Shown here: piece by piece, positions 1 to 64,000 of the stretch
How the letters are laid out: the number at the start of each line of letters is the position of its first letter
How positions within the stretch are numbered: position 1 is the stretch's first letter
NCBI GenBank assembly: GCA_964605735.1
Contig: CAZSDS010000001.1
Location: 573,864 to 637,863, forward strand
Length of the DNA: 64,000 nucleotides
DNA from: an uncultured Candidatus Saccharibacteria bacterium
GTDB taxonomy: Bacteria > Patescibacteriota > Doudnabacteria > UBA920 > O2-02-FULL-48-8
Direction: 5' to 3'
Notes under the pieces: model-generated
The model's database searches: none
What the model was told of the DNA's origin: nothing
What the model saw: only the letters and a program-made list of their open reading frames with translations
Program-made: the position numbers and the translations under genes

Positions 1-559
1 TTGAAAGCGGGATGCCTACTCCTCCGCCTCGGGACATGATCTCAGCCATTTGCGACAAAGTCTCAAAAATCCCATGCCTGGAATCTTTCGGCCCTGGAAT
101 CACATAGCAGTTATAAAAAGTCAGGTTCTGACCTGTGCCCGCACCAGTGAAAATTCGTCCGCCCGGCACATACTTCCAATCATCCATCAAATCGCGAAAA
201 TTCTGCTCCCATTCGCTGCGCAGTTCTTCTGTCTGCTCAACACTGGCAATATGCTTGGCAATGCGTGCAAACATTTGCTCCGGCAAGGTTTCCAGCGGCT
301 TGTCTACGTGCTCAATGGAGCGTTTCTCAATTGTTCCGTCGCGCAATCTTACCGTGACTTCCCGGGTCTGTGCATCGAAAGCATCAACCGTACCAATTTC
401 CCTTTGACCAGTCTTTAAGTTTACGCAAACAACAACTGTATCACCTGCTGAGACAGTTTCCTTTTTGGCGTCCTTTACTGCGTACCTGTCGAGGAAGATT
501 TTCTCCCCCAGTTCGCTTAAAGCGTTATGTGGTCTGTTTTGCAAATTGGTCGGTTCCAT
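1..559 (-). CDS. nrdJ: Adenosylcobalamin-dependent (class II) ribonucleotide reductase, N-terminal part (partial; runs off the left edge of the window)
   Basis: Open-ended minus-strand ORF, absent from the ORF track. My translation from the ATG at 557-559 reads MEPTNLQNRPHNALSELGEKIFLDRYAVKD...GGRIFTGAGTGQNLTFYNCYVIPGPKDS...SRGGGVGIPLS. This matches the N-terminal motifs of class II RNR. It lies immediately downstream of nrdR on the same strand. Confidence 0.8.
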   Translation of the reverse strand, partial: MEPTNLQNRPHNALSELGEKIFLDRYAVKDAKKETVSAGDTVVVCVNLKTGQREIGTVDAFDAQTREVTVRLRDGTIEKRSIEHVDKPLETLPEQMFARIAKHIASVEQTEELRSEWEQNFRDLMDDWKYVPGGRIFTGAGTGQNLTFYNCYVIPGPKDSRHGIFETLSQMAEIMSRGGGVGIPLS

Positions 560-597
560 GTTTAGATTTTCCTTTGGATTTCAATGGTTAATGATTT

Positions 598-1041
598 TTA
601 AAGTTTTTTGGCTTCGCGGACGAATTCTTCCACGTCTGCAAATTGTCTATAAACGGAGGCGAACCTGATATATGCCACTTGGTCTTTCTTTTTTATGTGC
701 CTCATAACGATACTGCCAATTTCCTTAGTCGAGACTTCTTCTTTCCCAAGCTTTTGAATATCCTGTTCCACTTTGGAGATGATTTCCTGGAAGTCTTCCC
801 TGTCCAAGGGGCGCTTTTCAAACGCTTTCCTGATTCCGGATTCAATTTTTTCCCTCATGTAGGGTTGGGTTCGGCCATCCCGCTTGATGACTTTCTGGTC
901 CAGGATTTCCATTTCTTCGTGGGTAGAGAAACGAAAACCGCATTCGTTGCACTCACGCCTTCTTCTGATGGCCAGGCCATCATTGACCGGACGGGAGTCA
1001 CAGACCTTTGTGTCCTCATGGGAGCAGTTTGGACATCTCAT
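598..1041 (-). CDS. nrdR: Transcriptional repressor NrdR (zinc ribbon plus ATP-cone)
   Basis: 147 aa. MRCPNCSHEDTKVCDSR...CNECGFRFSTHE is the NrdR zinc ribbon, and it is followed by an ATP-cone. The gene precedes an RNR gene. Confidence 0.93.
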   Translation of the reverse strand: MRCPNCSHEDTKVCDSRPVNDGLAIRRRRECNECGFRFSTHEEMEILDQKVIKRDGRTQPYMREKIESGIRKAFEKRPLDREDFQEIISKVEQDIQKLGKEEVSTKEIGSIVMRHIKKKDQVAYIRFASVYRQFADVEEFVREAKKL

Positions 1042-1224
1042 TTGGTGGAAATTTGCCTCTTAAGGGTAAACAAAAACGAGGTGACACTTAGTCTGGTTTT
1101 TAGACCAAGAAGCCTCTCGATATAACTTGAAACAATGAACTGTGTGCATTTAAAGCACAATCACACTAAATTTTGGTTTATTTCTGGCATTTTGCGTTTG
1201 GATCCGGTAAACTTTCGCCGCCAA

Positions 1225-1240
1225 ACACAATATGTAGTAT
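1225..1240. promoter_or_regulatory. Putative NrdR box 1 (acacaatatgtagtat)
   Basis: 16-nt near-palindrome matching the NrdR-box consensus (acaCwAtATaTwGtgt). It lies about 185 bp upstream of nrdR in an AT-rich intergenic region. Confidence 0.55.
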
Positions 1241-1258
1241 TTACCATAGATAGAATAA

Positions 1259-1274
1259 CCCCATATATAGTGTT
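1259..1274. promoter_or_regulatory. Putative NrdR box 2 (ccccatatatagtgtt)
   Basis: Second imperfect NrdR-box-like palindrome about 34 bp from box 1. A tandem arrangement is typical of NrdR operators. Confidence 0.5.
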
Positions 1275-1388
1275 AGTCAAAAAAGGCGTTTTTATTAAGT
1301 TTTTTAAAAATTGCACATTTTACGACAACCTTTATCAACAATTTTTCCTCTGAAAACTAACATTGGTGTCAAATTAAAAAGTTGGCTC

Positions 1389-1805
1389 TCAAGGAGAGCC
1401 AACTGGTCTGGAAACGGTGCGCTGGACGAGCCAGGACCCGGGGTGATAGAGCCTGGCGACATACGGTTTCCCGTTCACCACGATGGAGAGGATGAAGTGA
1501 GATTCGGAAATGGCTATCCGCAATCTACTGCGGCGCATCGCGAACTCCACCTCGTCAGTGTGTGCCGAACGCGCAAGGGGGATGATTTGGTAGATCGGTA
1601 CGACCCTCCTATCCTCCCCGCCGCGCTGAACAAACTCGATCGCCACATTGACGTGCGAATCGCCTGACTCATCAACTATCAAGAAATAGTCGAAGCTGCC
1701 AGGAACGCACCCGTAAAATGAAATACCCGCCGGTATAAACCTTCGATTCCAACCACCTTCCGGAGAAAATCGTCGATTCCGATCTTTGTCGCATTCGTCC
1801 AACAA
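1389..1805 (-). CDS. DUF559-like (Vsr/PD-(D/E)XK-fold endonuclease-like) domain protein, compositionally atypical
   Basis: 138 aa; TTG start at 1805 preceded by GGAGG. The motifs SFYGCVPGSFDYFLIVDESGDSH and RRVVPIYQII resemble the DUF559 core (yivDF...LivElDGgqH...yrVlRf). GC is visibly higher than in flanking DNA. An upstream TTGCAT-N16-TATAAT promoter is present on the minus strand. Confidence 0.4.
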   Translation of the reverse strand: MLDECDKDRNRRFSPEGGWNRRFIPAGISFYGCVPGSFDYFLIVDESGDSHVNVAIEFVQRGGEDRRVVPIYQIIPLARSAHTDEVEFAMRRSRLRIAISESHFILSIVVNGKPYVARLYHPGSWLVQRTVSRPVGSP

Positions 1806-1891
1806 ACCAACCTCCTATGAATACACTCAACGCCTTACTTACAGCTAAGATTATAAGCTAATGAAGAATTTATGCAAGTCATATTGAGGCA

Positions 1892-1918
1892 ACAAAAAAG
1901 CCACCTTTTTGGCGGCTT
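1892..1918 (-). terminator. Rho-independent terminator after ftsZ
   Basis: On the minus strand, the hairpin agccgccaaaaaggtggct is followed by a T-run. Confidence 0.6.
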
Positions 1919-1927
1919 ATGTAAGTC

Positions 1928-3079
1928 TTATTTAATCTTCTTCCGGATAAAGGCTGGGATTTCCAATTCATCCTGATCTGCGGCTTCTTCCCGCTCTTCT
2001 TCCCGTTCAGGTTCTTCTTCCAACACCTTAGGGGCATAAACTGGTTTGCGGACAGGTTCTGCAGGAGCTGCTGGCTCTTCAATTCTAACCACCGGACTTG
2101 CAGGCTTGTTCATGGCTTCATCAAAACCAGTGGCAATAACTGTGATCTTGACCTCTTCTTCCATTTCCTCGTCAATCACGGCACCAAAGATGATTCGGGC
2201 TTCCGGATCAGCGGCCTTGGTGATGTATTTTGCCGCGTCATCGACTTCATACATGCCCAAGTCGCGTCCGCCAGTGATGTTGAACAAAACTCCGCGTGCG
2301 CCATCAATACTCATTTCAAGCAGTGGCGAGTCAATTGCACTGCGTGCCGCATCCAATGCTCTGTTCTCCCCTGTCCCTCGGCCAATACCCATCAAAGCGC
2401 TGCCCGCATTTTGCATAATTGCTTTCACGTCAGCAAAGTCAACGTTGATCATACCAGGAGTGGTAATCAAATCAGAAATACCGGCAACACCCTGGCGCAG
2501 GACTTCATCCACGGTCTTGAACGCGTCGAGCAGTGAAGTCTTTTTGTCTATGATCTGCAAAATTCGGTCATTAGGGATCATGATGATGGTATCAACATGT
2601 GCCTTTAAGGCTTCCAAACCTTTGTCAGCAATTTCCCGGCGCTTGGCGCCTTCAAAAGCAAATGGCTTGGTGGTCACTGCAACAGTCAAAATTCCTACCT
2701 TTTTGGCAAGCTCAGCCACAACCGGCGCAGCCCCTGTCCCTGTTCCGCCACCCAAACCGCAGGTAATGAAAACCATATCTGCGTTCTTGATGACTTCCAG
2801 AATTTCGTCCTTGCTTTCTTCCGCGGCAGCCCGGCCAATGTCCGGGTTCATGCCCGCGCCCAACCCTCTGGTAATGGTCTTCCCGATGTGGATTTTGTGG
2901 TCAGCCTGCGAGCTGTGCAAAGCCTGAGCATCAGTGTTAATGGCCACGAATTCCACACCACGAATGCCGTTCTCCATCATTCGGTGAATGGCGTTGTTAC
3001 CTGAACCACCAACACCAATAACCTTGATGCGGGCGAAAGTTTCGATCTTCGGTTTGACTTCAAAAGACTTAAGTTTCAT
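1928..3079 (-). CDS. ftsZ: Cell division GTPase FtsZ
   Basis: 383 aa with GGGTGTG tubulin signature, the [23 protein letters not shown] segment and an acidic C-terminal tail. Confidence 0.97.
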
Positions 3080-3147
3080 ATATAGCTTACCTATTATATA
3101 AGGTTAAGGGATTGGGGTCTAGTTCTTCACCAGACAGAATTCCTGAT

Positions 3148-4401
3148 TTACGGCAGGAACGATTTAAACCATTTTCGCATACGGTTGACCGTATCATTTT
3201 CCAGGACTTTTTTGGCAAATTTGTTAACTGAATGGGACGAACCCAACAGATACTCATTAGCCCAAAGAACAAGGCCTACAGCAGTGGCAAAAGCCGGATC
3301 ATTTACGCGGTCAATAACCGTGGTAACCTGACCTGGGGTGCCTAATGTCACTGGCAGGCGCAGCTGCTTTTTGGCTAATTCTACCACACCTGGAAGTTTC
3401 GCACCGCCCCCGGTCAAAATAACTCCGGCTGGCAATTGTCCGTCCTTGCCCACGCGCTTGAGTTCCTTGTTAACCAGGTCAAAAATTTCTTCTAACCTTG
3501 CTTCGACAATTTCAGCAATGTGCTTGGTGGAGACTTTGCCGTCTTCCTGCTTGTCTATCTTGGACAAATCAACATCCAGATCTTTTTTTACTTCTTTGGC
3601 TTCCGCGTAAGCGTACTGCAGTTTCAGTTTCTCAGCTGTGTCCACAGAAGTGCGCAAACCAATAGCCAAGTCATTGGTGATGTGAGTTGAACCGACTGGC
3701 AGGATGGTGCTCATGACCAAATCGCTTTCCTCAAACACAACCATGCCGGTTGTGCCGCCGCCCAAATCAATCACGGCAACACCCAGCTCTTTCTGTTTCT
3801 TGTTCAAAACAGCTTGCGCTCCGGCCAGTGGCGCCAAGACCAGATCATCGATTTCAATGCCTGCCTGCATGATGCATTTGGTCAGGTTCTTGATAAACGG
3901 AACAGAAGCCTGGATGATTTGAGAATCAACTTCCAGGCGGATGCCGGACATGCCAACCGGATCTTTAATCCCCTTTTGGCCGTCCACAGTAAAGGTTTTT
4001 GGAATGACGTGCAGAATTTCGCGGTTTGAAGGGATTGAGATAGCCTGCGAGGCATCCACTACCCGGACCACATCATTTTCTGTGACTTCCCCGTCAGCAC
4101 GGGCAACTGCCACAACTCCATGGCTTTCCTGGGAAGAAATATGAGCCCCGCCCACTGAAACCACAGCATGATCAATGGAAAGCCCTGTCATGCGCTCAGC
4201 TTTTTCCAAGGCCTCAGAAATGGAAGACACCGCTTCGTCTATATCAACTATGACTCCGCGGCGTATGCCAAGAGACTGGGCTTCACCCACGCCAATAATG
4301 CTTGGATGACCGATCTCAGATTCCTGTTTTCCAATTACCACTCGGATTGTGCTTGACCCAACATCCAATCCGACAAAGATTTGTTCTTTAGCCATGGACA
4401 A
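3148..4401 (-). CDS. ftsA: Cell division protein FtsA (actin-like ATPase)
   Basis: 417 aa. The sequence IFVGLDVGSSTIRVVIG and the DLGGGTTG motif match FtsA. It lies immediately upstream of ftsZ. Confidence 0.95.
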   Translation of the reverse strand: MSMAKEQIFVGLDVGSSTIRVVIGKQESEIGHPSIIGVGEAQSLGIRRGVIVDIDEAVSSISEALEKAERMTGLSIDHAVVSVGGAHISSQESHGVVAVARADGEVTENDVVRVVDASQAISIPSNREILHVIPKTFTVDGQKGIKDPVGMSGIRLEVDSQIIQASVPFIKNLTKCIMQAGIEIDDLVLAPLAGAQAVLNKKQKELGVAVIDLGGGTTGMVVFEESDLVMSTILPVGSTHITNDLAIGLRTSVDTAEKLKLQYAYAEAKEVKKDLDVDLSKIDKQEDGKVSTKHIAEIVEARLEEIFDLVNKELKRVGKDGQLPAGVILTGGGAKLPGVVELAKKQLRLPVTLGTPGQVTTVIDRVNDPAFATAVGLVLWANEYLLGSSHSVNKFAKKVLENDTVNRMRKWFKSFLP

Positions 4402-4437
4402 CCCCCAATTTTTGTTTCTTATTTTTTTTCAAAAGCA

Positions 4438-4881
4438 TTATTTTCCGGATAATTCTTCTTTTGCGATTTTGGAAACCACAGAACCGTCAGTCTGGCCTTT
4501 TGCGCGCGCCAAAACTTCCTTCATGACTTTGCCAAAATCAGCCGTCGTCGCGTTGGTTTCCGAAACAACTGCGCGCACCAGTTCCCTGACCTGGTCTTCA
4601 CCCATCTGTTGCGGCAAGTATTTGACCAAAACAGCCATTTGCTTCTCTTCGTGCTCAACTAAATCTTGTCGGCCGCCGGATTTGAAGCTGTCGATTGAAT
4701 CCTTATGCTGTTTTACTTTTTTGGCGATGACCTTAAGAGCTTCTGCTTCATCAAGGGCGCTTCCCTTTTCTATCTCAGCGTTCTTGATTTCAGATTTGAT
4801 GCTGCGCAAAGCGCTCAGGCTGACTTCGTCCTTGGAGCGCATTGCGGTTTTAAAGTCTTCGTTTATTTGATCGAGTATCAT
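4438..4881 (-). CDS. yqeY: GatB/YqeY domain protein
   Basis: 147 aa. The N-terminus MILDQINEDFKTAMRSKD... matches the YqeY family. The rpsU-yqeY pairing is a conserved arrangement. Confidence 0.85.
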   Translation of the reverse strand: MILDQINEDFKTAMRSKDEVSLSALRSIKSEIKNAEIEKGSALDEAEALKVIAKKVKQHKDSIDSFKSGGRQDLVEHEEKQMAVLVKYLPQQMGEDQVRELVRAVVSETNATTADFGKVMKEVLARAKGQTDGSVVSKIAKEELSGK

Positions 4882-4890
4882 TGAGAAATG

Positions 4891-5133
4891 TTAGCGTCTC
4901 TTGAAACGTGACCCGAATGCCGGCAGTTTGCCGAGCTTCTTGAGTTCTTCTCGCTTTTCACGGTTAATGTTTCGTCTTAAAGCGTCTTCGCGCAAAAGAT
5001 TGCGTGATTTGCCAGGCTCATAGAACCTGATCTTTCTGGCACGAACCAAAACACCGCTCTGTTGGATTTTGCGGTTGAATCTGCGGAGCAAACTTTCAAA
5101 GGATTCTCCATCTTTCTTTTTCACTTCTACCAT
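4891..5133 (-). CDS. rpsU: 30S ribosomal protein S21
   Basis: MVEVKKKDGESFESLLRRFNRKIQQSGVL... matches S21. I trimmed the start to the internal ATG at 5133, which is preceded by agagaggtga (Shine-Dalgarno). The track ORF extends to 5187. Confidence 0.9.
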   Translation of the reverse strand: MVEVKKKDGESFESLLRRFNRKIQQSGVLVRARKIRFYEPGKSRNLLREDALRRNINREKREELKKLGKLPAFGSRFKRR

Positions 5134-5579
5134 CGTGCTCACCTCTCTTTCAAGATAACGCCTTAAACTAAAAACTAAACCGACCAATGATTAACTGGCA
5201 TCCACGATCCGCAAATATTGCGGATTCTCTCGGGGCTGCCAGCTTTAGGCTGTAATATGTATAACATATTTTGGCCAAATACGCAAGGACTGATGCGTCA
5301 AATAGCTGGCGTAATGGCAATAAAAAAGCGCCCCTGGTTAAGGAACGCATAACGTAAGGCGGGTTGTCGCCTAGACGTCGTGTGTGTTGAGTACCGGATC
5401 CGCAGCCGGAGTTAAACCCCTACTGTGCTCCTGTTCAAACCTGCGTCCAGCATTCCCGATCCGAGCCATGGCCGTCAAAACCATGGGAGTGGCCTCATTG
5501 AAAGGTTTTTCTTTCAGGTAATCACTTCCAGGTAAAACCGCAAGTACGCGGTGCTTGATGCTCGCCTCAATATGTAAAG

Positions 5580-6860
5580 CTAACGGCCCAATCTTTTCTT
5601 CACCTCATCAATAATGCGCTCAGTGGTGAACAACTCCTGCATGCCTGAGCGGACATCGCGCAGAATGACGGTCCCGTCACGCGCTTCCTTCTGTCCTATG
5701 ATCAGCGCAATGCTAACTTTGTTTGACTCAGCCAGCTTCAGTTGGGTTTTGATTGAACCAGGGCCGATAAATTCCGAAGCCACTATGTTCTGTGCCCACA
5801 GCTCGCTGAACAGCCGCAAGGTTTTCTTGGCAGCCAAATCTCCAAGCGGCACCAGATACACGTCAACTTTATTTTTGGATGCGAATTTAATGTTCCCGGC
5901 CTCAAAAGCAGTCAGGACATTTTCCATCGCCCCGTTAAAGCCCAAAGCAGTGGCCGGTTGTCCGCCAAAACTCTGCACCAAATCATCCGCATGCCCGCCG
6001 GCTCCCAGCACAATATCCTGTCCGTTCCCGCGGTATCTGATTTCAAAAACAGTCTTGCGTGACCACGGCGCACCAATAATCTTTTGATTTAAGTTATAGA
6101 CCAATCCAAGCTCATCCAATCCCTCCAGCACGCCAATAAAATGCCTGCGGCAGTTTTCGTCCAAATAATCAATCAAAGCCGGAGCCTCATTCGCCACCGC
6201 ACTGCAAGACAAATTGGTGCAGGCTAAAATCTTAACCGGATAAGTGTCAATGGCCTCCACGCAGTTCTCGCATAGATCATACTTCTTGTCCTTAAAGTAG
6301 TTGCGCAAAACTTCCTGGTAAGCAGGCAGACATTCCAGACAGCCAATGTTATTGATCTCCAAAGACAAATCCTGCAAACCAATTTCAGAAAAGAGACGGT
6401 ACAAAAGGTTTATGACCTGTGCATCTGCGATAGGCGCGGTTTCGCCAAAAATCTGCAAACCGAATTCGGTGCCTTGCTTGATCTGCCCTTGCCTGCTGTA
6501 TGTGTAAGGCGAAAGATAATACCACTTGCTGACCTTCTCCCGCTCAGGGAATTGGTACTCAAGGTAAGCACGCACCAGCCCAAACAAACTGTTCGGCTTC
6601 AGGGCAAGCCGGTTGTTTCCCTTTTCATCCGGAATCCGCACCAGTTCGCCAACCCCAAGCTGTTCCCAGTTTTTGAACAAACGGGCATCTTCCAGCATCG
6701 GCGTTTCGATTCTTGAATAGCCAAAGGTATGGGCCAGGCTGGTAAACTTTTCCGCAAAAAAATCAAAGCTCAAATGCTGGTCAGGCAGAAGATCATAGGA
6801 GCCTGGCAATCTTGCCGGGGCTTTTTCGACTGTTGGAGTAATTTTCTTTGGTCTACCCAT
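5580..6860 (-). CDS. hisS: Histidyl-tRNA synthetase (class II)
   Basis: 426 aa. HisS N-terminal motifs are present, along with a class II motif-3-like GGQP...GF..G segment. Confidence 0.93.
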   Translation of the reverse strand: MGRPKKITPTVEKAPARLPGSYDLLPDQHLSFDFFAEKFTSLAHTFGYSRIETPMLEDARLFKNWEQLGVGELVRIPDEKGNNRLALKPNSLFGLVRAYLEYQFPEREKVSKWYYLSPYTYSRQGQIKQGTEFGLQIFGETAPIADAQVINLLYRLFSEIGLQDLSLEINNIGCLECLPAYQEVLRNYFKDKKYDLCENCVEAIDTYPVKILACTNLSCSAVANEAPALIDYLDENCRRHFIGVLEGLDELGLVYNLNQKIIGAPWSRKTVFEIRYRGNGQDIVLGAGGHADDLVQSFGGQPATALGFNGAMENVLTAFEAGNIKFASKNKVDVYLVPLGDLAAKKTLRLFSELWAQNIVASEFIGPGSIKTQLKLAESNKVSIALIIGQKEARDGTVILRDVRSGMQELFTTERIIDEVKKRLGR

Positions 6861-6946
6861 AATTTTTGCAGGAAAATTAAAAAGTCTAAGTTAGTTGCCT
6901 TTAACCGCACTTTTTCACTTAAACTTTTGTTTTTTGGACCTTTATT

Positions 6947-7645
6947 TTAGAAAGTATATTCGGGAGTGGAAAACTTGGCAAATTCTGACAGCGGCAATAC
7001 TCTGACAAACACTTTTCCGATCATGTCTTTTCTGTTCAAAGGACCCCAATCGCGCGAATCTGATGATGCCAGACGGTTGTCCCCCATCATGAAGTATTCA
7101 TCATCTTTGAGTGTCAGCGTTTTTCTGCCCCCGACCACTGAAGTGTTATGCGGGAAAGTCAAACCCTGGCTTGGCAAATATACCTCGGAAAGTGTTACGC
7201 CGTTCGGGTGTTCATCGTTTACTATAGTGATACGGCCATTGTCCACGGTTATCTGCTCTCCTGGAAGGCCGATTACGCGCTTGATGAAGAACTGCTTCCG
7301 GTCTTTAGGGTATCTGATGACGACGACATCCCCTCTTTGCGGATCATTCATGCGGTAACTTATCTCATCAATAATCAGGTACTGGCCATTTGAGTAGTTA
7401 GGCTCCATGGACGAACCGGAAACTATAAACGGCTGAAAAACAAAGTATCGGATCGGCAGGATAATCGCCAAAGCAATGACAATGACCTTCACAAAGTCCC
7501 ATACAAAGTACATTGTACTTGCAAAACCTGATGGCTTTGGCCGATCAAATGATGACGGCGGCTGTGCAGGTGGCTGTGGCGGAGTAACCGGCTGGACTTC
7601 GGAATTTGGATCTATTGTGTTTGTTGGTCTTTTAAGATCATCCAT
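6947..7645 (-). CDS. lepB: Signal peptidase I
   Basis: 232 aa with an N-terminal TM helix, a SGSSMEP serine box, a RGDVVVIRYP box and a GDNRLASSDSRDWG box. Confidence 0.93.
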   Translation of the reverse strand: MDDLKRPTNTIDPNSEVQPVTPPQPPAQPPSSFDRPKPSGFASTMYFVWDFVKVIVIALAIILPIRYFVFQPFIVSGSSMEPNYSNGQYLIIDEISYRMNDPQRGDVVVIRYPKDRKQFFIKRVIGLPGEQITVDNGRITIVNDEHPNGVTLSEVYLPSQGLTFPHNTSVVGGRKTLTLKDDEYFMMGDNRLASSDSRDWGPLNRKDMIGKVFVRVLPLSEFAKFSTPEYTF

Positions 7646-7678
7646 GAGTTTAAGTAATAATTATTTTGTAGGCTATTC

Positions 7679-7755
7679 TGGTGGTCGCAGCTGGATTCGA
7701 ACCAGCGACCTCACCGATGTGAACGGTGCGCTCTAACCAACTGAGCTATGCGACC
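7679..7755 (-). tRNA. tRNA-Val (anticodon CAC)
   Basis: Hand-folded cloverleaf: GGTCGCA/TGCGACC acceptor, GCTC-AGTTGGTTA-GAGC D arm, CACCG-TTCACAT-CGGTG anticodon arm, GCTGG-TTCGAAT-CCAGC T arm, and an encoded CCA. Confidence 0.9.
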
Positions 7756-7769
7756 GTACGGCGGACAGG

Positions 7770-7791
7770 TAACCAGCTGAGCTAATCGTCC
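7770..7791 (-). pseudogene. Orphan tRNA 5' fragment (acceptor 5' strand plus D arm only) immediately upstream of tRNA-Val
   Basis: The minus strand reads GGACGATTAGCTCAGCTGGTTA and then continues CCTGTCCGCC instead of GAGC plus an anticodon arm. No complete cloverleaf can be folded. Confidence 0.4.
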
Positions 7792-7976
7792 TTGATTTAT
7801 TCTTGATTACTGAGATTTAGCTTTTTAAGCTTAACAGATTCCGGATGCGGATTCAACCCCTGATTTATCAGTAAACTCAAAAAAATTTATTGTAGATTAA
7901 AATTCTGTATTAAGATATAATTTAGTTGACCGCAGACAACGGTTTATGTTGTTAGAAAGGACAAAAATAACTTACG

Positions 7977-9440
7977 ATGAGAAACTTTGATGGTATAAAC
8001 AACCACTTGGCAGAACGAACCAGCCTTGAACTACAGCCCAGAAGGAAAAAGAGGCGTTTTTGGAAATGGCTCTTGTTTTTTGTCATCATACTCGGCGGAG
8101 TAGGCGTATTTTATGGCTCAACAATCCTGAACAAAACCAACCAGATCTTCACCAACAAGACAAACATCTTCAAACGGGTTGGACAACTGATTGTTTCCGA
8201 TGACAAACCCCTGAAAGGTGAGGAAGAAACCGGCAAAGTCAGCGTCCTGCTGTTGGGAATTGGCGGACAAGGCCATGAAGGACCAAATCTAACCGACACC
8301 ATGATTGTGGCAACCATCGATATCAAGACCAAAGAAGTGTTGTTTACATCCATTCCGCGCGATTTCCTGGTTCAAATTCCGGGACGCGGCTACAACAAAA
8401 TTAACGCGGTCTATGCTTATGCAGAACTGGATAACGCAGGACGCGGCGGAGATGCTGCCATTGCCGCCGCTGAAAAAGTCACGGGACTTAAGATTCCGTA
8501 TTTCGCTGTGGTTGACTTTAAAGGGTTCGTGAAAGCGGTTGACCGGGTTGGCGGCCTGGATATTACAATCGACAGAACATTCACTGACAGCTCCTACCCT
8601 AATTACAATTACGGATATCTGCCGCCGCAGACCTTCACTAAAGGCAATGAACACATGAATGGCGAACGCGCCCTGATCTTTGCCCGCTCGCGCAAAGGCA
8701 ATAATGGCGAAGGCTCTGACTTTGCCCGTTCTGAGCGCCAAAAGAAAATTATGGTCGCGATGCGCGACAAGCTTCTCCAGCTTAACATCACAGATTTGGG
8801 AACCATCAACAACCTGCTCAGCGACTTTACTGAAAACTTCCGCACCAACTTTGAGCCTTATGAATTAAAGCGGCTGGCAAACATTGCCAAAGACATTAAC
8901 GGCGACAACACCTACTCGGTGTCTTTGGAACCGGACAACGTTCTGATCTGCGATGGCATGGTGGACATGGCTACCGGACGCCCTGCTCCCCCTCCTGTTC
9001 CAAAAACCGAAATAATCATCAATGAAGATGGCGAAGAAGAGGAAGTTATTGTGGAGGAAGCACCGGCCATAACCAGAATCTACGTGGTCCAACCATGTTC
9101 CGGTGTGACCCTGTCGCAAATCACCAATCACTTGATGATGGTTATGAGCGTAGCCAGCCTGCAAAAAGAAGCGGCTACAATTGAAGTAATCAATACCACA
9201 GGCAAGTCCACAGCCACACAGCGCTGGCGCGATCTGTCCTCCTCAGCAGCCGGCGTCACCATAAAATTCAGCAACAGTAAGACACCTGTGGACAGAAGCA
9301 TTTTGTACGACAACTCTAGCGGCAAGATGCCAAAGACCCTTGATTACTTAAATATGAATTTTGGTTTGGGTAAATCTGACCTTCCCTACACTCAGTCCAC
9401 GGCAGACTTTGTCATCATTCTAGGAAACGACTCCCTGTAA
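7977..9440 (+). CDS. LytR-CpsA-Psr (LCP) family protein
   Basis: 487 aa with an N-terminal TM anchor. It contains the core LCP motifs SVLLLGIGGQGHEGPNLTDTMIVATID and SIPRD. Confidence 0.85.
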   Translation: MRNFDGINNHLAERTSLELQPRRKKRRFWKWLLFFVIILGGVGVFYGSTILNKTNQIFTNKTNIFKRVGQLIVSDDKPLKGEEETGKVSVLLLGIGGQGHEGPNLTDTMIVATIDIKTKEVLFTSIPRDFLVQIPGRGYNKINAVYAYAELDNAGRGGDAAIAAAEKVTGLKIPYFAVVDFKGFVKAVDRVGGLDITIDRTFTDSSYPNYNYGYLPPQTFTKGNEHMNGERALIFARSRKGNNGEGSDFARSERQKKIMVAMRDKLLQLNITDLGTINNLLSDFTENFRTNFEPYELKRLANIAKDINGDNTYSVSLEPDNVLICDGMVDMATGRPAPPPVPKTEIIINEDGEEEEVIVEEAPAITRIYVVQPCSGVTLSQITNHLMMVMSVASLQKEAATIEVINTTGKSTATQRWRDLSSSAAGVTIKFSNSKTPVDRSILYDNSSGKMPKTLDYLNMNFGLGKSDLPYTQSTADFVIILGNDSL

Positions 9441-9454
9441 ATTCCACTACTTAG

Positions 9455-9482
9455 AAACGCCAGCTTGAAGCTGGCGTTTTGA
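9455..9482 (+). terminator. Rho-independent terminator after the LCP gene
   Basis: Hairpin aacgccagcttgaagctggcgtt followed by tttt. Confidence 0.7.
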
Positions 9483-9543
9483 TTTTCCAAAGTATGGCTT
9501 AAAGCTGCAATTTTTGCTATAGTTAAGGTCGTAAACTAAATTT

Positions 9544-10866
9544 ATGCGCTTACCTTTAGTAGCAATCATTGGTTTGCCCAACAGCGGCAAATCAACATTT
9601 TTTAACAAGGTCCTTGGACGGCGAACTGCTCTGACACATGACGAAGCAGGAACCACCAGAGACCGAGCCTACGGCCAGACTGAATGGAATGGCCTGGGTT
9701 TTTATTTGATTGATACCGCGGGCATCATCCCCCGCCCTGATTCGCCTCTTGAAAAAAACATCCAAAGGCAAACAACGATCGCCATTAATGAAGCTGATTT
9801 GATCGTATTAATGGTGGACGGAAAATCAAACCCATCCACTGAGAGCATCAACGTGGCAAAAAAACTGCAGCGCTCAAAGAAGCCGGTAATTTTGGTGGCA
9901 AACAAAATTGACGTACACAGCCCTAAACACGTTGCCGCTGCCGAGAACTTCCGCAAGCTTGGACTGGGCGCCCCGTTTACAACTTCCGCAATCAGCGGGT
10001 CCGGCGTGGGCGATGTCCTGGACCAGATTACGGAAATTTTGAGAAAAGACTTCTCTGCAAAGAAAGATGAATTTGAAGGACGCTTGCGCGTGGCATTCGT
10101 GGGCAAACCAAACGTCGGTAAATCGTCTCTCATCAATAAACTGCTTGGCGAAGACCGTTTGGTGGTGGACTCAAAAGCCGGAACTACCCGCTCCACAGTG
10201 GAAATCCCTTTTGAGCGCGGCGACAAAGAATTTGTTTTGATCGACACAGCAGGCATAAAGAAAAAATACAAGCAGGATTTTGACGTTGATGCCGCGGCCA
10301 TGATGCAGTCTTTGCGCACCATCAGCCAGATTGACGTGGCTCTGTTTGTGATTGATGCCAAGGAACGGATTACTGTTCAGGACCAGATTATTGCCCAGCG
10401 CATCATTGAACAAAAAAAGCCGGTCATAGTTTTGCTCAACAAGGTTGACCAGCTGGACGAAGACGAACAGCAGAAGCGGCTGGATATTCTTCCTGACTAT
10501 TTCCCCCAAATCTGGTGGGCGCCGGTAGTATTCACCTCAAGCGTAAGCGGCATGGGTCTGGAAAAAGCACTGGAACTTGCCCACGCAGCGTACCAAACCG
10601 CCAACCGGGAAATTGACGTGGTGGAACTGGACGCTTTCCTTGATAAAATTTTGAAAGAACACATGCCCGGCAAAATGGATGACCAGCGCAAGCCTAAAAT
10701 TTACAACATCAAACAAACTGCAGTGAGGCCGCCAACTTTTAAAGTTACCGTCAACTTTCCTAACGCTATCGCTCCGTCCTGGAGAAAGTTTCTGGAAAAA
10801 CGGTTCAGGTTAAAATTCGGGTTTGAAGGCACTCCAATTGTCTTTACATATATAAGGAAACAATAA
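9544..10866 (+). CDS. der: GTPase Der (EngA), with two GTPase domains plus a KH-like C-terminal domain
   Basis: 440 aa. The P-loops GLPNSGKSTFFN and GKPNVGKSSLIN are in tandem. Confidence 0.93.
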   Translation: MRLPLVAIIGLPNSGKSTFFNKVLGRRTALTHDEAGTTRDRAYGQTEWNGLGFYLIDTAGIIPRPDSPLEKNIQRQTTIAINEADLIVLMVDGKSNPSTESINVAKKLQRSKKPVILVANKIDVHSPKHVAAAENFRKLGLGAPFTTSAISGSGVGDVLDQITEILRKDFSAKKDEFEGRLRVAFVGKPNVGKSSLINKLLGEDRLVVDSKAGTTRSTVEIPFERGDKEFVLIDTAGIKKKYKQDFDVDAAAMMQSLRTISQIDVALFVIDAKERITVQDQIIAQRIIEQKKPVIVLLNKVDQLDEDEQQKRLDILPDYFPQIWWAPVVFTSSVSGMGLEKALELAHAAYQTANREIDVVELDAFLDKILKEHMPGKMDDQRKPKIYNIKQTAVRPPTFKVTVNFPNAIAPSWRKFLEKRFRLKFGFEGTPIVFTYIRKQ

Positions 10867-10870
10867 CGCC

Positions 10871-11410
10871 ATGTATTTAATCGTCGGCCTGGGTAATCCA
10901 GGAAAACAATATGAATTGACCAGGCACAATGTCGGGTTCAGGGTCTTGGATTTGCTTGCTGGATCAGGGCAGTGGGAAAACAAATACGACGCGCAATTCA
11001 TCAAAACCATGGATGTCTTGCTGGCCAAGCCGCAAACTTTCATGAACCTCAGCGGCAAATCAGTGGCGCAGATTCTAAAATACTATCCTGACGCCCAGCT
11101 GGTAGTCATTCACGATGAGCTTGATCTGCCGCTTGGGTCCATCAAAATAATGAAGGGTGCCAGCTCAGCCGGGCATAATGGTGTGCAGTCAATTATTGAC
11201 GAACTTGGCACCAAAGATTTTATCCGCATCCGCGTTGGCGTGAACAATGCTGAAACAAGACAGCAAACCCCGGGAGACGCCTACGTTCTGCAAAAGTTCA
11301 CCCAGGAAGAAGAAAATATTCTGAACGAAGTCCTGGTTAAAGCCAAGGATGCGGCAGATACAATCCAGACTGATGGCCTTGAAATGGCTCAGTCAAAATT
11401 CAACGGATAG
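10871..11410 (+). CDS. pth: Peptidyl-tRNA hydrolase
   Basis: 179 aa. MYLIVGLGNPGKQYELTRHNVGF is the canonical Pth N-terminus. Confidence 0.93.
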   Translation: MYLIVGLGNPGKQYELTRHNVGFRVLDLLAGSGQWENKYDAQFIKTMDVLLAKPQTFMNLSGKSVAQILKYYPDAQLVVIHDELDLPLGSIKIMKGASSAGHNGVQSIIDELGTKDFIRIRVGVNNAETRQQTPGDAYVLQKFTQEEENILNEVLVKAKDAADTIQTDGLEMAQSKFNG

Positions 11411-11436
11411 CCAAAAACTTAAACCGACTTAAAAGA

Positions 11437-11467
11437 AAACCGGACTGCGAAAGTCCGGTTTTCTTTG
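11437..11467 (+). terminator. Rho-independent terminator after pth
   Basis: Hairpin aaccggactgcgaaagtccggtt followed by ttctttg. Confidence 0.7.
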
Positions 11468-11624
11468 ATGTTCTAAACCCTACCCACGAGCCTAAGGCAA
11501 GAAAGGAAAACCTGACCGGCCTTAAATTGATGGCTACTTGCGAACAATAGGAGGGATGCTGCTCACGTTTGCCACTCGCAAGGTAGGATCTAAAACACCA
11601 TTGAAGTTATAAACAGCTTGGGTA

Positions 11625-11654
11625 TTGCCAGGTTATCAGGTGTTTTCGTATAAT
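11625..11654 (+). promoter_or_regulatory. Sigma70-like promoter for dprA
   Basis: TTGCCA-N18-TATAAT, about 75 nt upstream of the dprA ATG. Confidence 0.5.
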
Positions 11655-11730
11655 CACCTCTTGCCTAAGCAAGCCTGTTCAACCCACATATTCTAATACG
11701 AACAGTGCATATTAGCAAAAACCGACCAAA

Positions 11731-12816
11731 ATGTCAACCCCTAACCACATTTACTGGCATGCACTTAATACCCTGATTTTCGAAGGTTTATGCCAATTTC
11801 TCCCTGCAGCAAGACAGCTTGGAGGGCCGGAAAATCTTTACCACGCGAGCGAAAACCGTCTGGTTAAAGCCGGCTTAAACCCCGCGCTTATCAAAAAAAT
11901 TATACCAAAGAGAATAAATATCAATCCAGCAGTTGAGTTTGGAAAACTAACCAAATCAGGGATCATTACTGTTTGTATTGAAGATAAGAATTATCCAAAA
12001 CCTTTGCGGGAAATTCCCTGCCCTCCCCCAATACTATATGTAAGAGGAAACCCAGACTTGCTTTTGGAAGATTCACTGGGCGTGGTGGGTAGCCGGAAAA
12101 TTTCAGGCTACGGAAAAGATGCAGTCAAACAGCTCGTACCGGATATGGTCAGCTATGGTTTGGCCATAGTTTCCGGAATGGCTTTTGGCGTGGATGCGGC
12201 CGCCTTAAACAGCTGTATAGAGAGCGGCGGACGCCCAGTAAGCGTCCTGGCCAGCAGTTTGGATTTTCGCGAGATCTCACCTCGCTCGCATCTCCCTTTG
12301 GCAAAGCGGATAATTGAAAAAGGTTGTCTGATTTCTGAAAATCCGCCGGGCAAACCACCACACAAGTTACTTTATCCACTGCGCAATCGTATTATTTCAG
12401 GACTGAGCAAAGGCGTGGTGCTTATCGAAGCAGCCATGGAAAGCGGCTCGCTCATCACCGCCAAATACGCCTTGGAACAGAATCGGGAGATTTTTTGCGT
12501 ACCCGGCCCGATCTTTTCCGGAAACTCATCCGGCACAAACGAATTGATCAAGCAGGGCGCCAAGTGCGTTACTTCGTTCCATGACATTGCCAGAGAGTTT
12601 GGCTGGGACCTGAAGCCTGTTCAACAAATTTTGGAGTTTGACAATGAACTGCATCAAAACATTTGCTCGCATTTGGCGCAAACACCACTGAGCATAAACG
12701 ACCTGGTTTCCAGAACAGGATTTCCCCCTGACGAAATCCTGGCAGCCGCAACAGAACTTGAAATCAAAGGCATCCTGCGGCGCTCCTTTGACGGAATGTA
12801 TGCTAAGATTAAGTAA
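11731..12816 (+). CDS. dprA: DNA processing protein DprA (Smf)
   Basis: 361 aa with a Rossmann-like DprA core (GVVGSRKIS...GLAIVSGMAFGVDAAA...GGRPVSVLASSLD) plus a C-terminal DprA_WH-like extension. Confidence 0.9.
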   Translation: MSTPNHIYWHALNTLIFEGLCQFLPAARQLGGPENLYHASENRLVKAGLNPALIKKIIPKRININPAVEFGKLTKSGIITVCIEDKNYPKPLREIPCPPPILYVRGNPDLLLEDSLGVVGSRKISGYGKDAVKQLVPDMVSYGLAIVSGMAFGVDAAALNSCIESGGRPVSVLASSLDFREISPRSHLPLAKRIIEKGCLISENPPGKPPHKLLYPLRNRIISGLSKGVVLIEAAMESGSLITAKYALEQNREIFCVPGPIFSGNSSGTNELIKQGAKCVTSFHDIAREFGWDLKPVQQILEFDNELHQNICSHLAQTPLSINDLVSRTGFPPDEILAAATELEIKGILRRSFDGMYAKIK

Positions 12817-13956
12817 ATGGACTACCCCCGATTCAACAAAATTTTGATTGTTCTGGTTTTAATTGCCGTTGCCGCCGGTGCGTCTTTGGCTCTGAACAAT
12901 TTGATTGCACCTGAGAAACTGAATGAAACCAACCCTCCGGCTTACCAGCTGGAAGAGGAGATAAAACCAAAAGAGACCTCCCTGTTCTTTGCGGGTGACA
13001 TCATGTTGTCCAGGAACGTCGGGACTAAAATTTTCCAAGCCAATGACCCAAATCTTCCTTACAATAATGTAAAAGGGTGGATCGGACGCGCAGACCTAAG
13101 CTTTGCCAACCTGGAATCCCCTTTCAATACTACAGGCTCGCGTGTAACCCAAGGCTTGGTGTTCAAGGCAGAACCAAACACCATAACAGGACTGGTTGAT
13201 TCAGGCTTTGATATCCTTTCAACGGCAAACAACCATACCTTCGACCAAGGCAGGGCAGGGCTTAACTACACCCTCACCTGGCTGAGGGAAAACAACCTGA
13301 CTCCTGTGGGCACCGGCGCTGACTGTCATGAGGGTGTAATAAAAGAAGTAAATGGAATCAAGTTCGGATATCTTGCGTACTCTTATGCCGCGTACAATGA
13401 CGGCGGCAGAATCCCTGACCCTCTGGTCTGTGACTGGAATGATTTGGAGCAAATCACAACCGACGTTATCGCACTTAAAGCCAAAACAGATGTGGTCATT
13501 GTTTCCAGTCATATGGGCGCAGAATACAGGCGATCCCCTGAGCCAGCCAATGCCGCAGCCGCGCGCACAGTGATAGATGCCGGGGCAGACTTGTTCATTG
13601 GCCACCACCCTCACTGGGTCCAAACAATCGAAGAGTATAAAGGAAAATATATTTTCTACTCGCTGGGCAATTTCGTCTTTGACCAAATGTGGAGCGAAGA
13701 CACAATGGAAGGTTTGGCCTTAGAAGTGTTGTTTAAAGACAAAAACTTGGATAAAATTACTTTATTGCCGGTGGTAATTGAAAACTACTGCTGTCCGCGC
13801 CCTGCAGACACTGCTGAAACAAAAAGAATTTTGCAAAAAATAAACCCTCTGGTGCAAACAACCACCCTTGTTTCCAATGGCGTTATCGCCGCTGATTGGC
13901 ATGCCGCACTGTCCAACAAAGGGCAGGTTCTTAAAGCCCAGCAACTTGACAACTAG
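12817..13956 (+). CDS. CapA/PGA_cap family metallophosphatase-like protein (poly-gamma-glutamate capsule biosynthesis-like)
   Basis: 379 aa with an N-terminal TM anchor. It carries the PGA_cap-type motifs SLFFAGDIMLSRNVG and LSFANLESPF. Confidence 0.75.
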   Translation: MDYPRFNKILIVLVLIAVAAGASLALNNLIAPEKLNETNPPAYQLEEEIKPKETSLFFAGDIMLSRNVGTKIFQANDPNLPYNNVKGWIGRADLSFANLESPFNTTGSRVTQGLVFKAEPNTITGLVDSGFDILSTANNHTFDQGRAGLNYTLTWLRENNLTPVGTGADCHEGVIKEVNGIKFGYLAYSYAAYNDGGRIPDPLVCDWNDLEQITTDVIALKAKTDVVIVSSHMGAEYRRSPEPANAAAARTVIDAGADLFIGHHPHWVQTIEEYKGKYIFYSLGNFVFDQMWSEDTMEGLALEVLFKDKNLDKITLLPVVIENYCCPRPADTAETKRILQKINPLVQTTTLVSNGVIAADWHAALSNKGQVLKAQQLDN

Positions 13957-14007
13957 AGGATTGTCGAATAAGAATGATAAAAGTTAATTGACCCAAGACG
14001 AGAAAAC

Positions 14008-16257
14008 ATGAGCAAATCAAAGACATTAGTCATAGTAGAGTCACCAACCAAAGCAAAAACCATTTCAAAATTCCTCGACGGCAAATATAAAGTCGAGGCG
14101 TCTTTTGGTCATATCCGGGACTTGCCGTCCAGCAAGATGGGCGTTGACATTGAAAACAATTTTGAACCGAAATACCTTGTTCCGCCAAAAGCAAAAAAGC
14201 GGGTGGCTGAACTGAAGAAACTTGCAAAAGACGCTCCTGAAGTAATCCTTGCTCCCGATGAAGACCGTGAAGGAGAGGCTATTGCCTGGCACTTGATAGA
14301 AGCCCTTGGTTTAAAAAAGGATAAGATCAAGCGCATCGCGTTCCATGAAATTACCAAAACTGCCATCCAGAATGCCCTGGAAAATCCACGCGACATCGAC
14401 ACCAACCTGGTAGATGCACAACAGGCGCGCCGCGTATTGGACCGCTTGGTTGGATATGAACTGTCACCTTTCTTATGGAAGAAAGTCAGGCGCGGACTTT
14501 CTGCCGGACGCGTACAGAGTGTTGCCGTCAGGCTGATTGTTGAGAGAGAGCAGGAAATCAGAAAATTCGTTCCTCAGGAATACTGGAGCATTACGGCTTT
14601 CTTCGAGAAAGACGGCAAATTCAGCGGCAAGCTGTTTAAGATCGACGGCAAGAGTTTGGATAAATTCGAAGTTAAGGATGAAGCACACGCCAAGAAAATC
14701 CTGTCCGACTTGAAACATAACCCGGCAATAGTCACGGAAGTCGTCAAAAAAGAAGTGAAGCGCTCCCCTGCTGCGCCATTCATCACCTCAACTCTTCAGC
14801 AGGAAGCTGCGCGCAAGCTTGGCTACTCCGCCAAACAGACCATGATGTACGCCCAACAGCTCTATGAAGGCGTTGAGCTTGGCGACGGCACAGCCACAGG
14901 CTTAATCACCTACATGCGTACCGACTCTGTAAACCTCTCTGAGTTTGCACTTGATTCGGCGCGCACTACCATCTCCCAGAAATTCGGCAAGGACTACCTG
15001 CTGGACACTCCGCGCAAATATTCCTCCAAGTCAAAAAACGCGCAGGAAGCCCATGAAGCCATTCGCCCAACTGACCTGACCCGCGACCCTGAAAGCGTCA
15101 AGGAACATTTGGACCGCAACCAATATCGTCTGTATGATTTGATTTGGAAACGAACCATTGCCACCCAGATGCCAGAAGCTGTATTTGACGCGACAAGCGT
15201 TGATATTGAAATCAAAGGCGACAAGAAGCAGTACATTTTCCGCGCCACCGGACAGACCATCAAGTTCGACGGCTTCATGAAAGTGTACTTGGAAGGCACT
15301 GACGACGAAGAACAGGAAGAGGAAGGAATTTTGCCTGACCTGAAAAAAGGTGATGAGCCAAAAGTCTTGCGGGTTGAACCAAAACAGCACTTTACCCAAC
15401 CGCCGCCTCGCTACACTGATGCCACACTGATCAAAGCTTTGGAAGAGCATGGCATTGGCCGCCCTTCCACCTATGCGCCAACAATTTCCACTATCCAGGA
15501 CCGCGGGTATGTGGAGAAAATCGACAAAAAATTCCACCCAACGGAAATCGGTTTTATTGTTAACGATATCCTGGTGGAACACTTCCCTAAAGTAGTTGAT
15601 CTGGCTTTTACCGCAAACATGGAAGACTCCTTGGATGAAATTGCGGAGGGCAAAAAAGAATGGGTTCCGGTGATCCGCGAATTTTACGAACCATTCCACG
15701 AGAACCTCAAAACCAAAGAAAAGGAAGTGGAAAAACACGTTGAACAACTGGATGAAAAATGCCCGGAATCCGGACATCCGCTGATTGTTAAGTTCGGCCG
15801 GTTTGGCAAGTTTATCGCCTGCTCCAACTATCCTGAGTGCAAGTACACCCGGCCAATGCCGGAAGAGCAGAAACTGATTGAGGAAAACAGCGGAGAGATC
15901 TGCGAAAAATGCGGCAAGCCTATGGTAGTCAAGTTCGGCCGGTTTGGCTCGTTCCTGGGCTGTTCCGGATACCCAGACTGCAAGAACATCAAAAAGATTC
16001 TAAAAACCACTGGCGTGGAATGTCCGCAGTGCGGCAAAGGTGAACTGGTTGAAAAGAAAAGCAAGCGCGGCACTTTTTATTCCTGCTCCAAATACCCGGA
16101 ATGCAAATTCATACTGCCAACCAAACCGACTGGCGAAAAATGCCCGCGTTGCAGATCACTGCTGATCTATGCCAAAGACGGTATGGTCAAGTGCAGCCAG
16201 AAAGGCTGTGAATTCGAAAAAGAACAGCAACCCCAAACCGAGGAAGTAAAAAATTAA
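14008..16257 (+). CDS. topA: DNA topoisomerase I with C-terminal zinc-ribbon repeats
   Basis: 749 aa. TLVIVESPTKAKTISKFLG is the Toprim domain. The C-terminus has four Cys4 ribbons (CPESGHPLIVKFGRFGKFIACSNYPECKY and repeats). Confidence 0.95.
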   Translation: MSKSKTLVIVESPTKAKTISKFLDGKYKVEASFGHIRDLPSSKMGVDIENNFEPKYLVPPKAKKRVAELKKLAKDAPEVILAPDEDREGEAIAWHLIEALGLKKDKIKRIAFHEITKTAIQNALENPRDIDTNLVDAQQARRVLDRLVGYELSPFLWKKVRRGLSAGRVQSVAVRLIVEREQEIRKFVPQEYWSITAFFEKDGKFSGKLFKIDGKSLDKFEVKDEAHAKKILSDLKHNPAIVTEVVKKEVKRSPAAPFITSTLQQEAARKLGYSAKQTMMYAQQLYEGVELGDGTATGLITYMRTDSVNLSEFALDSARTTISQKFGKDYLLDTPRKYSSKSKNAQEAHEAIRPTDLTRDPESVKEHLDRNQYRLYDLIWKRTIATQMPEAVFDATSVDIEIKGDKKQYIFRATGQTIKFDGFMKVYLEGTDDEEQEEEGILPDLKKGDEPKVLRVEPKQHFTQPPPRYTDATLIKALEEHGIGRPSTYAPTISTIQDRGYVEKIDKKFHPTEIGFIVNDILVEHFPKVVDLAFTANMEDSLDEIAEGKKEWVPVIREFYEPFHENLKTKEKEVEKHVEQLDEKCPESGHPLIVKFGRFGKFIACSNYPECKYTRPMPEEQKLIEENSGEICEKCGKPMVVKFGRFGSFLGCSGYPDCKNIKKILKTTGVECPQCGKGELVEKKSKRGTFYSCSKYPECKFILPTKPTGEKCPRCRSLLIYAKDGMVKCSQKGCEFEKEQQPQTEEVKN

Positions 16258-16276
16258 ACACAATTAAGGGAAAACA

Positions 16277-16480
16277 ATGGACACAGAACAAGGAAGGTCA
16301 TTGGAGGAATTAAAGGCGATCGAGGAATCCCTGCGAAACGAGATTGCTCAGTTGGACGCCAAAGGCGACCACGGAGAAGAATGGAACGCCAAAAATCTCC
16401 AATACGATCAGATCCAGGAAGAACTTAAAAGATTCGAGCACTCTGGCATGGGCAGCCAGGATGCAGACCAAGCCGCTTAA
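16277..16480 (+). CDS. Small acidic hypothetical protein (67 aa)
   Basis: ORF immediately after topA. A terminator follows directly. Coding status is unverified. Confidence 0.4.
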   Translation: MDTEQGRSLEELKAIEESLRNEIAQLDAKGDHGEEWNAKNLQYDQIQEELKRFEHSGMGSQDADQAA

Positions 16481-16483
16481 CAA

Positions 16484-16512
16484 AAAAACCGCTGTTAGGC
16501 GGTTTTTTTCAA
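16484..16512. terminator. Bidirectional rho-independent terminator
   Basis: Hairpin aaaccgctgttaggcggttt flanked by an A-run and a T-run. It serves both the plus-strand sORF and the minus-strand LOG gene. Confidence 0.7.
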
Positions 16513-17166
16513 AATTTCTTTAACCTCTTCCACAGTGTCTGCAAACTGAACCAGTTTCAGGTCACGCTTCTGGTCTATGTAGTAACCGTGTTTTCGCGGC
16601 ACTGTGTTGAGCCATTTAAACAAACCCTCCCAGTACTTGCGGTCAACGCAGATGATCGGCACCTGGTCAATATAGTTAATCTGCATTAGCACAATGTATT
16701 CGAACAATTCATTAAGAGTACCGTATCCCCCAGGATAGAAAATTAAGGCATCGCTTTTCAAGGACAGGATGAAACGGCGGACAAACAAAAAATGGTAAGT
16801 GCTCTGGTCAGTATAAATTTTGCTGGTCACGCGCTCGTTATGTATCACAGCTTTGATGCCGATGGATGTCCCTTTGGCATCATAAGCTCCCAAATTTCCC
16901 GCATGCATGATCCCAGGACCGCCCCCTGTGACAATGGCATAACCTTCTTGAGCCAGTTCCTTGCCCAGACGGTAAGCGTGTTTGTAATGCTTGCTTGAAG
17001 GCTTTGACTTATGGGAACCCAAAAACGAAATGATTGGCTGGTGTATTTTGTTAAGAAGTTTCAATCCAACGTCTATTTCCTTTTTCACTCTCCCTGTAGT
17101 CCACTTGCTGTTAAGGTACTTGCTGTTTACTGTCTTCTTCTTCATTTTCCTATAAGTTCCTTTCAT
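16495..17166 (-). CDS. LOG family protein (TIGR00730 Rossmann-fold nucleotide-binding / cytokinin riboside 5'-monophosphate phosphoribohydrolase-like)
   Basis: 223 aa with the LOG-family motifs GGGPGIMHAGNLGAYDAKGTSIGI and PGGYGTLNELFE. The true start may be the second or third Met. Confidence 0.85.
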   Translation of the reverse strand: MKGTYRKMKKKTVNSKYLNSKWTTGRVKKEIDVGLKLLNKIHQPIISFLGSHKSKPSSKHYKHAYRLGKELAQEGYAIVTGGGPGIMHAGNLGAYDAKGTSIGIKAVIHNERVTSKIYTDQSTYHFLFVRRFILSLKSDALIFYPGGYGTLNELFEYIVLMQINYIDQVPIICVDRKYWEGLFKWLNTVPRKHGYYIDQKRDLKLVQFADTVEEVKEILKKTA

Positions 17167-18414
17167 TTAATCATTCTTTATAAAAATGCTGTTTCCAAAT
17201 AACCAGTAGGTAAAGGCTTTCCACGGGTTCATTATTGACAGGAAATATCGCAAATCAGCAAATTTCCTAATGATCCAGCCCGGAAAACCGGAAATGATGA
17301 CGTTCTTAGTATATAGGATAGCAAATTTTCCTGCTGCAGGGATGACATATCTTGTTGGGCCAGGAAAATACGGCTGAAGCTCCTTCTCCGAAGCCATGCG
17401 GAATACATTTTTGGCAACGTGACCGCCCTGCCTGATGGCCTCCTGTGCGGTCTGGGGAACCAGTTTTTTGGTCGCAGGGTCAGTATAACAAAGATTGTCC
17501 CCGGCAATGAATACCCTGGGGTATTTTTTCAGGTTCAAAAAATCAGTGGTTGGGGTTCGGTCTTTTTTGTCCCGTTCCAAGTCGTTGGAAGCCGGCAAAC
17601 GGCAGGACCTGACTCCTCCGGTCCAGACCAGAAGATCACACGGAACACGTTCTTTGTTGTTTAAGACCACATAATCCTTGCCTGCCTCTGTGATCAAAGT
17701 GGAAAATCTCATTTCAATCTTCCTGCTGGCAAGCCTTTCCTGCAAAATTGCCGCCACTCGTTCAGACAAACCCGGCAAAAGCGTAGGCGCACCCTCAACC
17801 AGCATGAGCTTGAAATTATCCATGTTCTTGCCGTGCGTTTCGCATTCGTGCCTGATAAGGTTATGCAACTCACCGGCAAACTCTGAGCCAGCAAACCCGC
17901 CTCCCCCAATAACCAACTGGCCACTGTCTTTCTTTGACATGATTTCTTCCACGCGGTTCCTGATCATGACAGCGTCCTCCAGGCTTTTTAAGGAGAATCC
18001 GTATTTTTCAAGGTTAGGGATGCCGTAGTAATCAGCTATGCTGCCCATGGCCACCACCAAATAATCATAGTGCAAAACGCGGCTGTCAGTAGTGACCAAC
18101 CCATTCTCCATATCGATATTTTCAATGTACGCTTTGTGGACTTTAACTTTTGAACGCTTGAACACAAGGTCAAAAGGGATGGTTACGGATCGTTTTATGT
18201 TTTTTGCTTCCACCATACCGCTCTCAGCAGTTGCAGCCTCATACAGGGCCGAATAATACGTCTGATAGTCCTTCCTGTCGATGACAATAACCTGATATTC
18301 CGGCTTATGCTTGAAATATTCTGCCAAATCCAGTGCGGCGCGGATGCCGGCGAAGCCACCTCCTAGCACTATGATATTTTTTTGTTCTGAAATGTTTGAT
18401 TTTGGTGTCGACAT
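17167..18414 (-). CDS. ndh: Type II NADH dehydrogenase / FAD-dependent pyridine nucleotide-disulfide oxidoreductase
   Basis: 415 aa. It has two dinucleotide-binding GxGxxG motifs (IVLGGGFAGI and IGGGGFAGSEFA) and an overall NDH-2 architecture. Confidence 0.8.
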   Translation of the reverse strand: MSTPKSNISEQKNIIVLGGGFAGIRAALDLAEYFKHKPEYQVIVIDRKDYQTYYSALYEAATAESGMVEAKNIKRSVTIPFDLVFKRSKVKVHKAYIENIDMENGLVTTDSRVLHYDYLVVAMGSIADYYGIPNLEKYGFSLKSLEDAVMIRNRVEEIMSKKDSGQLVIGGGGFAGSEFAGELHNLIRHECETHGKNMDNFKLMLVEGAPTLLPGLSERVAAILQERLASRKIEMRFSTLITEAGKDYVVLNNKERVPCDLLVWTGGVRSCRLPASNDLERDKKDRTPTTDFLNLKKYPRVFIAGDNLCYTDPATKKLVPQTAQEAIRQGGHVAKNVFRMASEKELQPYFPGPTRYVIPAAGKFAILYTKNVIISGFPGWIIRKFADLRYFLSIMNPWKAFTYWLFGNSIFIKND

Positions 18415-18430
18415 GAATAAAAAAGCGAAT

Positions 18431-18472
18431 AAAAAAGCACTTTGATTATATCACATTCCAAGTGCTTTTTTG
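18431..18472. terminator. Bidirectional terminator between the copper operon and ndh
   Basis: Hairpin gcactttgattatatcacattccaagtgc with A/T runs on both sides. Confidence 0.6.
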
Positions 18473-18512
18473 AGAATTTTCCGATAAATAAATTTTTGTG
18501 GCTGGTTTTTGT

Positions 18513-18779
18513 TTAGCCTTTAAGCAATTCTTCCACTTTATTTATTAATTTTGCCTTATCCAGGCCCCCTGTAGAAAACAACTCGTTGTTTATGATGATT
18601 CCGGGGGAGGCAAAAATCATGTATTTTTGCACCATTTCCTGACCTGCAGGATCCATGACTGAAACATACTCGACTTTAACTTGAGGGTATTTGGGTTTGA
18701 ATTCCTCTTCCAGGAATTTTTTGGCTTCAGCGCAATGGCTGCAACCAGGAGTTGAAAGTTCGGTTATTTTTACATCCAT
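18513..18779 (-). CDS. Thioredoxin-like (glutaredoxin-like) small protein
   Basis: 88 aa. It has a CSHC redox motif in a thioredoxin-fold context and is the last gene of the copper operon. Confidence 0.75.
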   Translation of the reverse strand: MDVKITELSTPGCSHCAEAKKFLEEEFKPKYPQVKVEYVSVMDPAGQEMVQKYMIFASPGIIINNELFSTGGLDKAKLINKVEELLKG

Positions 18780-18826
18780 ATAATTTACGTTAGCGCTTCC
18801 GGCTGTCCTACAAAGGACCGCATGCT

Positions 18827-19042
18827 CTAGGCGGCTGGCGATGAGCTGTAGCCCATATCTTTAATTGCATTATTGAAATCTTCTGGCTTCAATTTGGATT
18901 CGTCGTAAGTGACTTCGCCCAATTTGGAGTCTAAATCCACTGAGGCGGCGCTCACGCCGTCCAGATTCTGCCAGATCATTGTAATGCCAGTTGCGCAGGC
19001 ACCGCAATGCATGCCTGTGATGTTAAATTTTTGGTGTGTCAT
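18827..19042 (-). CDS. copZ: Copper chaperone CopZ (heavy-metal-associated domain)
   Basis: 71 aa with the HMA motif MHCGACA and a ferredoxin-like fold length. Confidence 0.9.
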   Translation of the reverse strand: MTHQKFNITGMHCGACATGITMIWQNLDGVSAASVDLDSKLGEVTYDESKLKPEDFNNAIKDMGYSSSPAA

Positions 19043-19331
19043 ATCTTCTTCCTGAATTTAATAGTTTTGAAATAATTTTTGAGATTATCCAAATAATCAA
19101 TAAGTCCACAATTATCACTACTGCGTATCCAAATGTGGTTGGTGTGCCGAAAATAATATCGGGTTGTGGAATAAACAAATTATTGATTCCTGCTGCCGTG
19201 AGCAGAACCAGAGGCATCATTGTAACCATAATGGCTGCAGATTCAGCCCAAACCATACCCATGGCACCTAATAACCACAAAAGCCCTAGAATCACTACCA
19301 AACTGACAAAAACTCTTTTTGCTGAAAACAT
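19023..19331 (-). CDS. Small hypothetical membrane protein (3 predicted TM helices)
   Basis: 102 aa and hydrophobic. It lies between copA and copZ and overlaps copZ by 20 nt. Confidence 0.5.
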   Translation of the reverse strand: MFSAKRVFVSLVVILGLLWLLGAMGMVWAESAAIMVTMMPLVLLTAAGINNLFIPQPDIIFGTPTTFGYAVVIIVDLLIIWIISKIISKLLNSGRRYDTPKI

Positions 19332-19332
19332 A

Positions 19333-21624
19333 TTAGTTACTCCCCTCTTTTTCCTGCATCTTTTCCATGGCAGGTTTGTACAATCTCAGCATCATAGCTG
19401 AAAGCACCACTGAAACGGACGAGAAAGCCATGGCAAATCCTGCAACTTCCGGACGCAAACTGCGCAATAATTGCGGCGCCCACTCAACAGCAAACAGAGC
19501 GCCGGCTGCCACTGGAATCGAAATGATGTTGTAGATAAATGCCCAGAACAAGTTTTGCTTAACTTTAGAGATAGTTTTACGAGCCAACTGAATGGCTGAA
19601 ACCACATCACGCAAATCGTCTTTGATCAAAACAAAGCTTCCGGTTTCAATGGCCACATCAGTGCCGGACCCAATGGCAATACCCACGTCAGCTTGAGCCA
19701 GCGCAGGGGAATCGTTGATTCCATCCCCTACCATAGCCACAACCTTGCCTTCAGACTGCAGCTGTTTAACAACCTCTGCTTTCTTTTCCGGCAAAACTTT
19801 CGCCATGACGCGGTCAATCCCCACTGTGCGAGCAATCGCTTCTGCGGTGTTTTGGTTGTCACCTGTGATCATGACCATCTCTATGCCCATTTTCTTAAGC
19901 TCAGCAATAGCCTCTTTTGCATACGGCTTCAAAGTGTCGGCCATGGCGACCAGGGCCTGTACCTTGCCGTCTACCGCTGCAAAAATAACTGTCTTAGCCT
20001 CACTGGCGAGCCTGCTCAATTGCGGAGCAAGACTGGCGTGTTCAACACCTGCCTTGTCCATCATAGCTTCGTTCCCAACCACAATATGCAGTTTCTTGAT
20101 GTCCCCTTCCGCACCCATACCAGCTGTTGCTTTGAAATTTTTCAGCTCCTCCACTTTAGCTCCCTTGCTTTGCGCGTATTTAACAATTGCCTGAGCCAGC
20201 GGGTGTTCTGAGCCTTTTTCCACTGCGGCAATTAAAGGCAGTAACTCGGCCTCGCTGTAATTTCCAGTCAGGACAATGTCAGTCACAGCGGGCTCACCCT
20301 TGGTCAGGGTTCCAGTCTTGTCAAAAGCAATGGCGTTCAAATGCTTTGCGCGTTCAATTGCTTCACCTCCTTTGGCCAAAATCCCATACTCAGCACTTTT
20401 CCCGATGCCAACGATCAAAGCCATAGGAGTGGCCAAACCCAAAGCACACGGACAGGAAATAACCAGCACAGCAATTCCTTTTATCAAGGCCTCGCGGAAC
20501 GGGAAATCGCCCACAAAATACCAGGCTCCGAACACAAGCACTGCCAGAACAATGATAAACGGCACAAAATATTCAGCAATTTTGTCGGCTAAGCCCTGGA
20601 TAGGGGCCTTGGTCGCCTGTGCATCCTCAACCATGCGCACAATCTGGTTAAGCAAAGTGTCCTTGCCGACTTTCTCAGCTTTGAATTTGAACAAACCGTA
20701 GGAGTTAACCGTGGCACCAATCACCTTGTCCCCTGCTTTCTTGTTCACCGGCATACTTTCGCCGGTAACGACTTTTTCGTCTATCGCAGTTTCTCCTTCA
20801 ATCATTGTTCCGTCCACCGGAACTTTTTCACCCGGCTTGACTATGACTGTGTCGCCAACCTTAACCTGATCAACAGGAACTTTCATTTCTGACCCATCTC
20901 GGACCACAGTCGCTTCTTTCGCTTCCAGTTTCAAAAGTTTTTTCACTGCATCAGAAGCTTTGGCGCGGGCGGTAATTTCCAAATATCTTCCTAGCAAAAT
21001 AAACGACATCAAAGCCGCGGATGATTCCCAATATGGGTGGTCGATATTAAAGAATAAAAATCCGATCATGGAATACAGGTATGCGGCGGTGGTACCCAAA
21101 ACAACCAGCACGTCCATATTCGCACTGCCTGCGCGCAAAGCAGACCAGGCATTGCGGTAAAACGGCCACCCTACTCCAAACTGCACCCACGTGGACATGA
21201 TCCAGTAAATGTAGTTCAAATCAATGCCGCCGATGGCATGCACGTGCTTCAAGTTGAAAATGTGCACGGCCATGTAGTAAACGATAATCGGCGTGGAAAT
21301 TGCAAATGCCAGCCAAACGCGGCGCTTGGCAGAAATCATTTCCTGTTTGCGATGCTTTTCCACTTCGCCTGAATGGTCTTTTTCCTCATCTGGACGGACA
21401 AGGTCATAACCTAATTTATGTAAAAACTCGTCCATCTGGACCAGGGTGATTTTGGCCGGATCAAAAGTCAGTTTTACGCGTTCTGCGCCGAAGCTGGCTT
21501 CCGCCTGCAAAATCCCCGGCTGTTTGGCCAACAACTTGTTAATCAAAAGCGCGCACGCAGCACAATGCATGCCGCGCACGCGCAGGACCAAAGATTCTGT
21601 TTTCGCCACTACTGCTTCTGGCAT
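19333..21624 (-). CDS. copA: Copper-translocating P1B-type ATPase
   Basis: 763 aa. It has an N-terminal HMA domain (MHCAACA), the CPC metal-translocation motif (CPCALGLATP) and the DKTGTLT phosphorylation site. Confidence 0.95.
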   Translation of the reverse strand: MPEAVVAKTESLVLRVRGMHCAACALLINKLLAKQPGILQAEASFGAERVKLTFDPAKITLVQMDEFLHKLGYDLVRPDEEKDHSGEVEKHRKQEMISAKRRVWLAFAISTPIIVYYMAVHIFNLKHVHAIGGIDLNYIYWIMSTWVQFGVGWPFYRNAWSALRAGSANMDVLVVLGTTAAYLYSMIGFLFFNIDHPYWESSAALMSFILLGRYLEITARAKASDAVKKLLKLEAKEATVVRDGSEMKVPVDQVKVGDTVIVKPGEKVPVDGTMIEGETAIDEKVVTGESMPVNKKAGDKVIGATVNSYGLFKFKAEKVGKDTLLNQIVRMVEDAQATKAPIQGLADKIAEYFVPFIIVLAVLVFGAWYFVGDFPFREALIKGIAVLVISCPCALGLATPMALIVGIGKSAEYGILAKGGEAIERAKHLNAIAFDKTGTLTKGEPAVTDIVLTGNYSEAELLPLIAAVEKGSEHPLAQAIVKYAQSKGAKVEELKNFKATAGMGAEGDIKKLHIVVGNEAMMDKAGVEHASLAPQLSRLASEAKTVIFAAVDGKVQALVAMADTLKPYAKEAIAELKKMGIEMVMITGDNQNTAEAIARTVGIDRVMAKVLPEKKAEVVKQLQSEGKVVAMVGDGINDSPALAQADVGIAIGSGTDVAIETGSFVLIKDDLRDVVSAIQLARKTISKVKQNLFWAFIYNIISIPVAAGALFAVEWAPQLLRSLRPEVAGFAMAFSSVSVVLSAMMLRLYKPAMEKMQEKEGSN

Positions 21625-22040
21625 TAGATTACCTCAAGCGTCCCGATCATATCGAAATGATCCCGGGTTTCGCCATTAACCTCGCCCTTGCCGCATGGAA
21701 CTGAACAATAAAAATTAAATTTACCTTTTCTGGTTGCCACCACGCTTCTTGTCACGGTTTTGTTCGCTGGCATTTTCTCGTTAACCCCGTAACCGTCAAT
21801 ACCAATACCGTGGTCGTAATCATCCTCGTTGATGAAAGTAAAATTTATTTTGTCTCCGGCGTTTACCTGGACGTTTGTCACATCCCAGCGCCATTCGTCC
21901 TTAACTGCCCTGATGGTTATGTTTACTTCTTTGCCAGTCGCCTCAACCACCTTATCACTTTGCCCTTTCATGTTTTTAAAGATAACTCCGCCTACCAGGA
22001 ACACCGCAACAACAATTCCGATAATAACGTACTTGTTCAT
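21624..22040 (-). CDS. Cupredoxin-like copper-binding protein (signal anchor)
   Basis: 138 aa with an N-terminal TM helix. C-terminal residues C..C..H..M are arranged as in cupredoxins (FYCSVPCGKGEVNGETRDHFDM). Confidence 0.55.
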   Translation of the reverse strand: MNKYVIIGIVVAVFLVGGVIFKNMKGQSDKVVEATGKEVNITIRAVKDEWRWDVTNVQVNAGDKINFTFINEDDYDHGIGIDGYGVNEKMPANKTVTRSVVATRKGKFNFYCSVPCGKGEVNGETRDHFDMIGTLEVI

Positions 22041-22042
22041 AT

Positions 22043-24613
22043 TTAAACCTTAATCCTTTCTTCGTTTAAGTATCTAAAGATAAATGGCATAACTGCCGCA
22101 ATCAACAAGATCGAGACCAGAGCCAGCAACCATTTAGGCAGGCCCTGGGACGGCAAAGGTTCTCCTACATTGACCCAGAATTCCGCCAGCCTGACCTCGC
22201 TTGGATTGTCTTGCGTGACGAATTCGGTGAAAATTTTGTAGCGGCCCGGTTCAGGGAAAGCAAAAGCAATTCGCATATCCTTTTCGTTGAAGCTTATTAT
22301 TTCCTCGCCGGGGGCAGTGCCGTGCATATGACCTGCACCTTCATCAGCCTGCGCCTTGGGAATCAAGGACCAACTCAGCGAAGATGGAGCTGAACCGTGC
22401 ATATGCGCCCCTCCCCCATGGCCGTCAGTTCCTATCATGCCGTAATTGGTATGCAAATGATGATAGTGCCTTACGTCAGGAGAAATAATGTTAATGTGCA
22501 TGTTCTCTTCCAGATATTTGCCAAGAGGGATATCGAACCCGCCGGCATCAGTGACGGCAAAACCAATGTTGTGTTCAGTGCCTGCATACAATTGTGTTGC
22601 GGCTTTCATCGTCACCACCAGGTTATCTTCCAATTCTTGGACTCTGGAAAAGTCAGGTTCATAGTTTGCCACAACTGCGCCGCCCTGAACCGTCAGGTCA
22701 GCCATTTTTTGCGTAACATGCGCGCCGTTATAAACTATTCCCGGCCAGATTGAATAGACTCCTGGCTGGTCAAACACATGATCAACCACAAATTTTCCGT
22801 TCACCACTTTCGGGTGGATGTGGAAGAATTCGTTTAAGTCTCCCTGGCGGGCACCAACCACGTGCATTGGTTCGCCATGTGAAATCTCCAGATTTGTCTG
22901 AGCCTGTCCGGTTTTGATATCGATTACCTCAAACGACAAAGTGGTAATAGTGTTGCCGCGAACCGTCCTGTCCGCGGTAGTCATTTTTATTTCCACCCCG
23001 GATTCTGCCGGGGTCATGGCGCCGTGGGCGTGGTCGTCAGGCGTGCCAGGAGCATGAGCATGATCGTCCATCATATCCATATGCCCCCCGTGCATTGGCG
23101 CCACCTGATACTTGTACCAATTTGGGATTGTTATAGCAAAGAGCAGGTAAAGGAAAAGCACGGCTGTTATGGTATATGCACCAAACCATTTGAAGGCACG
23201 AACTGCCTCCGGGTTATTGGCGTCAACATCCTTTTTCTTTCGGCGCCAATTCCAGATCATTGGAATGGCAATTAAAGTCACCATCAGCCAACTGCCGTAT
23301 TTAAGGTAAGGACCGGTTGGCATTTCATGAGTGTGGGCAATGCCGCCGAACTGGTTGGCATATTGAGTCATGAAAGAAGCCTCCTGGGTGATCTGTTCCA
23401 GCAATGAATGCAGGCCGGAGTAAACATACCAATCGTGGCCAAGCAAACCGAAGGTCAAAATAAACGCGCCTACGCCAACTACGCCCCAGGCAGTGGCTCG
23501 AGTCAGCGCTTCGCGGCGCTTCATCAACACCGTCAGGGCATCAACGCCAAGTACTGCCAAAATTGCCAACAGCAACAGCGGCGTTACACGGCCAACGGCA
23601 TGGATGAAGGTCAAAAACCATCCCTGGCTCATGCTCCCCACAGTGGCAATGTGCGCGAGCAAAACATAAAAAGCCGGGTTCGGGCAGCCAAGCCCCACAT
23701 TACCCAGCAACAAACCTAGTAAAAATCCCTTTGCTGCGTCTTTTCTGTCCTGAATAAATTTTGGAAACGCACCTGCGTAAGTTGGGACGCGCATTTTGAT
23801 CAGACCGAGTTCGCCAAATCCGAATACCACAGCAAACACACCTGCAATCAGATACATAGTGTCTTTGGCGCGGTCCAGACCAACCACTTCACCAAGCTTG
23901 GCAATCAAGGCGCCGTACATACTGAGAGTCAGCGTAACTCCAAGTGCAAAAGCAAAAGCAATAGTTAATCCTTTTTTAGGATCTTTGCCCATGGCCAGCG
24001 GAACAATCACGAATGCCAGCGGCAAAGTACAAGGCAGAACAATCATGGACAAACCCGTGGCATATGAAAATGCCAGCCAACCTGTCTGATCTTTGGTTGT
24101 GCTGGACAACCAGAACAACCCAATCAAAATTATCGAAAACAAAACAAAAGCAGAAACTACCAGTGCAATGCGGAAACGTTTCTGCTTGTCGCTTAAGGTC
24201 AGCTTAGGGCCAGCCGGAGTGCTTGTTGAGGATACAATCTCAGTTTTTGCCGGCTGGTTTTTAGGGGAAAATGTGCTGAAGAATACTGCCAGCGATCCGC
24301 CAAGGATGGCCAAGTCCCGAAAAGTCACTGCATCAATGCCATATAAGAGCAAAATCGCGACCATTTCCAGGGCTGAAATAAAAGCCGCTGGCCTCAAAAA
24401 GAATCCTGAAATGAATGCCAGCGCCAAAAGTATTTCCACCCCGCCCTGGATTTGGATAAACGTCAGGACGTCCACTGGCAACAGGTTTTTGACCCAGAAT
24501 GGGACGAAATTTGACCAGGACGCCGGACTCGTCATTAAATCAAAGCCGGAGAAAATATAAGTAAAAGCCAAACCAAAACGAAGAATTAGGTTCGATACTT
24601 TTGAATAATTCAT
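22043..24613 (-). CDS. Large multidomain membrane protein. Domains: an N-terminal DoxX-like TM domain, a DsbD/CcdA-type thiol-disulfide transporter core, and His/Met-rich periplasmic metal-binding segments with a C-terminal TM anchor.
   Basis: 856 aa. The N-terminus (FTYIFSGFDLM...) is DoxX-like. The LPCTLP motif sits in a multi-TM core typical of CcdA/DsbD. The soluble part carries His clusters (HGGHMDMMDDHAHAPGTPDDHAHGAM, HYHHLHTNYGMIGTDGHGGGAHMHG and GAGHMHGTAPG). Confidence 0.6.
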   Translation of the reverse strand: MNYSKVSNLILRFGLAFTYIFSGFDLMTSPASWSNFVPFWVKNLLPVDVLTFIQIQGGVEILLALAFISGFFLRPAAFISALEMVAILLLYGIDAVTFRDLAILGGSLAVFFSTFSPKNQPAKTEIVSSTSTPAGPKLTLSDKQKRFRIALVVSAFVLFSIILIGLFWLSSTTKDQTGWLAFSYATGLSMIVLPCTLPLAFVIVPLAMGKDPKKGLTIAFAFALGVTLTLSMYGALIAKLGEVVGLDRAKDTMYLIAGVFAVVFGFGELGLIKMRVPTYAGAFPKFIQDRKDAAKGFLLGLLLGNVGLGCPNPAFYVLLAHIATVGSMSQGWFLTFIHAVGRVTPLLLLAILAVLGVDALTVLMKRREALTRATAWGVVGVGAFILTFGLLGHDWYVYSGLHSLLEQITQEASFMTQYANQFGGIAHTHEMPTGPYLKYGSWLMVTLIAIPMIWNWRRKKKDVDANNPEAVRAFKWFGAYTITAVLFLYLLFAITIPNWYKYQVAPMHGGHMDMMDDHAHAPGTPDDHAHGAMTPAESGVEIKMTTADRTVRGNTITTLSFEVIDIKTGQAQTNLEISHGEPMHVVGARQGDLNEFFHIHPKVVNGKFVVDHVFDQPGVYSIWPGIVYNGAHVTQKMADLTVQGGAVVANYEPDFSRVQELEDNLVVTMKAATQLYAGTEHNIGFAVTDAGGFDIPLGKYLEENMHINIISPDVRHYHHLHTNYGMIGTDGHGGGAHMHGSAPSSLSWSLIPKAQADEGAGHMHGTAPGEEIISFNEKDMRIAFAFPEPGRYKIFTEFVTQDNPSEVRLAEFWVNVGEPLPSQGLPKWLLALVSILLIAAVMPFIFRYLNEERIKV

Positions 24614-24712
24614 TATATGTTTATTTTAGATTTCTGGGGACGAACTTTTATGTACACTAATTATAGCACAAATATGCGTTTTTGTAAAAAATTTGCGCTT
24701 AGCTCAGTTATG

Positions 24713-25399
24713 TTAAACAACATCTTTTGGGTTGAACGGTTTAGTCTTCCCCGGAGCCAAATCACCCAGTTTGAGCTTCCCAATCCTTATTCTTTTTAAA
24801 TTTCTGACTGAATAACCCAGCTCCCCGAACATTTTCCTGACTTGGCGGTTCATTCCTTCGTGGATTGTCAGATAAACAGTGGTCCCTGCAGTGCGCAATT
24901 TTGCCGGGGCAGTTTTTTTGCCGTCAATAATCATCCCACTTTCAATTTTTTCTATCCGACCCGCGGAAAGCTCTTTGTCCAGTTGGACTTCGTATTCTTT
25001 TTCATGCTCAAAAGACGGATGAGTCAGCTTTTGGGTCAGGTCGCCGTCATTGGTAAACAGCAAAAGCCCTTCAGTGCTGAAATCAAGCCGCCCGATTGGC
25101 CAGACAACATTTTTCAATTCCGGCGGCAGGAGCTGAAACACAGTTTTTCGCGCGCGCGGATCATCCCGCGTAGTCATGTAACGCTTGGGTTTGTTCATGG
25201 CCAAATACAAAAACTCGCGGCGAGGCTCAATTTTCCGCCCGTTCACGACTACACTGTCCTTGTCAGGGTCAACCTTGGTTCCCAACTCCCTGACAATTTT
25301 TCCGTTAACCCGAACTTTTCCGGCCTTGATCATCTCTTCCGCATGTCTTCTTGAAGCAACACCGGCTGATGACATGAATTTTTGCAAGCGTTCCAGCAT
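24713..25399 (-). CDS. rluB: Pseudouridine synthase, RsuA/RluB family (S4 domain plus catalytic domain)
   Basis: 228 aa. AGVASRRHAEEMIKAGKVRVNG is the S4 domain. The catalytic-Asp region reads YLAMNKPKRYMTTRDD. Confidence 0.88.
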   Translation of the reverse strand: MLERLQKFMSSAGVASRRHAEEMIKAGKVRVNGKIVRELGTKVDPDKDSVVVNGRKIEPRREFLYLAMNKPKRYMTTRDDPRARKTVFQLLPPELKNVVWPIGRLDFSTEGLLLFTNDGDLTQKLTHPSFEHEKEYEVQLDKELSAGRIEKIESGMIIDGKKTAPAKLRTAGTTVYLTIHEGMNRQVRKMFGELGYSVRNLKRIRIGKLKLGDLAPGKTKPFNPKDVV

Positions 25400-25454
25400 T
25401 TATGTAGAATTACTTTGTTGGTTAATTACCCTTACTCTGTAGAGTTCACATCCA

Positions 25455-25487
25455 CAGTTATCACTGATATTTATCAGTTATCACTGA
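25455..25487. repeat. 13-nt direct repeat cagttatcactga x2 (20-nt period) in the divergent rluB/25513 promoter region
   Basis: Exact copies at 25455-25467 and 25475-25487. Confidence 0.6.
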
Positions 25488-25512
25488 CGTTCGAACAATA
25501 ACCTATTATTCT

Positions 25513-26004
25513 ATGAAAAACAAGAGATTTTCCTTTTGGGATTGGTATCAAAAACATTTTACCATTAATGTGACTATTGCGTCTTTTTTGTTCGCCCTTC
25601 AGCTGTTTCACTTATACTGGCTGTTCACTGACGTGGTTTTGGAAAGGCTTACGGGGCGCAGTTATTTTTTCTTGGATTCAGTCTGGGGCCGGTACTCAAT
25701 TTTTTTCGACTATACTGAAGTGCCAGCTTTGGTGACTACCAGCTTTGTCTATATTCACCGCTTGCGGGAAAAATTTTCCTACAAAAACCTGCTATACCTT
25801 TTAATGGTCAACTCTCAATGGCTGCACATTTTGTGGATCACTGACGAATTTGTCCTCGACCAATTCGCCGGCCGTGACATCTTCATCTGGGGCAGTGCCC
25901 TGGCCTGGATTGCAATTTTAATCGATTTCCTGGAACTGCCGGTGATTTACGACACCATCAAGCAAACCGCCCAAGAATGGCAAAAGAAAAAAGCCGGAGC
26001 CTGA
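25513..26004 (+). CDS. Hypothetical membrane protein (about 4 TM helices)
   Basis: 163 aa and Trp/Phe-rich hydrophobic. I recognise no family. Confidence 0.5.
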   Translation: MKNKRFSFWDWYQKHFTINVTIASFLFALQLFHLYWLFTDVVLERLTGRSYFFLDSVWGRYSIFFDYTEVPALVTTSFVYIHRLREKFSYKNLLYLLMVNSQWLHILWITDEFVLDQFAGRDIFIWGSALAWIAILIDFLELPVIYDTIKQTAQEWQKKKAGA

Positions 26005-26011
26005 CCAAAAG

Positions 26012-26368
26012 TCATGCGACGGCTGTGGACTGTTTCCTTGCGGAAGCGGTCTTTTTTTGTTTTGAGGTTGTTTTGGGAACGGGTTCTGAAATGACAGGCG
26101 TGTTGACGAGAACGTCCAACAGCTTGAACTTGTCCTCAATAATCTCAAAATGGACATGTACGGTGATTTCTCCGTTTCGGCGGAGTTTTCTGCACTTGTA
26201 CTGAGCTGTCACTTGGCAGGTGTACTGCAGGTGTGACTGCGGCAAATCCTTTACAATCGGTTTGGTGATTTCACACCCCACCTCGCCAAGCTTTCGTTGT
26301 GCAGCATGGATTGCAAAACTTTCCATTGAAAGGTGCTTTCCCAAGTCTTCGCACAGGTAGCGAACCAC
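26012..26368 (-). CDS. Hypothetical protein with a Lys-rich C-terminal tail
   Basis: 118 aa. GTG start at 26368 with GGAGG 7 nt upstream. It has its own minus-strand promoter (TTGTCA-N17-TAGAAT at 26405-26433). I recognise no family. Confidence 0.5.
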   Translation of the reverse strand: MVRYLCEDLGKHLSMESFAIHAAQRKLGEVGCEITKPIVKDLPQSHLQYTCQVTAQYKCRKLRRNGEITVHVHFEIIEDKFKLLDVLVNTPVISEPVPKTTSKQKKTASARKQSTAVA

Positions 26369-26438
26369 AAAGCCTCCGTTTAAACTAACTCGAAACTAAA
26401 TACTATTCTACTCCCGTAAAATCTAACTGACAAGGGCA

Positions 26439-26470
26439 GAAAAAAGCCGCCAATAAGGTATCGGCGGCTG
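26439..26470 (-). terminator. Rho-independent terminator after gene 26501..27049
   Basis: On the minus strand, hairpin agccgccgataccttattggcggct followed by tttttctg. Confidence 0.7.
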
Positions 26471-26500
26471 AAAAATTCCCGCACAGGCCACTCGCACGGC

Positions 26501-27049
26501 TCAATGGACTCCCGACTTGCTGTCATCCTCGTCAGGGCGGGAAGAGCCCTTGAGATAACCGGCAGGCCCCGGGGTTTCTGAGCTGACCACCACCCCATCT
26601 TGCACTGGCTCCGTGTTGGCTAAAGTGCGGACGAATGATTTGGTTCCGGGCCTTTGGTATTTGTATTCATAAAGGGGTAGGCCTTCGAACTTGATTTCGA
26701 TGACCTCCGGTTCCCAATCTTCATTTCGGATGCAGAACAGCCGGCACTTGGCCTTCAGTTTCTTGCCGTCGTGCAGTTCAATCTCCGCCTCGATCTTCCG
26801 GATCAGGCAGTGACTGTGGGCATCCGCCTGCTCGCTGGAGAGCATATCCTTTCTCTTGAGCGTGGTGCTCGTACTGCCGATGTAAAAGGTTGCACGAATC
26901 CAGCGGCCGCACTCATTGAAAGGATCGCCGCGAAGAATTTCGCGGATCATTTCCTCTGCCCTGATCAAGCCTGGGTCACGGTACTCTTTTCTGCCAAACC
27001 TGCTGACCCATTGCGTTCTAACCCATCTGCTCACTGCCAGAAAGCCCAT
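26501..27049 (-). CDS. Hypothetical protein (182 aa)
   Basis: I trimmed the start to ATG 27049, which is preceded by aagggggg (SD). The longer track ORF would overlap the tRNA-Lys terminator. It has its own minus-strand promoter (TTGACT-N17-TAATTT). I recognise no family. Confidence 0.5.
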   Translation of the reverse strand: MGFLAVSRWVRTQWVSRFGRKEYRDPGLIRAEEMIREILRGDPFNECGRWIRATFYIGSTSTTLKRKDMLSSEQADAHSHCLIRKIEAEIELHDGKKLKAKCRLFCIRNEDWEPEVIEIKFEGLPLYEYKYQRPGTKSFVRTLANTEPVQDGVVVSSETPGPAGYLKGSSRPDEDDSKSGVH

Positions 27050-27121
27050 ATACCCCCCTTGGTAAAATGCTCGGATGCAAATATCCTGAGCATGAAAATT
27101 ACCATAAATAGCTTTTTCAGT

Positions 27122-27153
27122 CAAAAGAAAAAACCCGACCATCAAGGTCAGGT
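27122..27153 (-). terminator. Rho-independent terminator directly after tRNA-Lys
   Basis: On the minus strand, hairpin cctgaccttgatggtcagg followed by a T-run. Confidence 0.65.
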
Positions 27154-27161
27154 ATTTTCTT

Positions 27162-27236
27162 TGGTGGGTGTGGAGCGGATCGAACGCTCGACCCTCTGCT
27201 TAAAAGGCAGGTGCTCTACCACTGAGCTACACACCC
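27162..27236 (-). tRNA. tRNA-Lys (anticodon UUU)
   Basis: Hand-folded: GGGTGTG acceptor, GCTC-AGTGGTA-GAGC D arm, CCTGC-CTTTTAA-GCAGA anticodon arm (one C.A mismatch at 27-43), GAGCG-TTCGATC-CGCTC T arm, encoded CCA. Confidence 0.88.
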
Positions 27237-27263
27237 CCTTGTCACGCATACAAACGCCTCAAT

Positions 27264-27291
27264 ATTATACAGATTTCACGGTTTTTATCAA
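27264..27291 (-). promoter_or_regulatory. Sigma70-like promoter for tRNA-Lys
   Basis: Minus strand TTGATA-N16-TATAAT ending about 25 nt upstream of the tRNA 5' end. Confidence 0.6.
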
Positions 27292-27308
27292 GTCCGTGCA
27301 TGAGGATA

Positions 27309-27337
27309 TTGACAGGCAGACCATTGCGCTCTAGAAT
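27309..27337 (+). promoter_or_regulatory. Near-consensus sigma70 promoter (divergent from the tRNA-Lys promoter)
   Basis: TTGACA-N17-TAGAAT. It drives the 27366..27593 small ORF/transcript. Confidence 0.65.
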
Positions 27338-27365
27338 GTTGTTCGTGCATCAAGCAGGAGGAAGT

Positions 27366-27593
27366 GTGTCTGAATTCGAGCTTCGAGCCTGGAAAGTTCA
27401 TCCTCATAGCCAGTCATTTGATTGGGAGAAAACGCTCAGGGCCTACAGATCCAGCCTAGAGATCATCAGAACGGACGGCAACAGAGCTCTGGTCAAAGGC
27501 AGTGAAGCAGAGGTTAGGCGCCTCAACAAAATCAGCAAAGGCAGAATTCTTTTCTCGCCCGTCACGCCCCACCCCAGGGAAAAAGTCAAATAG
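27366..27593 (+). CDS. Small hypothetical protein (about 75 aa, GTG start), or alternatively the body of a roughly 300-nt sRNA
   Basis: Framed by a near-consensus promoter and an intrinsic terminator. AGGAGG lies 4 nt before the GTG. The frame matches track ORF 27300..27593, trimmed to be downstream of the promoter. I recognise no family. Confidence 0.4.
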   Translation: MSEFELRAWKVHPHSQSFDWEKTLRAYRSSLEIIRTDGNRALVKGSEAEVRRLNKISKGRILFSPVTPHPREKVK

Positions 27594-27611
27594 ATTTTCA
27601 GTCCCTCACCG

Positions 27612-27639
27612 AAAGTGTCTCTGACACTTTCTTTTTTAT
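27612..27639 (+). terminator. Rho-independent terminator
   Basis: Hairpin aaagtgtctctgacacttt followed by cttttttat. It overlaps the dnaJ stop codon on the opposite strand. Confidence 0.7.
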
Positions 27640-28787
27640 CCGGTAAATCTGCTCCAAAAACCTTCGTCCACTTCCACGGACTCACCTTTTTCTTCAGCCA
27701 GTTTTTTAAACAAATCTTTTTCTTTCTTTGTCAGCTTGGTTGGCGTGACCACACGCACCGTCACAAATTGGTCGCCGCGGCCCGAACTGTTGATGACAGG
27801 CACTCCCTTACCTTTTAACCTGAAAACTTTTCCTGACTGGGTTCCTGCTGGAATTTTCAGCTTTACTTCCCCATCAATAGTTTCCACGTCAACGGATGTC
27901 CCTAGTGCTGCCTGATAAAAACTCACTGGGATTTCGGAAAATATATTGGACCCTTCCCGTTTCAGAGTAGGATGAGGGGCAACGTTAAGCCGCAGATACA
28001 AATCCCCTGCCCCGGATCCGCGGTAACCAACTTCACCTTCACCGCTGACGCGCACGCGAGAACCATCATCAACGCCGGCAGGTATGTTCACCTTTAATGT
28101 CTTCATGCGGCGCAATTGGCCCGTGCCTCCGCAGGTCTTACAGGCAATTTCTGGAATTTTACCGGTGCCTGAACATTGATCACATGTAGTGACTGTGGCC
28201 ATGTTCCCCAAGATTGTCCGCCTTGTGGTCCGAATCTGACCTTGGCCATGACACTTTGGACAAGTAATAACCTTGCTGCCAGGTTCTGCTCCGCTTCCGG
28301 AACACACAGTACAGGCATCTTTCTTTTCAATCTTAATTTCCTTTTCTGCGCCGAATACCGCTTCCTGAAAAGTCAGATCAATCTCTATTTCCAAATCAAT
28401 GCCGCGGGTCCTGCTCTGCCTGCGGCCGCCGCCAAAAATATCAGAAAAAATATCATAGGCATCCTCAAAGCCGCCAGCTGATGCGCCGCTAAATCCAAAG
28501 CCTTGCGCAAAATCGCCGAAATCAAAGCCTTCAAAACCGCCAAAACCAGAGCCGCCTGCTCCGCCTCCAGGCATATTCTGGTAAGCTGAGCCAAACCGGT
28601 CATATCTGGCCCGCTTATCCGGATCTGACAGCACTTGGTATGCTTCGTTTATCTGCTTGAATTTCTCAGCATTGCCATTGCCTTTGTCAGGATGGTGCTC
28701 ATGAGCCAAACGCCGGTAGGCTTTTTTGATTTCCTCCGGCGTTGCGGTTTTTGATACCCCTAATGTTTGATAAAAATCCTGTGCCAT
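27636..28787 (-). CDS. dnaJ: Chaperone DnaJ (Hsp40)
   Basis: 383 aa. It has a J-domain with HPD, a Gly/Phe-rich linker, four CxxCxGxG zinc-finger repeats and a C-terminal substrate-binding domain. Confidence 0.95.
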
Positions 28788-28788
28788 T

Positions 28789-29763
28789 TTAGATTGCTAA
28801 TTTCTCAACCTCCACTGTTTCCTTTTCTATCCTGATAAAACCGGCTATTCTTAATACTTTAAATATCGCCCAGCTTAAGAGTAATACAACCCAATTAAAG
28901 ACAAAAGCAAAGGTGCGCATCAGTGCCAGAACCAGGACCGTGAAGAACAACGGGAAAAAATCCTCATACCTCCCCAAGCCTTCCCGCAGTCTTTGCGTCG
29001 CGACCTCGGTTAGAGCCACTCTCAGAGTGACATTGTCGTCCGCGTCCACGCCGAACTGCTCTGCAAAATTCTGCCTGATCTGGTCAAGGAGCTCTCTTTG
29101 CTGGCTGGCGGAAACCTGATTGAATTCCGGATACTGCTGTTCAGCCTGCTTTCTGAAGAATTCGCTCATTCGTTGACTGAGATTGTATTGGGAGCGGTCT
29201 TGCGCCAGCAGTGGGACGCCGCTCACTGCCGTCTCGCCCAATTTTCTGTAGTACTGATCGCGGTCGCGGTTAAAGTCTTCGCTGACACTGGAATAAACCA
29301 CGAATCCCAACAGAATCAAGAACGCATATGTGATGATTATCTGGCTGTTGCCAAGCGTTCGCCTGATGGAAAAGTTCAACTGGTTCGTTTCCTCCCCCTG
29401 CACGCGTCCCTGGAAAAACAAATTTAACAGGAAGAATATTACCCCGCCGATAAAAACGTAAATGTCCCTCGGCATGATCACTAAATATGTAATCAGCCCG
29501 ATGGCGTTGAAGATGAAAAAGGTGAATTTATCCGGCCTGGTTAAGGCAAAGATGCTGACCACCGCCACCCAGACTGCAGAAACCCCGGCGGTGTAAGCCC
29601 AGAAACTGGGATGCCTGCCGCCGAACATGGATTCGCTCAACATCCACCAGTTTAAAACCAGCAGAGCAGAAGACAACAACCCCAAACTAATTTGCTTGAA
29701 ATGCTTTCTGGCTTCAGATCTGTTCGCCTGCGCCTGCCTAATGCTCTCGCCGATTTGTTCCAT
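28789..29763 (-). CDS. Hypothetical polytopic membrane protein inserted between dnaK and dnaJ
   Basis: About 324 aa from the internal ATG at 29763. The track ORF to 29874 would overlap the upstream gene by 95 nt, so the start is ambiguous. It has at least four TM helices and a Q-rich soluble segment. I recognise no family. Confidence 0.5.
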
Positions 29764-29779
29764 ATTTGTTTTATGAAGG

Positions 29780-30085
29780 TTAAGATTGGGTTTTAAAGCC
29801 GAAGTCCGATTTTGACTGCGACTCACCTTCATTAATTGTACCAAATTGTTGCTCGTAGCGGCCGAGATTTTCATTCAGTGCCGCCAGGATGCGCTTGAAG
29901 TGCCCTGGACTGACAATCACCCTTGAGCCAACAATCCCCTGCTGGCCCACAACGTTCATGAAGTCAAAAATGAACTCTTCTTTGGTATGTATGACCTGCA
30001 TCAGGTTTGAATAGAAACCTTGAAGCTTGTCATCATTAATCTTGATTTGGATCTGCTGGCCCTGGTTTGGTGGTTGTTGTGACAT
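29780..30085 (-). CDS. DUF3467-like small protein
   Basis: 101 aa. FYSNLMQVIHTKEEFIFDFMNV...SRVIVSPGHFKRILAALNENLGRYE matches the DUF3467 pattern as I recall it (ysNl..i.hs..EF.lDF...sRii.sP.haKrll.aL.eNi..YE). Confidence 0.55.
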   Translation of the reverse strand: MSQQPPNQGQQIQIKINDDKLQGFYSNLMQVIHTKEEFIFDFMNVVGQQGIVGSRVIVSPGHFKRILAALNENLGRYEQQFGTINEGESQSKSDFGFKTQS

Positions 30086-30107
30086 GTATGTTCAGCCTTT
30101 TTGTTAA

Positions 30108-31985
30108 TTACTCTTTTTTATTTTTTTCTGTGAATTCGGCATCAACAGGTCCGTCTTCTTTGTTTCCTGAACTGGAGTTGCCGGACTTGTCAGCGCCTGG
30201 TTGTGGATTTGATGACTGGTTTTGTTGATACATGGCCGCTCCCACTTTCTGTACAGCATTAGAGAGCTCATCCATTGCTTTCTTGATTGCCTCGACATCA
30301 TCCTTATCCTTAACTTCCTTCAGGGCTGTAATCTTGTCTTCCACCGCTTTCTTGTCATCCGCATTAGCCTTATCTCCCGCATCTTTCAGGGTGCGTTCAG
30401 AAACAGAAATCATGGTATCTGCCTGGTTGCGCATTTCAATGGTCTCCTTGCGCTTGCGGTCCTCCTCAGCATGAGCCTCCGCTTCCTTCTTCATGCGCTC
30501 AATTTCATCTTTGGAAAGGTTTGAAGAACCGGTAATGGTAATGTCTTGAGATTTTCCGGTTGCCTTGTCTTTGGCCGTTACCTTCAAAATACCGCTGGCA
30601 TCAATGTCAAAAGTCACTTCAACTTGCGGTACGCCACGCGGGGCTGGCGGAATGCCATCCAAATGAAATCTTCCCAGAGACTTGTTGTCATGAACCATCG
30701 GACGCTCGCCCTGGACTACGTGAATTTCCACGGAAGTCTGGTTGTCAGCGGCGGTTGAGAACACCTGAGACCTGGAGGTGGGAATTGTGGTGTTGCGTTC
30801 AATCAACGGAGTTGCCACTCCGCCCAAAGTCTCCAATCCAAGCGTCAAAGGGGTAACGTCCAAAAGCAGAATATCCTTCCCTGCGGCATCCCCGGACAAA
30901 ACTCCGGCCTGCACTGCAGCGCCCTTAGCCACGGCTTCCATAGGGTCAATGCCGCGCTCCACCTGCTTGCCAACATAATTTTCCACGAATTTCTGGACTA
31001 CAGGCATGCGGGTCGGACCGCCAATCAAAATAATCCGGTCAATGTCCTGGGGTGTCAGTTTGGCGTCGTTGAGGGCCTGTTCAACCGGGTGTTTCATCCG
31101 ATCTATGATAGGTTTGACCAATTCCTCAAGCTTGGCTCGGGTCAATTTCAGCTCTAAAGTTTTGGAACCGCCGGCTGGATCCGGAGCAATAAACGGCAAG
31201 ATAATGTCGGTTTCGAAAACTGTTGAAAGTTCAATTTTAGCCTTCTCAACTGCTTCGCGGACGCGGTTCATTGCCATTGGATCTGAAGCCAGATCAATTC
31301 CGGTCTTTGATTTGAAATCAGCAATAACGTAATCAATCAAAGCCTGGTCCATGTCTTTGCCGCCCAGCTGTGTGTCGCCTGAAGTTGCCTTAACTTCGAA
31401 TGTCGCCTTACCTCCCTCTTCCGCAAACTCCATGATAGTCACATCCAGCGTTCCGCCGCCTAGGTCGAACACCAAAATCTTCTGTTCCTTGCCGGCCTTA
31501 TCCAAACCGTAGGCGAAAGCCGCAGCTGTTGGCTCGTTGATTACGCGAACCACTTCCAAGCCTGCAATTTCTCCTGCGTTTTTAGTGGCCAAACGCTGAG
31601 AGTCATCAAAATATGCCGGCACGGTAATGACAGCCTTAGTCACGGGTTCGCCGATAAAAGCCTCTGCGTCCTTTTTAATTTTCTGCAGGATGAAAGCTGA
31701 AATCTGTTCTGGGCTGTATTCCTTACCATTGAGTTTAAACCTATGGTTTGTGCCCATTTTCCTTTTTGCTTCGAACACTGTCCCATCCGGATTTGTCACG
31801 GCCTGGCGCCTGGCAGGCTCACCAACCAGCAACTGCCCCTCTTTTGTAAATGCAACGTATGACGGGAACGCTTTACCGGCTACGGTCATACCTTCCGCAG
31901 AAGGGATTATAACCGGCTTGCCGCCTTCCATCACTGACGCTGCCGAGTTGGAAGTACCCAAATCAATTCCGATAATTTTTGGCAT
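30108..31985 (-). CDS. dnaK: Chaperone DnaK (Hsp70)
   Basis: 625 aa. [18 protein letters not shown] and the other Hsp70 signatures are present, along with an acidic C-terminal tail. Confidence 0.97.
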
Positions 31986-32043
31986 AACTATTTCCTTTAG
32001 TGCTTAATACTGATAAAATTAACCCAACCAATAAGGAGGTGCG

Positions 32044-32235
32044 ATGCGCAAATCGTTTGCTAAAATCGCCAAGTTCCTTTTTCTGTTTGTAAGTGCAGTA
32101 GCTGTTTTGTTTTTGCTCGTGATCTCCCCTTGCTACCGCCTGCTGAATGCGTACCTTACGCGGAAGCTGCGCAGGAGCCAGGCCAACCAACGACCAATAA
32201 ACCAAGTAGTCGCAAGCTCGCCTCGCCGCCCGTGA
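32044..32235 (+). CDS. Small hydrophobic/basic protein (63 aa) transcribed divergently from dnaK inside the heat-shock locus
   Basis: AAGGAGG lies 5 nt before the ATG. An extended -10 (TGaTAAAAT) is upstream. The stop codon sits inside an intrinsic terminator hairpin. The N-terminus is a TM helix and the C-terminus is Arg/Lys-rich. Confidence 0.45.
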   Translation: MRKSFAKIAKFLFLFVSAVAVLFLLVISPCYRLLNAYLTRKLRRSQANQRPINQVVASSPRRP

Positions 32236-32271
32236 AATTTACTGATGCGTTTTTCACGGGCTTTTTGTTTT
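32229..32271 (+). terminator. Rho-independent terminator (plus strand) between the sORF and the hsp20 3' end
   Basis: Hairpin cccgtgaaatttactgatgcgtttttcacggg followed by ctttttgtttt. Confidence 0.65.
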
Positions 32272-32686
32272 ATCCCTTAACCTCAATTTCAACTTTGCGA
32301 GGCTTGACCTTTTCGCTTTTTGGCATGGTAACCTTCAGAACGCCGCGTTCACAAACGGCTGAGATTCCTTCAGCGTCAACTTCCGTAGGAAGGGCAATGC
32401 TTCGGGCGAAACTTCCACGTCTGACTTCCTTGCGGTAGTAATCGCGGTTCTTGTCTTCAGTCACCTGCTCATCCCCGCCTTTGATGTGCAACACATTGTT
32501 CTCAATTTCCACGTTTATTTTCTTTGGATCAAGACCTGGAATGCTAATCTCAGCAACGACCTCATTATCAGTTTCATAAAGGTCGACTTCGGGTGACTGC
32601 ATTCGGCCGACTATCGGCATGAAGAAATCATCTTCAAAAAATCTGTCGAGTTCCCTGAAAGGGGTAAACCTAACTAAATTTGCCAT
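32270..32686 (-). CDS. Small heat shock protein (Hsp20/alpha-crystallin family)
   Basis: 138 aa with an alpha-crystallin domain (DLYETDNEVVAEISIPGLDPKKINVEIENNVLHIKG...GVLKVTMPK). Confidence 0.9.
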   Translation of the reverse strand: MANLVRFTPFRELDRFFEDDFFMPIVGRMQSPEVDLYETDNEVVAEISIPGLDPKKINVEIENNVLHIKGGDEQVTEDKNRDYYRKEVRRGSFARSIALPTEVDAEGISAVCERGVLKVTMPKSEKVKPRKVEIEVKG

Positions 32687-32742
32687 AGGTAATTCTCCTT
32701 AATTAATTATTCAAATTGCTTTGACTTTGCTGGCTAAGTGGG

Positions 32743-33294
32743 TCAGCCAACAATTTTATTTTTCCTGGCAACCACTACTTTTGCTGGGATGATGACCCTG
32801 CCATTGAGCGTAAAGCCCGGCTGAATCTCCTTAACAATCCCCTCACCGTCAGACTCCTCTTCCTGTACTGCCTCATGGAGATCAGGGTTGAATTTCTCGC
32901 CGACCGTTTTGATTTTGGCCAGGCCCAGCTCTTCCATTGTTTTCTCCAACTGAATTATTGTGGCCTTCAGGCCCAACAGCCAGTCCTTGTACTTGTCGTC
33001 ATTGGGCGCGTACTTTAAAACCTGCTCCAGGCTCTGCAACGAAGGCATTAACTTCATCACTGTCATTTCCTTGCTGTACTCAAGCAGCTCCCTGCTTTCC
33101 GTCTCTTTGCGGCGTTTGAAATTTTCAAAATCTGCGGCCGCCCGTTTCCAGTTGTTCAAATATTCTTCGTTCTCAGCCCTCAACTTATCCAGTTCACTCC
33201 GCAATTTGCCCTCTGTTTGCTCGCTTGCTTCATCGCCGTTTGAAACGGGACCGTCGTTTTGCGTCATTTCATCTTGCATATCTTCGTTAGACAT
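32743..33294 (-). CDS. grpE: Nucleotide exchange factor GrpE
   Basis: 183 aa. It has a coiled-coil N-terminus and the GrpE motif NWKRAAADFENFKRR. Confidence 0.9.
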   Translation of the reverse strand: MSNEDMQDEMTQNDGPVSNGDEASEQTEGKLRSELDKLRAENEEYLNNWKRAAADFENFKRRKETESRELLEYSKEMTVMKLMPSLQSLEQVLKYAPNDDKYKDWLLGLKATIIQLEKTMEELGLAKIKTVGEKFNPDLHEAVQEEESDGEGIVKEIQPGFTLNGRVIIPAKVVVARKNKIVG

Positions 33295-34030
33295 AAACCA
33301 CCATAATCAGAACAGCGGAACCGGAAATCAGTTTAGACAAAAACTCAAGAATAGACATATTTTTGGCATATGACATCCTCTTTGGCCCAACAATCCCAAT
33401 CAGCCCTTTCTTGCCGTTCTTTAACTTAATTTTAGAAACCATCAAACTCATGTTTTTGGGCATAGGCACCGGCACTTCAGTCCCTATGAATGTTTCTGTT
33501 TTGTACTCGGCATGCTTCATGAGCTTGTCGGCATGCTGGTCAATCTGGTCAAAAAGCTCTGCCACGCCCTGGATAGTCCTTGAATCGGACAAGTCAGGCT
33601 CAGTAATGATCCTGGAAAGTCCGGCGGCTGATGTGTCATGGGGCAGGAGCGTGAAAGCGGCTTGGCCTGAAACCTCGGCCACCAATTTTGAAATAGATCG
33701 GCCCAATTGCTCATGGGCAGCCTGCAATTTGACCAATTCCGCACGGAGCATTTTGCGCTCGCGCTCTGAAAGCTCAAACCTCTGCATCAGCTCATTAACG
33801 AAGAACCTGTAGCCTTTGTCTGTCGGCACCCTGCCCGCAGATTTGTGCGGCTGGGAGATATAACCCTTCTTTTCCAGAACAGCCATTTCATTTCTTATGG
33901 TTGCAGGGCTGACGCTGAGGTTATATTTTTCCACCAATTCTTGCGACCCAACAGGCTGTGCCGCTTCTGAGTATTCCTTAACGATAGCAGCCAGTATTTT
34001 CTGCTGTCTTATGTTTATTTCTCTTTCCAT
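33287..34030 (-). CDS. hrcA: Heat-inducible transcription repressor HrcA
   Basis: 247 aa. Its N-terminal winged HTH (RQQKILAAIVKEY...PVGSQEL...SPATIRNEMAVLEKKGYISQPH) is typical of HrcA. It overlaps grpE by 8 nt. Confidence 0.9.
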   Translation of the reverse strand: MEREINIRQQKILAAIVKEYSEAAQPVGSQELVEKYNLSVSPATIRNEMAVLEKKGYISQPHKSAGRVPTDKGYRFFVNELMQRFELSERERKMLRAELVKLQAAHEQLGRSISKLVAEVSGQAAFTLLPHDTSAAGLSRIITEPDLSDSRTIQGVAELFDQIDQHADKLMKHAEYKTETFIGTEVPVPMPKNMSLMVSKIKLKNGKKGLIGIVGPKRMSYAKNMSILEFLSKLISGSAVLIMVVYV

Positions 34031-34092
34031 TAGAGTTATACCTCATGCCCTCTGGGGCCATTATCTAACGCTAAATCCATTAGTTGCTTTAT

Positions 34093-34119
34093 TTAGCACT
34101 CGCTTCTTAAGAGTGCTAA
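34093..34119. promoter_or_regulatory. CIRCE operator 1 (TTAGCACTC-N9-GAGTGCTAA), a perfect consensus
   Basis: ttagcactcgcttcttaagagtgctaa lies just downstream of the predicted hrcA -10. Confidence 0.9.
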
Positions 34120-34138
34120 TCGCCTAATAATAATAAAT

Positions 34139-34165
34139 TTAGCACTCAACGTTGTCAAGTGCTAA
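34139..34165. promoter_or_regulatory. CIRCE operator 2 (TTAGCACTC-N9-aAGTGCTAA), with one mismatch
   Basis: ttagcactcaacgttgtcaagtgctaa. The embedded TTGACA on the minus strand is the likely hrcA -35 (TTGACA-N17-TATTAT). Confidence 0.8.
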
Positions 34166-34175
34166 AAGCAACAGA

Positions 34176-34207
34176 AAATAAAAAAACCGCAGGGGTGTTC
34201 CTGCGGC
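34176..34207 (-). terminator. Rho-independent terminator after the NUDIX gene
   Basis: On the minus strand, hairpin ccgcaggaacacccctgcgg followed by ttttttt. Confidence 0.7.
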
Positions 34208-34211
34208 GCAA

Positions 34212-34622
34212 TCAGTCCGAAAACATGCGGTTGCTTTGGATGGCTTGGAGGAGCTTCCGGTGCCCGAAAAAAAGCGGCTGTGGCAGATTTTCAAAGGAGA
34301 ACCACCCCCAGCCAGAAAAGCTGTCAGGTTCGGTCAGCTTGGGGTCTTTGTCCGTATTCGCAAAGAACGTCACCTGTATGTAATGTTCATTGCACTCTTG
34401 GCGCGGATCATTCGTAAGGTTTACGAAGACCAGATCCACAAGCTCAATCCCCGTCTCCTCACGCACTTCCCTGATGGCGCCTGAAACCAGGGATTCAAAA
34501 GCGTCAAGCTTGCCCCCGGGCAGGCACCATTCCCCCTGTCCAACACCTCCTTTCCTTTGACCAAAAAGGACTCTGCCGTTCTTGCGCACGACGACGTTGA
34601 CGCCGATTTTTGGTGCACTCAT
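34212..34622 (-). CDS. NUDIX hydrolase
   Basis: 136 aa with the Nudix box GKLDAFESLVSGAIREVREETGIE. Confidence 0.88.
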   Translation of the reverse strand: MSAPKIGVNVVVRKNGRVLFGQRKGGVGQGEWCLPGGKLDAFESLVSGAIREVREETGIELVDLVFVNLTNDPRQECNEHYIQVTFFANTDKDPKLTEPDSFSGWGWFSFENLPQPLFFGHRKLLQAIQSNRMFSD

Positions 34623-34803
34623 AGCAGTGAGTATACCAGAAAATCACCCTCCCTCCCACGGAACCAATAGCTATCAAGAAACACCAAAATATTCACAGCC
34701 TTTGCGCATATCCCCTCAAATGCATATTTTGCCTAAAACTTTTCGGCGTTCAGTTGTAGAATCAGCCAATGACACAAGACCACAGCTCGACTATCATTAG
34801 ACC

Positions 34804-35343
34804 ATGAAAATATCAAACCATCTCCCGCATTTCAGCGAACCCAACCTGCTGGTCGTTGCGGGAAAACAAGAAGCGGCTTTTTTCAAAGCCAGAAACGACC
34901 AAATACACCAGGTATATCATTTTAAAGTCGAAAAACCGGAGTACTCTGACAACGAGAGCAGAAGAGAAAGGAGAGGAAGTGGCGGCGCTTCAAGGTTCGG
35001 AGGGGGCTCGCCCTTTAAGCACAATGAAAACGAACTTTTGAGAGGCTTCTTAAAACAGCTAACAGACGAGGTCATTGCGCTTGATACAAGAAAAGAGGTC
35101 GACAAGCTGTACCTATTCTGCCCGACATACTTATCCAGCCCAATCGAGGACAACCTCCCGAATGACATACGGAACAAGATTGAATTTATTTTTTTCGGGA
35201 ATTACCTTAACCAACATCCGTTTGTTCTGTTGTCAAAGATCCAGGAATTTCAGAGAATAGAAAAAGACAAAAAAATCGTTGAACCTATAAAACTTGAGGC
35301 TCTTGAAATTTTAAAAAAGACCGGATCTGGGTTGAGTGCATAG
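34804..35343 (+). CDS. Hypothetical protein, possibly host-attachment/baeRF (eRF1-like) family
   Basis: 179 aa. The N-terminal LLVVAGKQEAAFFKA resembles the wVlvaDg.rARlf start of Host_attach-type proteins. This assignment is tentative. Confidence 0.35.
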   Translation: MKISNHLPHFSEPNLLVVAGKQEAAFFKARNDQIHQVYHFKVEKPEYSDNESRRERRGSGGASRFGGGSPFKHNENELLRGFLKQLTDEVIALDTRKEVDKLYLFCPTYLSSPIEDNLPNDIRNKIEFIFFGNYLNQHPFVLLSKIQEFQRIEKDKKIVEPIKLEALEILKKTGSGLSA

Positions 35344-35382
35344 TTTGCAATCTAAAACACCTGCAAAATAAAACGGCAAAAA

Positions 35383-35412
35383 TAAAACACCGCTCGTCAG
35401 CGGTGTTTTTAA
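35383..35412. terminator. Bidirectional rho-independent terminator
   Basis: Hairpin acaccgctcgtcagcggtgt flanked by A/T runs. Confidence 0.65.
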
Positions 35413-35422
35413 TTTCAAACGG

Positions 35423-35626
35423 TCATTTTTGCGAATTTTTTCTGTCTTTGCGCCATTTATCAAATGAATATGCCAGCAACCCCAGGCTTATCACTCCAAT
35501 GCCAATGACTTGGATATAGTCCATAGCCCCCAGATGCCCGTCATTATTGAATCCATGGGCTTTTGCAATGCTGGCGGATCCCAAAAATCCGGCCATGAAC
35601 AATAAAATGAATTTCGCTACCACCAT
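35423..35626 (-). CDS. Small membrane protein (67 aa, 2 TM helices)
   Basis: Hydrophobic ORF overlapping the upstream DoxX gene stop by 10 nt, which makes an operon likely. Confidence 0.45.
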   Translation of the reverse strand: MVVAKFILLFMAGFLGSASIAKAHGFNNDGHLGAMDYIQVIGIGVISLGLLAYSFDKWRKDRKNSQK

Positions 35627-36048
35627 CTTGATTTCACCTCATAGCCTCCAATAACAAGGCTGGCCGCGACCAGGACCAGATTCTTCATGACGAATTCGCC
35701 TTCAGTTGTTAAAAGCAAGAAACTTCCGTTGAAAAACAAATCAGGATTAAGCACCAGTGAAGCAAACGTTCCTAACATCTGCATCCAAAGCAGAGCCAGG
35801 ATAACGCGCAGGTAAAATTTCAAAAGCAAGCCTGCACCAATGACGATTTCCAACCAGCCAAGCGCTGGGATAAACTGTGGGTGGTCAATAAACGTGAAAG
35901 TTGATTCAATTAGTTCAACCACCGGGCTTTGTCCGATTACCTTCAGATAACCGAACCAAATAAAGACGATGGCAAGCGATATGCGGAGCACCGGAATCCC
36001 GTAACGGGACAGTGTGTGGATAAAAATTTCATCAAAAGTTCTAAACAT
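35617..36048 (-). CDS. DoxX-family membrane protein
   Basis: 143 aa with 4 TM helices and a DoxX-like pattern (LRISLAIVFIWFGYLK...). Confidence 0.6.
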   Translation of the reverse strand: MFRTFDEIFIHTLSRYGIPVLRISLAIVFIWFGYLKVIGQSPVVELIESTFTFIDHPQFIPALGWLEIVIGAGLLLKFYLRVILALLWMQMLGTFASLVLNPDLFFNGSFLLLTTEGEFVMKNLVLVAASLVIGGYEVKSRWW

Positions 36049-36134
36049 ATGTAAATTTTAGCATTAAAAAACTTTTCCCTGAAATCAGCAAACAAAAAAA
36101 GCGGAATATCCGCTTTTATCTTTTGCGCTGGAAT

Positions 36135-38957
36135 TTATTTCAGCATCTTCTTTAAGTATTGGCCAGTATAGCTGCGTTTAACCTTAGCCACTTCTTCTGG
36201 CGTGCCTGCCGCCACAATCTCCCCACCTTTGTTTCCGCCTTCCGGACCCAAATCAATAATCCAGTCAGCGCTTTTAATGATGTCGAGGTTGTGCTCGATA
36301 ACCAAAACAGTGTTACCCTTCTCCACCAGCTTATTCAAAACGCCGAGCAGGCGCTTCACGTCATCAAAGTGCAAGCCAGTGGTAGGCTCATCCAGGATGT
36401 AAAGCGTGCGGCCAGTTGACGAGCGGGACAATTCAGTGGCCAGCTTGATGCGCTGGGCTTCACCGCCGGACAAAGTCGTGGCTTGCTGGCCCAAATGCAT
36501 GTAACCCAAGCCCACCAAAGACAATGTTTCCAGTTTGCGGGCAATCATTGGCACGGATCGGAAGAATATATGCGCCTCATCCACAGTCATTTCCAGAATC
36601 TCAGAAATGGTTTTACCTTTGTAGTGGATAGCCAAAGCTTCTTTGTTGTAGCGTTTGCCCTTACACTCTTCACAAACAACGTACACATCAGGCAGGAAGT
36701 GCATTTCTATCTTAATCACGCCATCTCCGCCGCAAACCTCACAGCGTCCACCCTTGACGTTAAAGGAGAATCGGCCGGCTTTGTAACCGCGCATCTTGGC
36801 TTCCGGAGTCGCGGCGAACAAATCTCGGATATATGTAAACACTCCAGTGTAAGTGGCAGGGTTTGATCTAGGAGTACGGCCAATCGGCGACTGATCAATC
36901 GCAATGACTTTATCAATGTTTTCAATGCCCAGGATTTTCTTGTGCTCTCCCGGAGCCTCCTTGGCATTGTAAAAATAGGAAGACAGGGACTTGGCCAGGA
37001 TATCGTTCATTAACGTGGATTTACCTGAACCTGAAACGCCGGTCAGACAAACAAATTTACCCAAAGGTATATCCACGTCCACATTCTGCAGGTTGTTTTC
37101 TTTTGCGCCGACTATGCGCAGGGTTTTGCCATTCCCCTTTTTGCGCGTTTTAGGCACGGCAATTTCTTCCCGGCCGGATAAATATTTTCCGGTCATGGAA
37201 TTTTTATCTTTGGCGATCTGCGCTGGCGTGCCTTCAGCCACCAGTTCTCCGCCGTGCTTGCCTGCGCCCGGCCCGATATCAATCACCCAGTCTGCGGCTT
37301 CAATGGTTTCCTGGTCATGTTCAACGACAATCACGGTATTGCCCAAATCGCGCAGATGGCGAAGGGTTTTCAGCAAACGGTCATTGTCTCTTTGGTGCAG
37401 ACCAATGGAAGGCTCGTCCAAAATATACAGCACCCCGGTCAGACCTGAGCCTATTTGAGTGGCCAAACGGATACGCTGAGCCTCCCCGCCGGACAAAGTG
37501 TCCGCGGAACGGTCCAGAGTTAAATAATTTAAACCAACGTCCTGTAAGAACTGCAGTCTTGCGCAGATTTCCTTCAAAATCTGATGCGCGATTTTCATGT
37601 CTTTTTCTGACAAAGTCTTGGGAAGCGCGCTGGCAAACTTGAAGCTTTCGTCGATATCAGTATTGGCGACGTCTACGATTGATTTGCCTTGAATAGTCAC
37701 AGCCAAGAATTCCGGCTTCAATCTTTTACCCTTGCAGGTTGGACAGGTTTTTACGCGCATGTACTGCTCAATTTCTGACCGCATATAATCTGAGTCAGTT
37801 TCCTTGTACTTGCGGTTGAGGTTTGGGATCACTCCTTCAAAAGTCGCGTATCGTTCATACCCGCCTTCATCCTGGATCCTGACCTTCTGGTCCCCTGTTC
37901 CGTAAAGGATAACATCCAAAAATTTTTTCGGCAGGTCACGGACTTGCGCGTTGAGGGAAAAACCATATTCCTCAGCCAAAGCAGACAGCACGCGGCCGTA
38001 CCAGGACAGCCGTGAAGTGGTTTTGCTCCAAGGACGGATGGCGCCTTCGGCTAAGGTGAGTTTGGGATTTGGAATAACCAGATCAGGATCAACTTCCAAG
38101 CGGGTGCCCAGACCAGTACAGTCAGGGCAAGCGCCATGCGGCGAGTTAAATGAAAAATTTCGAGGGTTAAGTTCAGGCAAATTCATGTGCCCGTCCGGAC
38201 AGGCAAAATTTGAAGAGAGCAAAATCTCTTCTTTTTCGTTTTTCTGGACCAAAACTGTGTCATTCCCCAGATCAAGCGCGGTTTCCAAAGAATCAGCCAC
38301 CCGAGCCCGGTCACCAGCATCAAGGGAGATGCGGTCAACCACGACTTCAATGGTGTGCTTTTTCTTTTTATCGAGGGTCAGATTCAGCGCTTCGTTCAAA
38401 TCCATAATCGTACCATCCACGCGCACGCGCTGGTAACCGGACTTTTTAACCTCCTCAAGCAAGTGCCGGTGTTCCCCTTTTTGGTCTCGGATCATGGGGG
38501 CCATTATGATAATCTTGGTGGCTTCCGGCCAACTGACAATCTGGTCCACCATTTGGGTGACGCTCTGGCCGGAAATCCTTTTGCCGCAAACAGCACAATG
38601 CGGTTCCCCAACTCTGGCAAAAAGCAAACGCAGGTAATCGTAGATTTCCGTGACAGTCCCCACTGTTGAGCGCGGATTATGTGAAGCTGATTTTTGGTCA
38701 ATTGAAATTGCCGGCGACAAACCTTCAATCTTGTCCACGTCAGGCTTATCCATTAACCCCAAAAATTGCCTTGCGTAAGCTGAGAGAGATTCCACATAAC
38801 GGCGCTGGCCTTCGGCGTAAATGGTGTCAAAAGCCAAAGAGGATTTTCCGCTGCCGGACAAACCCGTGACAACCACCAGCTTATTACGCGGTATATCAAT
38901 GTTTAGATTTTTTAAATTATGGACGCGAGCGCCGCGGACAATGATTTTATCAGCCAT
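36135..38957 (-). CDS. uvrA: Excinuclease ABC subunit A
   Basis: 940 aa. It has two ABC ATPase modules ([14 protein letters not shown] and [13 protein letters not shown]), zinc-finger CxxC pairs and LSGGE signature motifs. Confidence 0.97.
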
Positions 38958-39200
38958 TTTTTTCTCTCTAGTCCTAACAAGAGCCAGGATCGTTAATTAC
39001 TCTAAGGGGTTACTTTTGGAAAGTGAAAATAGATAAGCAGATACACGCCGTTCAACCCCGGAGAGCGACGGCTATAACCGCCAGAGGCGGCCTGCCAACT
39101 GGCAGGAAAGCCAGAATAGTATATATAAAAAAAAGACCCATGTCCAGATATGGAGCTAATGGGTGCGAGGTTTTGTGCGGCACCTGCATGCCAGACGTTT

Positions 39201-39536
39201 TCAGGGGTAATAGTGTTCGCGAACTTTTGACCGCAAACAATACGTAATCAGATATGAACTTGAAACGACAAGCCCGGCAGGAACCGACCTGGCCAGTGCA
39301 ACCAACCAATCCTGACCCGTACGGAGGCCGATCATAAAGGACAGGACAACGAGGAAGGTTTGGCACACAAAAACAAAGAAAAACAGTGCAACCAACCTCA
39401 TCCAGTACCACTGCCGGCGTGTGAATTGGTACTGCAGGATTTTGAGGGTGATCCCGGTCAGCAAGGCCAGCATTATCACATCTGACACAAGCAACCAAAT
39501 CGGATTATTTGAAAGAACACCTGTAACGCCAAACAT
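39201..39536 (-). CDS. Hypothetical membrane protein (3 TM helices)
   Basis: 111 aa. I prefer it over the overlapping GC-rich frame 39052..39498 because of its clean TM helices and its ordinary composition. Confidence 0.45.
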   Translation of the reverse strand: MFGVTGVLSNNPIWLLVSDVIMLALLTGITLKILQYQFTRRQWYWMRLVALFFFVFVCQTFLVVLSFMIGLRTGQDWLVALARSVPAGLVVSSSYLITYCLRSKVREHYYP

Positions 39537-39615
39537 ATGTACCTCCTTGGAACTAGCGAAAAAAATCGCCCAGGCAAGGGCCCAGGCGACCAGAGTACAG
39601 TAGTTTTGAAACGTC

Positions 39616-40116
39616 TTACAGCCGCACGCTCACAGGATTGTGGGCGGGTTTGGGAGAAACCCAGGAGCTGAAGGTTTTCCGTTCCAGGAACCGGGTCCGG
39701 CGGCGCGACCGCTTCTTCCGTTTGGTGACACACTGGCGAACTGCTTCGCGCCGCAATTTCTCGCGGAGCCTGAGCAACTCGGTAGGACTGTGATCATGCC
39801 CCCATCTGCGCCCGACAGGAAAAACAGTGCTCGTCCACCGGCCGCTGATTTCGTTGCGGCGGCAAATGACAATGTGACGCAGATTCACGCCATTGTTAAG
39901 TGGAACCGTACGTCCCACCGCCTCCAACAGAGTAACAAGGCCAAGCCGCGCCAGCCTGACTTGGTAGAGCTTGCAATGGCCTCCAAGTTTGAAATGCACA
40001 TGGACTTCGCACTCGGAGGGCAATACATCTCCCCATTTCAGAGCTGAAATACGACCCCAGCGAACCTCGTCTCCCCGCTTCTTGAAGTGAACAGCCAACT
40101 GTCCGCGACGTTTCAT
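39616..40116 (-). CDS. Arg-rich GC-rich ORF, tentatively a degenerate DUF559-like endonuclease-fold protein
   Basis: 166 aa. ECEVHVHFKLGGH and NLRHIVICRRNEI loosely match the DUF559 core. It lies at the left end of the GC-rich island. An antisense ORF (39640..40047) is equally long, so the coding strand is uncertain. Confidence 0.3.
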   Translation of the reverse strand: MKRRGQLAVHFKKRGDEVRWGRISALKWGDVLPSECEVHVHFKLGGHCKLYQVRLARLGLVTLLEAVGRTVPLNNGVNLRHIVICRRNEISGRWTSTVFPVGRRWGHDHSPTELLRLREKLRREAVRQCVTKRKKRSRRRTRFLERKTFSSWVSPKPAHNPVSVRL

Positions 40117-40239
40117 TCAACCCCCTACGGTTTGTGGGAACGAACTGTGATAACCCAAGCATAAAGAAAAAATGGATTTCGTGCAAATAAAAAACGGGGC
40201 TCCACAGAGGAGACCCCGCAAAACTTACTTGAACAAAAC

Positions 40240-41151
40240 TTACCTGAGGCGGCGAAGCCTTGTTGCCCCGCCGATCAGCGCCACCCCGAACAACAGCAGC
40301 GATGCTGGTTCCGGCACGCTCTTCCCCTGGATGACCCGGTCATGTCCGCCATAGTACTCGCCCGGCTGGAGCACGAGCGGCGTCCTGAGGTTGAAGACCA
40401 CCCGCCCGATCGGGTCGGTTGACCCGTCCTGGAAAACGCGATTCACACCGGTGTAGGAGGTGGGATTGTCCCCGCCCCAGACAATGGTGGAAAACACGTC
40501 GCCGTTGAAGCTCCCGGTGTTGACCGGCAGACATCCGACGTTCGGCTCCGTGCAGTTGCCCGTAACCGACCAGATGTTGAACCGGTAGCTCAACTCCGGG
40601 TTGTTCGGGTCAGTGATCGTGTTGTAATAGCCGTCGTAGTTGAAGTACCCGATGATCTGGTCGATGACCGTAACCTCGGTGATCTTGAAGTAACTGGCGT
40701 ACATCCAATCCCAGTTGTTGGCCTCGGCGTAGTTCTGGTAGAGCCCAGGTGTACTGGCGTTCGCCGTACCCTGCGCCTGCGCGTTGTAGAAATCGCCGTA
40801 GGTGCCGTCCTCGATGCCGTTGTTGTCGTAAACGATATTGCCGTCATTGAGGAAGGTCATGGCCTGACCGGCAGTTTCCGGAAACCATGTGTCCCGGTGC
40901 CAGATCTGCCCGGCGTAGCCCCAGGTTGTGGGATCATCCGTGATGAAAGCCATGTTGCCGCCGCTGGCGCGCGTTCCGTTTGGCTGGTTGCCGGTCGGGA
41001 ACTTGCCGCCAGTGATGGCGTAATGGTAATCGTAGATATCCGCCTGGTTGTCTGCCCCGCCGTTGAACGGAAAAATCGGACCAGCCACGGCCGCGGCCGG
41101 AACGAACGCAACCATGCACGCCAGAGCCAGGGCAGTTTTCTTGAGACTCAT
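40240..41151 (-). CDS. Secreted PEP-CTERM domain protein (exosortase substrate)
   Basis: About 303 aa from ATGATG at 41151-41154. AAGGAG is just upstream. The N-terminal signal peptide is MSLKKTALALACMVAFVPAAAVAG. The C-terminus VPEPASLLLFGVALIGGATRLRRLR is the canonical PEP motif plus TM helix plus Arg cluster. The body is Gly/Asn/Tyr-rich. Local GC is clearly above background. The 519-aa track ORF is a spurious N-terminal extension that overlaps the next gene. Confidence 0.8.
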   Translation of the reverse strand: MSLKKTALALACMVAFVPAAAVAGPIFPFNGGADNQADIYDYHYAITGGKFPTGNQPNGTRASGGNMAFITDDPTTWGYAGQIWHRDTWFPETAGQAMTFLNDGNIVYDNNGIEDGTYGDFYNAQAQGTANASTPGLYQNYAEANNWDWMYASYFKITEVTVIDQIIGYFNYDGYYNTITDPNNPELSYRFNIWSVTGNCTEPNVGCLPVNTGSFNGDVFSTIVWGGDNPTSYTGVNRVFQDGSTDPIGRVVFNLRTPLVLQPGEYYGGHDRVIQGKSVPEPASLLLFGVALIGGATRLRRLR

Positions 41152-41305
41152 CATCGCTCCTTGGAAAAAATTGTCACAACACTTTTTTCGCACTGCTTTG
41201 TTGTTCTTACTCACACCTCCTTTATTTGTATTGTGGAATGTACAATAGAAAAAGATACTAAATTTCTGAGGTTTTGTCAACGCCGGCAAAGCAATAAACA
41301 AGGCC

Positions 41306-41341
41306 AAAGAAAAAAGCGGAGCCCCAAGAAGGAACTCCGCC
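41306..41341 (-). terminator. Rho-independent terminator after PEP-CTERM gene 2
   Basis: On the minus strand, hairpin gcggagttccttcttggggctccgc followed by ttttttctttgg. Confidence 0.65.
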
Positions 41342-41381
41342 CAAAAACTGGCAGATGATATTGTGCGGACGAACCGGTGAA

Positions 41382-42107
41382 CTAGCGGCGGCGCCGGCGA
41401 TACGCCCGTGCCCCGCCGATCAGCGCCATCCCGACCAGCAACACGGACGCTGGTTCGGGCACGTTGCCTGTGGTATCCACCATGATTGCGGACCGTCCCA
41501 GCTCCTGCTGACCGTTGTACGCGACCAGGGCAAACGTGTACTGCCCAGGTGCGTTCGGATCCCAGGATCCGGGAGGTGCCACTCCGCCAAAGAGCCCGGG
41601 GAAACCCCAGTCCGTTGACAGAAACCCAAAGCCGAGGTTGTTGGAGCTTTCGGCCAGAGCCGGGAGCGCCACCCCGCCCAGCGAGGTATAGCCATGGTTT
41701 GAGGAATCCGTCCCCGAACCCGGATCGAAATCGTAGTACAGCCGAAGTTCGGTCACGGGTGCAGTGCCGGTGTACGAGTAGAAGGCGTTGAAGTTCCACG
41801 TGGCGTAGGTTGGATTGCCGTTGAGGATGTCACCGCCGGCCTGAGCGTAAAAAATTCCCGCGCCGTTGTCGGTCACCGCCAGGTTTGCGAAGCGCTGTGC
41901 CGCACTCATCCCGAGGATGATCTCGCCGCCGCCGAAGTCGACCGTGGTGATCGCCACGCTTGTGTTGGGAATTCCGCTGCCGCCAAACGTTGCCTGGGGC
42001 AGCGCACCGAACGTATCGAACATCGGAACGATCGGTGAGGCGTGAGCCGTGTCGGCCATGGCAAAGATAGCCAAGGCCACGAGGGTCGAAAGCACACTTC
42101 TTTTCAT
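41382..42107 (-). CDS. Secreted PEP-CTERM domain protein (exosortase substrate), paralogous in architecture to 40240..41151
   Basis: About 241 aa from ATG 42107. AGGAGG is 6 nt upstream. The signal peptide is MKRSVLSTLVALAIFAMADTAHA. The C-terminus is VPEPASVLLVGMALIGGARAYRRRRR. The gene is GC-rich. Confidence 0.8.
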   Translation of the reverse strand: MKRSVLSTLVALAIFAMADTAHASPIVPMFDTFGALPQATFGGSGIPNTSVAITTVDFGGGEIILGMSAAQRFANLAVTDNGAGIFYAQAGGDILNGNPTYATWNFNAFYSYTGTAPVTELRLYYDFDPGSGTDSSNHGYTSLGGVALPALAESSNNLGFGFLSTDWGFPGLFGGVAPPGSWDPNAPGQYTFALVAYNGQQELGRSAIMVDTTGNVPEPASVLLVGMALIGGARAYRRRRR

Positions 42108-42203
42108 CTGCATCCTCCTGCGGTTGTAGAAACTGCCTGAAACACTGTGAACACTTTGCATAGCATACTCTTTTTGGTCCCGTTTGTCAACGCTTTAAGG
42201 GCT

Positions 42204-42230
42204 TTGACTCGACGCACTTTCAGGTATAAT
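42204..42230 (+). promoter_or_regulatory. Sigma70-like promoter for uvrC (TTGACT-N15-TATAAT)
   Basis: The -10 ends 9 nt before the uvrC ATG and there is no SD, which implies a leaderless or near-leaderless mRNA. Confidence 0.5.
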
Positions 42231-42239
42231 ACCGTATAT

Positions 42240-44051
42240 ATGAGCAAGCTTTTGTCGCAAAAAATTTCTGAACTTCCATCAAAGCCGGGTGTTTACATCT
42301 TTAAGGATGAAACAGGCGGCGCTTTGTACGTTGGCAAGGCGGTGAAGCTTAAAAACCGCGTTTCGTCATACTTCAAAAAAGGCGCCGGTGATGGATCTGC
42401 CCGCATCCAAAGCATGATTTCAAAAATCAGGGACCTTGATTACGTGGTCACTGACAATGAAGTCGAAAGCCTGGTTTTGGAAAACAACTTCATCAAACAA
42501 CTCCACCCAAAATACAACGTCTTGATGCGCGACGACAAAAATTATTTGTTCGTCAAAATAAATTTGCAGGATGAAATCCCAACCATTAGCTACGAACGAA
42601 AAATTACCGACAAAAAAGCCAGGTACTTCGGACCATACACCAGCGGCTATGAAGTTAAGCAAACCCTGCGCATGCTCCGGAACATCTTTCCTTATTGCGC
42701 CAATTCTAAAGTCGGAACCAAACCTTGCTTTTATTACCACCTCCAAAAATGTCCCGGCGTCTGTATCGGCAAAATTTCACTGGACGAGTACCGCGAGACA
42801 ATCAACAAAATAATGAGGTTTTTGGAGGGTCGGCAAACAGAAGTTCTCAAAGAGCTTCAAGGGCAGATGAAGTTTCTGGCCAGGCACAGGCAGTTTGAAA
42901 AGGCGGCCCGGACGCGCGACCAGATCTTTGCGCTTAACCGGGTAATGGAACGGCAAAAACTAGTTTACGCAAAGAAAATCGATCAGGATGTTTTCAGCCT
43001 GCACATGGAACCAACAGTTGCTTCATTGAATTTGTTCCGCATTCGCGAAGGCAAACTGATCGGAAAGGAAAATTTTATTATTGAAAACACCAGGCAGACT
43101 TCAGACCAGGAAATTCTCGAAAGCTTCCTTCCTACCTACTACATGGATGCCACCAGCCTGCCGCAGGAAATCCTGGTTCCGCGCGAAATCAATGTTTCGG
43201 ATCTGATTCCCCTGCTGGCGGAAAGAGCGCGCGAACTGAATCATAGGAAAAAAATCAGATTTTTCACCCCATCGAGCGGAACAAAAAAAGAATTAATTAA
43301 GATGGGAGAAAACAACGCCAAGCAGTACCTGGAAGCGCAGTCGGATAAAACCCTGTTGGAGGAAGCGCGCCTGCTTGCGGCCCTGAAAGAATTGCAAAGG
43401 GTGCTTGGACTGGAGCAAATGCCCGGAAGAATGGAATGTTTTGACATTTCCAACATACAAGGGACGAATGCCGTTGGCTCTATGGTTGTTTTCGATTTCG
43501 CACGACCAAAGAAAGATGAGTACCGCAAGTTCAAGATCAGAAAAAAACGAACTCCGGATGACTTCGCCATGATGAAAGAAATGCTGGAACGCCGTTTCCA
43601 AAGATCCTTGTCCAGTGACGACGCAAAAAGATGGCCCTTGCCGGATCTTGTTATCATAGACGGCGGAAAAGGACAGCTCTCCACTGCAGTCACAGTCCTG
43701 CAAAGCCATGGATTGAATATACCTGTCATGGGCCTGGCAAAAAGAATCGAAGAAATATTTTTACCGGGCAAACCTGATCCCATTCTTTTGCCCCACAACT
43801 CCATTGCGCTTTACTTGCTCCAGCGCATCCGGGATGAAGCCCATCGCTTTGCCATTACTTATCACCGCAAACTAAGGTCAAAAGGAACGCTCTCTTCGGC
43901 ACTGGACCAAATCTCGGGAATCGGTCCGGCAAAAAAGAAAAGATTGCTTGAACGCTTCGGCTCCGTATCGCGTATGAGAGAATCCAGCCTGACGGAAATT
44001 GCTGAAATCGTCGGATCAAGACTGGCTGAAAAAATAAAGGCTTCCCTTTAG
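42240..44051 (+). CDS. uvrC: Excinuclease ABC subunit C
   Basis: About 603 aa from ATG 42240. It has an N-terminal GIY-YIG domain (PGVYIFKDETGGALYVGKAVKLKNRVSSY), a UvrBC-interaction region, an RNase H-like endonuclease domain and a C-terminal (HhH)2 domain. The 31-aa N-terminal extension in the track ORF is spurious. Confidence 0.95.
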   Translation: MSKLLSQKISELPSKPGVYIFKDETGGALYVGKAVKLKNRVSSYFKKGAGDGSARIQSMISKIRDLDYVVTDNEVESLVLENNFIKQLHPKYNVLMRDDKNYLFVKINLQDEIPTISYERKITDKKARYFGPYTSGYEVKQTLRMLRNIFPYCANSKVGTKPCFYYHLQKCPGVCIGKISLDEYRETINKIMRFLEGRQTEVLKELQGQMKFLARHRQFEKAARTRDQIFALNRVMERQKLVYAKKIDQDVFSLHMEPTVASLNLFRIREGKLIGKENFIIENTRQTSDQEILESFLPTYYMDATSLPQEILVPREINVSDLIPLLAERARELNHRKKIRFFTPSSGTKKELIKMGENNAKQYLEAQSDKTLLEEARLLAALKELQRVLGLEQMPGRMECFDISNIQGTNAVGSMVVFDFARPKKDEYRKFKIRKKRTPDDFAMMKEMLERRFQRSLSSDDAKRWPLPDLVIIDGGKGQLSTAVTVLQSHGLNIPVMGLAKRIEEIFLPGKPDPILLPHNSIALYLLQRIRDEAHRFAITYHRKLRSKGTLSSALDQISGIGPAKKKRLLERFGSVSRMRESSLTEIAEIVGSRLAEKIKASL

Positions 44052-44120
44052 GTCAACCTTGACTGAGGGAAGTCTTTTTTGTATAAAACAAAAAGCAAGA
44101 TCAAACTATTAGGAGGTTTG

Positions 44121-44576
44121 ATGCAAACACACGTTCACGAAGAAAGCGGAGATGTTGTCGAAGGATTGCAGCTCGCCCCGGGCGCAATCGTCCGACCGGG
44201 CGATGTATTCGCCGCCGCGGATGGCAACTGGAGGTTCTTGCCTTGCAGTTTCGTACTCGGCAACTCTCTGGTCAAATGGGTTCGGCCGCGTGGCGACCTG
44301 TCCCAATCCGCCCGGGAAGTCCTGCTCCTGCTCACGGACCGCGAAAAGCGCCCCAAGTTCATTCACGTTTTTCAGCACACGTTCGCGATCGCGTGCCATA
44401 ACGATTTCAACAGCATCGATTGGCCGCGAACCAAGTATCCGCTCATCCTCAACCCGGACACGCTCCGGGAACTGATCGATTACGGGTACATCGAACAGCA
44501 GCAGGTTTTCGGCAGTGTCTACGGCGTCACTGAACTCGGGCACCAGCGCGCCGCGCAGCTGCGTCAGCAGAACTGA
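44121..44576 (+). CDS. Hypothetical protein, GC-rich orphan (152 aa)
   Basis: AGGAGG lies 5 nt before the ATG at 44121. A terminator follows. Composition is visibly GC-richer than in neighbouring genes. I recognise no family. Confidence 0.5.
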   Translation: MQTHVHEESGDVVEGLQLAPGAIVRPGDVFAAADGNWRFLPCSFVLGNSLVKWVRPRGDLSQSAREVLLLLTDREKRPKFIHVFQHTFAIACHNDFNSIDWPRTKYPLILNPDTLRELIDYGYIEQQQVFGSVYGVTELGHQRAAQLRQQN

Positions 44577-44589
44577 ACATGCCTCTTTC

Positions 44590-44625
44590 GGCGGGACTTC
44601 TCCAGAAGTCCCGCCTTTTCTATTT
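44590..44625 (+). terminator. Rho-independent terminator
   Basis: Hairpin ggcgggacttctccagaagtcccgcc followed by ttttctattt. Confidence 0.75.
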
Positions 44626-44808
44626 GCAAGCACCTCAAGGCACAATTGCAATTACGGAGTGGCACAGCAGCGGTGAGCGTTTGTTTATCCTCTATTCAAC
44701 TTGGCGACAGAACTGGGAGCGGGGCCTGCCCCTTTCTTTAGGAAGCTGAATTGACTTATAATTACCATTATGGCAAAATATCAAAGTTAAAATTACTTAA
44801 CCACAGAT

Positions 44809-45036
44809 ATGGAAAATCTTAGAAATATCTTAACATTTGCACTGATTGCAATAGACGTATTGCTCGTCATTCTGATTTTGATGCAACAGCGCGAAGGCGG
44901 CCTCTCCACTGTTTTCGGCGGTGAGGGAAATGTTTACAGATCACGCCGCGGACTCGCAAAGGGCATTCATTACATGACAGTCATCCTGGCCGTCTTGTTT
45001 ATTGGCCTGAGCGTTGCCGTCTTGTTCCTCGTTTAA
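44809..45036 (+). CDS. secG: Preprotein translocase subunit SecG
   Basis: 75 aa with two TM helices. The LLVILILMQQ.EGGLSTVFGG region is the SecG signature. Confidence 0.85.
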   Translation: MENLRNILTFALIAIDVLLVILILMQQREGGLSTVFGGEGNVYRSRRGLAKGIHYMTVILAVLFIGLSVAVLFLV

Positions 45037-45042
45037 AGCTTC

Positions 45043-46788
45043 ATGCTCAACTTCCTTACCAACACCAAAAGTTATTTGTCTCGCGTCTGGCAAGGCTTCA
45101 GGCTATTGCCCAATCTTAAACGCAGCCAGATTCCGTTGGTTTTGGACAGCATGACAAAAAAAGATTTCTACACGATATCCGCATTCGCGGCAATCCTGAT
45201 TGCCTCGGGCGGATTTTTGATTTCCCATTATTCATCCGCCGGCACAGGAACCGAACCCGATTTTGGCGGTGAAATAGTGGAAGGCTTGGTGGGCCAACCG
45301 CAGTTCATCAACCCAATTCTCGCCCCAGCCAGCTCAGTGGATTCTGATATTTCCAAAATCGTCTATTCCCAGCTTTTGAAATTCAACAAAGACCTGGAGC
45401 TTGTTCCTGATATGGCCGAAAGCCTGCCGCAAATCTCAGATGACCAAAAAATCTACACGCTCAAACTCAAACCAAACTTAAAATGGCACGACGGAAAGCC
45501 AATCCAGGCGGATGACGTTGTCTTCACAATCGAAACAATCCAAAATTCCGACTTTGAATCCCCGCTCCGCGCCAACTGGAGCCGCGTGCGGGTAACAAAA
45601 CAAGATGATTTAACTTTGGTCTTTACTCTGCGAGAAGTTTCCGCCTCATTTATCACCAACTTCACCCTGCAAATCATCCCTAAGCATGTTTGGAAAGATC
45701 TAAGCCCAAGCAGTTTCCGCCTGAACGCGGCAAACTTGAGCCCTGTTGGTTCCGGACCGTACATTTTCCGAGAAATCAAAAAAACCTCTGACGGCACCAT
45801 CCGCTCAATGTCTTTCCGGTCCAACCAAACATTCCACGAAGGCCAGCCTTACATTGACCGCGTCACGTTCAAGTTCTACAACGACTACGACAGTCTGATC
45901 AACGCCTTCCAGGGCAAAGAAGTAAACAGCATGGGCTATCTGCCGTTTGACCGCAAAGCAGTTGAGAGCAACGGAAAATTCGCCCAGCACAAATTTAATC
46001 TGCCGCAGTACCAAGCCGTGTTCTTCAACCTGCCTAAATCCCCTGTTCTGGCGGACAAGGCAGTAAGACAAGCCCTCTGGCTGACCACCAACCGCCAGGC
46101 AATTATTGATGAAGTCTATTTAGGGTTCGCCAAACCGGCTTACGGACCGATTTTGGAAGGAAACCTTGGGTATAACCCCGAGATTGAAGCCAAAACTCAT
46201 ACCAATTTAGTGGAGGCTGCTGAGTTATTGGACAAAGCCGGATGGGTTTTGGACCCGGAAACCAACCTCAGAAAAAAAGGAACCAGACAGCTGGAGTTCA
46301 ACCTGGCTACGAATAATTTCGTAGTCAACGTCAAGACAGCGCAAATCCTGCAAAGCGCCTGGCAACAGATTGGGGCCGTGGTAAACCTCGTCATTGTGTC
46401 CCCTCAGGAACTACAACAGGACTATATCAGGTCCAGGAATTTTGACGCCTTGCTGTTCTTTGAAAACACTGGCGCAGACCCTGACCCATATCCGTTCTGG
46501 CACTCCTCACAGGCCCGTGACCCGGGACTTAACCTTTCAAGTTTCAGCAACGCTGAAGCTGATCGCCTCCTGACTACTGCCAGGCAGACCATTGACGTAA
46601 ACGTCAGGACGCAAAACTACATGCAGTTCCAAAACATTATTTACACGGAAATCCCGGCCATCTTCCTGAACAACGTGGTTTATGTTTACAATGTCCCACA
46701 GGATTTAAGGGGCATTAACCTAACAACTGCAATCCAGCCATTCGAACGATTCACTAATATAGCAAAATGGTATCTGGAAACTAAATAA
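45043..46788 (+). CDS. ABC transporter substrate-binding protein, family 5 (OppA/DppA/NikA-like)
   Basis: 581 aa. The SBP_bac_5 core includes KWHDGKPIQADDVVFTIE. The N-terminus is a TM/signal anchor. The start may instead be the ATG at 45151. Confidence 0.85.
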   Translation: MLNFLTNTKSYLSRVWQGFRLLPNLKRSQIPLVLDSMTKKDFYTISAFAAILIASGGFLISHYSSAGTGTEPDFGGEIVEGLVGQPQFINPILAPASSVDSDISKIVYSQLLKFNKDLELVPDMAESLPQISDDQKIYTLKLKPNLKWHDGKPIQADDVVFTIETIQNSDFESPLRANWSRVRVTKQDDLTLVFTLREVSASFITNFTLQIIPKHVWKDLSPSSFRLNAANLSPVGSGPYIFREIKKTSDGTIRSMSFRSNQTFHEGQPYIDRVTFKFYNDYDSLINAFQGKEVNSMGYLPFDRKAVESNGKFAQHKFNLPQYQAVFFNLPKSPVLADKAVRQALWLTTNRQAIIDEVYLGFAKPAYGPILEGNLGYNPEIEAKTHTNLVEAAELLDKAGWVLDPETNLRKKGTRQLEFNLATNNFVVNVKTAQILQSAWQQIGAVVNLVIVSPQELQQDYIRSRNFDALLFFENTGADPDPYPFWHSSQARDPGLNLSSFSNAEADRLLTTARQTIDVNVRTQNYMQFQNIIYTEIPAIFLNNVVYVYNVPQDLRGINLTTAIQPFERFTNIAKWYLETK

Positions 46789-47228
46789 GACCATCATCCA
46801 GCCGTACTCCGCAAAGGAACGGTTGTTTTAAGGAGGATTAAAGTGGCGAAGGATGTCGGCTATTCTGGGCCTGGCGCATTCGAGGGTTCCTTGGGCTGCG
46901 GCAAATACAGCAGAGCGCGTTCATTCTCAAGCTGACAGTTTCCAAGCCGCCCAATTTCCGGATGGGGTTTCGCGGGCCAATAAAGGAACACTTGAGAAAA
47001 TGTCCGCTTTGCAGAAAGGACACCAAACAGCTCAAGCTCGAAATTCGCCAGAAGTTAATTTCCAGTTTCAACAAATCAATCCGGATGTTTTTGGCTGAGC
47101 AGGCGGCAAAGGAAGCCAGAAGCAAATTCGCTTTGGTGGTTAACAATGACTAGGACAAACAAACCTGGTCATTTTTTTATGGCAAAAAATCCAAAACAAA
47201 AAAACGCCTCCTATCAGAGGTGCTCTTT

Positions 47229-47315
47229 TGGTGGGCACGGAGAGAGTCGAACTCTCACGGGATTGCTCCCGCACGCACCTGAAGCGTGTGCGTCTGCCAG
47301 TTCCGCCACGTGCCC
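47229..47315 (-). tRNA. tRNA-Leu (anticodon CAG), type II with a long variable arm
   Basis: Hand-folded: GGGCACG acceptor, D arm, CACGC-TTCAGGT-GCGTG anticodon arm, variable hairpin CGGGAGCAATCCCG, GAGAG-TTCGACT-CTCTC T arm, encoded CCA. Confidence 0.85.
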
Positions 47316-47396
47316 ATATTCATTTGTGCAACATTGAAAATTTACGCTATTTTTTTAGTTTTGTAAAGTAACCAAAGCCAGCTACAAGGAGGGTTC

Positions 47397-47759
47397 ATGA
47401 AAGACAATGAGAAATTTCTCACTGCGGCGCAGGCCGGCAAGGAAGTTGGCGTAAGCAAACGGGCTATTTATGCCTGGCTTCATGCGGGCAAAATAACAGC
47501 GGTTGAGCGGACCCGGGGGCACATAATCATTCCCAGGTCTTCCCTCTACAGACTTACCAACACCAGGACCATTCCCGGCACTGATGGTCAGAAATGGGCT
47601 GGGATTAATAAAGCCAGCGCGTACGCAAAAATCCACAAGAACACCCTGTTCAAATGGCTTCGGTCCGGAGAAATCGAATATGCCCACACCGCCGGAGGCA
47701 GCCCGCTGATCCGATTGAATTCCCTTCTCAGATACAGACGCCAACGCATGGGAAATTGA
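47397..47759 (+). CDS. Tandem helix-turn-helix (excisionase/Xis-type HTH_17 x2) DNA-binding protein
   Basis: 120 aa. CAAGGAGGG is the SD. Two repeats of the excisionase-family HTH are present (LTAAQAGKEVGVSKRAIYAWLHAGKITAVE and INKASAYAKIHKNTLFKWLRSGEIEYAH). It lies 82 bp from the tRNA-Leu 5' end. Confidence 0.65.
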   Translation: MKDNEKFLTAAQAGKEVGVSKRAIYAWLHAGKITAVERTRGHIIIPRSSLYRLTNTRTIPGTDGQKWAGINKASAYAKIHKNTLFKWLRSGEIEYAHTAGGSPLIRLNSLLRYRRQRMGN

Positions 47760-47772
47760 CTCGCAAGTCTCG

Positions 47773-47799
47773 GCGCTTTCGCGGAAAGCGCTTTTTTTA
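47773..47799 (+). terminator. Rho-independent terminator
   Basis: Hairpin gcgctttcgcggaaagcgc followed by ttttttt. Confidence 0.8.
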
Positions 47800-47867
47800 T
47801 GGCCAAGCTGTAACTTTTCCGGCAATCCATCGTTAATAACATTAATATGGGGTAATCAGGACCCCTC

Positions 47868-47896
47868 TTGACTTGCCTCAAACTTTCGTATATACT
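47868..47896 (+). promoter_or_regulatory. Sigma70-like promoter for the RNase J gene
   Basis: TTGACT-N17-TATACT. A roughly 190-nt leader follows, containing the hairpin ccccgcaacacacggggg. Confidence 0.5.
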
Positions 47897-48090
47897 ATCC
47901 ATGCTTAAGTTTGACCCTTACAGAAATAAAAACAATCAAATAGGCTTTAGTTAATAGAAAATAGCCAATTTCCCGTTGTTTATTTTGTGTTAATTAAGCC
48001 TCTGATGCCGCAAGGATTGCCTTGCCTCAAGCTTACTATTCAATAATTTATTAATTCCCCGCAACACACGGGGGAAAGGTTTAGTTTTTC

Positions 48091-49842
48091 ATGCCAACAC
48101 AAGGCAATATGCGTAGCCGATCGGCTGTGGCCGCTCGTCAGCAGGAAAAATCCCAATCCGCTCCTACCCGCTCCAAGGATGTCTTGAAAGTCATTCCTTT
48201 GGGTGGTATCGAAGAAGTCGGTGAAAACATGACTATCTTGGAGTACGGCGATGACATTCTGGTCATTGACATGGGCTTGGGCTTCCCTGACGAAACCATG
48301 CCTGGAATCGACTACATCATTCCAAACACCAAGTATCTGGAAGATAACAAAAAGCGCATTAAAGGCGTAATTGTTACTCACGGCCACTTGGACCACATTG
48401 GGGCAGTCCCATACATTCTGCCCAAAATCGGTGATCCGCCAATCTACACCATGAAACTCACCGGCGAACTTATCAAAAAGCGCCTGGAGGAGTTCCACTT
48501 GCTTGGCCGATCCCAAATCCATGAATTGAACAAGGATGACATCCTTACATTGGGGAACTTCCGAATTCGATTCTTCCGCATCAACCACAACATTCCTGAT
48601 GGCGTTGGTCTGGCGATCAACACCCCAGCAGGCCTGATGGTTTATGCAACTGACTGGAAATTCGACCACACTCCTGTGGACGGAAGACCAACCGAGTTTG
48701 ATAAACTCGCCAAATTCGGCGGCGAAGGCGTTGCTCTGCTTTTGAGCGACTCCACAAACGCCGAGGTCCCTGGTTACTCCATTTCTGAAAAAACTTTGGG
48801 GGAAACCATTGACCGCATCATGCAGGACGCAAAAGGACGCGTTATCTTTGCAACATTCTCAACCCTGATCTCACGCGTGCAGCAAGTCATAGACGCTGCA
48901 TATAAGACAAACAGAAAGATCGTGGTTACAGGGCGTTCACTCGTGAACAATATTGAGATCTGTCTGGCAACCAATTATCTGAGGATGCCAGCCAAAAACA
49001 TGATCATTAAGACTGAGCAGGCTAAAAAACTTCCTGACAACCAAGTGGTAATTTTGACCACGGGTTCACAGGGAGAAGAAGCCGCTGCTCTGGCCAGGAT
49101 GGCCAGAGGCGAACACAAGACCATCGAAATCAAACGCGGTGACACAGTTGTTGTTTCTGCCTCCCCTATCCCTGGCAACGAACGCGCAGTTTCTGGAATT
49201 CTTTCCAGCTTGGCCCGCCAAGGCGCAAAAGTCCTTTACCAAAAAATCTTGGATGTTCACACTTCCGGTCACGCCCGTCAGGAAGACTTGAAGCTGATGA
49301 TCTCCTTAACAAAACCTAAATTCTTCATGCCTATTCACGGCGAACATCACATGTTGCTCGCCCACGCAGATTTAGCGAAAGGCGTTGGCGTTCCAGAACA
49401 GAACATCTTTACATTGGACAACGGCCAACAGCTTGAGCTTTCTGCCAATGGCGTGAAAGTTGCAGAAGCGAAAATCCCAACCGGTTACGTCTTTGTTGAC
49501 GGCGCTGGCGTGGGTGACGTAGGCGAAGTTGTGTTGCGCGACCGTACGGTCATGAGCAAAGACGGCATGTTCGTCATCATCATGGTGGTGGACAAGAAAA
49601 CCGGCAAGCTCACACAGCAACCAGACATTATCTCCCGCGGTTTCATTTACATGAAAGGATCGGAAGATCTTTTGAAAGAAGTGAAGCACGAAGTGAGAAA
49701 AGCCGTGGAAAGCAAGAGCAAAGTAAAAGCTGAGGCCAACTGGTCTTATATCCGCTCTGAAGTCCGCGACCAAATCGGCGAATTCCTGTTCCAAAGAACA
49801 GAACGCAGACCAATGATACTTCCAGTTGTAATTGAAGTTTAA
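48091..49842 (+). CDS. rnj: Ribonuclease J (beta-CASP metallo-beta-lactamase RNase)
   Basis: 583 aa. HGHLDHIG is the metallo-beta-lactamase motif II. Beta-CASP and C-terminal domains are present. The N-terminus is typical of RNase J. Confidence 0.93.
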   Translation: MPTQGNMRSRSAVAARQQEKSQSAPTRSKDVLKVIPLGGIEEVGENMTILEYGDDILVIDMGLGFPDETMPGIDYIIPNTKYLEDNKKRIKGVIVTHGHLDHIGAVPYILPKIGDPPIYTMKLTGELIKKRLEEFHLLGRSQIHELNKDDILTLGNFRIRFFRINHNIPDGVGLAINTPAGLMVYATDWKFDHTPVDGRPTEFDKLAKFGGEGVALLLSDSTNAEVPGYSISEKTLGETIDRIMQDAKGRVIFATFSTLISRVQQVIDAAYKTNRKIVVTGRSLVNNIEICLATNYLRMPAKNMIIKTEQAKKLPDNQVVILTTGSQGEEAAALARMARGEHKTIEIKRGDTVVVSASPIPGNERAVSGILSSLARQGAKVLYQKILDVHTSGHARQEDLKLMISLTKPKFFMPIHGEHHMLLAHADLAKGVGVPEQNIFTLDNGQQLELSANGVKVAEAKIPTGYVFVDGAGVGDVGEVVLRDRTVMSKDGMFVIIMVVDKKTGKLTQQPDIISRGFIYMKGSEDLLKEVKHEVRKAVESKSKVKAEANWSYIRSEVRDQIGEFLFQRTERRPMILPVVIEV

Positions 49843-49872
49843 AATCAGATTTTGTTAAGAATTCCCGATAAA

Positions 49873-49900
49873 CCCCGCTCAAAAATGAGCGGGGTTTTGA
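49873..49900 (+). terminator. Rho-independent terminator after rnj
   Basis: Hairpin ccccgctcaaaaatgagcgggg followed by tttt. Confidence 0.75.
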
Positions 49901-49916
49901 TATCCACAACCTTGCG

Positions 49917-49945
49917 TTGACGACATAGTTTTGACTCTTTAAAAT
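49917..49945 (+). promoter_or_regulatory. Sigma70-like promoter (TTGACG-N17-TAAAAT)
   Basis: Upstream of the 49973 coiled-coil gene and trpS. Confidence 0.5.
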
Positions 49946-49972
49946 TCATTCTTATCCATTAAGAAATATCTC

Positions 49973-50308
49973 ATGGCCAAAATCACTCTAAAATCGGTTA
50001 ATGATTCAATACTTAGTCTCAAAGATGACATTAATAATACTATCCTTGATCTGAGGAATGAGATGCTAAAAGGTTTTGAAGAATTGGCCAAGATGGTCAA
50101 AAGAGGTTTCGATGAAACTGCAACTAAAAAGGAATTCGCTGACGTTCAAACTGGTCTGAATTCAAGAATCGACAACCTTGAACGTGGGCAAGATGACATT
50201 CTATTAAAGATGGATAATTTTGCTTACAAATTTGAGGTTAACGAGCTTAAAAAGCGAGCCACCAAAACCGAAGGCCGGCTAAACAGGCTTGAGGAAGCCA
50301 AAAAATAG
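49973..50308 (+). CDS. Hypothetical coiled-coil protein (111 aa)
   Basis: Heptad-rich and charged. I recognise no family. Confidence 0.45.
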   Translation: MAKITLKSVNDSILSLKDDINNTILDLRNEMLKGFEELAKMVKRGFDETATKKEFADVQTGLNSRIDNLERGQDDILLKMDNFAYKFEVNELKKRATKTEGRLNRLEEAKK

Positions 50309-50351
50309 CATAAATTTCCGAAATTCAATAAAAAGGAATATAATATGCTAT

Positions 50352-51326
50352 ATGAAAGACATTATTGTATCTGGCATCAGAGCCACGGGAAAACTGCACA
50401 TCGGTAATTACCTGGGCGCATTGAAACAGTTTGTTGATATTCAGAACGCGGGCAACACCACCAGCTTTGTGTTTATTGCAGACCTTCACGCACTGACCAC
50501 CCCTTTTGAACCAAAAGAGCTCACTCAAAACACCTATGAGGTGGTTGCTGAGTACCTTGCCGCAGGAATTGACCCCAAAAAATCCGTATTTTTTTTACAG
50601 AACCACGTCCAGGAACATGCAGAGCTGGCGTGGATTTTTAATTGCATCACCCCGCTAGGCGAACTGGAACGCATGACGCAATTCAAAGATAAATCCAAAC
50701 AGCATAAAACCAATATCAACGCCGGCCTGCTCACCTATCCTACACTGATGGCTGCGGACATTTTGATTTATAAACCAAATACTGTGCCTGTGGGAGAAGA
50801 TCAGGTACAGCATGTGGAGCTGGCCCGAATTGTTGCCCGCAAATTTAATGCACGATTCGGTGAAACCTTCCCCGAGCCAAAAACTCATTTGCACAAACCG
50901 TTGCGCATCATGAGCCTAAAAGATCCAAATAAAAAAATGAGCAAAACCGGAGATGAAGCTTTGATGCTTTCGGATGAGCCAGAAGTTATTTTGAAAAAAA
51001 TGAAGAAGGCTGTGACTGCCACAGAAGGTAAAGACCAATCACCTGGCACTGATAATTTATTCCAACTGCTTGGGTTCTTTGGTACAGCTGAACAGCAAAA
51101 ATATTTCAAAGACCAGCGCGCCAGCAACTCCCTGAAATTCAGCGAGTTGAAAGAAACTCTAGCAAAGGAAATTTCCCAGCACTTTGCTGAATTCAGAGAC
51201 AAAAAGAACAAATTATTGGCAGACAAAAAGCAACTTGACGAATTACTTGCTGAAGGTGCAGGGAAAGCACGAAAGATCGCACAACAGACGTTAAAAGAAG
51301 TCAAAAACAAAATAGGCCTAATCTAA
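50352..51326 (+). CDS. trpS: Tryptophanyl-tRNA synthetase (class I)
   Basis: About 324 aa from ATG 50352. SGIRATGKLHIGNYLGA is the HIGH motif, and KMSKT is also present. The track ORF starts 21 codons earlier; I regard that extension as spurious. Confidence 0.93.
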   Translation: MKDIIVSGIRATGKLHIGNYLGALKQFVDIQNAGNTTSFVFIADLHALTTPFEPKELTQNTYEVVAEYLAAGIDPKKSVFFLQNHVQEHAELAWIFNCITPLGELERMTQFKDKSKQHKTNINAGLLTYPTLMAADILIYKPNTVPVGEDQVQHVELARIVARKFNARFGETFPEPKTHLHKPLRIMSLKDPNKKMSKTGDEALMLSDEPEVILKKMKKAVTATEGKDQSPGTDNLFQLLGFFGTAEQQKYFKDQRASNSLKFSELKETLAKEISQHFAEFRDKKNKLLADKKQLDELLAEGAGKARKIAQQTLKEVKNKIGLI

Positions 51327-51415
51327 CGCAGACACAAACCCTGCGCTAGGTCAGGCTTGTTTGCACACCGCATACAAGTCCTGGAGTCATACAGCAGAAC
51401 CATACGGAGGGCGTC

Positions 51416-51754
51416 ATGACCACGGTAGTCGAAATCAAATTCGACGACAGGCCTACTTATATCAATCGCGGGCTGGACCGGACCAACGAACTGCTCAGCT
51501 CTGTTCGCGATCAGAAACTGTTCGAAAGCCGGTTCCCCCACATCAACGGCGGATGCAGCATTTTTCCGCGGCTGGTAGCTGTAGGGAGATCAGCGAACAT
51601 GAAAGACGGCACTACCACAGCCTACCTGGAAATCAATCAATTCCAGGAAAGCGACCTGGATGCGCTCAGGCAAATCCGCGACGCAATTGAGTGCCGCGTC
51701 ATTCAGTCCCAGCCGAACGAAATCCCCTGTTTCTGGATGGCTTGCAACAACTGA
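51416..51754 (+). CDS. Hypothetical protein, moderately GC-rich orphan (112 aa)
   Basis: GGAGGG SD. A terminator follows. I recognise no family. Confidence 0.45.
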   Translation: MTTVVEIKFDDRPTYINRGLDRTNELLSSVRDQKLFESRFPHINGGCSIFPRLVAVGRSANMKDGTTTAYLEINQFQESDLDALRQIRDAIECRVIQSQPNEIPCFWMACNN

Positions 51755-51764
51755 CTAACGGCAA

Positions 51765-51802
51765 AACGAAAGGCGCCTTCTCACGAAGGCGCCGTTTTTT
51801 TA
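51765..51802. terminator. Bidirectional rho-independent terminator
   Basis: Hairpin ggcgccttctcacgaaggcgcc flanked by an A-run and a T-run. Confidence 0.75.
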
Positions 51803-51821
51803 TCCTTGAGAAATTATTCGC

Positions 51822-53171
51822 CTAAAACCGGATCATTTCCCTCAACTCCTTGGTTTTCTGCTGCAACTTTTCTGCATTTTTGGCTTCCACGTTCAACCGG
51901 ATTAACGGTTCCGTATTCGATCCCCTGACGTTTGCGCGCCAGTGCGGGAACTCGATGGACAAGCCGTCCACTTTTTCCATTTTAGCGGCATCGTGAAACT
52001 TTTCTTCAAACTTTTCCAGGATTGGCTTGACATGGTTCTGGTCAGGAAGCTTGATGTTTATCTCGCCAGAAATCGGGTAGTGCTCAAAATAACGGTCAAA
52101 AATTTCTGAAACCTTTTTTCCTGATTCGCTGATCAGTTGGAGCATGACTAGAAACGGAATAATGCCGTTGTCTGCGTAGTAGTAATCTTTAAAATAGTAA
52201 TGCCCGCTGGACTCTCCAGCAAAAACCGCTTGCTCTTTCCGCATGCGTTCTTTAAAAAAACTGTGTCCGGCTTTGTTGATCAAAGGAATTCCGCCATTGC
52301 TCACCACTTCGTCAACAATTGCCCAGGTCAGCCTTGGGTCACAGATGATCCTTGCACCCGGGTGTTTTTGGCAATAGTATTTTCCCATAAACGCAGTCAG
52401 ATAATAACCTGGAATAAATCGTCCGTTTTCATCAAACATAAAAAAGCGGTCCGCATCCCCATCCCACGCTACTCCAAAATCTGCTTTTTCTTTTAATATG
52501 GCCTCGACTGTTTCTTTTCTGTTCTCTTCCTGCAACGGATCTGGTTGGCCCTTTGGAAAAGTCCCGTCCGGCACTTCGTTAAGCATTACCAGGTCAATTG
52601 GCAAATCCATCTTAATGACGTTCTGCAGTGCCGGCCCAAACATGGCGTTAGCAACCACTTTAAGTTTTTTGATTTTGCCGAGGTCAATAAAAGTCAGGCA
52701 TTTCTTTATATAATCATTTAATATATCCACTTTGCTGACCGCCCCTGGCTCTTCGGCCGTATAAACATATCCTTCCTCAACCAGAGTTTGGATAACCTTA
52801 ATCCCTGTGTCTCCTGAAACTGGAATGGCGTCTGCCCTAACCATTTTCATGCCATTATATTCAGCCGGATTATGGGAAGCTGAAATTGTGATCCCTCCAT
52901 CATATCCGTTATGGGCAACGGCAAAGTAAAGCATGTCTGTGGAAACCACGCCAATGTCAACAACGTTAACCCCGTGATCAACCAATCCCTTTTTTGCGGC
53001 TTCCCAAAGGCTCTCCCCCGACGTCCTGACGTCTCTGCCCAAGGCCACTGTCTTCGGGTCTAGAAATTTGGCATAAGCCTGCGCAATTTTATAAACAGCG
53101 TTCTCGTCTATTTGGGAAGGGTAAATCCCGCGAATATCGTATGCTTTGAAAATAGAGTTATCGATTGCCAT
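51822..53171 (-). CDS. Phosphomannomutase/phosphoglucomutase (alpha-D-phosphohexomutase family)
   Basis: 449 aa. GITISASHNPAEYNGMK is the active-site Ser loop, in a four-domain PGM/PMM architecture. Confidence 0.9.
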   Translation of the reverse strand: MAIDNSIFKAYDIRGIYPSQIDENAVYKIAQAYAKFLDPKTVALGRDVRTSGESLWEAAKKGLVDHGVNVVDIGVVSTDMLYFAVAHNGYDGGITISASHNPAEYNGMKMVRADAIPVSGDTGIKVIQTLVEEGYVYTAEEPGAVSKVDILNDYIKKCLTFIDLGKIKKLKVVANAMFGPALQNVIKMDLPIDLVMLNEVPDGTFPKGQPDPLQEENRKETVEAILKEKADFGVAWDGDADRFFMFDENGRFIPGYYLTAFMGKYYCQKHPGARIICDPRLTWAIVDEVVSNGGIPLINKAGHSFFKERMRKEQAVFAGESSGHYYFKDYYYADNGIIPFLVMLQLISESGKKVSEIFDRYFEHYPISGEINIKLPDQNHVKPILEKFEEKFHDAAKMEKVDGLSIEFPHWRANVRGSNTEPLIRLNVEAKNAEKLQQKTKELREMIRF

Positions 53172-53278
53172 AGTTTCCTGAAATTCTTTGCTTAATTCTA
53201 TCCTTAGTATATGTCAGGAGCCGGTTTTTTGCTACCGCCTCGCTTGTGGTATAATGAGTGTCGACTTAATCACAAAAG

Positions 53279-53818
53279 ATGAAACTAGTTAAAGACATTT
53301 TGCTAATTGATTTCGAAACTACTGACATAGATCCATTGAAAGCCAAGCCCGTTCAATTGGCAGCAGTCCTCCTGGATAAATCTGATTTACAGGAAAAGGC
53401 CAATTTTGCAACATTTATCAAGCAAGACTTATCAGATGCCAACCCTCAAGCTTTGGCTATAAATGGAATAACCGAAAAACATCTTGAATCAGCACCTTCA
53501 CAGGATGAGGTAATTAAAAAATTCATCGAAAAATTTGGCTCAAATATTATGCTTTGTTCATGGGTCCAATTTTTGGATAGGGCCATGTTGTTCAAAATGC
53601 TGGCAGATGCAAAACTTGATTACAGGATTTACGATTACTACCACTATTTGGATCTTTGGCCTGTAAGCTACATTTATTTGGCCAAACAGGGTTACGCTGG
53701 AGAAATAAACTCTGAATCAATGTTCAAAGCGTTTGGGCTCGCTTCAAGAAAACAGCATGACGCACTTGAAGATTGCCGAATGGCTGCAGAAATTCTAAGA
53801 AAAATTTTAAGCACATAA
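53279..53818 (+). CDS. DEDD-family 3'-5' exonuclease (DnaQ/epsilon-like)
   Basis: 179 aa. It has the ExoI motif ILLIDFETTD and the ExoIII motif HDALEDCRMAAEIL. Confidence 0.8.
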   Translation: MKLVKDILLIDFETTDIDPLKAKPVQLAAVLLDKSDLQEKANFATFIKQDLSDANPQALAINGITEKHLESAPSQDEVIKKFIEKFGSNIMLCSWVQFLDRAMLFKMLADAKLDYRIYDYYHYLDLWPVSYIYLAKQGYAGEINSESMFKAFGLASRKQHDALEDCRMAAEILRKILST

Positions 53819-53825
53819 TAATCAA

Positions 53826-54881
53826 ATGTCACTAAAAGTCGGAATTGTTGGCTTACCTAACGTGGGGAAATCAACATTATTTAACGCAATTACCAAACAA
53901 TCCATTCCTGCCTCTAACTTCCCCTTTACCACCATCGAGCCAAACGTTGGGATCATTAACGTGCCTGACGAGCGCATTCCCAAGCTTGCCGCTTTGGAAA
54001 AGTCTGAAAAGCAAGTGCCAGCCACCATTGAGTTCGTGGATATTGCCGGGCTGGTTAAAGGCGCTTCAGAAGGCGCAGGGCTTGGGAATAAATTTTTATC
54101 TCACATCAGAGAAGTGGATGCCATTATTCAGGTTGTCCGGTTTTTCCAGAATAAGGATATTGTCCACGTTGACGGCACGGTTGACCCTGCCCGGGATATT
54201 GAAGTTATAAACCTTGAGCTGATGCTCGCTGATTTGAATACCGTAACCAAGCGTTTGGAAGGTTTGGCAAGAGAAATAAAATCAGGCAGCAAAGAAGCCG
54301 TTGTGAACAAAGCCGCGCTGGAACGAATCCAATCTGCGCTGGAAGAAGGAAAACCAGCTCAGTCTGTTGAACTCAGCGAAGAAGAGTTCAAGCTGGTCAA
54401 ACAACTGCAACTTCTGACCATGAAGCCGATATTATACGTGGCTAACACCAACGAACAGACTGCGCCAAGCATAAATGGACTTGAGCTGTTGCCTATTGAT
54501 ATAAAAGTTGAATCAGAACTAGCGGAACTTAATGATGAAGATAAAATAGAATACATGAGAGAATTCGGAATTTCTGAATCAGGCTTGGACCGGCTGGCGC
54601 GAGCCGCATACAAACTGCTTGACCTGATCACCTATTTCACAGCCGGACCTATGGAAACCAAAGCCTGGACTATCATGCGCGGGACCAAAGCCCCTCAGGC
54701 TGCGGGCGTCATCCATACTGATTTTGAAAAAGGATTTATCAAGGCTGAAGTTATTGCCTGGGATAAGCTTTTGGATGCCGGGTCTTACGCCACAGCTCGC
54801 GAAAAGGGCTGGTTGCGCCTGGAAGGAAAGGAGTATATAGTCCAGGACGGTGATGTCTGTCATTTCCGTTTCAACAATTAG
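53826..54881 (+). CDS. ychF: Ribosome-binding ATPase YchF (Obg-family)
   Basis: 351 aa. The P-loop is GIVGLPNVGKSTLFNAIT. It has a coiled-coil insert and a C-terminal TGS domain. Confidence 0.93.
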   Translation: MSLKVGIVGLPNVGKSTLFNAITKQSIPASNFPFTTIEPNVGIINVPDERIPKLAALEKSEKQVPATIEFVDIAGLVKGASEGAGLGNKFLSHIREVDAIIQVVRFFQNKDIVHVDGTVDPARDIEVINLELMLADLNTVTKRLEGLAREIKSGSKEAVVNKAALERIQSALEEGKPAQSVELSEEEFKLVKQLQLLTMKPILYVANTNEQTAPSINGLELLPIDIKVESELAELNDEDKIEYMREFGISESGLDRLARAAYKLLDLITYFTAGPMETKAWTIMRGTKAPQAAGVIHTDFEKGFIKAEVIAWDKLLDAGSYATAREKGWLRLEGKEYIVQDGDVCHFRFNN

Positions 54882-54905
54882 CGCAAAAGGGAAAGGAGCA
54901 GGAGG

Positions 54906-55046
54906 ATGATAAAAACAGCAACAGACCGTTGGAAGTCACTCTCTTCGAATTGGGAGTCACTCCCCTCAGAAACGAAGGTAACCTGCGTATCCTTCGCAAT
55001 CATGTTCGCAGTCCTCGTCTATGCCGTACTGGACCTGAAATTCTGA
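54906..55046 (+). CDS. Small membrane-anchored peptide (46 aa) downstream of ychF
   Basis: Below the track size cut-off. AGGAGCAGGAGG is a strong SD. My translation is MIKTATDRWKSLSSNWESLPSETKVTCVSFAIMFAVLVYAVLDLKF. An intrinsic terminator follows. Confidence 0.4.
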   Translation: MIKTATDRWKSLSSNWESLPSETKVTCVSFAIMFAVLVYAVLDLKF

Positions 55047-55060
55047 CGTTTGACTGCTCT

Positions 55061-55088
55061 GCCATCCGCTTTGGATGGCATTTTTTAT
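55061..55088 (+). terminator. Rho-independent terminator
   Basis: Hairpin gccatccgctttggatggc followed by atttttta. Confidence 0.75.
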
Positions 55089-55114
55089 TGCCTCCCTGAT
55101 ACTTGCCCTGATAC

Positions 55115-55143
55115 TTGCCAAAACCACTTGTATTTGCTAGAAT
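55115..55143 (+). promoter_or_regulatory. Sigma70-like promoter for rpsF-ssb-rpsR (TTGCCA-N17-TAGAAT)
   Basis: Near-consensus promoter about 130 nt upstream of the rpsF ATG. Confidence 0.6.
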
Positions 55144-55176
55144 ATGCGAGCCTTCAAAAAGGCCGAACAATTGAAT

Positions 55177-55203
55177 CCTCCACCGCACTTCGTGCTACGG
55201 AGG
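55177..55203 (+). promoter_or_regulatory. Hairpin in the rpsF 5'-UTR (CCTCC...GGAGG), a candidate S6:S18 autoregulatory leader
   Basis: cctccaccgcacttcgtgctacggagg inside a roughly 130-nt leader. The S6:S18 complex is known to bind a leader in the rpsF operon. Confidence 0.4.
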
Positions 55204-55274
55204 ACGAATAATTAACTCACACTCGGTCCGCCAAATACAAGTCGAGCGGGCTGATAAGACCAGAAAGGATTCTT

Positions 55275-55727
55275 ATGCCAAAGTATGAGCTGATGTATAT
55301 ATTATCTTCAGCCGTTTCCGATAATGATGTGCCTGCAGTCGTTGCAGAGGTCGACAAATACCTCTCTTCACAAGGCGGCACGCTTCTTACCCAAGAAATG
55401 TTGGGCAAAAAGAAGTTGGCTTATCCGATCAAAAAAACCAGGAACGGTTTTTATGTTGTCCAAACTTTCAACATGGATTCAAGAAAGTTGCAGGATTTAG
55501 ACAACAAACTGCGCTCAATCGAAGCGATAATCCGCTACCTCGTCATCAATGTTGATGAACAGGAACGACGCGCAGCCAAAGACCGCGTGGTTCGCGAAGC
55601 CATGCAAGCAAACCGCAAGCCTCAAACTGCCCCAGCGGAAGAAGGCTCCCCTGCTGCTCCAATCACCGACACGGAATTGGAACAGAAGATCGAAAAAGCG
55701 CTTGAATCAGAAGATCTGACCAAATAA
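55275..55727 (+). CDS. rpsF: 30S ribosomal protein S6 (with an acidic C-terminal extension)
   Basis: 150 aa. MPKYELMYIL... matches the S6 fold. Confidence 0.9.
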   Translation: MPKYELMYILSSAVSDNDVPAVVAEVDKYLSSQGGTLLTQEMLGKKKLAYPIKKTRNGFYVVQTFNMDSRKLQDLDNKLRSIEAIIRYLVINVDEQERRAAKDRVVREAMQANRKPQTAPAEEGSPAAPITDTELEQKIEKALESEDLTK

Positions 55728-55784
55728 ATTTTCGGCAACAAAGCACCGCTTAAACTGGTGCAGTAAAAAATTAACCACAAACAT

Positions 55785-56240
55785 ATGGACTTGAACAAAG
55801 TCATGATAATCGGCCGGTTGACCCGTGATCCTGAACTCAGGAGCACCGGCAACGGCACAAATGTCGCCTCTTTCTCCGTAGCCACAGGTTTTACCTGGAC
55901 TGACCAGTCTGGACAGAAGAAAGAGCAGACCGAATTTCACAATGTAGTAGCTTGGAGAAAACTGGCAGAGATTGTCGGCCAGTATCTTAAAAAGGGTTCG
56001 CAAGTTTACATTGAAGGACGATTGCAGACAAGGTCATGGGAAGGCCAGGACGGCAAGAAAAACTACCGAACTGAAATTATTGCCGACAATATGATTATGC
56101 TGGGCGGCCGGCCAAGCGGAACCCCTGCAGCAGCTCCTATTGCCGACCAAAGCAACACGGGAAGCTCGATCCCTCCCTCATCTGCAACTGCAGACTCCAC
56201 CCCTGAAATTCAAATAGACGATTCCGATATCCCGTTTTAA
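55785..56240 (+). CDS. ssb: Single-stranded DNA-binding protein
   Basis: 151 aa with an OB fold (MIIGRLTRDPELR...) and the acidic C-terminal tip DDSDIPF. Confidence 0.93.
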   Translation: MDLNKVMIIGRLTRDPELRSTGNGTNVASFSVATGFTWTDQSGQKKEQTEFHNVVAWRKLAEIVGQYLKKGSQVYIEGRLQTRSWEGQDGKKNYRTEIIADNMIMLGGRPSGTPAAAPIADQSNTGSSIPPSSATADSTPEIQIDDSDIPF

Positions 56241-56263
56241 GCAATTAACTAAACAATTACACT

Positions 56264-56482
56264 ATGCCACAGGCTCCAACCAAGAAACCTTGCCTGTTCT
56301 GCACGGAAAAAATTTCCTACATTGATTACAAGGATACTCAGTTCCTGCGCAGATTCATGTCTCCGCACGCCAAGATCCTGTCCTCAACCAAAACAGGCAC
56401 TTGCGGCAAGCACCAAAGAATGGTGTCACAGGCCCTGAAGAGGGCACGACACATGGCCTTGCTGCCATTTGTAGCAAGTTAA
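56264..56482 (+). CDS. rpsR: 30S ribosomal protein S18
   Basis: 72 aa. CLFCTEKISYIDYKDTQFLRRFMS matches S18. Confidence 0.9.
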   Translation: MPQAPTKKPCLFCTEKISYIDYKDTQFLRRFMSPHAKILSSTKTGTCGKHQRMVSQALKRARHMALLPFVAS

Positions 56483-56491
56483 AAGCTGCAT

Positions 56492-56598
56492 GGTTTGTCC
56501 GTCTGAGGTACGTAGTCAAATTTAACTCGCGTTAAATTTGCTACTCAGGCCTCAACCGTCTCAGCGACGGTTTCCGGCAGCCCTCATCCGGACAAACC
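56492..56598 (+). ncRNA. Conspicuously structured roughly 107-nt element between rpsR and efp (nested hairpins closed by a 10-bp outer stem); function unknown
   Basis: The outer stem is ggtttgtccg/cggacaaacc. Inside are a long imperfect hairpin (ctgagg-tacg-tagtcaaatttaac-tcgc-gttaaatttgcta-ctcagg) and the hairpin ccgtctcagcgacgg. No T-run follows, so it does not look like a simple terminator. Confidence 0.35.
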
Positions 56599-56637
56599 AA
56601 TTCCGCTTGTACTTGCAACAATTATTAAATACACAAT

Positions 56638-57210
56638 ATGTCAGTATTAGACTTTTCGGATTTGAAAGGGACAGGCCAGGTTATCAAATACAACGGCGAA
56701 CCTTATCAAATCATCTGGTCCAACTTCATGCGTACCGCCCAGAGAAAGCCGGTTATCCAAACCAAAATGCGCAACCTCATCAGCGGTAAAGTCATGGAAT
56801 ACTCCTTTAAATACGGAGAAAAGATTGAGGGTGCGGACGTCACCAGAAAGAAAATGCAATATCTTTACTCGGATGACAGCGGCGCATCATTCATGGACCC
56901 GGTCAGCTACGAGACCGTAATCCTCCCCCGCGAACTGGTCGAAGACCAAATCAAGTTCTTGAAAGAAGGTACAGACACAACTGTTGTTTTCTTTGAAGAA
57001 CGTGCCATTGGTCTGGACCTTCCCATCAAGATTGACCTCAAGGTGGTGGAAACTGCTCCGGGCATCAAGGGCGACACTGCCACCGGCGGCACCAAGCCCG
57101 CCACTCTGGAAACTGGACACGTCGTCAATGTCCCTCTTTTCATAAAAGAAGGCGACATGGTCCGGGTGGACAGCAGAGACGGTTCTTACGTAGAACGCGC
57201 CAGCCAGTAA
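56638..57210 (+). CDS. efp: Elongation factor P
   Basis: 190 aa with the three-domain EF-P pattern (KPVIQTKMRNL.SG...). Confidence 0.93.
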   Translation: MSVLDFSDLKGTGQVIKYNGEPYQIIWSNFMRTAQRKPVIQTKMRNLISGKVMEYSFKYGEKIEGADVTRKKMQYLYSDDSGASFMDPVSYETVILPRELVEDQIKFLKEGTDTTVVFFEERAIGLDLPIKIDLKVVETAPGIKGDTATGGTKPATLETGHVVNVPLFIKEGDMVRVDSRDGSYVERASQ

Positions 57211-57315
57211 TTTATAAACATCCAATCAAGACTCGACACTCGACGTTCAGGACCAAATCGAAATTTTGAACAATCCGCGCTTGAGTATGGACTAATCAAA
57301 GTCACATAGAAGCAT

Positions 57316-57345
57316 TAAAAAATCACCTGTTCAGGTGATTTTTTG
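57316..57345. terminator. Bidirectional rho-independent terminator
   Basis: Hairpin atcacctgttcaggtgat flanked by A/T runs. Confidence 0.75.
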
Positions 57346-57355
57346 TGGCTGAAAT

Positions 57356-57832
57356 TTATTCAGTAACCCTAACTGAGCCGGTGCGGGTTGGATTTAGGTG
57401 GTCATGGAACCTCCAGTTGCCAACCCGGTCAAAAGTGAACGACCAGGATTCGCCAACCGCCACCCCTTGCTTTGGGTCAAAGGCAGGATAATCAGTGTGG
57501 CTTGGATGAGGAGCAGATGCAGGCCAGATATCTTTGGTTCCGTTGTTGATGAAAGTTACGGTGTCGCCTCTTTTAACTGTCAGGTCTTTTGGAGTATAAC
57601 CTGAATCAGTCATGCTGACCTGGTACTCCTGTGGCTCTTGTGGCTCGCCTGTATTTTGGTCAGGGTTTTCCCCTTCATTTGCAGAAGGAGTTGGAGTAGG
57701 GGTTGGATTTGTGGTCTCATTTTGCATTTCATTCCCATTGTCTGCAGGCGCAGATGCATCCTGGTTCATAAGCAAAACCGCACCCACGACCACAATAACC
57801 ACTACTATAACGCCCAATAAAGTTCTATTCAT
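57356..57832 (-). CDS. Cupredoxin-like domain protein with an N-terminal TM anchor and a Pro/Thr/Asn-rich linker
   Basis: 158 aa. The C-terminal domain (KRGDTVTFINNGTKDIWPASAPHPSH...WRFHDHLNP) resembles cupredoxin/EfeO-type copper sites. Confidence 0.5.
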   Translation of the reverse strand: MNRTLLGVIVVVIVVVGAVLLMNQDASAPADNGNEMQNETTNPTPTPTPSANEGENPDQNTGEPQEPQEYQVSMTDSGYTPKDLTVKRGDTVTFINNGTKDIWPASAPHPSHTDYPAFDPKQGVAVGESWSFTFDRVGNWRFHDHLNPTRTGSVRVTE

Positions 57833-57852
57833 AGAAGATACGTCCTTTCTAA

Positions 57853-58827
57853 TTATATTTTATGCGCGTCCACAACAGGTTTTGCGTGGACCTCACATAC
57901 TTCGCTGCCGTGCAAACCCAGATCTTTAAAGGCTGAAGTTGCAGCCATAGCGCCTGTGGCCGCGGCAGTTATGTCCTGTTTGAACGCCCCAAAGTGATTA
58001 GTAGTATCACCTGCGGCAAACACCCCGTCAATGTTCGTTTGCATGAAATTATCAACCTTAATGTACCCCCTTTCATCCAATTCCACGCCAATTGACTTCG
58101 CTAATTCAACATTTGGCACCGCTCCAATCTCAACAAACAGTCCGTCAATTTTTAATTCACCTGATTTGCCGCCGGTATTAAGCACAATCTTTTCCAGTCC
58201 TAAGCCGCTGGATTTTGAAACGATTTCCTCAACTTGGCTGTCGTAAATGACATCCACTTTATCTCCCAACTTTTTCATCATGTCGTAATTAATTGGCTCA
58301 GCATGCAGTTCTTTTTCCCTGGTAATGAGATAAACTTTTTTAGCGTACACACCAGCCAAGTTTGCCCCCTTAACGGAAGCATCTCCGCCACCGACAATCG
58401 CAATTGTCTTTCCGGTATATAACGGGCCGTCGCAGGTCACGCAGTAATGAACCCCCTTCCCCACTAAACTCTTTTCATTTGATAGGCCAAGTTTTCTTCT
58501 TTCTGTTCCCAGGGCGAAAATCAAAGTCTTGCCTTGATATTCATTTTCACCCACAAAAACCGAAATACAGTGTCCTTGTTTTACAATCCTGGATACCTCC
58601 CCCTCCAGGATTTCTGCGCCAGTGGTTTTGGCCTGGTCGCGCATCCGAGTCATCAGCTCATACCCGTCAATTTCAGGCAGTCCGGGGTAGTTGGAAATGA
58701 TCCAGGCTGTTGAGGTTTCGCCGCCGAACTCCTTGCCTATAACCAAGGTTTTCATTTTATACCGCCCCGCGTAAATGGCGGCTGACAAGCCGGAAGCACC
58801 TGTCCCTATGATTATCAAATCGTACAT
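57853..58827 (-). CDS. Thioredoxin-reductase-like FAD/NAD(P)-binding oxidoreductase (CVTC redox motif)
   Basis: 324 aa. It has the TrxB-like architecture with GxGxxG x2 and CVTCDG in place of the canonical CATCDG. Confidence 0.7.
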   Translation of the reverse strand: MYDLIIIGTGASGLSAAIYAGRYKMKTLVIGKEFGGETSTAWIISNYPGLPEIDGYELMTRMRDQAKTTGAEILEGEVSRIVKQGHCISVFVGENEYQGKTLIFALGTERRKLGLSNEKSLVGKGVHYCVTCDGPLYTGKTIAIVGGGDASVKGANLAGVYAKKVYLITREKELHAEPINYDMMKKLGDKVDVIYDSQVEEIVSKSSGLGLEKIVLNTGGKSGELKIDGLFVEIGAVPNVELAKSIGVELDERGYIKVDNFMQTNIDGVFAAGDTTNHFGAFKQDITAAATGAMAATSAFKDLGLHGSEVCEVHAKPVVDAHKI

Positions 58828-58873
58828 TTTTGTTTCAATTAAAGTTAGATATATTTTAGCAAAATTTTATTGT

Positions 58874-59560
58874 TTAGGTCAGGTTTTGGGTTGCTTCTTT
58901 AACCCACTCCACAAGGCTGGCCATAAACTCGGGATTGTTGTCGAAAATTTGCGTGCCGTGCCCGCCAGTTCTGAAAATCTGGATGGATTTTTTCTGGCTT
59001 GAGCAGGCATTGTACAAAGTTTCCGTCTGGGCGGCGTTCCCCTCCACTCTGTCATCATCCAAAGCCGAAACAAAATACACCGGCAAAACCTCAGGCAATG
59101 AAGTGGTAAGCCGGCCAGCCTCAATCCCGTAATAATTGAGCCCTGGAGATAGGAATATGGCAAACGCCGCAGGGTTAGCAGCCGCATATTGCATGGATAA
59201 ATTCGCCCCTATGCTCGCCCCCACAAACCCAATCGCCATGTCAGGATTCTGCTTGAGCAAGTAGTCAACTGACGCCTTCAGGTCAAAAATTGATTTTTGG
59301 TGCTGTTCCGCGGAAAAGTTTTGGTAATCCCCGCCTGAAGATTCGCCATGTCCCCGCAGGTCTATTGCCAGCGTGTGAAATCCGGCCCGTGACAACTGCT
59401 CGGCAAATTTCGCGTAAGATTCCTTTGTTGCCGGCATCATATGCACCAAAACCACCCCAAAAGGCAAAGAGCCGGGTATGTAAGTCCCGGCTATTTCGAA
59501 ATCATCAACCGTATTCAGTTTCACATCAAGACTTTTCATAACCGTACCCCAATCTGCCAC
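58874..59560 (-). CDS. Alpha/beta hydrolase (dienelactone hydrolase / prolyl oligopeptidase-like)
   Basis: 228 aa. It has a HG oxyanion motif and the nucleophile elbow GASIGA. Confidence 0.7.
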   Translation of the reverse strand: MADWGTVMKSLDVKLNTVDDFEIAGTYIPGSLPFGVVLVHMMPATKESYAKFAEQLSRAGFHTLAIDLRGHGESSGGDYQNFSAEQHQKSIFDLKASVDYLLKQNPDMAIGFVGASIGANLSMQYAAANPAAFAIFLSPGLNYYGIEAGRLTTSLPEVLPVYFVSALDDDRVEGNAAQTETLYNACSSQKKSIQIFRTGGHGTQIFDNNPEFMASLVEWVKEATQNLT

Positions 59561-59568
59561 TGTTAAGT

Positions 59569-60078
59569 TTAAGGCACTTTTTCAGGACCCTGGTCATAAT
59601 GAGCTTCAATAAACCTCAAAATGGTAGTCTCATCAAAAGCATCCAATTTCTGCAAACGGGTCCACGCAGCCAATGCAATGTTCGAGTCATTAGCTTCCCT
59701 TGGCGTGACAATAACTTTGCGGTATCTCTGGGCAAAATCTTTCAGCCTGGAAATATCTTCCGCGCTCACAACTGATGGTTTGTAAGAGATCCAGATGCCG
59801 CCATGCTCAAGATTGTGCACGTATCTTTCATCAGCCTCCGGGTTGTCATGGATCCCCCACGGCGCGGCCTCCGGCCAATGCCAGCCTGACGTCGGCGGGT
59901 TGGAATTGTATGGAGGGTGTTCTTTGCTCCCATCAGCAATATGCTCTGCCCCCTGGTTTTCCAACAGCTCGCCTGGCTTGGTGGAAGAATCAGGTGCGCT
60001 GTTAGAGGAAGTGAACAAGTAATACCCCAAACCAACAACTGCAATCACAACCCCGAAGATACCTATGAATGCTTTCAT
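59569..60078 (-). CDS. DUF3105 domain protein (signal-anchored)
   Basis: 169 aa with an N-terminal TM helix. The HNLEHGGIWISY core is typical of DUF3105. Confidence 0.6.
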   Translation of the reverse strand: MKAFIGIFGVVIAVVGLGYYLFTSSNSAPDSSTKPGELLENQGAEHIADGSKEHPPYNSNPPTSGWHWPEAAPWGIHDNPEADERYVHNLEHGGIWISYKPSVVSAEDISRLKDFAQRYRKVIVTPREANDSNIALAAWTRLQKLDAFDETTILRFIEAHYDQGPEKVP

Positions 60079-60114
60079 GTATTTATTTTTAAGAATAAAT
60101 TATTTTTGTGTCAA

Positions 60115-61053
60115 TTAGCCATGGTCCAATCCAAGATATCTTTCAGCATCAATAGCGGCCATGCACCCCATTCCGGCTGCAGTGACTGCCTGACGGTAAT
60201 GGTGGTCATGTACGTCCCCTGCCACAAACACACCGGGAACGGAAGTTGCCATTGGGAAATGGGAGTCCTTGCCGCTCTTTAAAACATAACCTTTCTCATC
60301 CGTCTCTACCTGACCCTTGAACAAAGCAGTGTTTGGGTTATGGCCAATGGCAATAAAAGCGCCATCAATTTTCATTTCCCTGGCTTCGCCGGTATTCACG
60401 TCCTTAAGCTTTACCCCTGTCAGCTTTTCATCGCCAAAAAAGTCCTCAACAACAGTGTTGTACATGACCGAAATTTTTGGGTTATTCAGCGCGCGCTCCT
60501 GCATGATCTTAGAGGCACGGAAAGCATCCCTTCTGTGGACGATTGTAACTTTCGAAGCAAACTTGGTCAGGTACGAAGCTTCTTCCATAGCCGAATCCCC
60601 GCCGCCAACTACAATTATTTCTTTGTCTTTGAAGAAAAAACCATCGCAAGTCGCGCATGACGAAACACCCTTGCCACGGAATTTTTCCTCGGAAGGAAGA
60701 CCAAGCCAAATTGATGAGGCGCCAGTGGCAATGATTACGGAATCAGCTGTGTAAGTTTCTTTTCCGATTTCCAAAGTGAACGGCTTTTTAGAAAAATCAA
60801 CTTTTGTGACATCATCATAAACCAACTCAGCGCCGAATCTTTCCGCCTGCTGAATCATTCCCTGCATCAGCTCAGGACCCATGATGCCTTTTGGGAACCC
60901 AGGGAAATTTTCAACTTCCGTGGTAAGCATCAGCTGGCCACCAAAAGTCAACCCAGCGACTATTAAAGGTTTTAAATCTGCACGGGCAGTATAAATACCA
61001 GCAGTTAAACCTGCTGGCCCTGACCCGATAATTATTACTTTATGATGCTTCAT
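60115..61053 (-). CDS. trxB: Thioredoxin-disulfide reductase
   Basis: 312 aa with GSGPAG, the CATCDG redox-active disulfide and a second GGGDSA NADPH motif. Confidence 0.9.
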   Translation of the reverse strand: MKHHKVIIIGSGPAGLTAGIYTARADLKPLIVAGLTFGGQLMLTTEVENFPGFPKGIMGPELMQGMIQQAERFGAELVYDDVTKVDFSKKPFTLEIGKETYTADSVIIATGASSIWLGLPSEEKFRGKGVSSCATCDGFFFKDKEIIVVGGGDSAMEEASYLTKFASKVTIVHRRDAFRASKIMQERALNNPKISVMYNTVVEDFFGDEKLTGVKLKDVNTGEAREMKIDGAFIAIGHNPNTALFKGQVETDEKGYVLKSGKDSHFPMATSVPGVFVAGDVHDHHYRQAVTAAGMGCMAAIDAERYLGLDHG

Positions 61054-61063
61054 ATTACACCTG

Positions 61064-62017
61064 CTATATTTTCTTAATTTGCGTCCAGTCTGAGGTCATT
61101 CCGGCTCCGCCCCGCTGTTTCATTATATGGTCGTGGGCTGCAAGCGCTGCGGCTGCACCCTCACCAGCGGAAATTACTGCCTGCTTGTATGGCCGGTTAG
61201 TCACATCTCCTGCCGCAAACACCCCCGGCACAGACGTTTCCTGGTTGGCGTCTATAACCACCTGCCCCAACTCATCCAATTCGCAGAAACCTTCCAGCCA
61301 TTTTGAGTTTACCATATATCCGATTTCCACGAACAACCCTTCCGTCTCATACTTTACTTGCTGACCAGTCAATAAATTGTGGCATTTAAGATGCTGGAGG
61401 TATTTCTCTCCGCAGACCTCCTGAATCTGGGTATGCGGGACCAGTTCGATTTTTTTATGCTTCAAAACCTTTTTGACCAGCGCCGGATGCCCAATCAGTT
61501 TATCAGTTTTTGACAATGTGTAAACCTTTTTGGCGAATTTGGCGCAAATCAGCGCCGCCTCCAGTCCTATATCGCCATAGCCGGCAACAATAACGGTTCG
61601 GCCCTTGAAAAGAGGGGCATCGCAAGTGGCGCAGTAAGAGACTCCCCTGCCCTTAAGCTCATGCTCACCCGGCACATTCAGATCCATGGGACTTTTTCCA
61701 AAAGCCAGAATAACAGTCTTGGATTTGTATTGTTTGCCGTAAGCCTGAACCACAAAACCATCAGGCGCGGTTTTTAATTTACTCGCTTCCGCTATCTCAG
61801 TTTTTACACCCCAACCTTCAGCCTGTTTCTTTATTTTGCTGACAAGCTCATAGCCGCCAGTCAAAGCTATCCCTGGGAAATTCTCTATGACGTCAGTGCT
61901 GTTGGCCTGCCCGCCAATGTCTTTGGCCAAAACCGAAACCTCCAGACCCCGTCTGGCTGCAAACAAAGCGCTGCTGTAGGCCGCAATGCCTCCACCAATT
62001 ATTAACACATCGGTCAT
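61064..62017 (-). CDS. Thioredoxin-reductase paralogue (CATC motif present, divergent)
   Basis: 317 aa with a YCATCDAP motif. It has the TrxB-like fold but divergent N/C-terminal regions. Confidence 0.7.
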   Translation of the reverse strand: MTDVLIIGGGIAAYSSALFAARRGLEVSVLAKDIGGQANSTDVIENFPGIALTGGYELVSKIKKQAEGWGVKTEIAEASKLKTAPDGFVVQAYGKQYKSKTVILAFGKSPMDLNVPGEHELKGRGVSYCATCDAPLFKGRTVIVAGYGDIGLEAALICAKFAKKVYTLSKTDKLIGHPALVKKVLKHKKIELVPHTQIQEVCGEKYLQHLKCHNLLTGQQVKYETEGLFVEIGYMVNSKWLEGFCELDELGQVVIDANQETSVPGVFAAGDVTNRPYKQAVISAGEGAAAALAAHDHIMKQRGGAGMTSDWTQIKKI

Positions 62018-62093
62018 ATTCTTTGTTTTTTCACTCGCGTTTGCCCGCTATCAGACAAACCGCCGCGTGACAAGATTATAAGTTATTCGATAA

Positions 62094-62951
62094 TTACTTT
62101 TCGGCTAATATAACCACATTCTCCAATAGCTTAGCGACTGTAATGGGGCCAACTCCGCCTGGCACAGGCGTAATCAAACTTGCTTTTTTTGCCACCCTTT
62201 CAAAATCTACGTCACCCTGCAAAGCCCCATCCACGGAACTGGTTCCCGCATCAATAACGGTTGCGCCTTTCTTTACCATGTCTGCCTTGATCAATCCAGG
62301 CTGACCAGTGCCGCTGATCAAAATATCTGCTTTTTTTGTATGGTCTGAAAGTTTCTTTGTACCGAGTCCGCACACTGTCATGGTCACAGGGTGATTGAGC
62401 ATTACAGCAGCAACCGCCTTCCCAACCAACTCTCCCTGCCCAACCACCACCACATGCGTCCCTTCCAATTCAATGTCAGACAAAATTTCCATCACAGCTC
62501 CGGCTGTTGGAGGAATAATCTTCATATGCCCCCGCGCTACCCTTCCTATTGCCGCAGAAGACAAACAGTCCGCATCTTTGTCAGGATCAATGGCATCCAG
62601 AATTTCCTGAGTATCAATTTGCTTAGGCAGAGGCAGTTGGACCATAACCGCGTCATTGCGCAGCTGTAAGCGCACAAGCTCTTCATTCAGCTGTTCCTGG
62701 TCAACATTAGCCGGAAACCGGATTAAGGAAAAATCAATGCCAACGTATTCCGCAGCTTTGGCTTTTTTCTCAACATACTTTTTTGAAGCCGGATTATCCC
62801 CGACCATAACCACTGCCAAAGTCGGCTGGCGGCGCAATTTGGAAACGCGAGCCTTCACAGAGTCAAGGATTTTTTGGGCAATCAATTTTCCTTCTATTTC
62901 TGCCATGATTTTGGGATTAAAATGCTTCTCTATTTTAGCATTTTCAGACAT
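62094..62951 (-). CDS. folD: Bifunctional methylenetetrahydrofolate dehydrogenase/cyclohydrolase
   Basis: About 285 aa from ATG 62951. It has the FolD motifs (VGDNPASKKYV, HVVVVGQGELVGKAV and PVPGGVGPITVA). The track ORF's N-terminal extension is spurious. Confidence 0.92.
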   Translation of the reverse strand: MSENAKIEKHFNPKIMAEIEGKLIAQKILDSVKARVSKLRRQPTLAVVMVGDNPASKKYVEKKAKAAEYVGIDFSLIRFPANVDQEQLNEELVRLQLRNDAVMVQLPLPKQIDTQEILDAIDPDKDADCLSSAAIGRVARGHMKIIPPTAGAVMEILSDIELEGTHVVVVGQGELVGKAVAAVMLNHPVTMTVCGLGTKKLSDHTKKADILISGTGQPGLIKADMVKKGATVIDAGTSSVDGALQGDVDFERVAKKASLITPVPGGVGPITVAKLLENVVILAEK

Positions 62952-63113
62952 AAAAAAACAGTAGCGCAAAACTACTGATAATCGACAAGATCGACAAAAT
63001 TGAACGATTCTATCCTTAGTTGTAGCCGGGCATGTCACGAACGGCCCGGCAAACCAGTCAATGCTATAATACCCTTGTGCCAGCTGTAACAAAATAATGA
63101 TTTTATCGATACA

Positions 63114-63662
63114 ATGTTAGACGAAACAGACGTTCAAAAGCTGGTCTCAGAAGCTGCCAAAGGCAACAGTGATTCATTCGGCAAGCTTTACGATCTCTAC
63201 TCCGCCCGTATCTTCAACTTCATTTTCTCCCGCGTCAGAAACAAGCAAACCGCAGAAGACATCCTCCACACCGTATTCATGAAGGCCTGGAACAATCTCC
63301 CCAAGTACCGCCCGACCAAGTCCGCAAAATTCTCAACCTGGCTGTTCCAGATCGCAAACTTCACGGTGATTGATTACTGGAGGACACAAAAGGAGACTGT
63401 TGAAATTGATAAGCTGGAAAACCTCGCGGCCTTCGCCAAAGAACCCAAGCTTTACGAAGACTACAGTTTTTTATGGAAGGCGCTGGAGGAGCTTCCGGAA
63501 GACTACCGAACAGTCCTCCGCCTGCGGTTCGTGGATGATCTGACGGTTTCTGAGACTGCTTTTGCCATGCAAAAAAGCGAAGTCGGAATCAGAGTGCTTC
63601 AGCACCGCGCTTTGAAAGCGCTCCGCAATTTTTTAATTAAGAACGGTTACGAAAATGTTTAA
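63114..63662 (+). CDS. ECF-subfamily RNA polymerase sigma-70 factor
   Basis: 182 aa with a sigma-70 region 2 (FNFIFSRVRNKQTAEDILHTVFMKAW) and a region 4 HTH. Confidence 0.9.
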   Translation: MLDETDVQKLVSEAAKGNSDSFGKLYDLYSARIFNFIFSRVRNKQTAEDILHTVFMKAWNNLPKYRPTKSAKFSTWLFQIANFTVIDYWRTQKETVEIDKLENLAAFAKEPKLYEDYSFLWKALEELPEDYRTVLRLRFVDDLTVSETAFAMQKSEVGIRVLQHRALKALRNFLIKNGYENV

Positions 63663-64000
63663 CCTCTTTGGCTCAAAAAAGAATGAAAAAGCAATAAACC
63701 TGCTGCAAAAGGCGCAGGCGGATTTTGCTTTTGACCAAACAAGTGTTAAACGAAGGCTGTTAATCTCCATTGAAGAACACCAGCTCTCCACTGCGGAAAA
63801 ACTGGTCCGAGAACGCACGCATAAAACGTTCCTCAGGCGGCACAGACTGGCCACTGCCTCCACCCTGCTGTTGCTGGTGATAGTCGGCACTGGCGCAACC
63901 CTGGCCCAGGCTGACATTTCAAACCCCGGCGACAGATTCCATACGCTGGACCAATGGGGAGAAAAATTCCTTTTGATACTTCCGCTATCCGAAAAAATGA
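63658..64000 (+). CDS. Putative anti-sigma factor (partial; continues past the right edge of the window)
   Basis: Open-ended ORF overlapping the sigma-factor stop by 4 nt. It has a predicted TM helix (LLLLVIVGTGATLA). The call is by position only. Confidence 0.4.

Follow-up and report, generated by a model that had tools for sequence, protein, structure and literature searches.

The window, that is, the whole stretch of 64,000 nucleotides analyzed here, from an uncultured Candidatus Saccharibacteria bacterium, contains a copper operon of six genes that is conserved in hundreds of ultra-small bacteria of the candidate phyla radiation (CPR). The operon consists of known modules in an arrangement for which we found no description. 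We tentatively propose, with a probability of roughly 0.45, that it forms an extracytoplasmic copper-handling line around CopZ and CopA, in which the metallation of a cupredoxin would be helped by the large fusion protein encoded by the first gene. A search of the literature found no paper on this operon or on the combination of a CopA pump, a CcdA/His protein, and a CuA-like cupredoxin.

Organization of the operon

ORF calling on the window identified six closely spaced ORFs on the minus strand at 18513-24613 (Table 1). The original prediction was one minus-strand operon encoding the fusion protein, a cupredoxin, CopA, a small membrane protein, CopZ, and a CSHC thioredoxin-like protein in this order, and all six ORFs matched it in coordinates and order. 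Adjacent genes among the first five are at most 2 nt apart and overlap by up to 20 nt, and the intergenic distance between the CopZ and thioredoxin genes is 47 nt. The putative promoter (24688-24660) was the top match in a 7.6-kb scan, in which promoter-like sites were no more common than in shuffled sequence, and is located approximately 47 nt upstream of the ATG of the fusion gene at 24613. It matches the consensus and probably functions as a promoter. A strong hairpin was found 3' of the thioredoxin gene (dG −13.4 kcal/mol; z = −3.8; equaled by 0 of 200 shuffles). The terminator had been predicted to be bidirectional; the hairpin is indeed bidirectional in shape, but the next gene lies on the same strand, and two-way function is therefore not needed.

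Table 1. Features of the copper operon and of the domains of its fusion protein
Feature	Position	Strand	Basis or motif
σ70-like promoter, TTTACA-17 nt-TATAAT, extended TG	24660..24688	−	11/12 consensus matches
856-aa fusion protein (DoxX-like, CcdA core, two YtkA-like domains, TM anchor)	22043..24613	−	
DoxX-like 4-helix membrane module, residues 1-113	24275..24613	−	Pfam DoxX, four predicted helices
Lead-in TM helix and 6-TM CcdA/DsbD core, residues 149-391	23441..24169	−	DsbD_TM, C195, C310
Outside loop, then two extra TM helices with cytoplasmic RRKKK turn, residues 392-496	23126..23440	−	
Disordered His/Met-rich linker HGGHMDMMDDHAHAPGTPDDHAHGAM, residues 497-539	22997..23125	−	pLDDT <50
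β-Sandwich domain 1, residues 540-645	22679..22996	−	H579, M583-H584, H598-x-H600-P
β-Sandwich domain 2, residues 655-817	22163..22651	−	M705-H706, H719-x-H721
C-terminal TM anchor, residues 828-846, then cytoplasmic tail RYLNEERIKV	22076..22132	−	Topology, AF2
138-aa signal-anchored cupredoxin, CuA-type ligands	21624..22040	−	Cupredoxin_1, NosZ CuA domain
763-aa P1B-type Cu(I)-exporting ATPase CopA	19333..21624	−	TIGR01511, CPC motif
102-aa small membrane protein, Cys-free	19023..19331	−	Family-less
71-aa copper chaperone CopZ	18827..19042	−	GMHCGAC; HMA, CopZ NCBIfam models
88-aa cytoplasmic thioredoxin-like protein, CSHC	18513..18779	−	Thioredoxin_3
Terminator hairpin, 12-bp stem, A-run on one side, U-run on the other	18431..18471	−	Folding energy

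The fusion protein and its relatives

Domain searches and topology agreed with the original reading of the 856-aa protein as a DoxX-type TM domain, a CcdA/DsbD core (LPCTLP), a His/Met-rich outside region, and a C-terminal anchor, and this reading is right. The AF2 model of the full-length protein has a mean pLDDT of 81.7. The middle of the protein is a true CcdA/DsbD core: DsbD_TM (PF02683) matched residues 182-352 with 33.8 bits (gathering score, 27.1) and matched all 63 homologues (best E, 5.9e-14). The sole two cysteines of the fusion, C195 (LPCTLP) and C310 (GCPNP), are located one in TM1 and one in TM4 and are invariant together with their flanking prolines in the 63 sequences; exactly two cysteines are present in 52 of the 63 homologues. 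The positive-inside rule gives a consistent loop placement for this core. The outside loop that follows (within residues 392-496) contains invariant H393, H402, H427, and H429, as well as D394, W395, and E406, and may bind metal through its histidines. At the N terminus, Pfam DoxX (PF07681) matched residues 9-89 with 21.5 bits (E, 3.7e-4), just under the gathering score of 23.6, and the profile matched 13 of the 63 homologues (best E, 7.6e-6). This module showed 36% identity (E, 4e-19) with a 129-aa protein that Ca. Ryanbacteria encodes in its own gene upstream of that for CcdA, and the module has no conserved Cys or His.

The positive-inside rule and the AF2 model place the His loop and both β-sandwich domains outside. 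His/Met clusters are present at residues 508-531, in the linker, and at residues 732-765, in a disordered, His/Met/Gly-rich insertion of domain 2 (residues 731-765). The sequence of the linker itself is not conserved, and its His plus Met content has a median of 19% in the 63 homologues. The AF2 model of the β-sandwich region has a pLDDT of 87, and each β-sandwich domain bears an H...HxH triad that is invariant in the homologue alignment. Since nearly all of the top matches listed contain at least two stretches that fit the domain-1 profile, the two domains are homologous repeats. Pfam YtkA-like (PF13115) gave no match to the window fusion at E <= 0.1, leaving it below the threshold, and matched 7 of the 63 homologues (best E, 3.2e-7), as well as stand-alone relatives weakly. 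On the basis of these matches in relatives, the soluble domains appear to be YtkA/CtaK-like. They are extracytoplasmic, membrane-tethered β-sandwiches that combine conserved His/Met with a His-rich tail. Their closest fold match was H. pylori CrdA (PDB 9ll2); β-sandwich fold matches are promiscuous, and a Foldseek search with the two-domain model returned generic tandem Ig-like matches only. The fold, the invariant residues, and the natural fusions described below suggest that the His-triad domains capture copper.

The possibility that the fusion is an artifact of frameshifted concatenation was excluded, because a 797-kb contig encodes an identical protein and the fusion is kept in another 15 full-length homologues (853-886 aa, 57-78% identity) from independent metagenomes. 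In Patescibacteria, a relative is encoded by 512 species genomes, and the architecture of CcdA plus His domains occurs in hundreds of Patescibacteria under the database label 'cytochrome c biogenesis protein CcdA.' The original prediction did not recognize the fusion as a described protein; we likewise found no description, but the architecture is widespread and annotated as CcdA. The joining of CcdA to His domains is thus not a one-off, and what is clade-specific is limited to the added DoxX part.

A recurring cluster of thioredoxin, DoxX, CcdA/His protein, cupredoxin, CopA, and CopZ was observed in Patescibacteria. Among 41 loci, all from different species and with sufficient flanking sequence, the neighbors were cupredoxin (40 loci), CopA (39), thioredoxin (36), CopZ (35), and DoxX (25), and no further conserved neighbor was found at the loci examined. 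DoxX is mostly encoded by its own gene directly upstream in the relatives. It is fused to CcdA in the window and at two other loci (L005 and L006), and to the cupredoxin at a locus of another lineage (L065); no description of either fusion was found in the literature. The His tandem is joined to Cupredoxin_1 in two proteins (P0311 and P0382). In Paenibacillus antri, CopA is followed by an extra TM helix and then the His tandem within a copZ-copA-csoR operon. This classical detoxification setting points to efflux or tolerance over cofactor assembly and counts against the mechanism proposed below.

The cupredoxin and its partner proteins

Cupredoxin_1 matched the 138-aa protein with 29.8 bits (cutoff, 27). 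This protein has a full CuA-type ligand set (H77, C112, C116, H128, and M131), which had been overlooked in the original prediction. Across 71 species, the first four ligands are 100% conserved and M131 is 62% conserved. The cupredoxin profile matched the CuA domains of NosZ (E, 1e-9) and COX2 (E, 9e-8) with all ligands aligned, and the HMMER alignment to the NosZ ligands requires an 8-residue insertion in the cupredoxin. Its spacing is C-x3-C-x11-H-x2-M, compared with the canonical C-x3-C-x3-H-x2-M, and the insertion is conserved family-wide. A loop 8 residues longer than in any aligned CuA, together with a methionine conserved in just 62%, speaks against the preferred mechanism; the site could alternatively be mononuclear or a Cu(I)-thiolate. 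The cupredoxin is the best conserved component (46-55% identity, compared with 35-39% for the fusion), and its cysteines are the sole extracytoplasmic cysteines of the cluster. Based on these cysteines and the full ligand set, the cupredoxin is likely the client of both copper and reductant delivery.

CopA scored 632.9 bits with TIGR01511 (cutoff, 397) and has the features of a P1B-1 ATPase, with one N-terminal HMA domain (residues 13-74) and the CPC motif within VISCPCALG. CopZ matched HMA (E, 8e-15) and the CopZ NCBIfam models (E, approximately 1e-15). The thioredoxin-like protein matched Thioredoxin_3 (E, 4e-8), and its CxxC is 98% conserved. Approximately three quarters of these motifs include His (CSHC, CVHC, CHIC, and others), whereas the classical thioredoxin motif is CGPC. 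At 63 of 80 loci, the cluster includes a thioredoxin-like gene whose product has the conserved CxxC and lacks an export signal. Since none of the 63 orthologues has an N-terminal hydrophobic segment, signal, or TM helix, the thioredoxin is placed on the cytoplasmic donor side. The 102-aa membrane protein had no match in Pfam or NCBIfam and no phmmer match in 84 loci, and is unconserved beyond close relatives.

Possible mechanism and comparison with known systems

The original proposal that copper export, copper binding on the outside, and reductant delivery are coupled is consistent with the conserved gene cluster, and this overall interpretation is supported. In the mechanism that we favor, the fusion protein would be the membrane hub of the operon. 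The transfer of cytoplasmic Cu(I) from CopZ to CopA, followed by its expulsion, is established for these families, and the CopZ and CopA of the operon would act in this way. The exported copper would be caught at the outer face of the membrane by the two YtkA/CrdA-like His-triad domains and the His/Met-rich linkers. The operon's own cytoplasmic thioredoxin would reduce the CcdA core, which, judging from its family, would carry electrons across the membrane via C195/C310. Together they would hold the Cys pair of the cupredoxin (C112-x3-C116) reduced and make metallation possible, as the CuA-type site would take copper only with the pair as thiols. A single polypeptide would thus do the work of TlpA/Sco (thiol reduction) and PCuAC/CtaK (copper delivery) in oxidase CuA assembly. 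The DoxX-like module, which is joined to CcdA in the window and to the cupredoxin in a different lineage, may act as a membrane partner of this complex. The loaded cupredoxin might serve in copper buffering, oxidation, or electron transfer.

CtaK and the YtkA domain of YcnJ, the only members of the YtkA family to have been characterized, contribute to CuA assembly alongside Sco (PMC13344008, PMC9145763). The subunit II cysteines must stay reduced for CuA assembly, via TlpA or Sco, and CcdA moves the reducing power of cytoplasmic thioredoxin out to ResA and StoA and might reduce Sco too (PMC9145763). Among the conserved neighbors, no extracytoplasmic thioredoxin-fold acceptor (ResA, CcmG, TlpA, ScsC, or DsbC/G) was found, and a DsbA-like gene was near only 7 of 80 loci. 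The canonical recipient of CcdA/DsbD electrons is an extracytoplasmic thioredoxin-fold protein, and we know of no precedent for a cupredoxin being reduced directly by CcdA. CPR genomes are reported to contain copA, to have almost no respiratory chain, and to be without electron-transport complexes (PMC8672522). As Patescibacteria are generally without respiratory chains, a CuA electron-transfer protein would have no obvious partner.

The main rival, which is unlikely in our estimation, is a copper-stress defense in the style of Scs/DsbDEG. CopA would pump, the His domains and the cupredoxin would act as an outer-face sponge or as a CopI/CrdA-like oxidizer of Cu(I), and CcdA and thioredoxin would undo copper-catalyzed disulfides in envelope proteins generally, not in the cupredoxin specifically. 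CopZ and CopA are the standard detoxification pair, the Paenibacillus fusion of CopA to the His tandem lies within a csoR-regulated operon, the top fold match CrdA is a copper-resistance determinant (PMC9182242), DsbD-type reductases belong to known copper-tolerance systems (PMC10907172; bioRxiv 10.1101/2020.08.17.255257), and the combination of copA with almost no respiratory chain reported for CPR genomes (PMC8672522) agrees with such a role. However, the conserved cluster is without a ScsC/DsbG/DsbE-like acceptor, and a generic sponge would not require the strict conservation of a complete set of CuA-like ligands or a fusion that is almost always paired with the cupredoxin (40/41).

Another reading assigns the handling of copper to the CcdA-like core itself, whose Cys pair and outer-mouth His cluster would form a thioredoxin-driven transmembrane cupric reductase or a Cu(I) conduit that would feed the His domains or be fed by them. 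The residues H393, H402, H427, H429, D394, and E406 do lie outside, right after TM6 of CcdA and beyond the DsbD_TM match, no Cys is present in the extracytoplasmic part of the fusion to accept electrons, and the frequent His in the thioredoxin CxxC departs from CGPC. We nevertheless judge this reading improbable, since P-C-x-x-P motifs are electron-shuttle motifs and, to our knowledge, no protein of the DsbD_TM family reduces or carries copper. It is hardly credible that the fusion is a plain CcdA for cytochrome c maturation that lies beside copper genes by chance, as its source annotation and the DsbD_TM match over the threshold would have it. The annotation simply mirrors the Pfam family, copper genes are conserved neighbors at approximately 40/41 loci, and no ResB/ResC/CcsBA-like gene is among the conserved neighbors; moreover, the sole CxxCH in the 64-kb window, among ORFs of 100 aa or more, belongs to a DnaJ zinc finger, and the reported lack of electron-transport complexes in CPR genomes (PMC8672522) also argues against it.

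Among known systems, the DoxX family (M. tuberculosis DoxX, B. subtilis MhqP, and DoxD-like proteins) likewise comprises small 4-TM modules in redox or thiol-stress contexts, although the match of the window module is marginal (21.5 versus 23.6 bits). The fusion shares with CcdA/DsbD-beta (PF02683, including ScsB) the 6-TM core with one catalytic Cys per half and P-C-x-x-P-type motifs, and a candidate cytoplasmic thioredoxin donor is likewise at hand. Its tie to copper parallels the genetic tie of ScsB and of DsbD of the dsbDEG operon (PMC10907172). On the other hand, it has no cysteine-bearing periplasmic alpha or gamma domain, its cluster is without a thioredoxin-fold acceptor (ScsC, ResA, CcmG, or TlpA), and it adds the His loop, two TM helices, two copper-type β-sandwich domains, the C-terminal anchor, and the N-terminal DoxX module. 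Membership in the Scs system (ScsB/ScsC) was rejected on account of the Cys-free outside parts and the absence of a ScsC-like gene from the cluster; the logic is analogous only.

CtaK and YcnJ-YtkA, which act in the assembly of CuA centers (PMC13344008, PMC9145763), resemble the window domains in being membrane-tethered extracytoplasmic β-sandwiches in which His/Met are conserved and the tail is His-rich, and in YcnJ the YtkA domain is also joined to a membrane transporter domain. The window domains differ from them in their tandem arrangement with an MH-x13-HxH(P) signature, in an anchor of TM helices instead of lipid, in having CcdA instead of CopC/CopD as the partner, and in falling under the Pfam YtkA threshold. 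Unlike in the YtkA/CtaK setting, no heme-copper oxidase is known to us in these organisms. The likeness to H. pylori CrdA (9ll2) and to the P19/Tp34/FtrA-P19 copper/iron-binding proteins, which are free-standing and soluble unlike the window domains, is one of fold at only 9-14% identity. Compared with the CuA domains of COX subunit II and NosZ, the window cupredoxin is a stand-alone, single-TM protein without an oxidase or reductase catalytic subunit, carries a conserved 8-residue GEGxVxGxxR between the second Cys and the second His, and belongs to a family with the Met in only 62%. It nonetheless aligns with them (E, 1e-9 to 1e-7) with H, C-x3-C, and H-x2-M at the ligand positions, and in both the first His and the first Cys are separated by 34 residues.

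Operon organization and products

The ORF coordinates bore out the six genes, the minus-strand orientation and the copper operon order of the original prediction, with the ORFs arranged head to tail (table). Among the first five genes, neighbours are at most 2 nt apart or overlap by up to 20 nt, and the copZ and thioredoxin genes are separated by 47 nt. The hairpin 3' of the last gene folded with a dG of −13.4 kcal/mol (z-score, −3.8), and none of 200 shuffled sequences was equally stable. This terminator had been read as bidirectional; its hairpin does stand between an A-run and a U-run, but because the downstream gene, for an NDH-2-like flavoprotein, has the same orientation, it is bidirectional in shape only.

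Features of the copper operon and of its 856-aa fusion protein
Feature	Position	Strand	Basis or remarks
Fusion protein, 856 aa	22043-24613	minus	ORF
Cupredoxin, 138 aa	21624-22040	minus	ORF; Cupredoxin_1
CopA, 763 aa	19333-21624	minus	ORF; TIGR01511
Small membrane protein, 102 aa	19023-19331	minus	ORF; no family
CopZ, 71 aa	18827-19042	minus	ORF
Thioredoxin-like protein, 88 aa	18513-18779	minus	ORF; Thioredoxin_3
Near-consensus putative promoter, TTTACA-17-TG-TATAAT	24688-24660	minus	shortly 5' of first ATG
Hairpin, 12-bp stem, A-run on one side and U-run on the other	18431-18471	minus	3' of last operon gene
DoxX-like 4-helix module	fusion residues 1-113		followed by Lys/Arg-rich cytoplasmic linker and one lead-in TM helix
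6-TM CcdA core			both cysteines of the protein, C195 (LPCTLP) and C310 (GCPNP); no others
Outside loop	fusion residues 392-440
Two extra TM helices			flank a cytoplasmic RRKKK turn, after the outside loop
Extracytoplasmic region			~320 residues
C-terminal TM anchor	fusion residues 828-846

The NDH-2-like gene (415 aa, window positions 17167-18414, minus strand; Pyr_redox_2, E 9e-37) begins ~17 nt past the hairpin, whose loop contains a TATAAT sequence. A published model for the candidate phyla radiation (CPR) has an NDH-like protein hand electrons to a cupredoxin. The gene was rejected as a member of the system since it adjoins the copper cluster in only three related loci, the closest ones (e.g. 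L006; L-numbers denote loci of relatives), and the flavoprotein is therefore probably not part of the core copper system. The 102-aa membrane protein, which matched no Pfam or NCBIfam family, was likewise rejected as a core component, as the other loci yielded no homologue of it.

CopA is a copper P1B-ATPase (TIGR01511, 633 bits) with a CPC motif and one HMA domain, and the 71-aa protein was assigned to CopZ by Pfam and NCBIfam. The thioredoxin-like protein carries a CSHC motif. Across 63 loci its orthologues are ~87 aa long with the CxxC motif near residue 14, and none of the 63 has an N-terminal hydrophobic stretch. The protein is therefore predicted to be cytoplasmic, on the donor side of CcdA, and an exported thioredoxin serving as the CcdA acceptor was rejected on the same count. 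Most of the CxxC motifs contain a His (CSHC, CVHC, CTHC, CHIC, CHTC and others), the classical thioredoxin motif being CGPC; this hints at an unusual redox potential or metal binding.

Several other ORFs of the window were recorded. Two of them had no Pfam match at E <= 0.001, a 163-aa multi-TM protein encoded shortly upstream of the operon but on the other strand (25513-26004, plus) and a 361-aa ORF adjoining dnaJ (28789-29874, minus). A 749-aa topoisomerase I-like protein (14008-16257, plus) has a long C-terminal tail with at least four repeated Cys4 zinc-ribbon motifs (CPxC...CxxC). A 519-aa ORF (40240-41799, minus) carries a terminal PEP-CTERM sorting motif (E 2.7e-6), a feature not expected of Patescibacteria, and falls within the one GC-rich patch of the window (40001-42000; GC 0.58, compared with ~0.47 elsewhere), a composition that suggests a foreign origin.

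Architecture of the fusion protein and its His tandem

The layout of the fusion protein was derived from the agreement of hydropathy, the positive-inside rule and an AF2 model (mean pLDDT 81.7). The predicted CcdA/DsbD part stood, as DsbD_TM matched residues 182-352 above its Pfam cutoff (33.8 versus 27.1 bits), whereas the DoxX match at residues 9-89 fell slightly below its own (21.5 versus 23.6 bits), which leaves the DoxX assignment of the N-terminus only marginal. Residues 480-856 matched nothing in Pfam or NCBIfam. An identical protein is encoded on a 797-kb contig, and the closest named homologue comes from Ca. Doudnabacteria, probably the group within Patescibacteria to which the window belongs. 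The same fusion is kept in 15 independent full-length homologues, so that the frameshifted concatenation considered in the original prediction was rejected and the fusion is a real protein.

In a 63-sequence alignment, both cysteines of the CcdA core and their flanking prolines are invariant, as are H393, H402, H427 and H429 of the outside loop, H584 and H598 of the first soluble domain and H706, H719 and H721 of the second; H600 is kept in at least 90% of the sequences. Exactly two cysteines are present in 52 of the 63 homologues. The fusion protein has the profile match and the Pro-flanked cysteine pair expected of CcdA, and the operon thioredoxin is a candidate electron donor; a thioredoxin-fold acceptor is missing among the conserved neighbours. 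Modelled alone, the soluble region formed two beta-sandwiches (pLDDT 87, pTM 0.85), with a disordered His/Met-rich linker ahead of domain 1 and a disordered His/Met/Gly-rich insertion within domain 2. The His and Met enrichment of the linker is kept (median 19%) although its sequence is not conserved.

The best fold match was the copper-resistance protein CrdA of H. pylori (11.0; 100 of 108 residues aligned, 2.2 A), followed by a DUF4426 protein (9.7), the Cu/Fe-binding P19 proteins Tp34, HftA and FtrA-P19 (9.3-9.6), PmoD (7.6) and CopC (7.5). Because generic Ig-like folds were mixed among these matches, and Foldseek with the two-domain model returned generic Ig-like matches only, the fold alone is suggestive and not decisive. 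Chance-level matches only were obtained when the full-length family profile was compared with PDB sequences. Pfam YtkA (PF13115) was matched by 7 of the 63 family members (best E 3.2e-7), the window protein falling below the threshold; the soluble domains may thus be regarded as YtkA-like at the level of the family. The YtkA family includes B. subtilis CtaK and the C-terminal domain of YcnJ, and CtaK and the YcnJ YtkA domain, together with Sco, assist in assembling the cytochrome caa3 CuA centre (PMC13344008, PMC9145763).

A word-index search with the soluble region alone recovered only six fragments of close relatives, and the wider family required an exhaustive search of 1.84 billion representatives with a domain-1 profile. 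This search yielded 4359 clusters (50% identity) at E <= 1e-3 and 2009 at E <= 1e-10, mostly proteins of 230-480 aa. The profile usually matched at least two stretches per protein, which indicates that the tandem is a recurrent unit and that its two domains are homologous. Three of the four short matches read (P0248, P0252 and P0263; P-numbers denote profile matches) consist of a TM helix, the two domains and a second TM helix. Outside CPR, this tandem H...HxH family also includes fusions with CopA and with cupredoxins. P0365 is a 1008-aa CopA of Paenibacillus antri, encoded in a copZ-copA-csoR operon, with the His tandem C-terminal to the pump after an extra TM helix; in P0311 and P0382 a Cupredoxin_1 domain comes after the tandem. 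The Paenibacillus antri CopA locus (L086:7001-10027, TLS51720.1) is from a cultured organism and has the tandem H...HxHP at its C-terminus. P0382 (678 aa, metagenomic, outside the CPR cluster) combines a YHYH domain, the His tandem and Cupredoxin_1 in one secreted protein, another uncharacterised copper-looking domain combination.

The cupredoxin and conservation of the cluster

The 138-aa cupredoxin, assigned by Pfam Cupredoxin_1, has the NosZ CuA domain and nitrosocyanin as its best NCBIfam matches and carries an N-terminal signal anchor, which would place the domain outside the cell. Apart from its two cysteines, the operon encodes no extracytoplasmic cysteine. In 71 species H77, C112, C116 and H128 are 100% conserved and M131 62%, and the blocks NEDDYDHG and FYCSVPCG are invariant. 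The family profile matched nitrosocyanin (3e-10), the NosZ CuA domain (1e-9) and the CuA domains of COX subunit II (9e-8). HMMER aligned DxxHG of the cupredoxin with the NosZ His ligand and YCSVPC...HFDM with YCSWFC...HMEM, so that all CuA ligands are in register. The distance of 34 residues from His to the first Cys is common to the cupredoxin and CuA, whereas a conserved 8-residue insertion between the second Cys and the second His sets the cupredoxin apart. JGI annotation pipelines label its relatives 'cytochrome c oxidase subunit II' or 'plastocyanin'.

The search for the fusion in other genomes that had been proposed as a check was performed with one genome per GTDB species, and 512 species genomes encode a relative. 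The best 80 of the 512 are nearly all Patescibacteria (Parcubacteria lineages, Levybacteria and Saccharibacteria-labelled records), with a few contigs binned elsewhere. When the locus ORFs were searched with the window proteins, the recurring gene order was thioredoxin, DoxX, CcdA plus His domains, cupredoxin, CopA and CopZ. Among the 41 loci with enough flank, the cupredoxin was present in 40, CopA in 39, thioredoxin in 36, CopZ in 35 and DoxX in 25. The cupredoxin is also the most conserved member, with 46-55% identity across Parcubacteria compared with 35-39% for the fusion protein. When the neighbouring ORFs were clustered all against all, no further conserved partner emerged; a DsbA-like gene occurs near the cluster in seven loci.

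DoxX mostly has a gene of its own, which overlaps the beginning of the CcdA gene (36% identity to the window N-terminus, E 4e-19). The DoxX-CcdA fusion is limited to the clade of the window (the window, L005 and L006), in L065 (Levybacteria) the fusion partner of DoxX is the cupredoxin, and the CcdA core and His tandem are two separate genes in five loci (L010, L035, L066, L081 and L082). This pattern of fusion and splitting suggests one physical working unit of DoxX, CcdA, the His tandem and the cupredoxin, and the five split loci are natural versions suited to testing each half alone. In L081 the split genes are ~2.6 kb apart. The DoxX-cupredoxin protein of Ca. Levybacteria is a single 313-aa ORF (L065:2591-3532), and its layout of a TM bundle and a CuA-like domain resembles oxidase subunit II. 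The gene order in L065, L047 and L067 is DoxX, cupredoxin, CopA, CopZ, CcdA/His and thioredoxin.

Possible function and comparison with known systems

CopZ hands Cu(I) to CopA for export, and the two cysteines of CcdA/DsbD cores relay electrons outwards from cytoplasmic thioredoxin. The conserved cluster accords with the predicted coupling of copper export, outside copper binding and reductant delivery, and we regard the fusion protein as an outer-face copper-binding and reductant-delivery hub of the CopA operon with a probability of about 0.85. A more specific model, to which we give slightly less than an even chance, is that the His tandem collects copper at the outer face, plausibly directly from CopA, as the Paenibacillus CopA fusion suggests; the CcdA core, fed by the operon thioredoxin, would hold C112 and C116 of the cupredoxin reduced, and the reduced cupredoxin would then be loaded with copper. 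CuA metallation is known to require reduced cysteines, provided by TlpA or Sco, and copper delivery by PCuAC or CtaK (PMC9145763).

A role in copper-stress repair like that of Scs/DsbDEG would accord with the CrdA fold match and the CopA fusion in a csoR operon, but is weakened by the lack of a thioredoxin-fold acceptor, and we consider it rather unlikely. Detoxification and assembly are not exclusive readings; once loaded, the cupredoxin might itself confer tolerance. It is improbable that the CcdA cysteines and the invariant His cluster act on copper directly, whether as a cupric reductase or as a copper conduit. The database label, cytochrome c biogenesis, is very unlikely to be right: there is no cytochrome c candidate in the window, and no heme-ligase genes are conserved nearby. 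If the model of cupredoxin reduction and loading is right, 'cytochrome c biogenesis protein' is a misleading label for these genes, and the very large uncharacterised tandem H...HxH beta-sandwich family (4359 clusters) would gain a function.

Patescibacteria are usually described as non-respiring fermenters. The cluster ties CuA-type chemistry, in a testable way, to organisms believed to be without respiration, and raises the question of what role a CuA-like protein has without a respiratory chain. As a speculative extension that we think has a small chance of being correct, Patescibacteria may possess a complete, self-contained surface assembly line (copper export, chaperoning and thiol reduction) for an orphan binuclear CuA-type protein, with a membrane electron conduit in the form of the DoxX-like module, whose fusion partner is one or the other protein depending on the lineage. 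Such an assembly line would imply that an extracytoplasmic electron-transfer or copper-redox activity is widespread in CPR and has gone unrecognised.

The modules (CopA, CopZ, CcdA, the YtkA-like domain, cupredoxin, DoxX and thioredoxin) are all known. Neither a CcdA-YtkA fusion nor this CPR cluster was found described in about 8 million published full texts, and literature searches for CcdA, cupredoxin and CopA in Patescibacteria and for DoxX, CcdA and copper gave no match. One CPR paper mentions a 'putative cupredoxin' only as a possible electron donor to NirK (PMC5581439), and another singles out copA as noteworthy (PMC8672522). In the literature found, neither the architecture nor the conserved six-part system is described, and the cluster is among the few conserved multi-gene redox/metal systems in Patescibacteria.

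The fusion operon is not a member of the Scs system. With respect to CuA-site assembly, the model of cupredoxin reduction and loading, if right, would make the fusion protein a minimal one-polypeptide answer to the need for reduced cysteines and chaperoned copper, and the assembly line, if real, would contain the first CcdA-type shuttle to act directly on a cupredoxin with no thioredoxin-fold intermediary.

Follow-up and report, generated by a model that had tools for sequence, protein, structure and literature searches.

A candidate orphan gene on a species-specific insertion between dnaJ and tRNA-Lys in a Doudnabacteria genome

Between dnaJ and a tRNA-Lys gene in the 64-kb stretch of DNA analyzed here (the window), an insertion of about 345 bp contains exactly one promoter, one Shine-Dalgarno (SD) sequence, one ORF and one terminator. 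The best explanation for this arrangement, in which we place fair though not high confidence, is that the insertion bears a lineage-specific orphan protein-coding gene. A protein-coding function is favored because the ORF fills the cassette, its frame comes out best of the six in codon usage, if weakly so, the two differences from a second strain that fall within it are synonymous, and its product is predicted to adopt a globular fold. The features of the locus are collected in Table 1.

Table 1. Features at the dnaJ/tRNA-Lys junction, with positions in the window
Feature	Position	Strand	Description
Intrinsic terminator 3' of tRNA-Lys	27133-27153	minus	8-bp stem, U-tract, -20.9 kcal/mol, z = -6.1
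tRNA-Lys (anticodon UUU)	27162-27236	minus	Rfam tRNA match, 70.5 bits
tRNA-Lys promoter TTGATA-N16-TATAAT	-35 27291-27286, -10 27269-27264	minus	11/12 consensus matches
Species-specific insertion, ~345 bp	27292-27635		Between tRNA-Lys -35 hexamer and dnaJ stop codon
Sigma-70-type promoter TTGACA-N17-TAGAAT	27309-27314 / 27332-27337	plus	11/12 consensus matches
Shine-Dalgarno AGGAGG	27356-27361	plus	4 nt 5' of GTG start
75-codon ORF	27366-27593	plus	GTG start 27366, TAG stop 27591-27593, product MSEFELRAWKVHPHSQSFDWEKTLRAYRSSLEIIRTDGNRALVKGSEAEVRRLNKISKGRILFSPVTPHPREKVK
Intrinsic terminator of the plus-strand unit	27611-27639	plus	9-bp stem (27611-27631), 3-nt loop, U6 (TTTTTT 27632-27637)
dnaJ	27636-28787	minus	Last gene of the HrcA/CIRCE heat-shock operon

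Expression signals and the adjoining heat-shock operon

The promoters of tRNA-Lys and of the plus-strand unit stand back to back, with 17 bases separating their -35 hexamers on opposite strands. Sites that match the sigma-70 consensus at 11 or more of 12 positions occur five times in the 64 kb, both strands included, against 0.46 +/- 0.67 expected from first-order Markov simulations, i.e., about 10-fold above expectation. All five are correctly oriented upstream of genes (hrcA, a DsbD-like gene, the gene at 11731, tRNA-Lys and the 75-codon ORF), and the divergent pair at the tRNA-Lys locus accounts for two of them. To our knowledge, CPR promoters have no experimental characterization, and consensus scans alone are no proof of function; nevertheless, this excess and the location of every site 5' of a gene indicate that near-consensus sigma-70 sites are meaningful signals in this genome.

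Transcription of the plus-strand unit is predicted to start at about 27344-27345, which would give a transcript of about 290-298 nt. Its terminator hairpin has a folding energy of -11.2 kcal/mol (z = -5.0 versus shuffles), and the stem is followed by the T-run UUUUUUAU; read on the minus strand, the same hairpin has no U-tract. The preliminary description of this DNA had reported divergent near-consensus promoters at tRNA-Lys, one of which heads a self-contained promoter-sORF-terminator unit, and these observations bear it out: both promoters are present and exceed chance, and the parts of the unit follow one another in the proper order, correctly spaced, inside 345 bp. Likewise borne out are the GTG-initiated 75-aa ORF with its AGGAGG SD (together spanning 27356-27593), the convergent overlap with the dnaJ stop codon (27636-27638, minus), with which the T-run shares 2 nt, and the placement of the unit next to the end of the heat-shock operon.

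That operon has the order hrcA-grpE-hsp20-dnaK-DUF3467-membrane protein-dnaJ, and two CIRCE operators are located upstream of hrcA. No CIRCE operator lies near the plus-strand unit, so nothing ties the unit to HrcA control and its expression is expected to be HrcA-independent. In the course of expression that we propose, sigma-70 RNA polymerase would start at about 27345 from TTGACA-N17-TAGAAT and produce an mRNA with a 21-nt leader carrying the AGGAGG; translation would run from the GTG at 27366 to the TAG at 27593, transcription would end at the hairpin and U6 (27611-27637), and the product would be a small basic protein of the cytoplasm. The 3' end of dnaJ lacks a U-tract terminator, and in relatives no terminator lies between dnaJ and tRNA-Lys. 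With dnaJ lacking such a terminator, read-through from the heat-shock operon would probably run antisense across the ORF toward tRNA-Lys and up to the terminator past it (27133-27153), which is probably the first canonical terminator for dnaJ read-through as well. Induction by heat shock could dampen expression of the sORF through this antisense read-through.

The insertion and its counterparts in relatives

The nearest DnaJ proteins are 75-81% identical to that of the window, and the more distant matches (81% partial; 63-68%) belong, where named, mostly to Candidatus Doudnabacteria or Patescibacteria, which identifies the source of the window as a CPR bacterium. The site is empty in two relatives, L084 (DnaJ ~82% identical) and L083 (~79%), in which the homologous tRNA-Lys promoter directly abuts the dnaJ stop codon and, in L083, even overlaps it with its -35 hexamer. 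BLAST homology to the relatives extends over the tRNA together with its terminator and promoter (27123-27277, reaching about 27295 in tblastx) and picks up again at the end of dnaJ (about 27627-27637), and no BLAST match to 27296-27626 was found in L083, L084 or L002. The empty junction in L083 and L084 and this gap in homology together indicate that the unit is an insertion in the lineage of the window. As far as the compared sequences go, the cassette is confined to one species. Neither terminal repeats nor a target duplication were found around the insertion, and the cassette has neither a paralogue nor a DNA repeat in the window or in the 89 loci compared.

A different insertion, of about 600 bp, occupies the same dnaJ/tRNA-Lys junction in L002 and L086 (about 82%). 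Besides a divergent promoter of its own, this insertion contains a 159-aa ORF with a signal peptide, a GGAGG SD and a bidirectional terminator; the -35 hexamer of that promoter is likewise separated from the tRNA -35 hexamer by exactly 17 nt. The tRNA-Lys sequences of L002 and L084 are identical to the copy in the window, and an exact scan of metagenomes for this tRNA recovered only the L002 organism again (as L086). A common origin of the two insertions was considered and rejected, since the divergent promoters are not alignable and the DnaJ identities do not group the two genomes. Specifically, the inserted promoter/leader segments of the window and L002 reach an alignment score of 1.0 versus 3.6 +/- 1.8 for shuffled sequences, compared with 12 versus 5.1 +/- 2.0 for the tRNA-Lys promoter that both share; the DnaJ identities are star-like, and L002 is not nearer to the window than it is to the relatives with empty sites. 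On these alignments, the two gains look independent of each other.

Further changes are seen at this locus. The tRNA-Lys gene is inverted in L003, L088 and L089, additional genes are present in L087 and L089, and L088 contains a duplicated, att-like fragment of the tRNA-Lys 3' end; in the 64-kb window, the tRNA 3' end occurs only once. Judged from these loci, the dnaJ/tRNA-Lys neighborhood is a hot spot of rearrangement in which ORFans abound. That this junction holds two unrelated cargos, each with a -35 hexamer 17 nt from that of the tRNA, also suggests a bolder reading, which we consider improbable: the junction might be a recurrent landing site of Doudnabacteria that captures integrase-less expression cassettes by an unrecognized mechanism. 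If this were true, the 75-aa product would represent, as its first member, a new family of small basic ferredoxin-like proteins, and the source of the cassettes would be an unsampled CPR mobile gene pool.

Coding potential, predicted product and alternative readings

The 75-codon ORF spans the inserted cassette, beginning 4 nt past the AGGAGG and ending 17 nt ahead of the terminator, and makes up 77% of the predicted transcript. No stop codon interrupts its frame between the start of the insertion and the TAG at 27593, a stretch of about 100 codons, for which we estimate a chance of ~0.006 per frame in random sequence of like composition (0.95^100). The codon score of this frame (0.024) is the top of the six, the other five ranging from -0.08 to -1.27, and lies between the scores of real genes (0.305 +/- 0.148) and of spurious open frames (-0.138 +/- 0.145). 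Against the coding reading, a score this low stands at the 4th percentile among 75-codon chunks of real genes, and 10.5% of spurious open frames reach it. The neighboring ORF at 26501-27049 has a codon score of about 0.13-0.17. A longer, 97-aa version starting at an ATG (27300) was rejected, as this start codon would fall 5' of the -10 element and no product of that kind has been recorded.

Most core genes in the window have no SD at all; a GTG start or a strong SD is uncommon among them, and the start signals of the 75-codon ORF, atypical in this respect, count against the coding reading. An AGGAGG or GGAGG located 4-5 nt 5' of the start recurs in a subset of the ORFs in the window, in several of them as AGGAGG-N4-start, and one member of this subset, at 47397 beside tRNA-Leu, is a genuine HTH_17 gene. 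The other strong-SD accessory genes have codon scores from -0.03 to 0.21, with 0.11 for the HTH_17 gene. In initiation signal as well as in codon usage, the 75-codon ORF resembles this accessory class.

The same 75-aa product is encoded by a strain that is 99.1% identical over 7.55 kb (L001, a Logan contig from SRR26389779), on which a gene caller independently predicted it. Within the ORF, the two strains differ by two SNPs (27458 and 27578), both of them third-position synonymous transitions, a pattern that leans toward coding, though weakly, n being only 2; under neutrality, a fraction of 0.33 of transitions is expected to be synonymous, and the probability that both SNPs would be synonymous is ~0.05-0.11. 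In the known genes, 35 synonymous and 20 non-synonymous changes separate the window from L001.

The product has a mass of 8.8 kDa, a pI of 10.4 and a net charge of about +7, and it is hydrophilic (GRAVY -0.79; best 19-residue Kyte-Doolittle window -0.12), with no membrane segment and no catalytic motif; examples of its tryptic peptides are AWKVHPHSQSFDWEK and TDGNRALVK. From the single sequence, AlphaFold2 returned a model with a mean pLDDT of 82, a pTM of 0.65 and the order E-H-E-E-H-E, whereas an antisense 80-aa ORF, the sole control, gave a pLDDT of 63, a pTM of 0.28 and helix throughout. AlphaFold2 is known to assign high pLDDT to short spurious or random sequences (<100 aa), and these are reported to be mainly single helices and not globular folds (PMC13294457). 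The product is predicted to form one ferredoxin-like beta-alpha-beta-beta-alpha-beta domain with a flexible basic C-terminal tail. Our guess, made from charge and fold only, is that it might bind either a partner protein or a nucleic acid, the latter probably RNA.

The product had been described at the outset as belonging to no recognizable family, and this holds in Pfam (E <= 1), NCBIfam, PHROGs and PADLOC. A word-indexed search of 5.8e9 protein clusters returned the query itself only, and a HMMER scan of 1.84e9 representatives returned the query and eight weak matches. Scanned against Pfam, the strongest of these (P0002) and two others are long TPR-repeat proteins; the E-value of P0002 (8e-11) arises from the summing of six near-identical repeats, each of which matches the same 42 residues. 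Homology to TPR proteins via P0002 was rejected, its best single alignment (31.6 bits) being far below database-wide significance, and so was the identity of the product as a TPR repeat, for which there is no Pfam TPR match and where the AlphaFold2 model shows strands. A sequence search of the PDB gave nothing significant (best E = 0.44), back-translated scans of JGI metagenome contigs and IMG/VR gave no relatives, blastn against a phage collection gave nothing, and tblastn against a plasmid collection gave a single match (E = 0.6). At the level of sequence, the 75-aa product is without a detectable homologue in the collections searched.

Alternatively, the cassette could be a transcribed relic or proto-gene, i.e., recently landed foreign or mobile DNA with a working promoter and terminator, whose ORF is not under selection and whose peptide, if made, has no function. 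This reading, which we hold to be unlikely but deserving of real weight, is in line with the restriction to a single species and the lack of a homologue in any collection searched, with the intermediate codon score, with the location in a hot spot of rearrangement rich in ORFans and with the SNP density of the ORF (2 in 228 nt), which equals the regional average (65 in 7551 nt). It is countered by a 75-codon frame that is intact and bracketed exactly by SD and terminator, by the synonymous nature of both SNPs, by a confident prediction of a globular fold, unlike that of the antisense control, and by expression signals that are all near consensus and undecayed. The reservations made above about consensus scans and CPR promoters would be the ground for supposing that the motifs coincide by chance and that there is no expression whatever. 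This is highly improbable, given five near-consensus sites where 0.46 are expected, each upstream of a gene, the correct order and spacing of promoter, SD, ORF and terminator in 345 bp, and the z-score of the terminator.

Among the three functions that the preliminary description had offered for the unit, a small protein is favored, a structured sRNA finds no support and a type-I toxin is contradicted. An sRNA of about 290 nt, either non-coding or with a dual function, could work through convergent transcription, through antisense pairing with dnaJ read-through or in trans; the promoter and terminator are well defined, and the convergence with dnaJ, itself without a U-tract terminator, makes a sense/antisense overlap plausible. 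We give this possibility a slim chance, for the transcript folds like its shuffled versions (-78.9 kcal/mol versus -78.4 +/- 5.1, z = -0.09, with 86 of 200 shuffles folding as well), Rfam at E <= 10 gives only the tRNA and noise, a single ORF with a perfect SD fills most of the transcript, and the overlap with the dnaJ coding sequence is just 2-3 nt. Practically no credence is given to a type-I toxin-antitoxin-like module, in which a small toxic membrane peptide would be controlled by an antisense RNA. The unit has the general layout only of such a module (small ORF, strong promoter and SD, convergent transcription), and the hydropathy values of the product, which is hydrophilic, basic and devoid of a transmembrane segment, exclude a type-I-toxin-like peptide. 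Additionally, no minus-strand promoter-like site is present in 27340-27640, so there is no dedicated antisense promoter, and neither PADLOC nor Pfam gives a toxin match; an out-of-frame 31-aa ORF at 27364 offers only a 10-residue hydrophobic patch and a 2-nt SD spacing.

Significance and comparison with known systems

The unit is an ordinary, though tidy, lineage-specific orphan gene cassette. If it is expressed and its product folds as predicted, it would represent a well-delimited case in which a reduced CPR genome gained a gene very recently: the empty site and the boundaries of the insertion can be seen, and so can another, independent insertion at this junction. A 75-residue orphan whose alpha/beta fold is confidently predicted offers a handy test object for the origin of orphan proteins and the gain of structure; its value is illustrative rather than surprising, and it has no bearing on a long-standing open question.

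Type-I toxins and other small membrane peptides belong to the same size class and are likewise preceded by a strong promoter and SD, but the 75-aa unit has neither a hydrophobic helix nor an antisense RNA gene. Elsewhere in the same window, a 63-aa ORF (32044-32235) is a far better fit to a type-I toxin or small membrane peptide.

Regarding its predicted fold, the product can be set beside ferredoxin-like domains such as the subtilisin propeptide/inhibitor I9, ACT, RRM and ribosomal protein S6, to which its identity is 11-17%. Foldseek with the predicted model gave no match at E <= 0.001, and the likeness would be one of a very common fold, with no homology shown. The predicted product shares with Inhibitor I9/subtilisin propeptide a beta-alpha-beta-beta-alpha-beta fold of ~70 residues; membership in that family was rejected, there being no match to the Pfam Inhibitor_I9 profile (E <= 1). 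An RRM was rejected as well, since the RNP1/RNP2 aromatic motifs are absent (strand 3 reads RALVKG, by inspection) and there is no Pfam RRM_1 match.

Genomic islets at tRNA genes also consist of lineage-specific DNA beside a tRNA, and the relatives of the window show variable cargo and, in L088, the att-like duplication. The insertion described here differs from them in lying on the 5' (promoter) side of the tRNA instead of at its 3' end, in measuring 345 bp, and in having neither an integrase nor flanking repeats. The orphan (ORFan) small protein genes of bacteria share further traits with the unit: the ORF is short, has expression signals to itself and lacks a detectable homologue, it is present in one species, its codon usage is atypical, and it is located in a variable region beside a tRNA gene. 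Few of them, however, can be delimited with such clarity as insertions whose empty sites are known from relatives, and the fold predicted here is a compact alpha/beta one, neither disordered nor a single helix.

Cargo and a possible scar around tRNA-Lys

In L088, one of the relatives' loci with an inverted tRNA-Lys, the 3' end of the tRNA is duplicated ~165 bp away from the real gene (see table), and the duplicate looks like an att-like scar from integration or excision at tRNA-Lys. Small Cys-rich proteins are encoded near tRNA-Lys in two further relatives, L084, whose dnaJ/tRNA-Lys junction is empty, and L089, whose tRNA-Lys is inverted; the two proteins are 34% identical (E = 3e-5) and have in common the motif C-x-G-C-D-Y-C-x-P-Y-G, with no family match and no counterpart in the window. 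At the junction itself, L002 carries a protein with a signal peptide as cargo. Compared by eye, this protein resembles the two tandem secreted proteins found in L004, another relative's locus.

The closest DnaJ loci, L002 and L003, are labelled as Candidatus Binatia and Methylomirabilota MAGs. Because their gene order and tRNA agree with the Doudnabacteria-type operon, these contigs are probably mis-binned.

On the other side of tRNA-Lys, the 1.1 kb downstream of the tRNA (26006-27122) has no match in L084 or in L083, the second relative with an empty junction, and, like the 345-bp insertion, is lineage-specific. It holds two ORFans without a family match, each with promoter-like or terminator-like sites. 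Additionally, the Logan contig of the 99.1% identical strain, L001, ends within tRNA-Lys, at position 27189 of the window, a possible sign that strains vary downstream of the tRNA.

Coordinates of features in the window and in the relatives' loci
Feature	Sequence	Position	Strand	Remarks
tRNA-Lys 3' end, 21-nt direct duplicate	L088	3725-3745 and 3890-3910		
Cys-rich protein, 96 aa	L084	1215-1505	-	
Cys-rich protein, 74 aa	L089	4387-4611	+	
Signal-peptide protein, 159 aa	L002	5200-5679	-	dnaJ/tRNA-Lys junction
Two tandem secreted proteins	L004	5687-7295	-	downstream of dnaJ
ORFan, 118 aa	window	26012-26368	-	
ORFan, 182 aa	window	26501-27049	-	
63-aa ORF	window	32044-32235	+	AGGAGG-N4-ATG; between hsp20 and dnaK
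grpE	window	32743-33294		8 non-synonymous, 4 synonymous differences
Two CIRCE operators	window	34093-34165		TTAGCACTC-N9-GAGTGCTAA, 0 and 1 mismatch
Nudix gene	window	34212-34622		4 non-synonymous, 1 synonymous difference
tRNA-Leu(CAG) and divergent gene	window	47229-47759	tRNA -, gene +	
120-aa gene	window	47397-47759	+	AGGAGG-N4-ATG; HTH_17 (excisionase/MerR-like) domain

The heat-shock operon region

The pair of CIRCE operators flanks or overlaps the near-consensus hrcA promoter (34158-34130). With this arrangement the heat-shock operon of a CPR genome shows HrcA control of the classical type. The two strains, window and L001, differ in grpE and the Nudix gene mainly at non-synonymous positions, whereas dnaK shows 2 non-synonymous and 15 synonymous differences.

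Within this region lies a 63-aa ORF, on the strand opposite to the operon. Its product contains a single helix that is strongly hydrophobic (hydropathy 2.75 over 19 residues), and its tail is very basic (pI 12); the gene is also called in L001, with SNPs amounting to 3 synonymous and 1 non-synonymous. The resemblance to a type-I toxin or small membrane peptide is closer here than for the 75-codon ORF.

Initiation signals and a second tRNA

The majority of core genes in the window are without a Shine-Dalgarno (SD) sequence and have A/T-rich leaders. AGGAGG or GGAGG 4-5 nt upstream of the start is present in a minority of ORFs, mostly orphan, whose codon-usage scores are lower, and this SD-bearing minority may belong to a gene pool, accessory or foreign, that initiates translation in another way. 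At tRNA-Leu(CAG), the arrangement of the tRNA and its divergent HTH_17 gene hints at mobile-element cargo beside tRNAs, and this layout is the same as that of tRNA-Lys and the 75-codon ORF.

Follow-up and report, generated by a model that had tools for sequence, protein, structure and literature searches.

The hrcA-grpE-dnaK-dnaJ operons of Firmicutes are under CIRCE/HrcA control. Small single-pass membrane proteins form a general class in bacteria and have been reviewed for Gram-positive species (PMC10730256). In the type I systems of Bacillus subtilis, three of which are temperature sensitive, the antitoxins target the toxin mRNA in its 3' part (PMC6562991, PMC5848175). Excludons are opposite-strand neighbors with overlapping transcripts, such that expression of either gene should repress its partner by transcriptional interference and RNase III cleavage (PMC7154746, PMC12288877). 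Here, we describe a locus that can be set beside each of these: a small gene unit that lies antisense within the heat-shock operon of a Patescibacteria/Saccharibacteria-like bacterium, in the gap between hsp20 and dnaK, and that shares its DNA with a conserved RNA hairpin of the operon strand. We use "the window" for the whole 64-kb stretch of DNA that was analyzed.

The heat-shock operon occupies the minus strand of the window and reads hrcA (33287 to 34030), grpE (32743 to 33294), hsp20 (32270 to 32686; PF00011), a gap of 284 bp (31986 to 32269), and dnaK (30108 to 31985), followed by a DUF3467 gene and a membrane protein gene. The small gene is on the plus strand, convergent with hsp20 and divergent from dnaK. 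As in the Firmicutes operons, tandem perfect CIRCE operators (34093 to 34119 and 34139 to 34165, minus strand) lie upstream of hrcA, where they overlap a sigma-70-type promoter (TTGACA-17-TATTAT), and the genes follow the order hrcA-grpE-...-dnaK-...-dnaJ. The differences from Firmicutes are that hsp20 is inserted after grpE, that the antisense small gene and two operon-strand hairpins, H1 and H2, precede dnaK, and that the DUF3467 gene and a gene for a membrane protein of 324 to 361 amino acids (aa) are located between dnaK and dnaJ.

A scan of the window with the CIRCE consensus TTAGCACTC-N9-GAGTGCTAA, allowing up to 3 mismatches, identified only the two elements upstream of hrcA. The same restriction to the hrcA upstream region held in the window and in all 19 loci with a detected CIRCE, and none of the loci scanned had a CIRCE in the hsp20-dnaK gap or before dnaK. 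A sequence resembling a CIRCE half-site (TTAGTGCTTAA, 31998 to 32008) near the dnaK start was rejected, as it has no inverted repeat and is mutated in a near-identical strain (L001). Because CIRCE is found solely upstream of hrcA, HrcA-dependent induction of dnaK would require transcription across the gap, on the strand opposite the small gene.

There is also a -10-like TATTAA on the minus strand (32005 to 32010 in plus-strand coordinates), 18 nucleotides (nt) ahead of the dnaK start, where it stands back-to-back with the small gene's -10 element, and a CATTAA/TATTAA motif recurs upstream of the dnaK Shine-Dalgarno (SD) sequence in most relatives. It is possible that this motif serves as a weak promoter of dnaK; with such a dnaK-proximal promoter, there would be less need for read-through across the gap. 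We rejected a role for an anti-SD-like sequence on the operon strand (CACCUCCUUA) as a mask of the dnaK SD; the complementarity amounts to about 5 bp, the pairing does not appear in the predicted fold, and the motif is missing where the small gene is missing.

The earlier note on this DNA had proposed that the gap holds an independent plus-strand unit, antisense to the operon, made up of an extended -10, an AAGGAGG motif, a 63-aa open reading frame (ORF) whose stop codon sits inside a hairpin, and a terminator that abuts the hsp20 stop codon. We found every one of these elements in a gap of the size that it gave. The putative promoter is an extended -10 element, TGATAAAAT (32011 to 32019), which, as read from the sequence, consists of TG, one base, and TAAAAT; it conforms to the TGnTATAAT-like pattern and lies at a suitable distance upstream of the SD. 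The SD itself, AAGGAGGTG (32033 to 32041), is 9 nt long, has its AAGGAGG core at 32033 to 32039, and is the full complement of the 16S rRNA 3' end. The 63-codon ORF (32044 to 32235) starts with ATG at 32044 and ends with TGA at 32233 to 32235.

The ORF runs directly into an intrinsic terminator (32228 to 32271), which is composed of the 10-bp stem of H1 (32228 to 32261) and a T-run (32262 to 32271). The two arms of the stem (GCCCGTGAAA/TTTCACGGGC) are G+C rich, the 5' arm contains the TGA of the ORF, and the T-run that follows (TTTTTGTTTT) overlaps the complement of the hsp20 stop codon. On the plus strand, these features give the G+C-rich stem-loop followed by a U-run that defines a rho-independent terminator. 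A consensus terminator scanner overlooked it solely because its loop limit was 8 nt, while the H1 loop is 14 nt long. To assess chance, we shuffled the gap 3,000 times with dinucleotide content preserved: 0.4% of the shuffled sequences had an SD-led ORF of 45 aa or more on the plus strand, and 0% had one that also included a transmembrane (TM)-grade stretch.

The encoded 63-aa sequence has a short basic N terminus, one TM helix (residues ~9 to 31; nt 32068 to 32136), and a basic C-terminal tail with a net charge of +8. The mean Kyte-Doolittle hydropathy is 2.75 over residues 9 to 27, and an AlphaFold2 model consists of a single long helix that extends from residue 2 to residue 49 (mean pLDDT, 75). 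The product of the small gene is most likely a single-pass membrane peptide, the tail of which, by the positive-inside rule, probably faces the cytoplasm in most members of the family. A lipoprotein or signal-peptide reading, for which we looked for a lipobox ([LVI][ASTVI][GAS]C) or for a short h-region followed by an AxA signal-peptidase site, was rejected, since the window has I-S-P-C with Pro at -1 and the Cys is missing in two relatives (L043 and L002). The hydrophobic stretch of 17 to 23 aa also has the length of a TM segment. The juxtamembrane sequence YRLLNAYLTRKLRR bears a likeness to DnaK-binding motifs, which we set aside because such segments are typical of any membrane anchor.

An exact look-up of the peptide returned no record, that of the source genome included. 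Clade members only were recovered when the peptide or a 6-member profile was used as the query in word-indexed homology searches, and an exhaustive HMMER search of 1.84 billion representative proteins returned the same three proteins and no relatives outside the clade. Scans against Pfam, NCBIfam, PHROGs, and PADLOC assigned the peptide to no curated family and produced only subthreshold matches that were inconsistent between members. Membership in Pfam DUF1378 or PHROG 494 was rejected (17 bits versus a cutoff of 25 for the former; E value of 0.004 for PHROG 494); these models represent phage membrane proteins of ~59 aa and were matched by the window peptide alone. Each relative matches a different, unrelated family below threshold, which indicates that the matches are generic and driven by the TM helix and the basic tail. 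The peptide family is a fast-evolving orphan that is confined to a sub-clade of Patescibacteria/Saccharibacteria-like bacteria, a label taken from the closest contigs, some bins carrying other labels. Our literature searches found nothing on the small gene or on type I toxins in Patescibacteria.

In several respects, the peptide is similar to described small bacterial membrane proteins, which have 50 to 65 aa, one TM helix, a basic juxtamembrane tail, and their own promoter and terminator, and which are often overlooked by annotation and have a narrow phylogenetic range. It differs from them in that it has no sequence relation to any that have been described, in its antisense location inside a heat-shock operon, and in that the 3' third of its gene lies over an RNA stem of the other strand.

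With hsp20 as an anchor, we retrieved hsp20-dnaK junctions from about 15 distinct lineages. Two contigs, one of 797 kb from NCBI and one from Logan (L001), encode an hsp20 protein identical to that of the window. L001 is 99.1% identical to the window over 7.5 kb, and the ORF was called as a gene in it. The two copies of the ORF differ at 4 nucleotides, of which 1 changes an amino acid and 3 are synonymous (P of approximately 0.05 by our own rough estimate, which assumes that about a quarter of random changes are synonymous).

Three states of the junction were observed. Six diverged lineages (the window with L001, L002 with the identical L023, L003, L039/L040, L041/L042, and L043) encode a one-TM ORF of 49 to 65 aa in the same slot and orientation, with an ATG or TTG start and a hairpin plus 5 to 8 T residues that abut the hsp20 stop codon. 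The TM segments have Kyte-Doolittle values of 2.45 to 3.33. The hsp20 proteins of these lineages are 69 to 83% identical to that of the window, and their peptides are 26 to 42% identical. The earlier note had named a lack of reading-frame conservation in relatives as grounds for refuting its proposal. This test does not refute it: in all six lineages, the position is occupied by an SD-led TM ORF followed by a terminator. Gene callers overlooked the ORF in L043, and a 74-aa antisense gene is called at the same junction in a JGI contig (annotation only).

A second state, found in three lineages (L006, L044-46, and L052-54), is a two-TM protein of 105 to 106 aa with the same SD, orientation, and terminator placement. 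These two-TM proteins are homologous to each other (45% identity; E value of 6e-24) and have an EGEPWIWxCQG motif. Profile-profile comparison revealed no relationship between the one-TM and two-TM types, and we do not claim homology between them. In the third state, observed in at least six lineages (L004, L005, L024, L047-49, L050/51, L055/56, and one further contig), the antisense gene is absent and the gaps are 70 to 190 nt long. A metagenome scan added one duplicate and one short-gap locus. This patchy distribution implies that the small gene is dispensable.

The control elements follow the ORF across these lineages. Elements of the TGnTAnnnT type are present at the same place in relatives (L043, TGATATAGT; L041, TGCTATAGT; L039, TGGTTTAAT; L003, TGTTAAACT), and 5 of the 6 one-TM lineages have a TGn followed by a -10 that matches at 4 to 5 of 6 positions. 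An AGGAGG or GGGAGG is found 4 to 9 nt before the start codon in all nine ORF-bearing lineages, and all nine have a hairpin followed by 5 to 8 T residues, although the stem sequences differ. The lineages that lack the ORF all keep the hairpin, and not one of them has a plus-strand T-run; the T-run is thus present solely where the ORF is present. L047 illustrates how the unit was lost. By comparison with L041, its -10 is degraded to TGTTACGAA, the SD, start codon, and TM-coding part are deleted, and the T-run has decayed, whereas H1 and H2 remain ~96% identical to those of L041, against nucleotide identities of 75% for the flanking hsp20 and 81% for dnaK. By this comparison, L047 is a natural knockout of the small gene.

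Several lines of evidence bear on whether the ORF is coding. When the small-gap loci were shuffled one by one, 0.4 to 2% of shuffles yielded an SD-led ORF of 45 aa or more and at most 0.03% yielded one with a TM stretch, probabilities that cannot simply be multiplied across lineages, which are related by descent. No one-TM locus has an SD-led TM ORF on the sense strand. Conservation in nearly all pairs is highest at codon position 2 and lowest at position 3, in alignments for which the protein sequences served as the guide. A six-frame search of the 64-kb window with the L043 peptide gave this ORF as its best match (E value of 4e-4). Pairwise similarity between the peptides is mostly insignificant, and that between the window and L043 is marginal (E value of 0.006 at a database size of 1e6). 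The codon-usage log-likelihood of the ORF is -0.03 per codon, a value that 98% of real-gene chunks exceed and that falls in the range seen for spurious ORFs; this score was trained on 28 ORFs of at least 250 aa and is not decisive for a TM peptide. The small gene unit is not a chance ORF, and we consider it quite probable that the ORF is a translated gene for a small membrane protein.

The opposite strand of the same DNA carries a second conserved layer. On the operon strand, H1 (32228 to 32261, minus) forms a stem-loop directly after the hsp20 stop codon; in this direction, the A-run comes before it and GGCGGCGAGG comes after it, with no U-run. In the relatives, a stable hairpin is found after hsp20 in every case, and a sense-strand U-tract after it in none. 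Immediately 3' of H1 on this strand is H2 (32176 to 32227, minus), an imperfect RNA hairpin that underlies codons 45 to 62 of the ORF. H1 and H2 are not canonical terminators, since no U-run follows either of them; they probably act as a 3' stabilizer, a processing site, or a pause site.

The H2 helix comprises 15 pairs, and, across seven lineages, 95% of its cells are paired and 6 of the 15 pairs have changed on both sides. In 500 shuffles, neither the percentage of paired cells nor the count of cells with changes in both partners was ever matched, and controls that were slid by 1 to 3 columns were 23 to 50% paired. RNAalifold independently predicted the same helix, with 7 compensatory pairs. 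The structure is specific to the operon strand: 21 of 101 cells are G.U pairs, which become A.C mismatches on the plus strand, where 76% of the cells would pair, and the fold energy is -26.2 kcal/mol on the minus strand versus -10.2 kcal/mol on the plus strand. Folding of the whole gap yielded weak z-scores (-1.2 for the plus strand and -2.0 for the minus strand), and it was the local analysis of H2 that proved informative. A covariance model of H2 matched this site alone, and on the operon strand alone, in 387 kb of window and loci, and it gained no members beyond the seven training lineages, from which its support comes. Rfam models identified two tRNAs only in the whole window at gathering thresholds; in the gap, at E values up to 10, there were two chance-level matches far below the gathering scores and no small RNA (sRNA) family. 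H2 is a newly recognized, strand-specific, covarying RNA hairpin of the operon, and it survives the loss of the small gene. The gaps of L041 and L047 share two near-identical, mutually complementary blocks, which form H2 on the operon strand and one of which is downstream of the L041 stop codon.

H2 changes how the C terminus of the peptide should be read. The only conserved peptide motifs (R/S-x-A-N-Q and S-P-R-x-P) fall on H2, and the ORFs of L002 and L041 stop before part of the H2 region, where the DNA is nonetheless still conserved. Since H2 underlies the Arg/Pro-rich tail and the DNA remains conserved past these stop codons, conservation of the tail is better explained by the H2 stem than by the peptide. 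The Arg-rich C terminus of the earlier note is real in that the basic tail is present, but it is largely the mirror of a G+C-rich stem on the operon strand, and its conservation is not evidence of peptide function.

The reading that we favor, and consider more likely than not, is that two functional layers overlap here, a peptide gene on the plus strand and H1/H2 of the operon on the minus strand, with excludon-like reciprocal expression. Transcription of the small gene would begin at the extended -10 promoter and would yield a leader of ~17 to 25 nt with the perfect SD, followed by the 63-codon ORF; the intrinsic terminator would halt it at the hsp20 stop codon and so keep antisense transcription out of hsp20. 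The hrcA-grpE-hsp20-dnaK transcript would carry H1 and then H2 after hsp20. While HrcA represses the operon, the small gene would be transcribed, ending before hsp20. Once the operon is active, the small gene would be suppressed by transcription running head-on into it and by an RNA of ~240 nt with full complementarity. From head-on transcription and full complementarity, mutually exclusive expression is predicted, which is the logic of an excludon. Interference by the small gene with read-through from hsp20 to dnaK is plausible as well and would fit the distribution of CIRCE. The locus is like an excludon in that opposite-strand neighbors are expected to have overlapping transcripts, an expectation that here comes from sequence only. 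It is unlike one in that the whole small gene lies inside the intercistronic region of an operon and not over the long untranslated region of a divergent neighbor.

We weighed three other explanations. The earlier note had likened the unit to type I toxins, and the product could be a membrane-damaging toxin in a type I toxin-antitoxin-like module, with operon read-through RNA, or a processed fragment of it stabilized by H1/H2, as the antitoxin. The likeness extends to a small, hydrophobic peptide with a charged tail, to a gene that evolves fast, is patchy, and is easily lost, and to convergent transcription with a neighboring unit such that the overlap is complete. As in the B. subtilis systems bsrG/SR4 and yonT/SR6 (PMC6562991, PMC3834814, PMC5848175), a hydrophobic peptide of ~40 to 60 aa would face an antisense RNA over its 3' region. 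On the antisense partner, the stable, conserved H2 coincides exactly with the 3' part of the peptide mRNA, a placement that recalls the action of B. subtilis antitoxins on that part of the toxin mRNA (PMC6562991, PMC5848175). Poor sequence conservation and a link to temperature stress are shared too (temperature sensitivity in three of the Bacillus systems; the heat-shock locus here).

The size of the peptide (63 aa, where type I toxins usually have fewer than 60) and its hydrophobicity are in keeping with a type I toxin. Pfam, NCBIfam, and PADLOC searches at E values up to 1 or 0.1 gave no match to toxin families (Hok/Gef, Ldr, Fst, TisB, Ibs, BsrG, TxpA, and others), and the small ORF has no paralogues within the 64-kb window. 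Unlike in B. subtilis, there is no dedicated antitoxin gene, the antisense RNA being predicted operon read-through only, and toxicity is putative. An overlapping antisense RNA, for which the earlier note had suggested a search, did not emerge as a dedicated minus-strand sRNA unit from Rfam or from a consensus scan of the gap (31986 to 32269), a weak test in which no minus-strand promoter-like or terminator-like site for a discrete sRNA was seen. The leader is short and its SD perfect, and pairing of the SD does not exceed that of codon-shuffled controls in 8 of the 9 loci, so that specific sequestration of the SD is not a conserved feature; in the window, the pairing probability is 0.99 versus 0.77 ± 0.16 in codon shuffles, 6.5% of which reach 0.99. 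Retention of H2 in L047 after loss of the supposed toxin implies that H2 has another job. We regard the toxin-antitoxin explanation as unlikely.

It is similarly doubtful that the functional product is an RNA or the act of transcription, with the unit insulating or tuning hsp20 versus dnaK, be it by collision, by offering a substrate to RNase III, or by posing a roadblock, and with the ORF tolerated or incidental. The barely conserved peptide sequence, the occurrence of two unrelated-looking proteins in the same slot, and a codon-usage score within the spurious range are consistent with this, as is the strict conservation of the promoter, of the polarity, and of a terminator placed right at the hsp20 stop codon. 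An RNA device, however, would need neither the perfect SD, correctly spaced in 9 of 9 lineages, nor the frame that is always TM grade; the two-TM type is conserved as a protein, with its invariant EGEP..W.CQG loop, and codon-position and synonymous patterns lean toward coding. We find it very improbable that there is no gene and that a structured, A-rich intercistronic spacer has given rise, on its antisense strand, to the ORF, the SD-like motif, and the T-run as by-products. In favor of this are the complementarity of the C-terminal third of the ORF to H2 and H1, that of its T-rich TM-coding stretch to the A-rich spacer, and the lack of a record of the ORF for the source genome. Against this, promoter, SD, start codon, ORF, and T-run co-occur in nine lineages and, in loci with a short or deleted spacer, are jointly missing or decayed, and the A-run after the hsp20 stop codon, which is the T-run in antisense, is confined to ORF-bearing loci.

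The favored reading of two overlapping layers can be extended into a more specific hypothesis, which we offer tentatively and regard as unlikely. The locus may be a two-strand regulatory module in which H1/H2 was overprinted on its antisense strand to give the peptide gene, the hsp20 stop codon and its A-run having been recruited as the U-run of a terminator. HrcA-controlled read-through would then serve as a built-in antisense regulator, the peptide would be made only with the chaperone operon off, and it could act as a growth brake or toxin at the membrane or as a membrane-side partner of the chaperones.

To our knowledge, the small proteins of Patescibacteria/CPR bacteria are almost unexplored, and the reduced genomes of these organisms leave little room for useless genes. 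The practical value of the small gene is modest, given that it is dispensable and restricted to a narrow clade. In this locus, a single stretch of DNA is constrained by a peptide tail on one strand and by a covarying RNA stem on the other, a warning that apparent conservation of a peptide motif may reflect a signal in RNA. H1 and H2 are candidates for a new cis-acting RNA of the hsp20-dnaK junction, and the small gene, unannotated and long retained on the wrong strand of the main chaperone operon, gives a concrete lead to a small protein linked to stress, or to a device for antisense control, in CPR bacteria. If the two-strand hypothesis were true, the locus would be a hybrid of a type I toxin-antitoxin system and an excludon, coupled directly to heat-shock control in ultra-small episymbiotic bacteria.

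In the minus-strand hrcA-grpE-hsp20-dnaK operon, the sequence upstream of hrcA carries a tandem pair of CIRCE inverted repeats, the HrcA operator, both of them perfect (34093-34119 and 34139-34165). The second copy overlaps a minus-strand TTGACA-17-TATTAT promoter at 34158-34130. One or two CIRCE copies likewise stand upstream of hrcA in most relatives, and none of the relatives has one before dnaK. Just upstream of the CIRCE region lies a terminator-like minus-strand hairpin (GCCGCAGG...CCTGCGGT, followed by T7; 34186-34207), presumably the terminator of the NUDIX gene that precedes it (34212-34622, minus strand).

At the other end of the locus, two minus-strand genes are found between dnaK and dnaJ: a DUF3467 gene (29780-30085) and a gene for a multi-pass membrane protein of 324 to 361 aa (28789-29874) for which there was no Pfam match. 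The near-identical strain has the full order dnaK, DUF3467, membrane protein, dnaJ, and the two or three leading genes of this order are kept wherever the retrieved locus extends far enough. The DUF3467 and membrane-protein genes extend the chaperone operon in an unusual, membrane-linked way.

Two sequence elements were observed upstream of dnaK. The relatives in which the antisense gene encodes two TM helices (L006, L044, and L053) have in common an inverted repeat, TTAAATC(C/T)A ... T(G/A)GACTTAA, located between that gene and dnaK (at about 4790-4830, 3810-3860, and 3310-3345, respectively). Its spacer ranges from 2 to 27 nt across the three loci, and on the dnaK strand its one mismatch would pair as G.U. 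The pattern points to conservation of a hairpin or an operator ahead of dnaK. The repeat is absent from the window. The second element is the 10-mer CAACCAATAA, which in the window lies on the plus strand at 32023-32032, directly 5' of the small-gene SD. It also occurs upstream of dnaK in L006 and L044, on the operon strand and thus in the orientation to dnaK opposite to that in the window, and its presence in both settings may be a coincidence.

Members of the small-gene family are under-annotated. In L043 (region 1763-2064), a 65-codon ORF with a TTG start has every part of the architecture, from SD through TM helix to terminator, and is uncalled by the gene caller of the public collection; no record of the exact window peptide was found. 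In L002 (identical to L023), the antisense ORF, whose end region lies at about 4478-4520, stops 11 codons early at a TAG, past which the frame stays open through S-P-R-R-P up to a second stop. The early TAG may have arisen as a recent nonsense mutation; alternatively, the DNA could be preserved by constraint on H2, the operon-strand RNA hairpin, and H1, the terminator stem of the small gene, alone.

The hsp20-dnaK gap of L047 to L049 (3418-3573 in L047) holds the small gene as a decayed copy. A deletion of about 140 nt has removed its SD, start, and TM part, leaving the 3' remnant GRANP* with H1 and H2 intact. These loci are a possible natural control for experiments.
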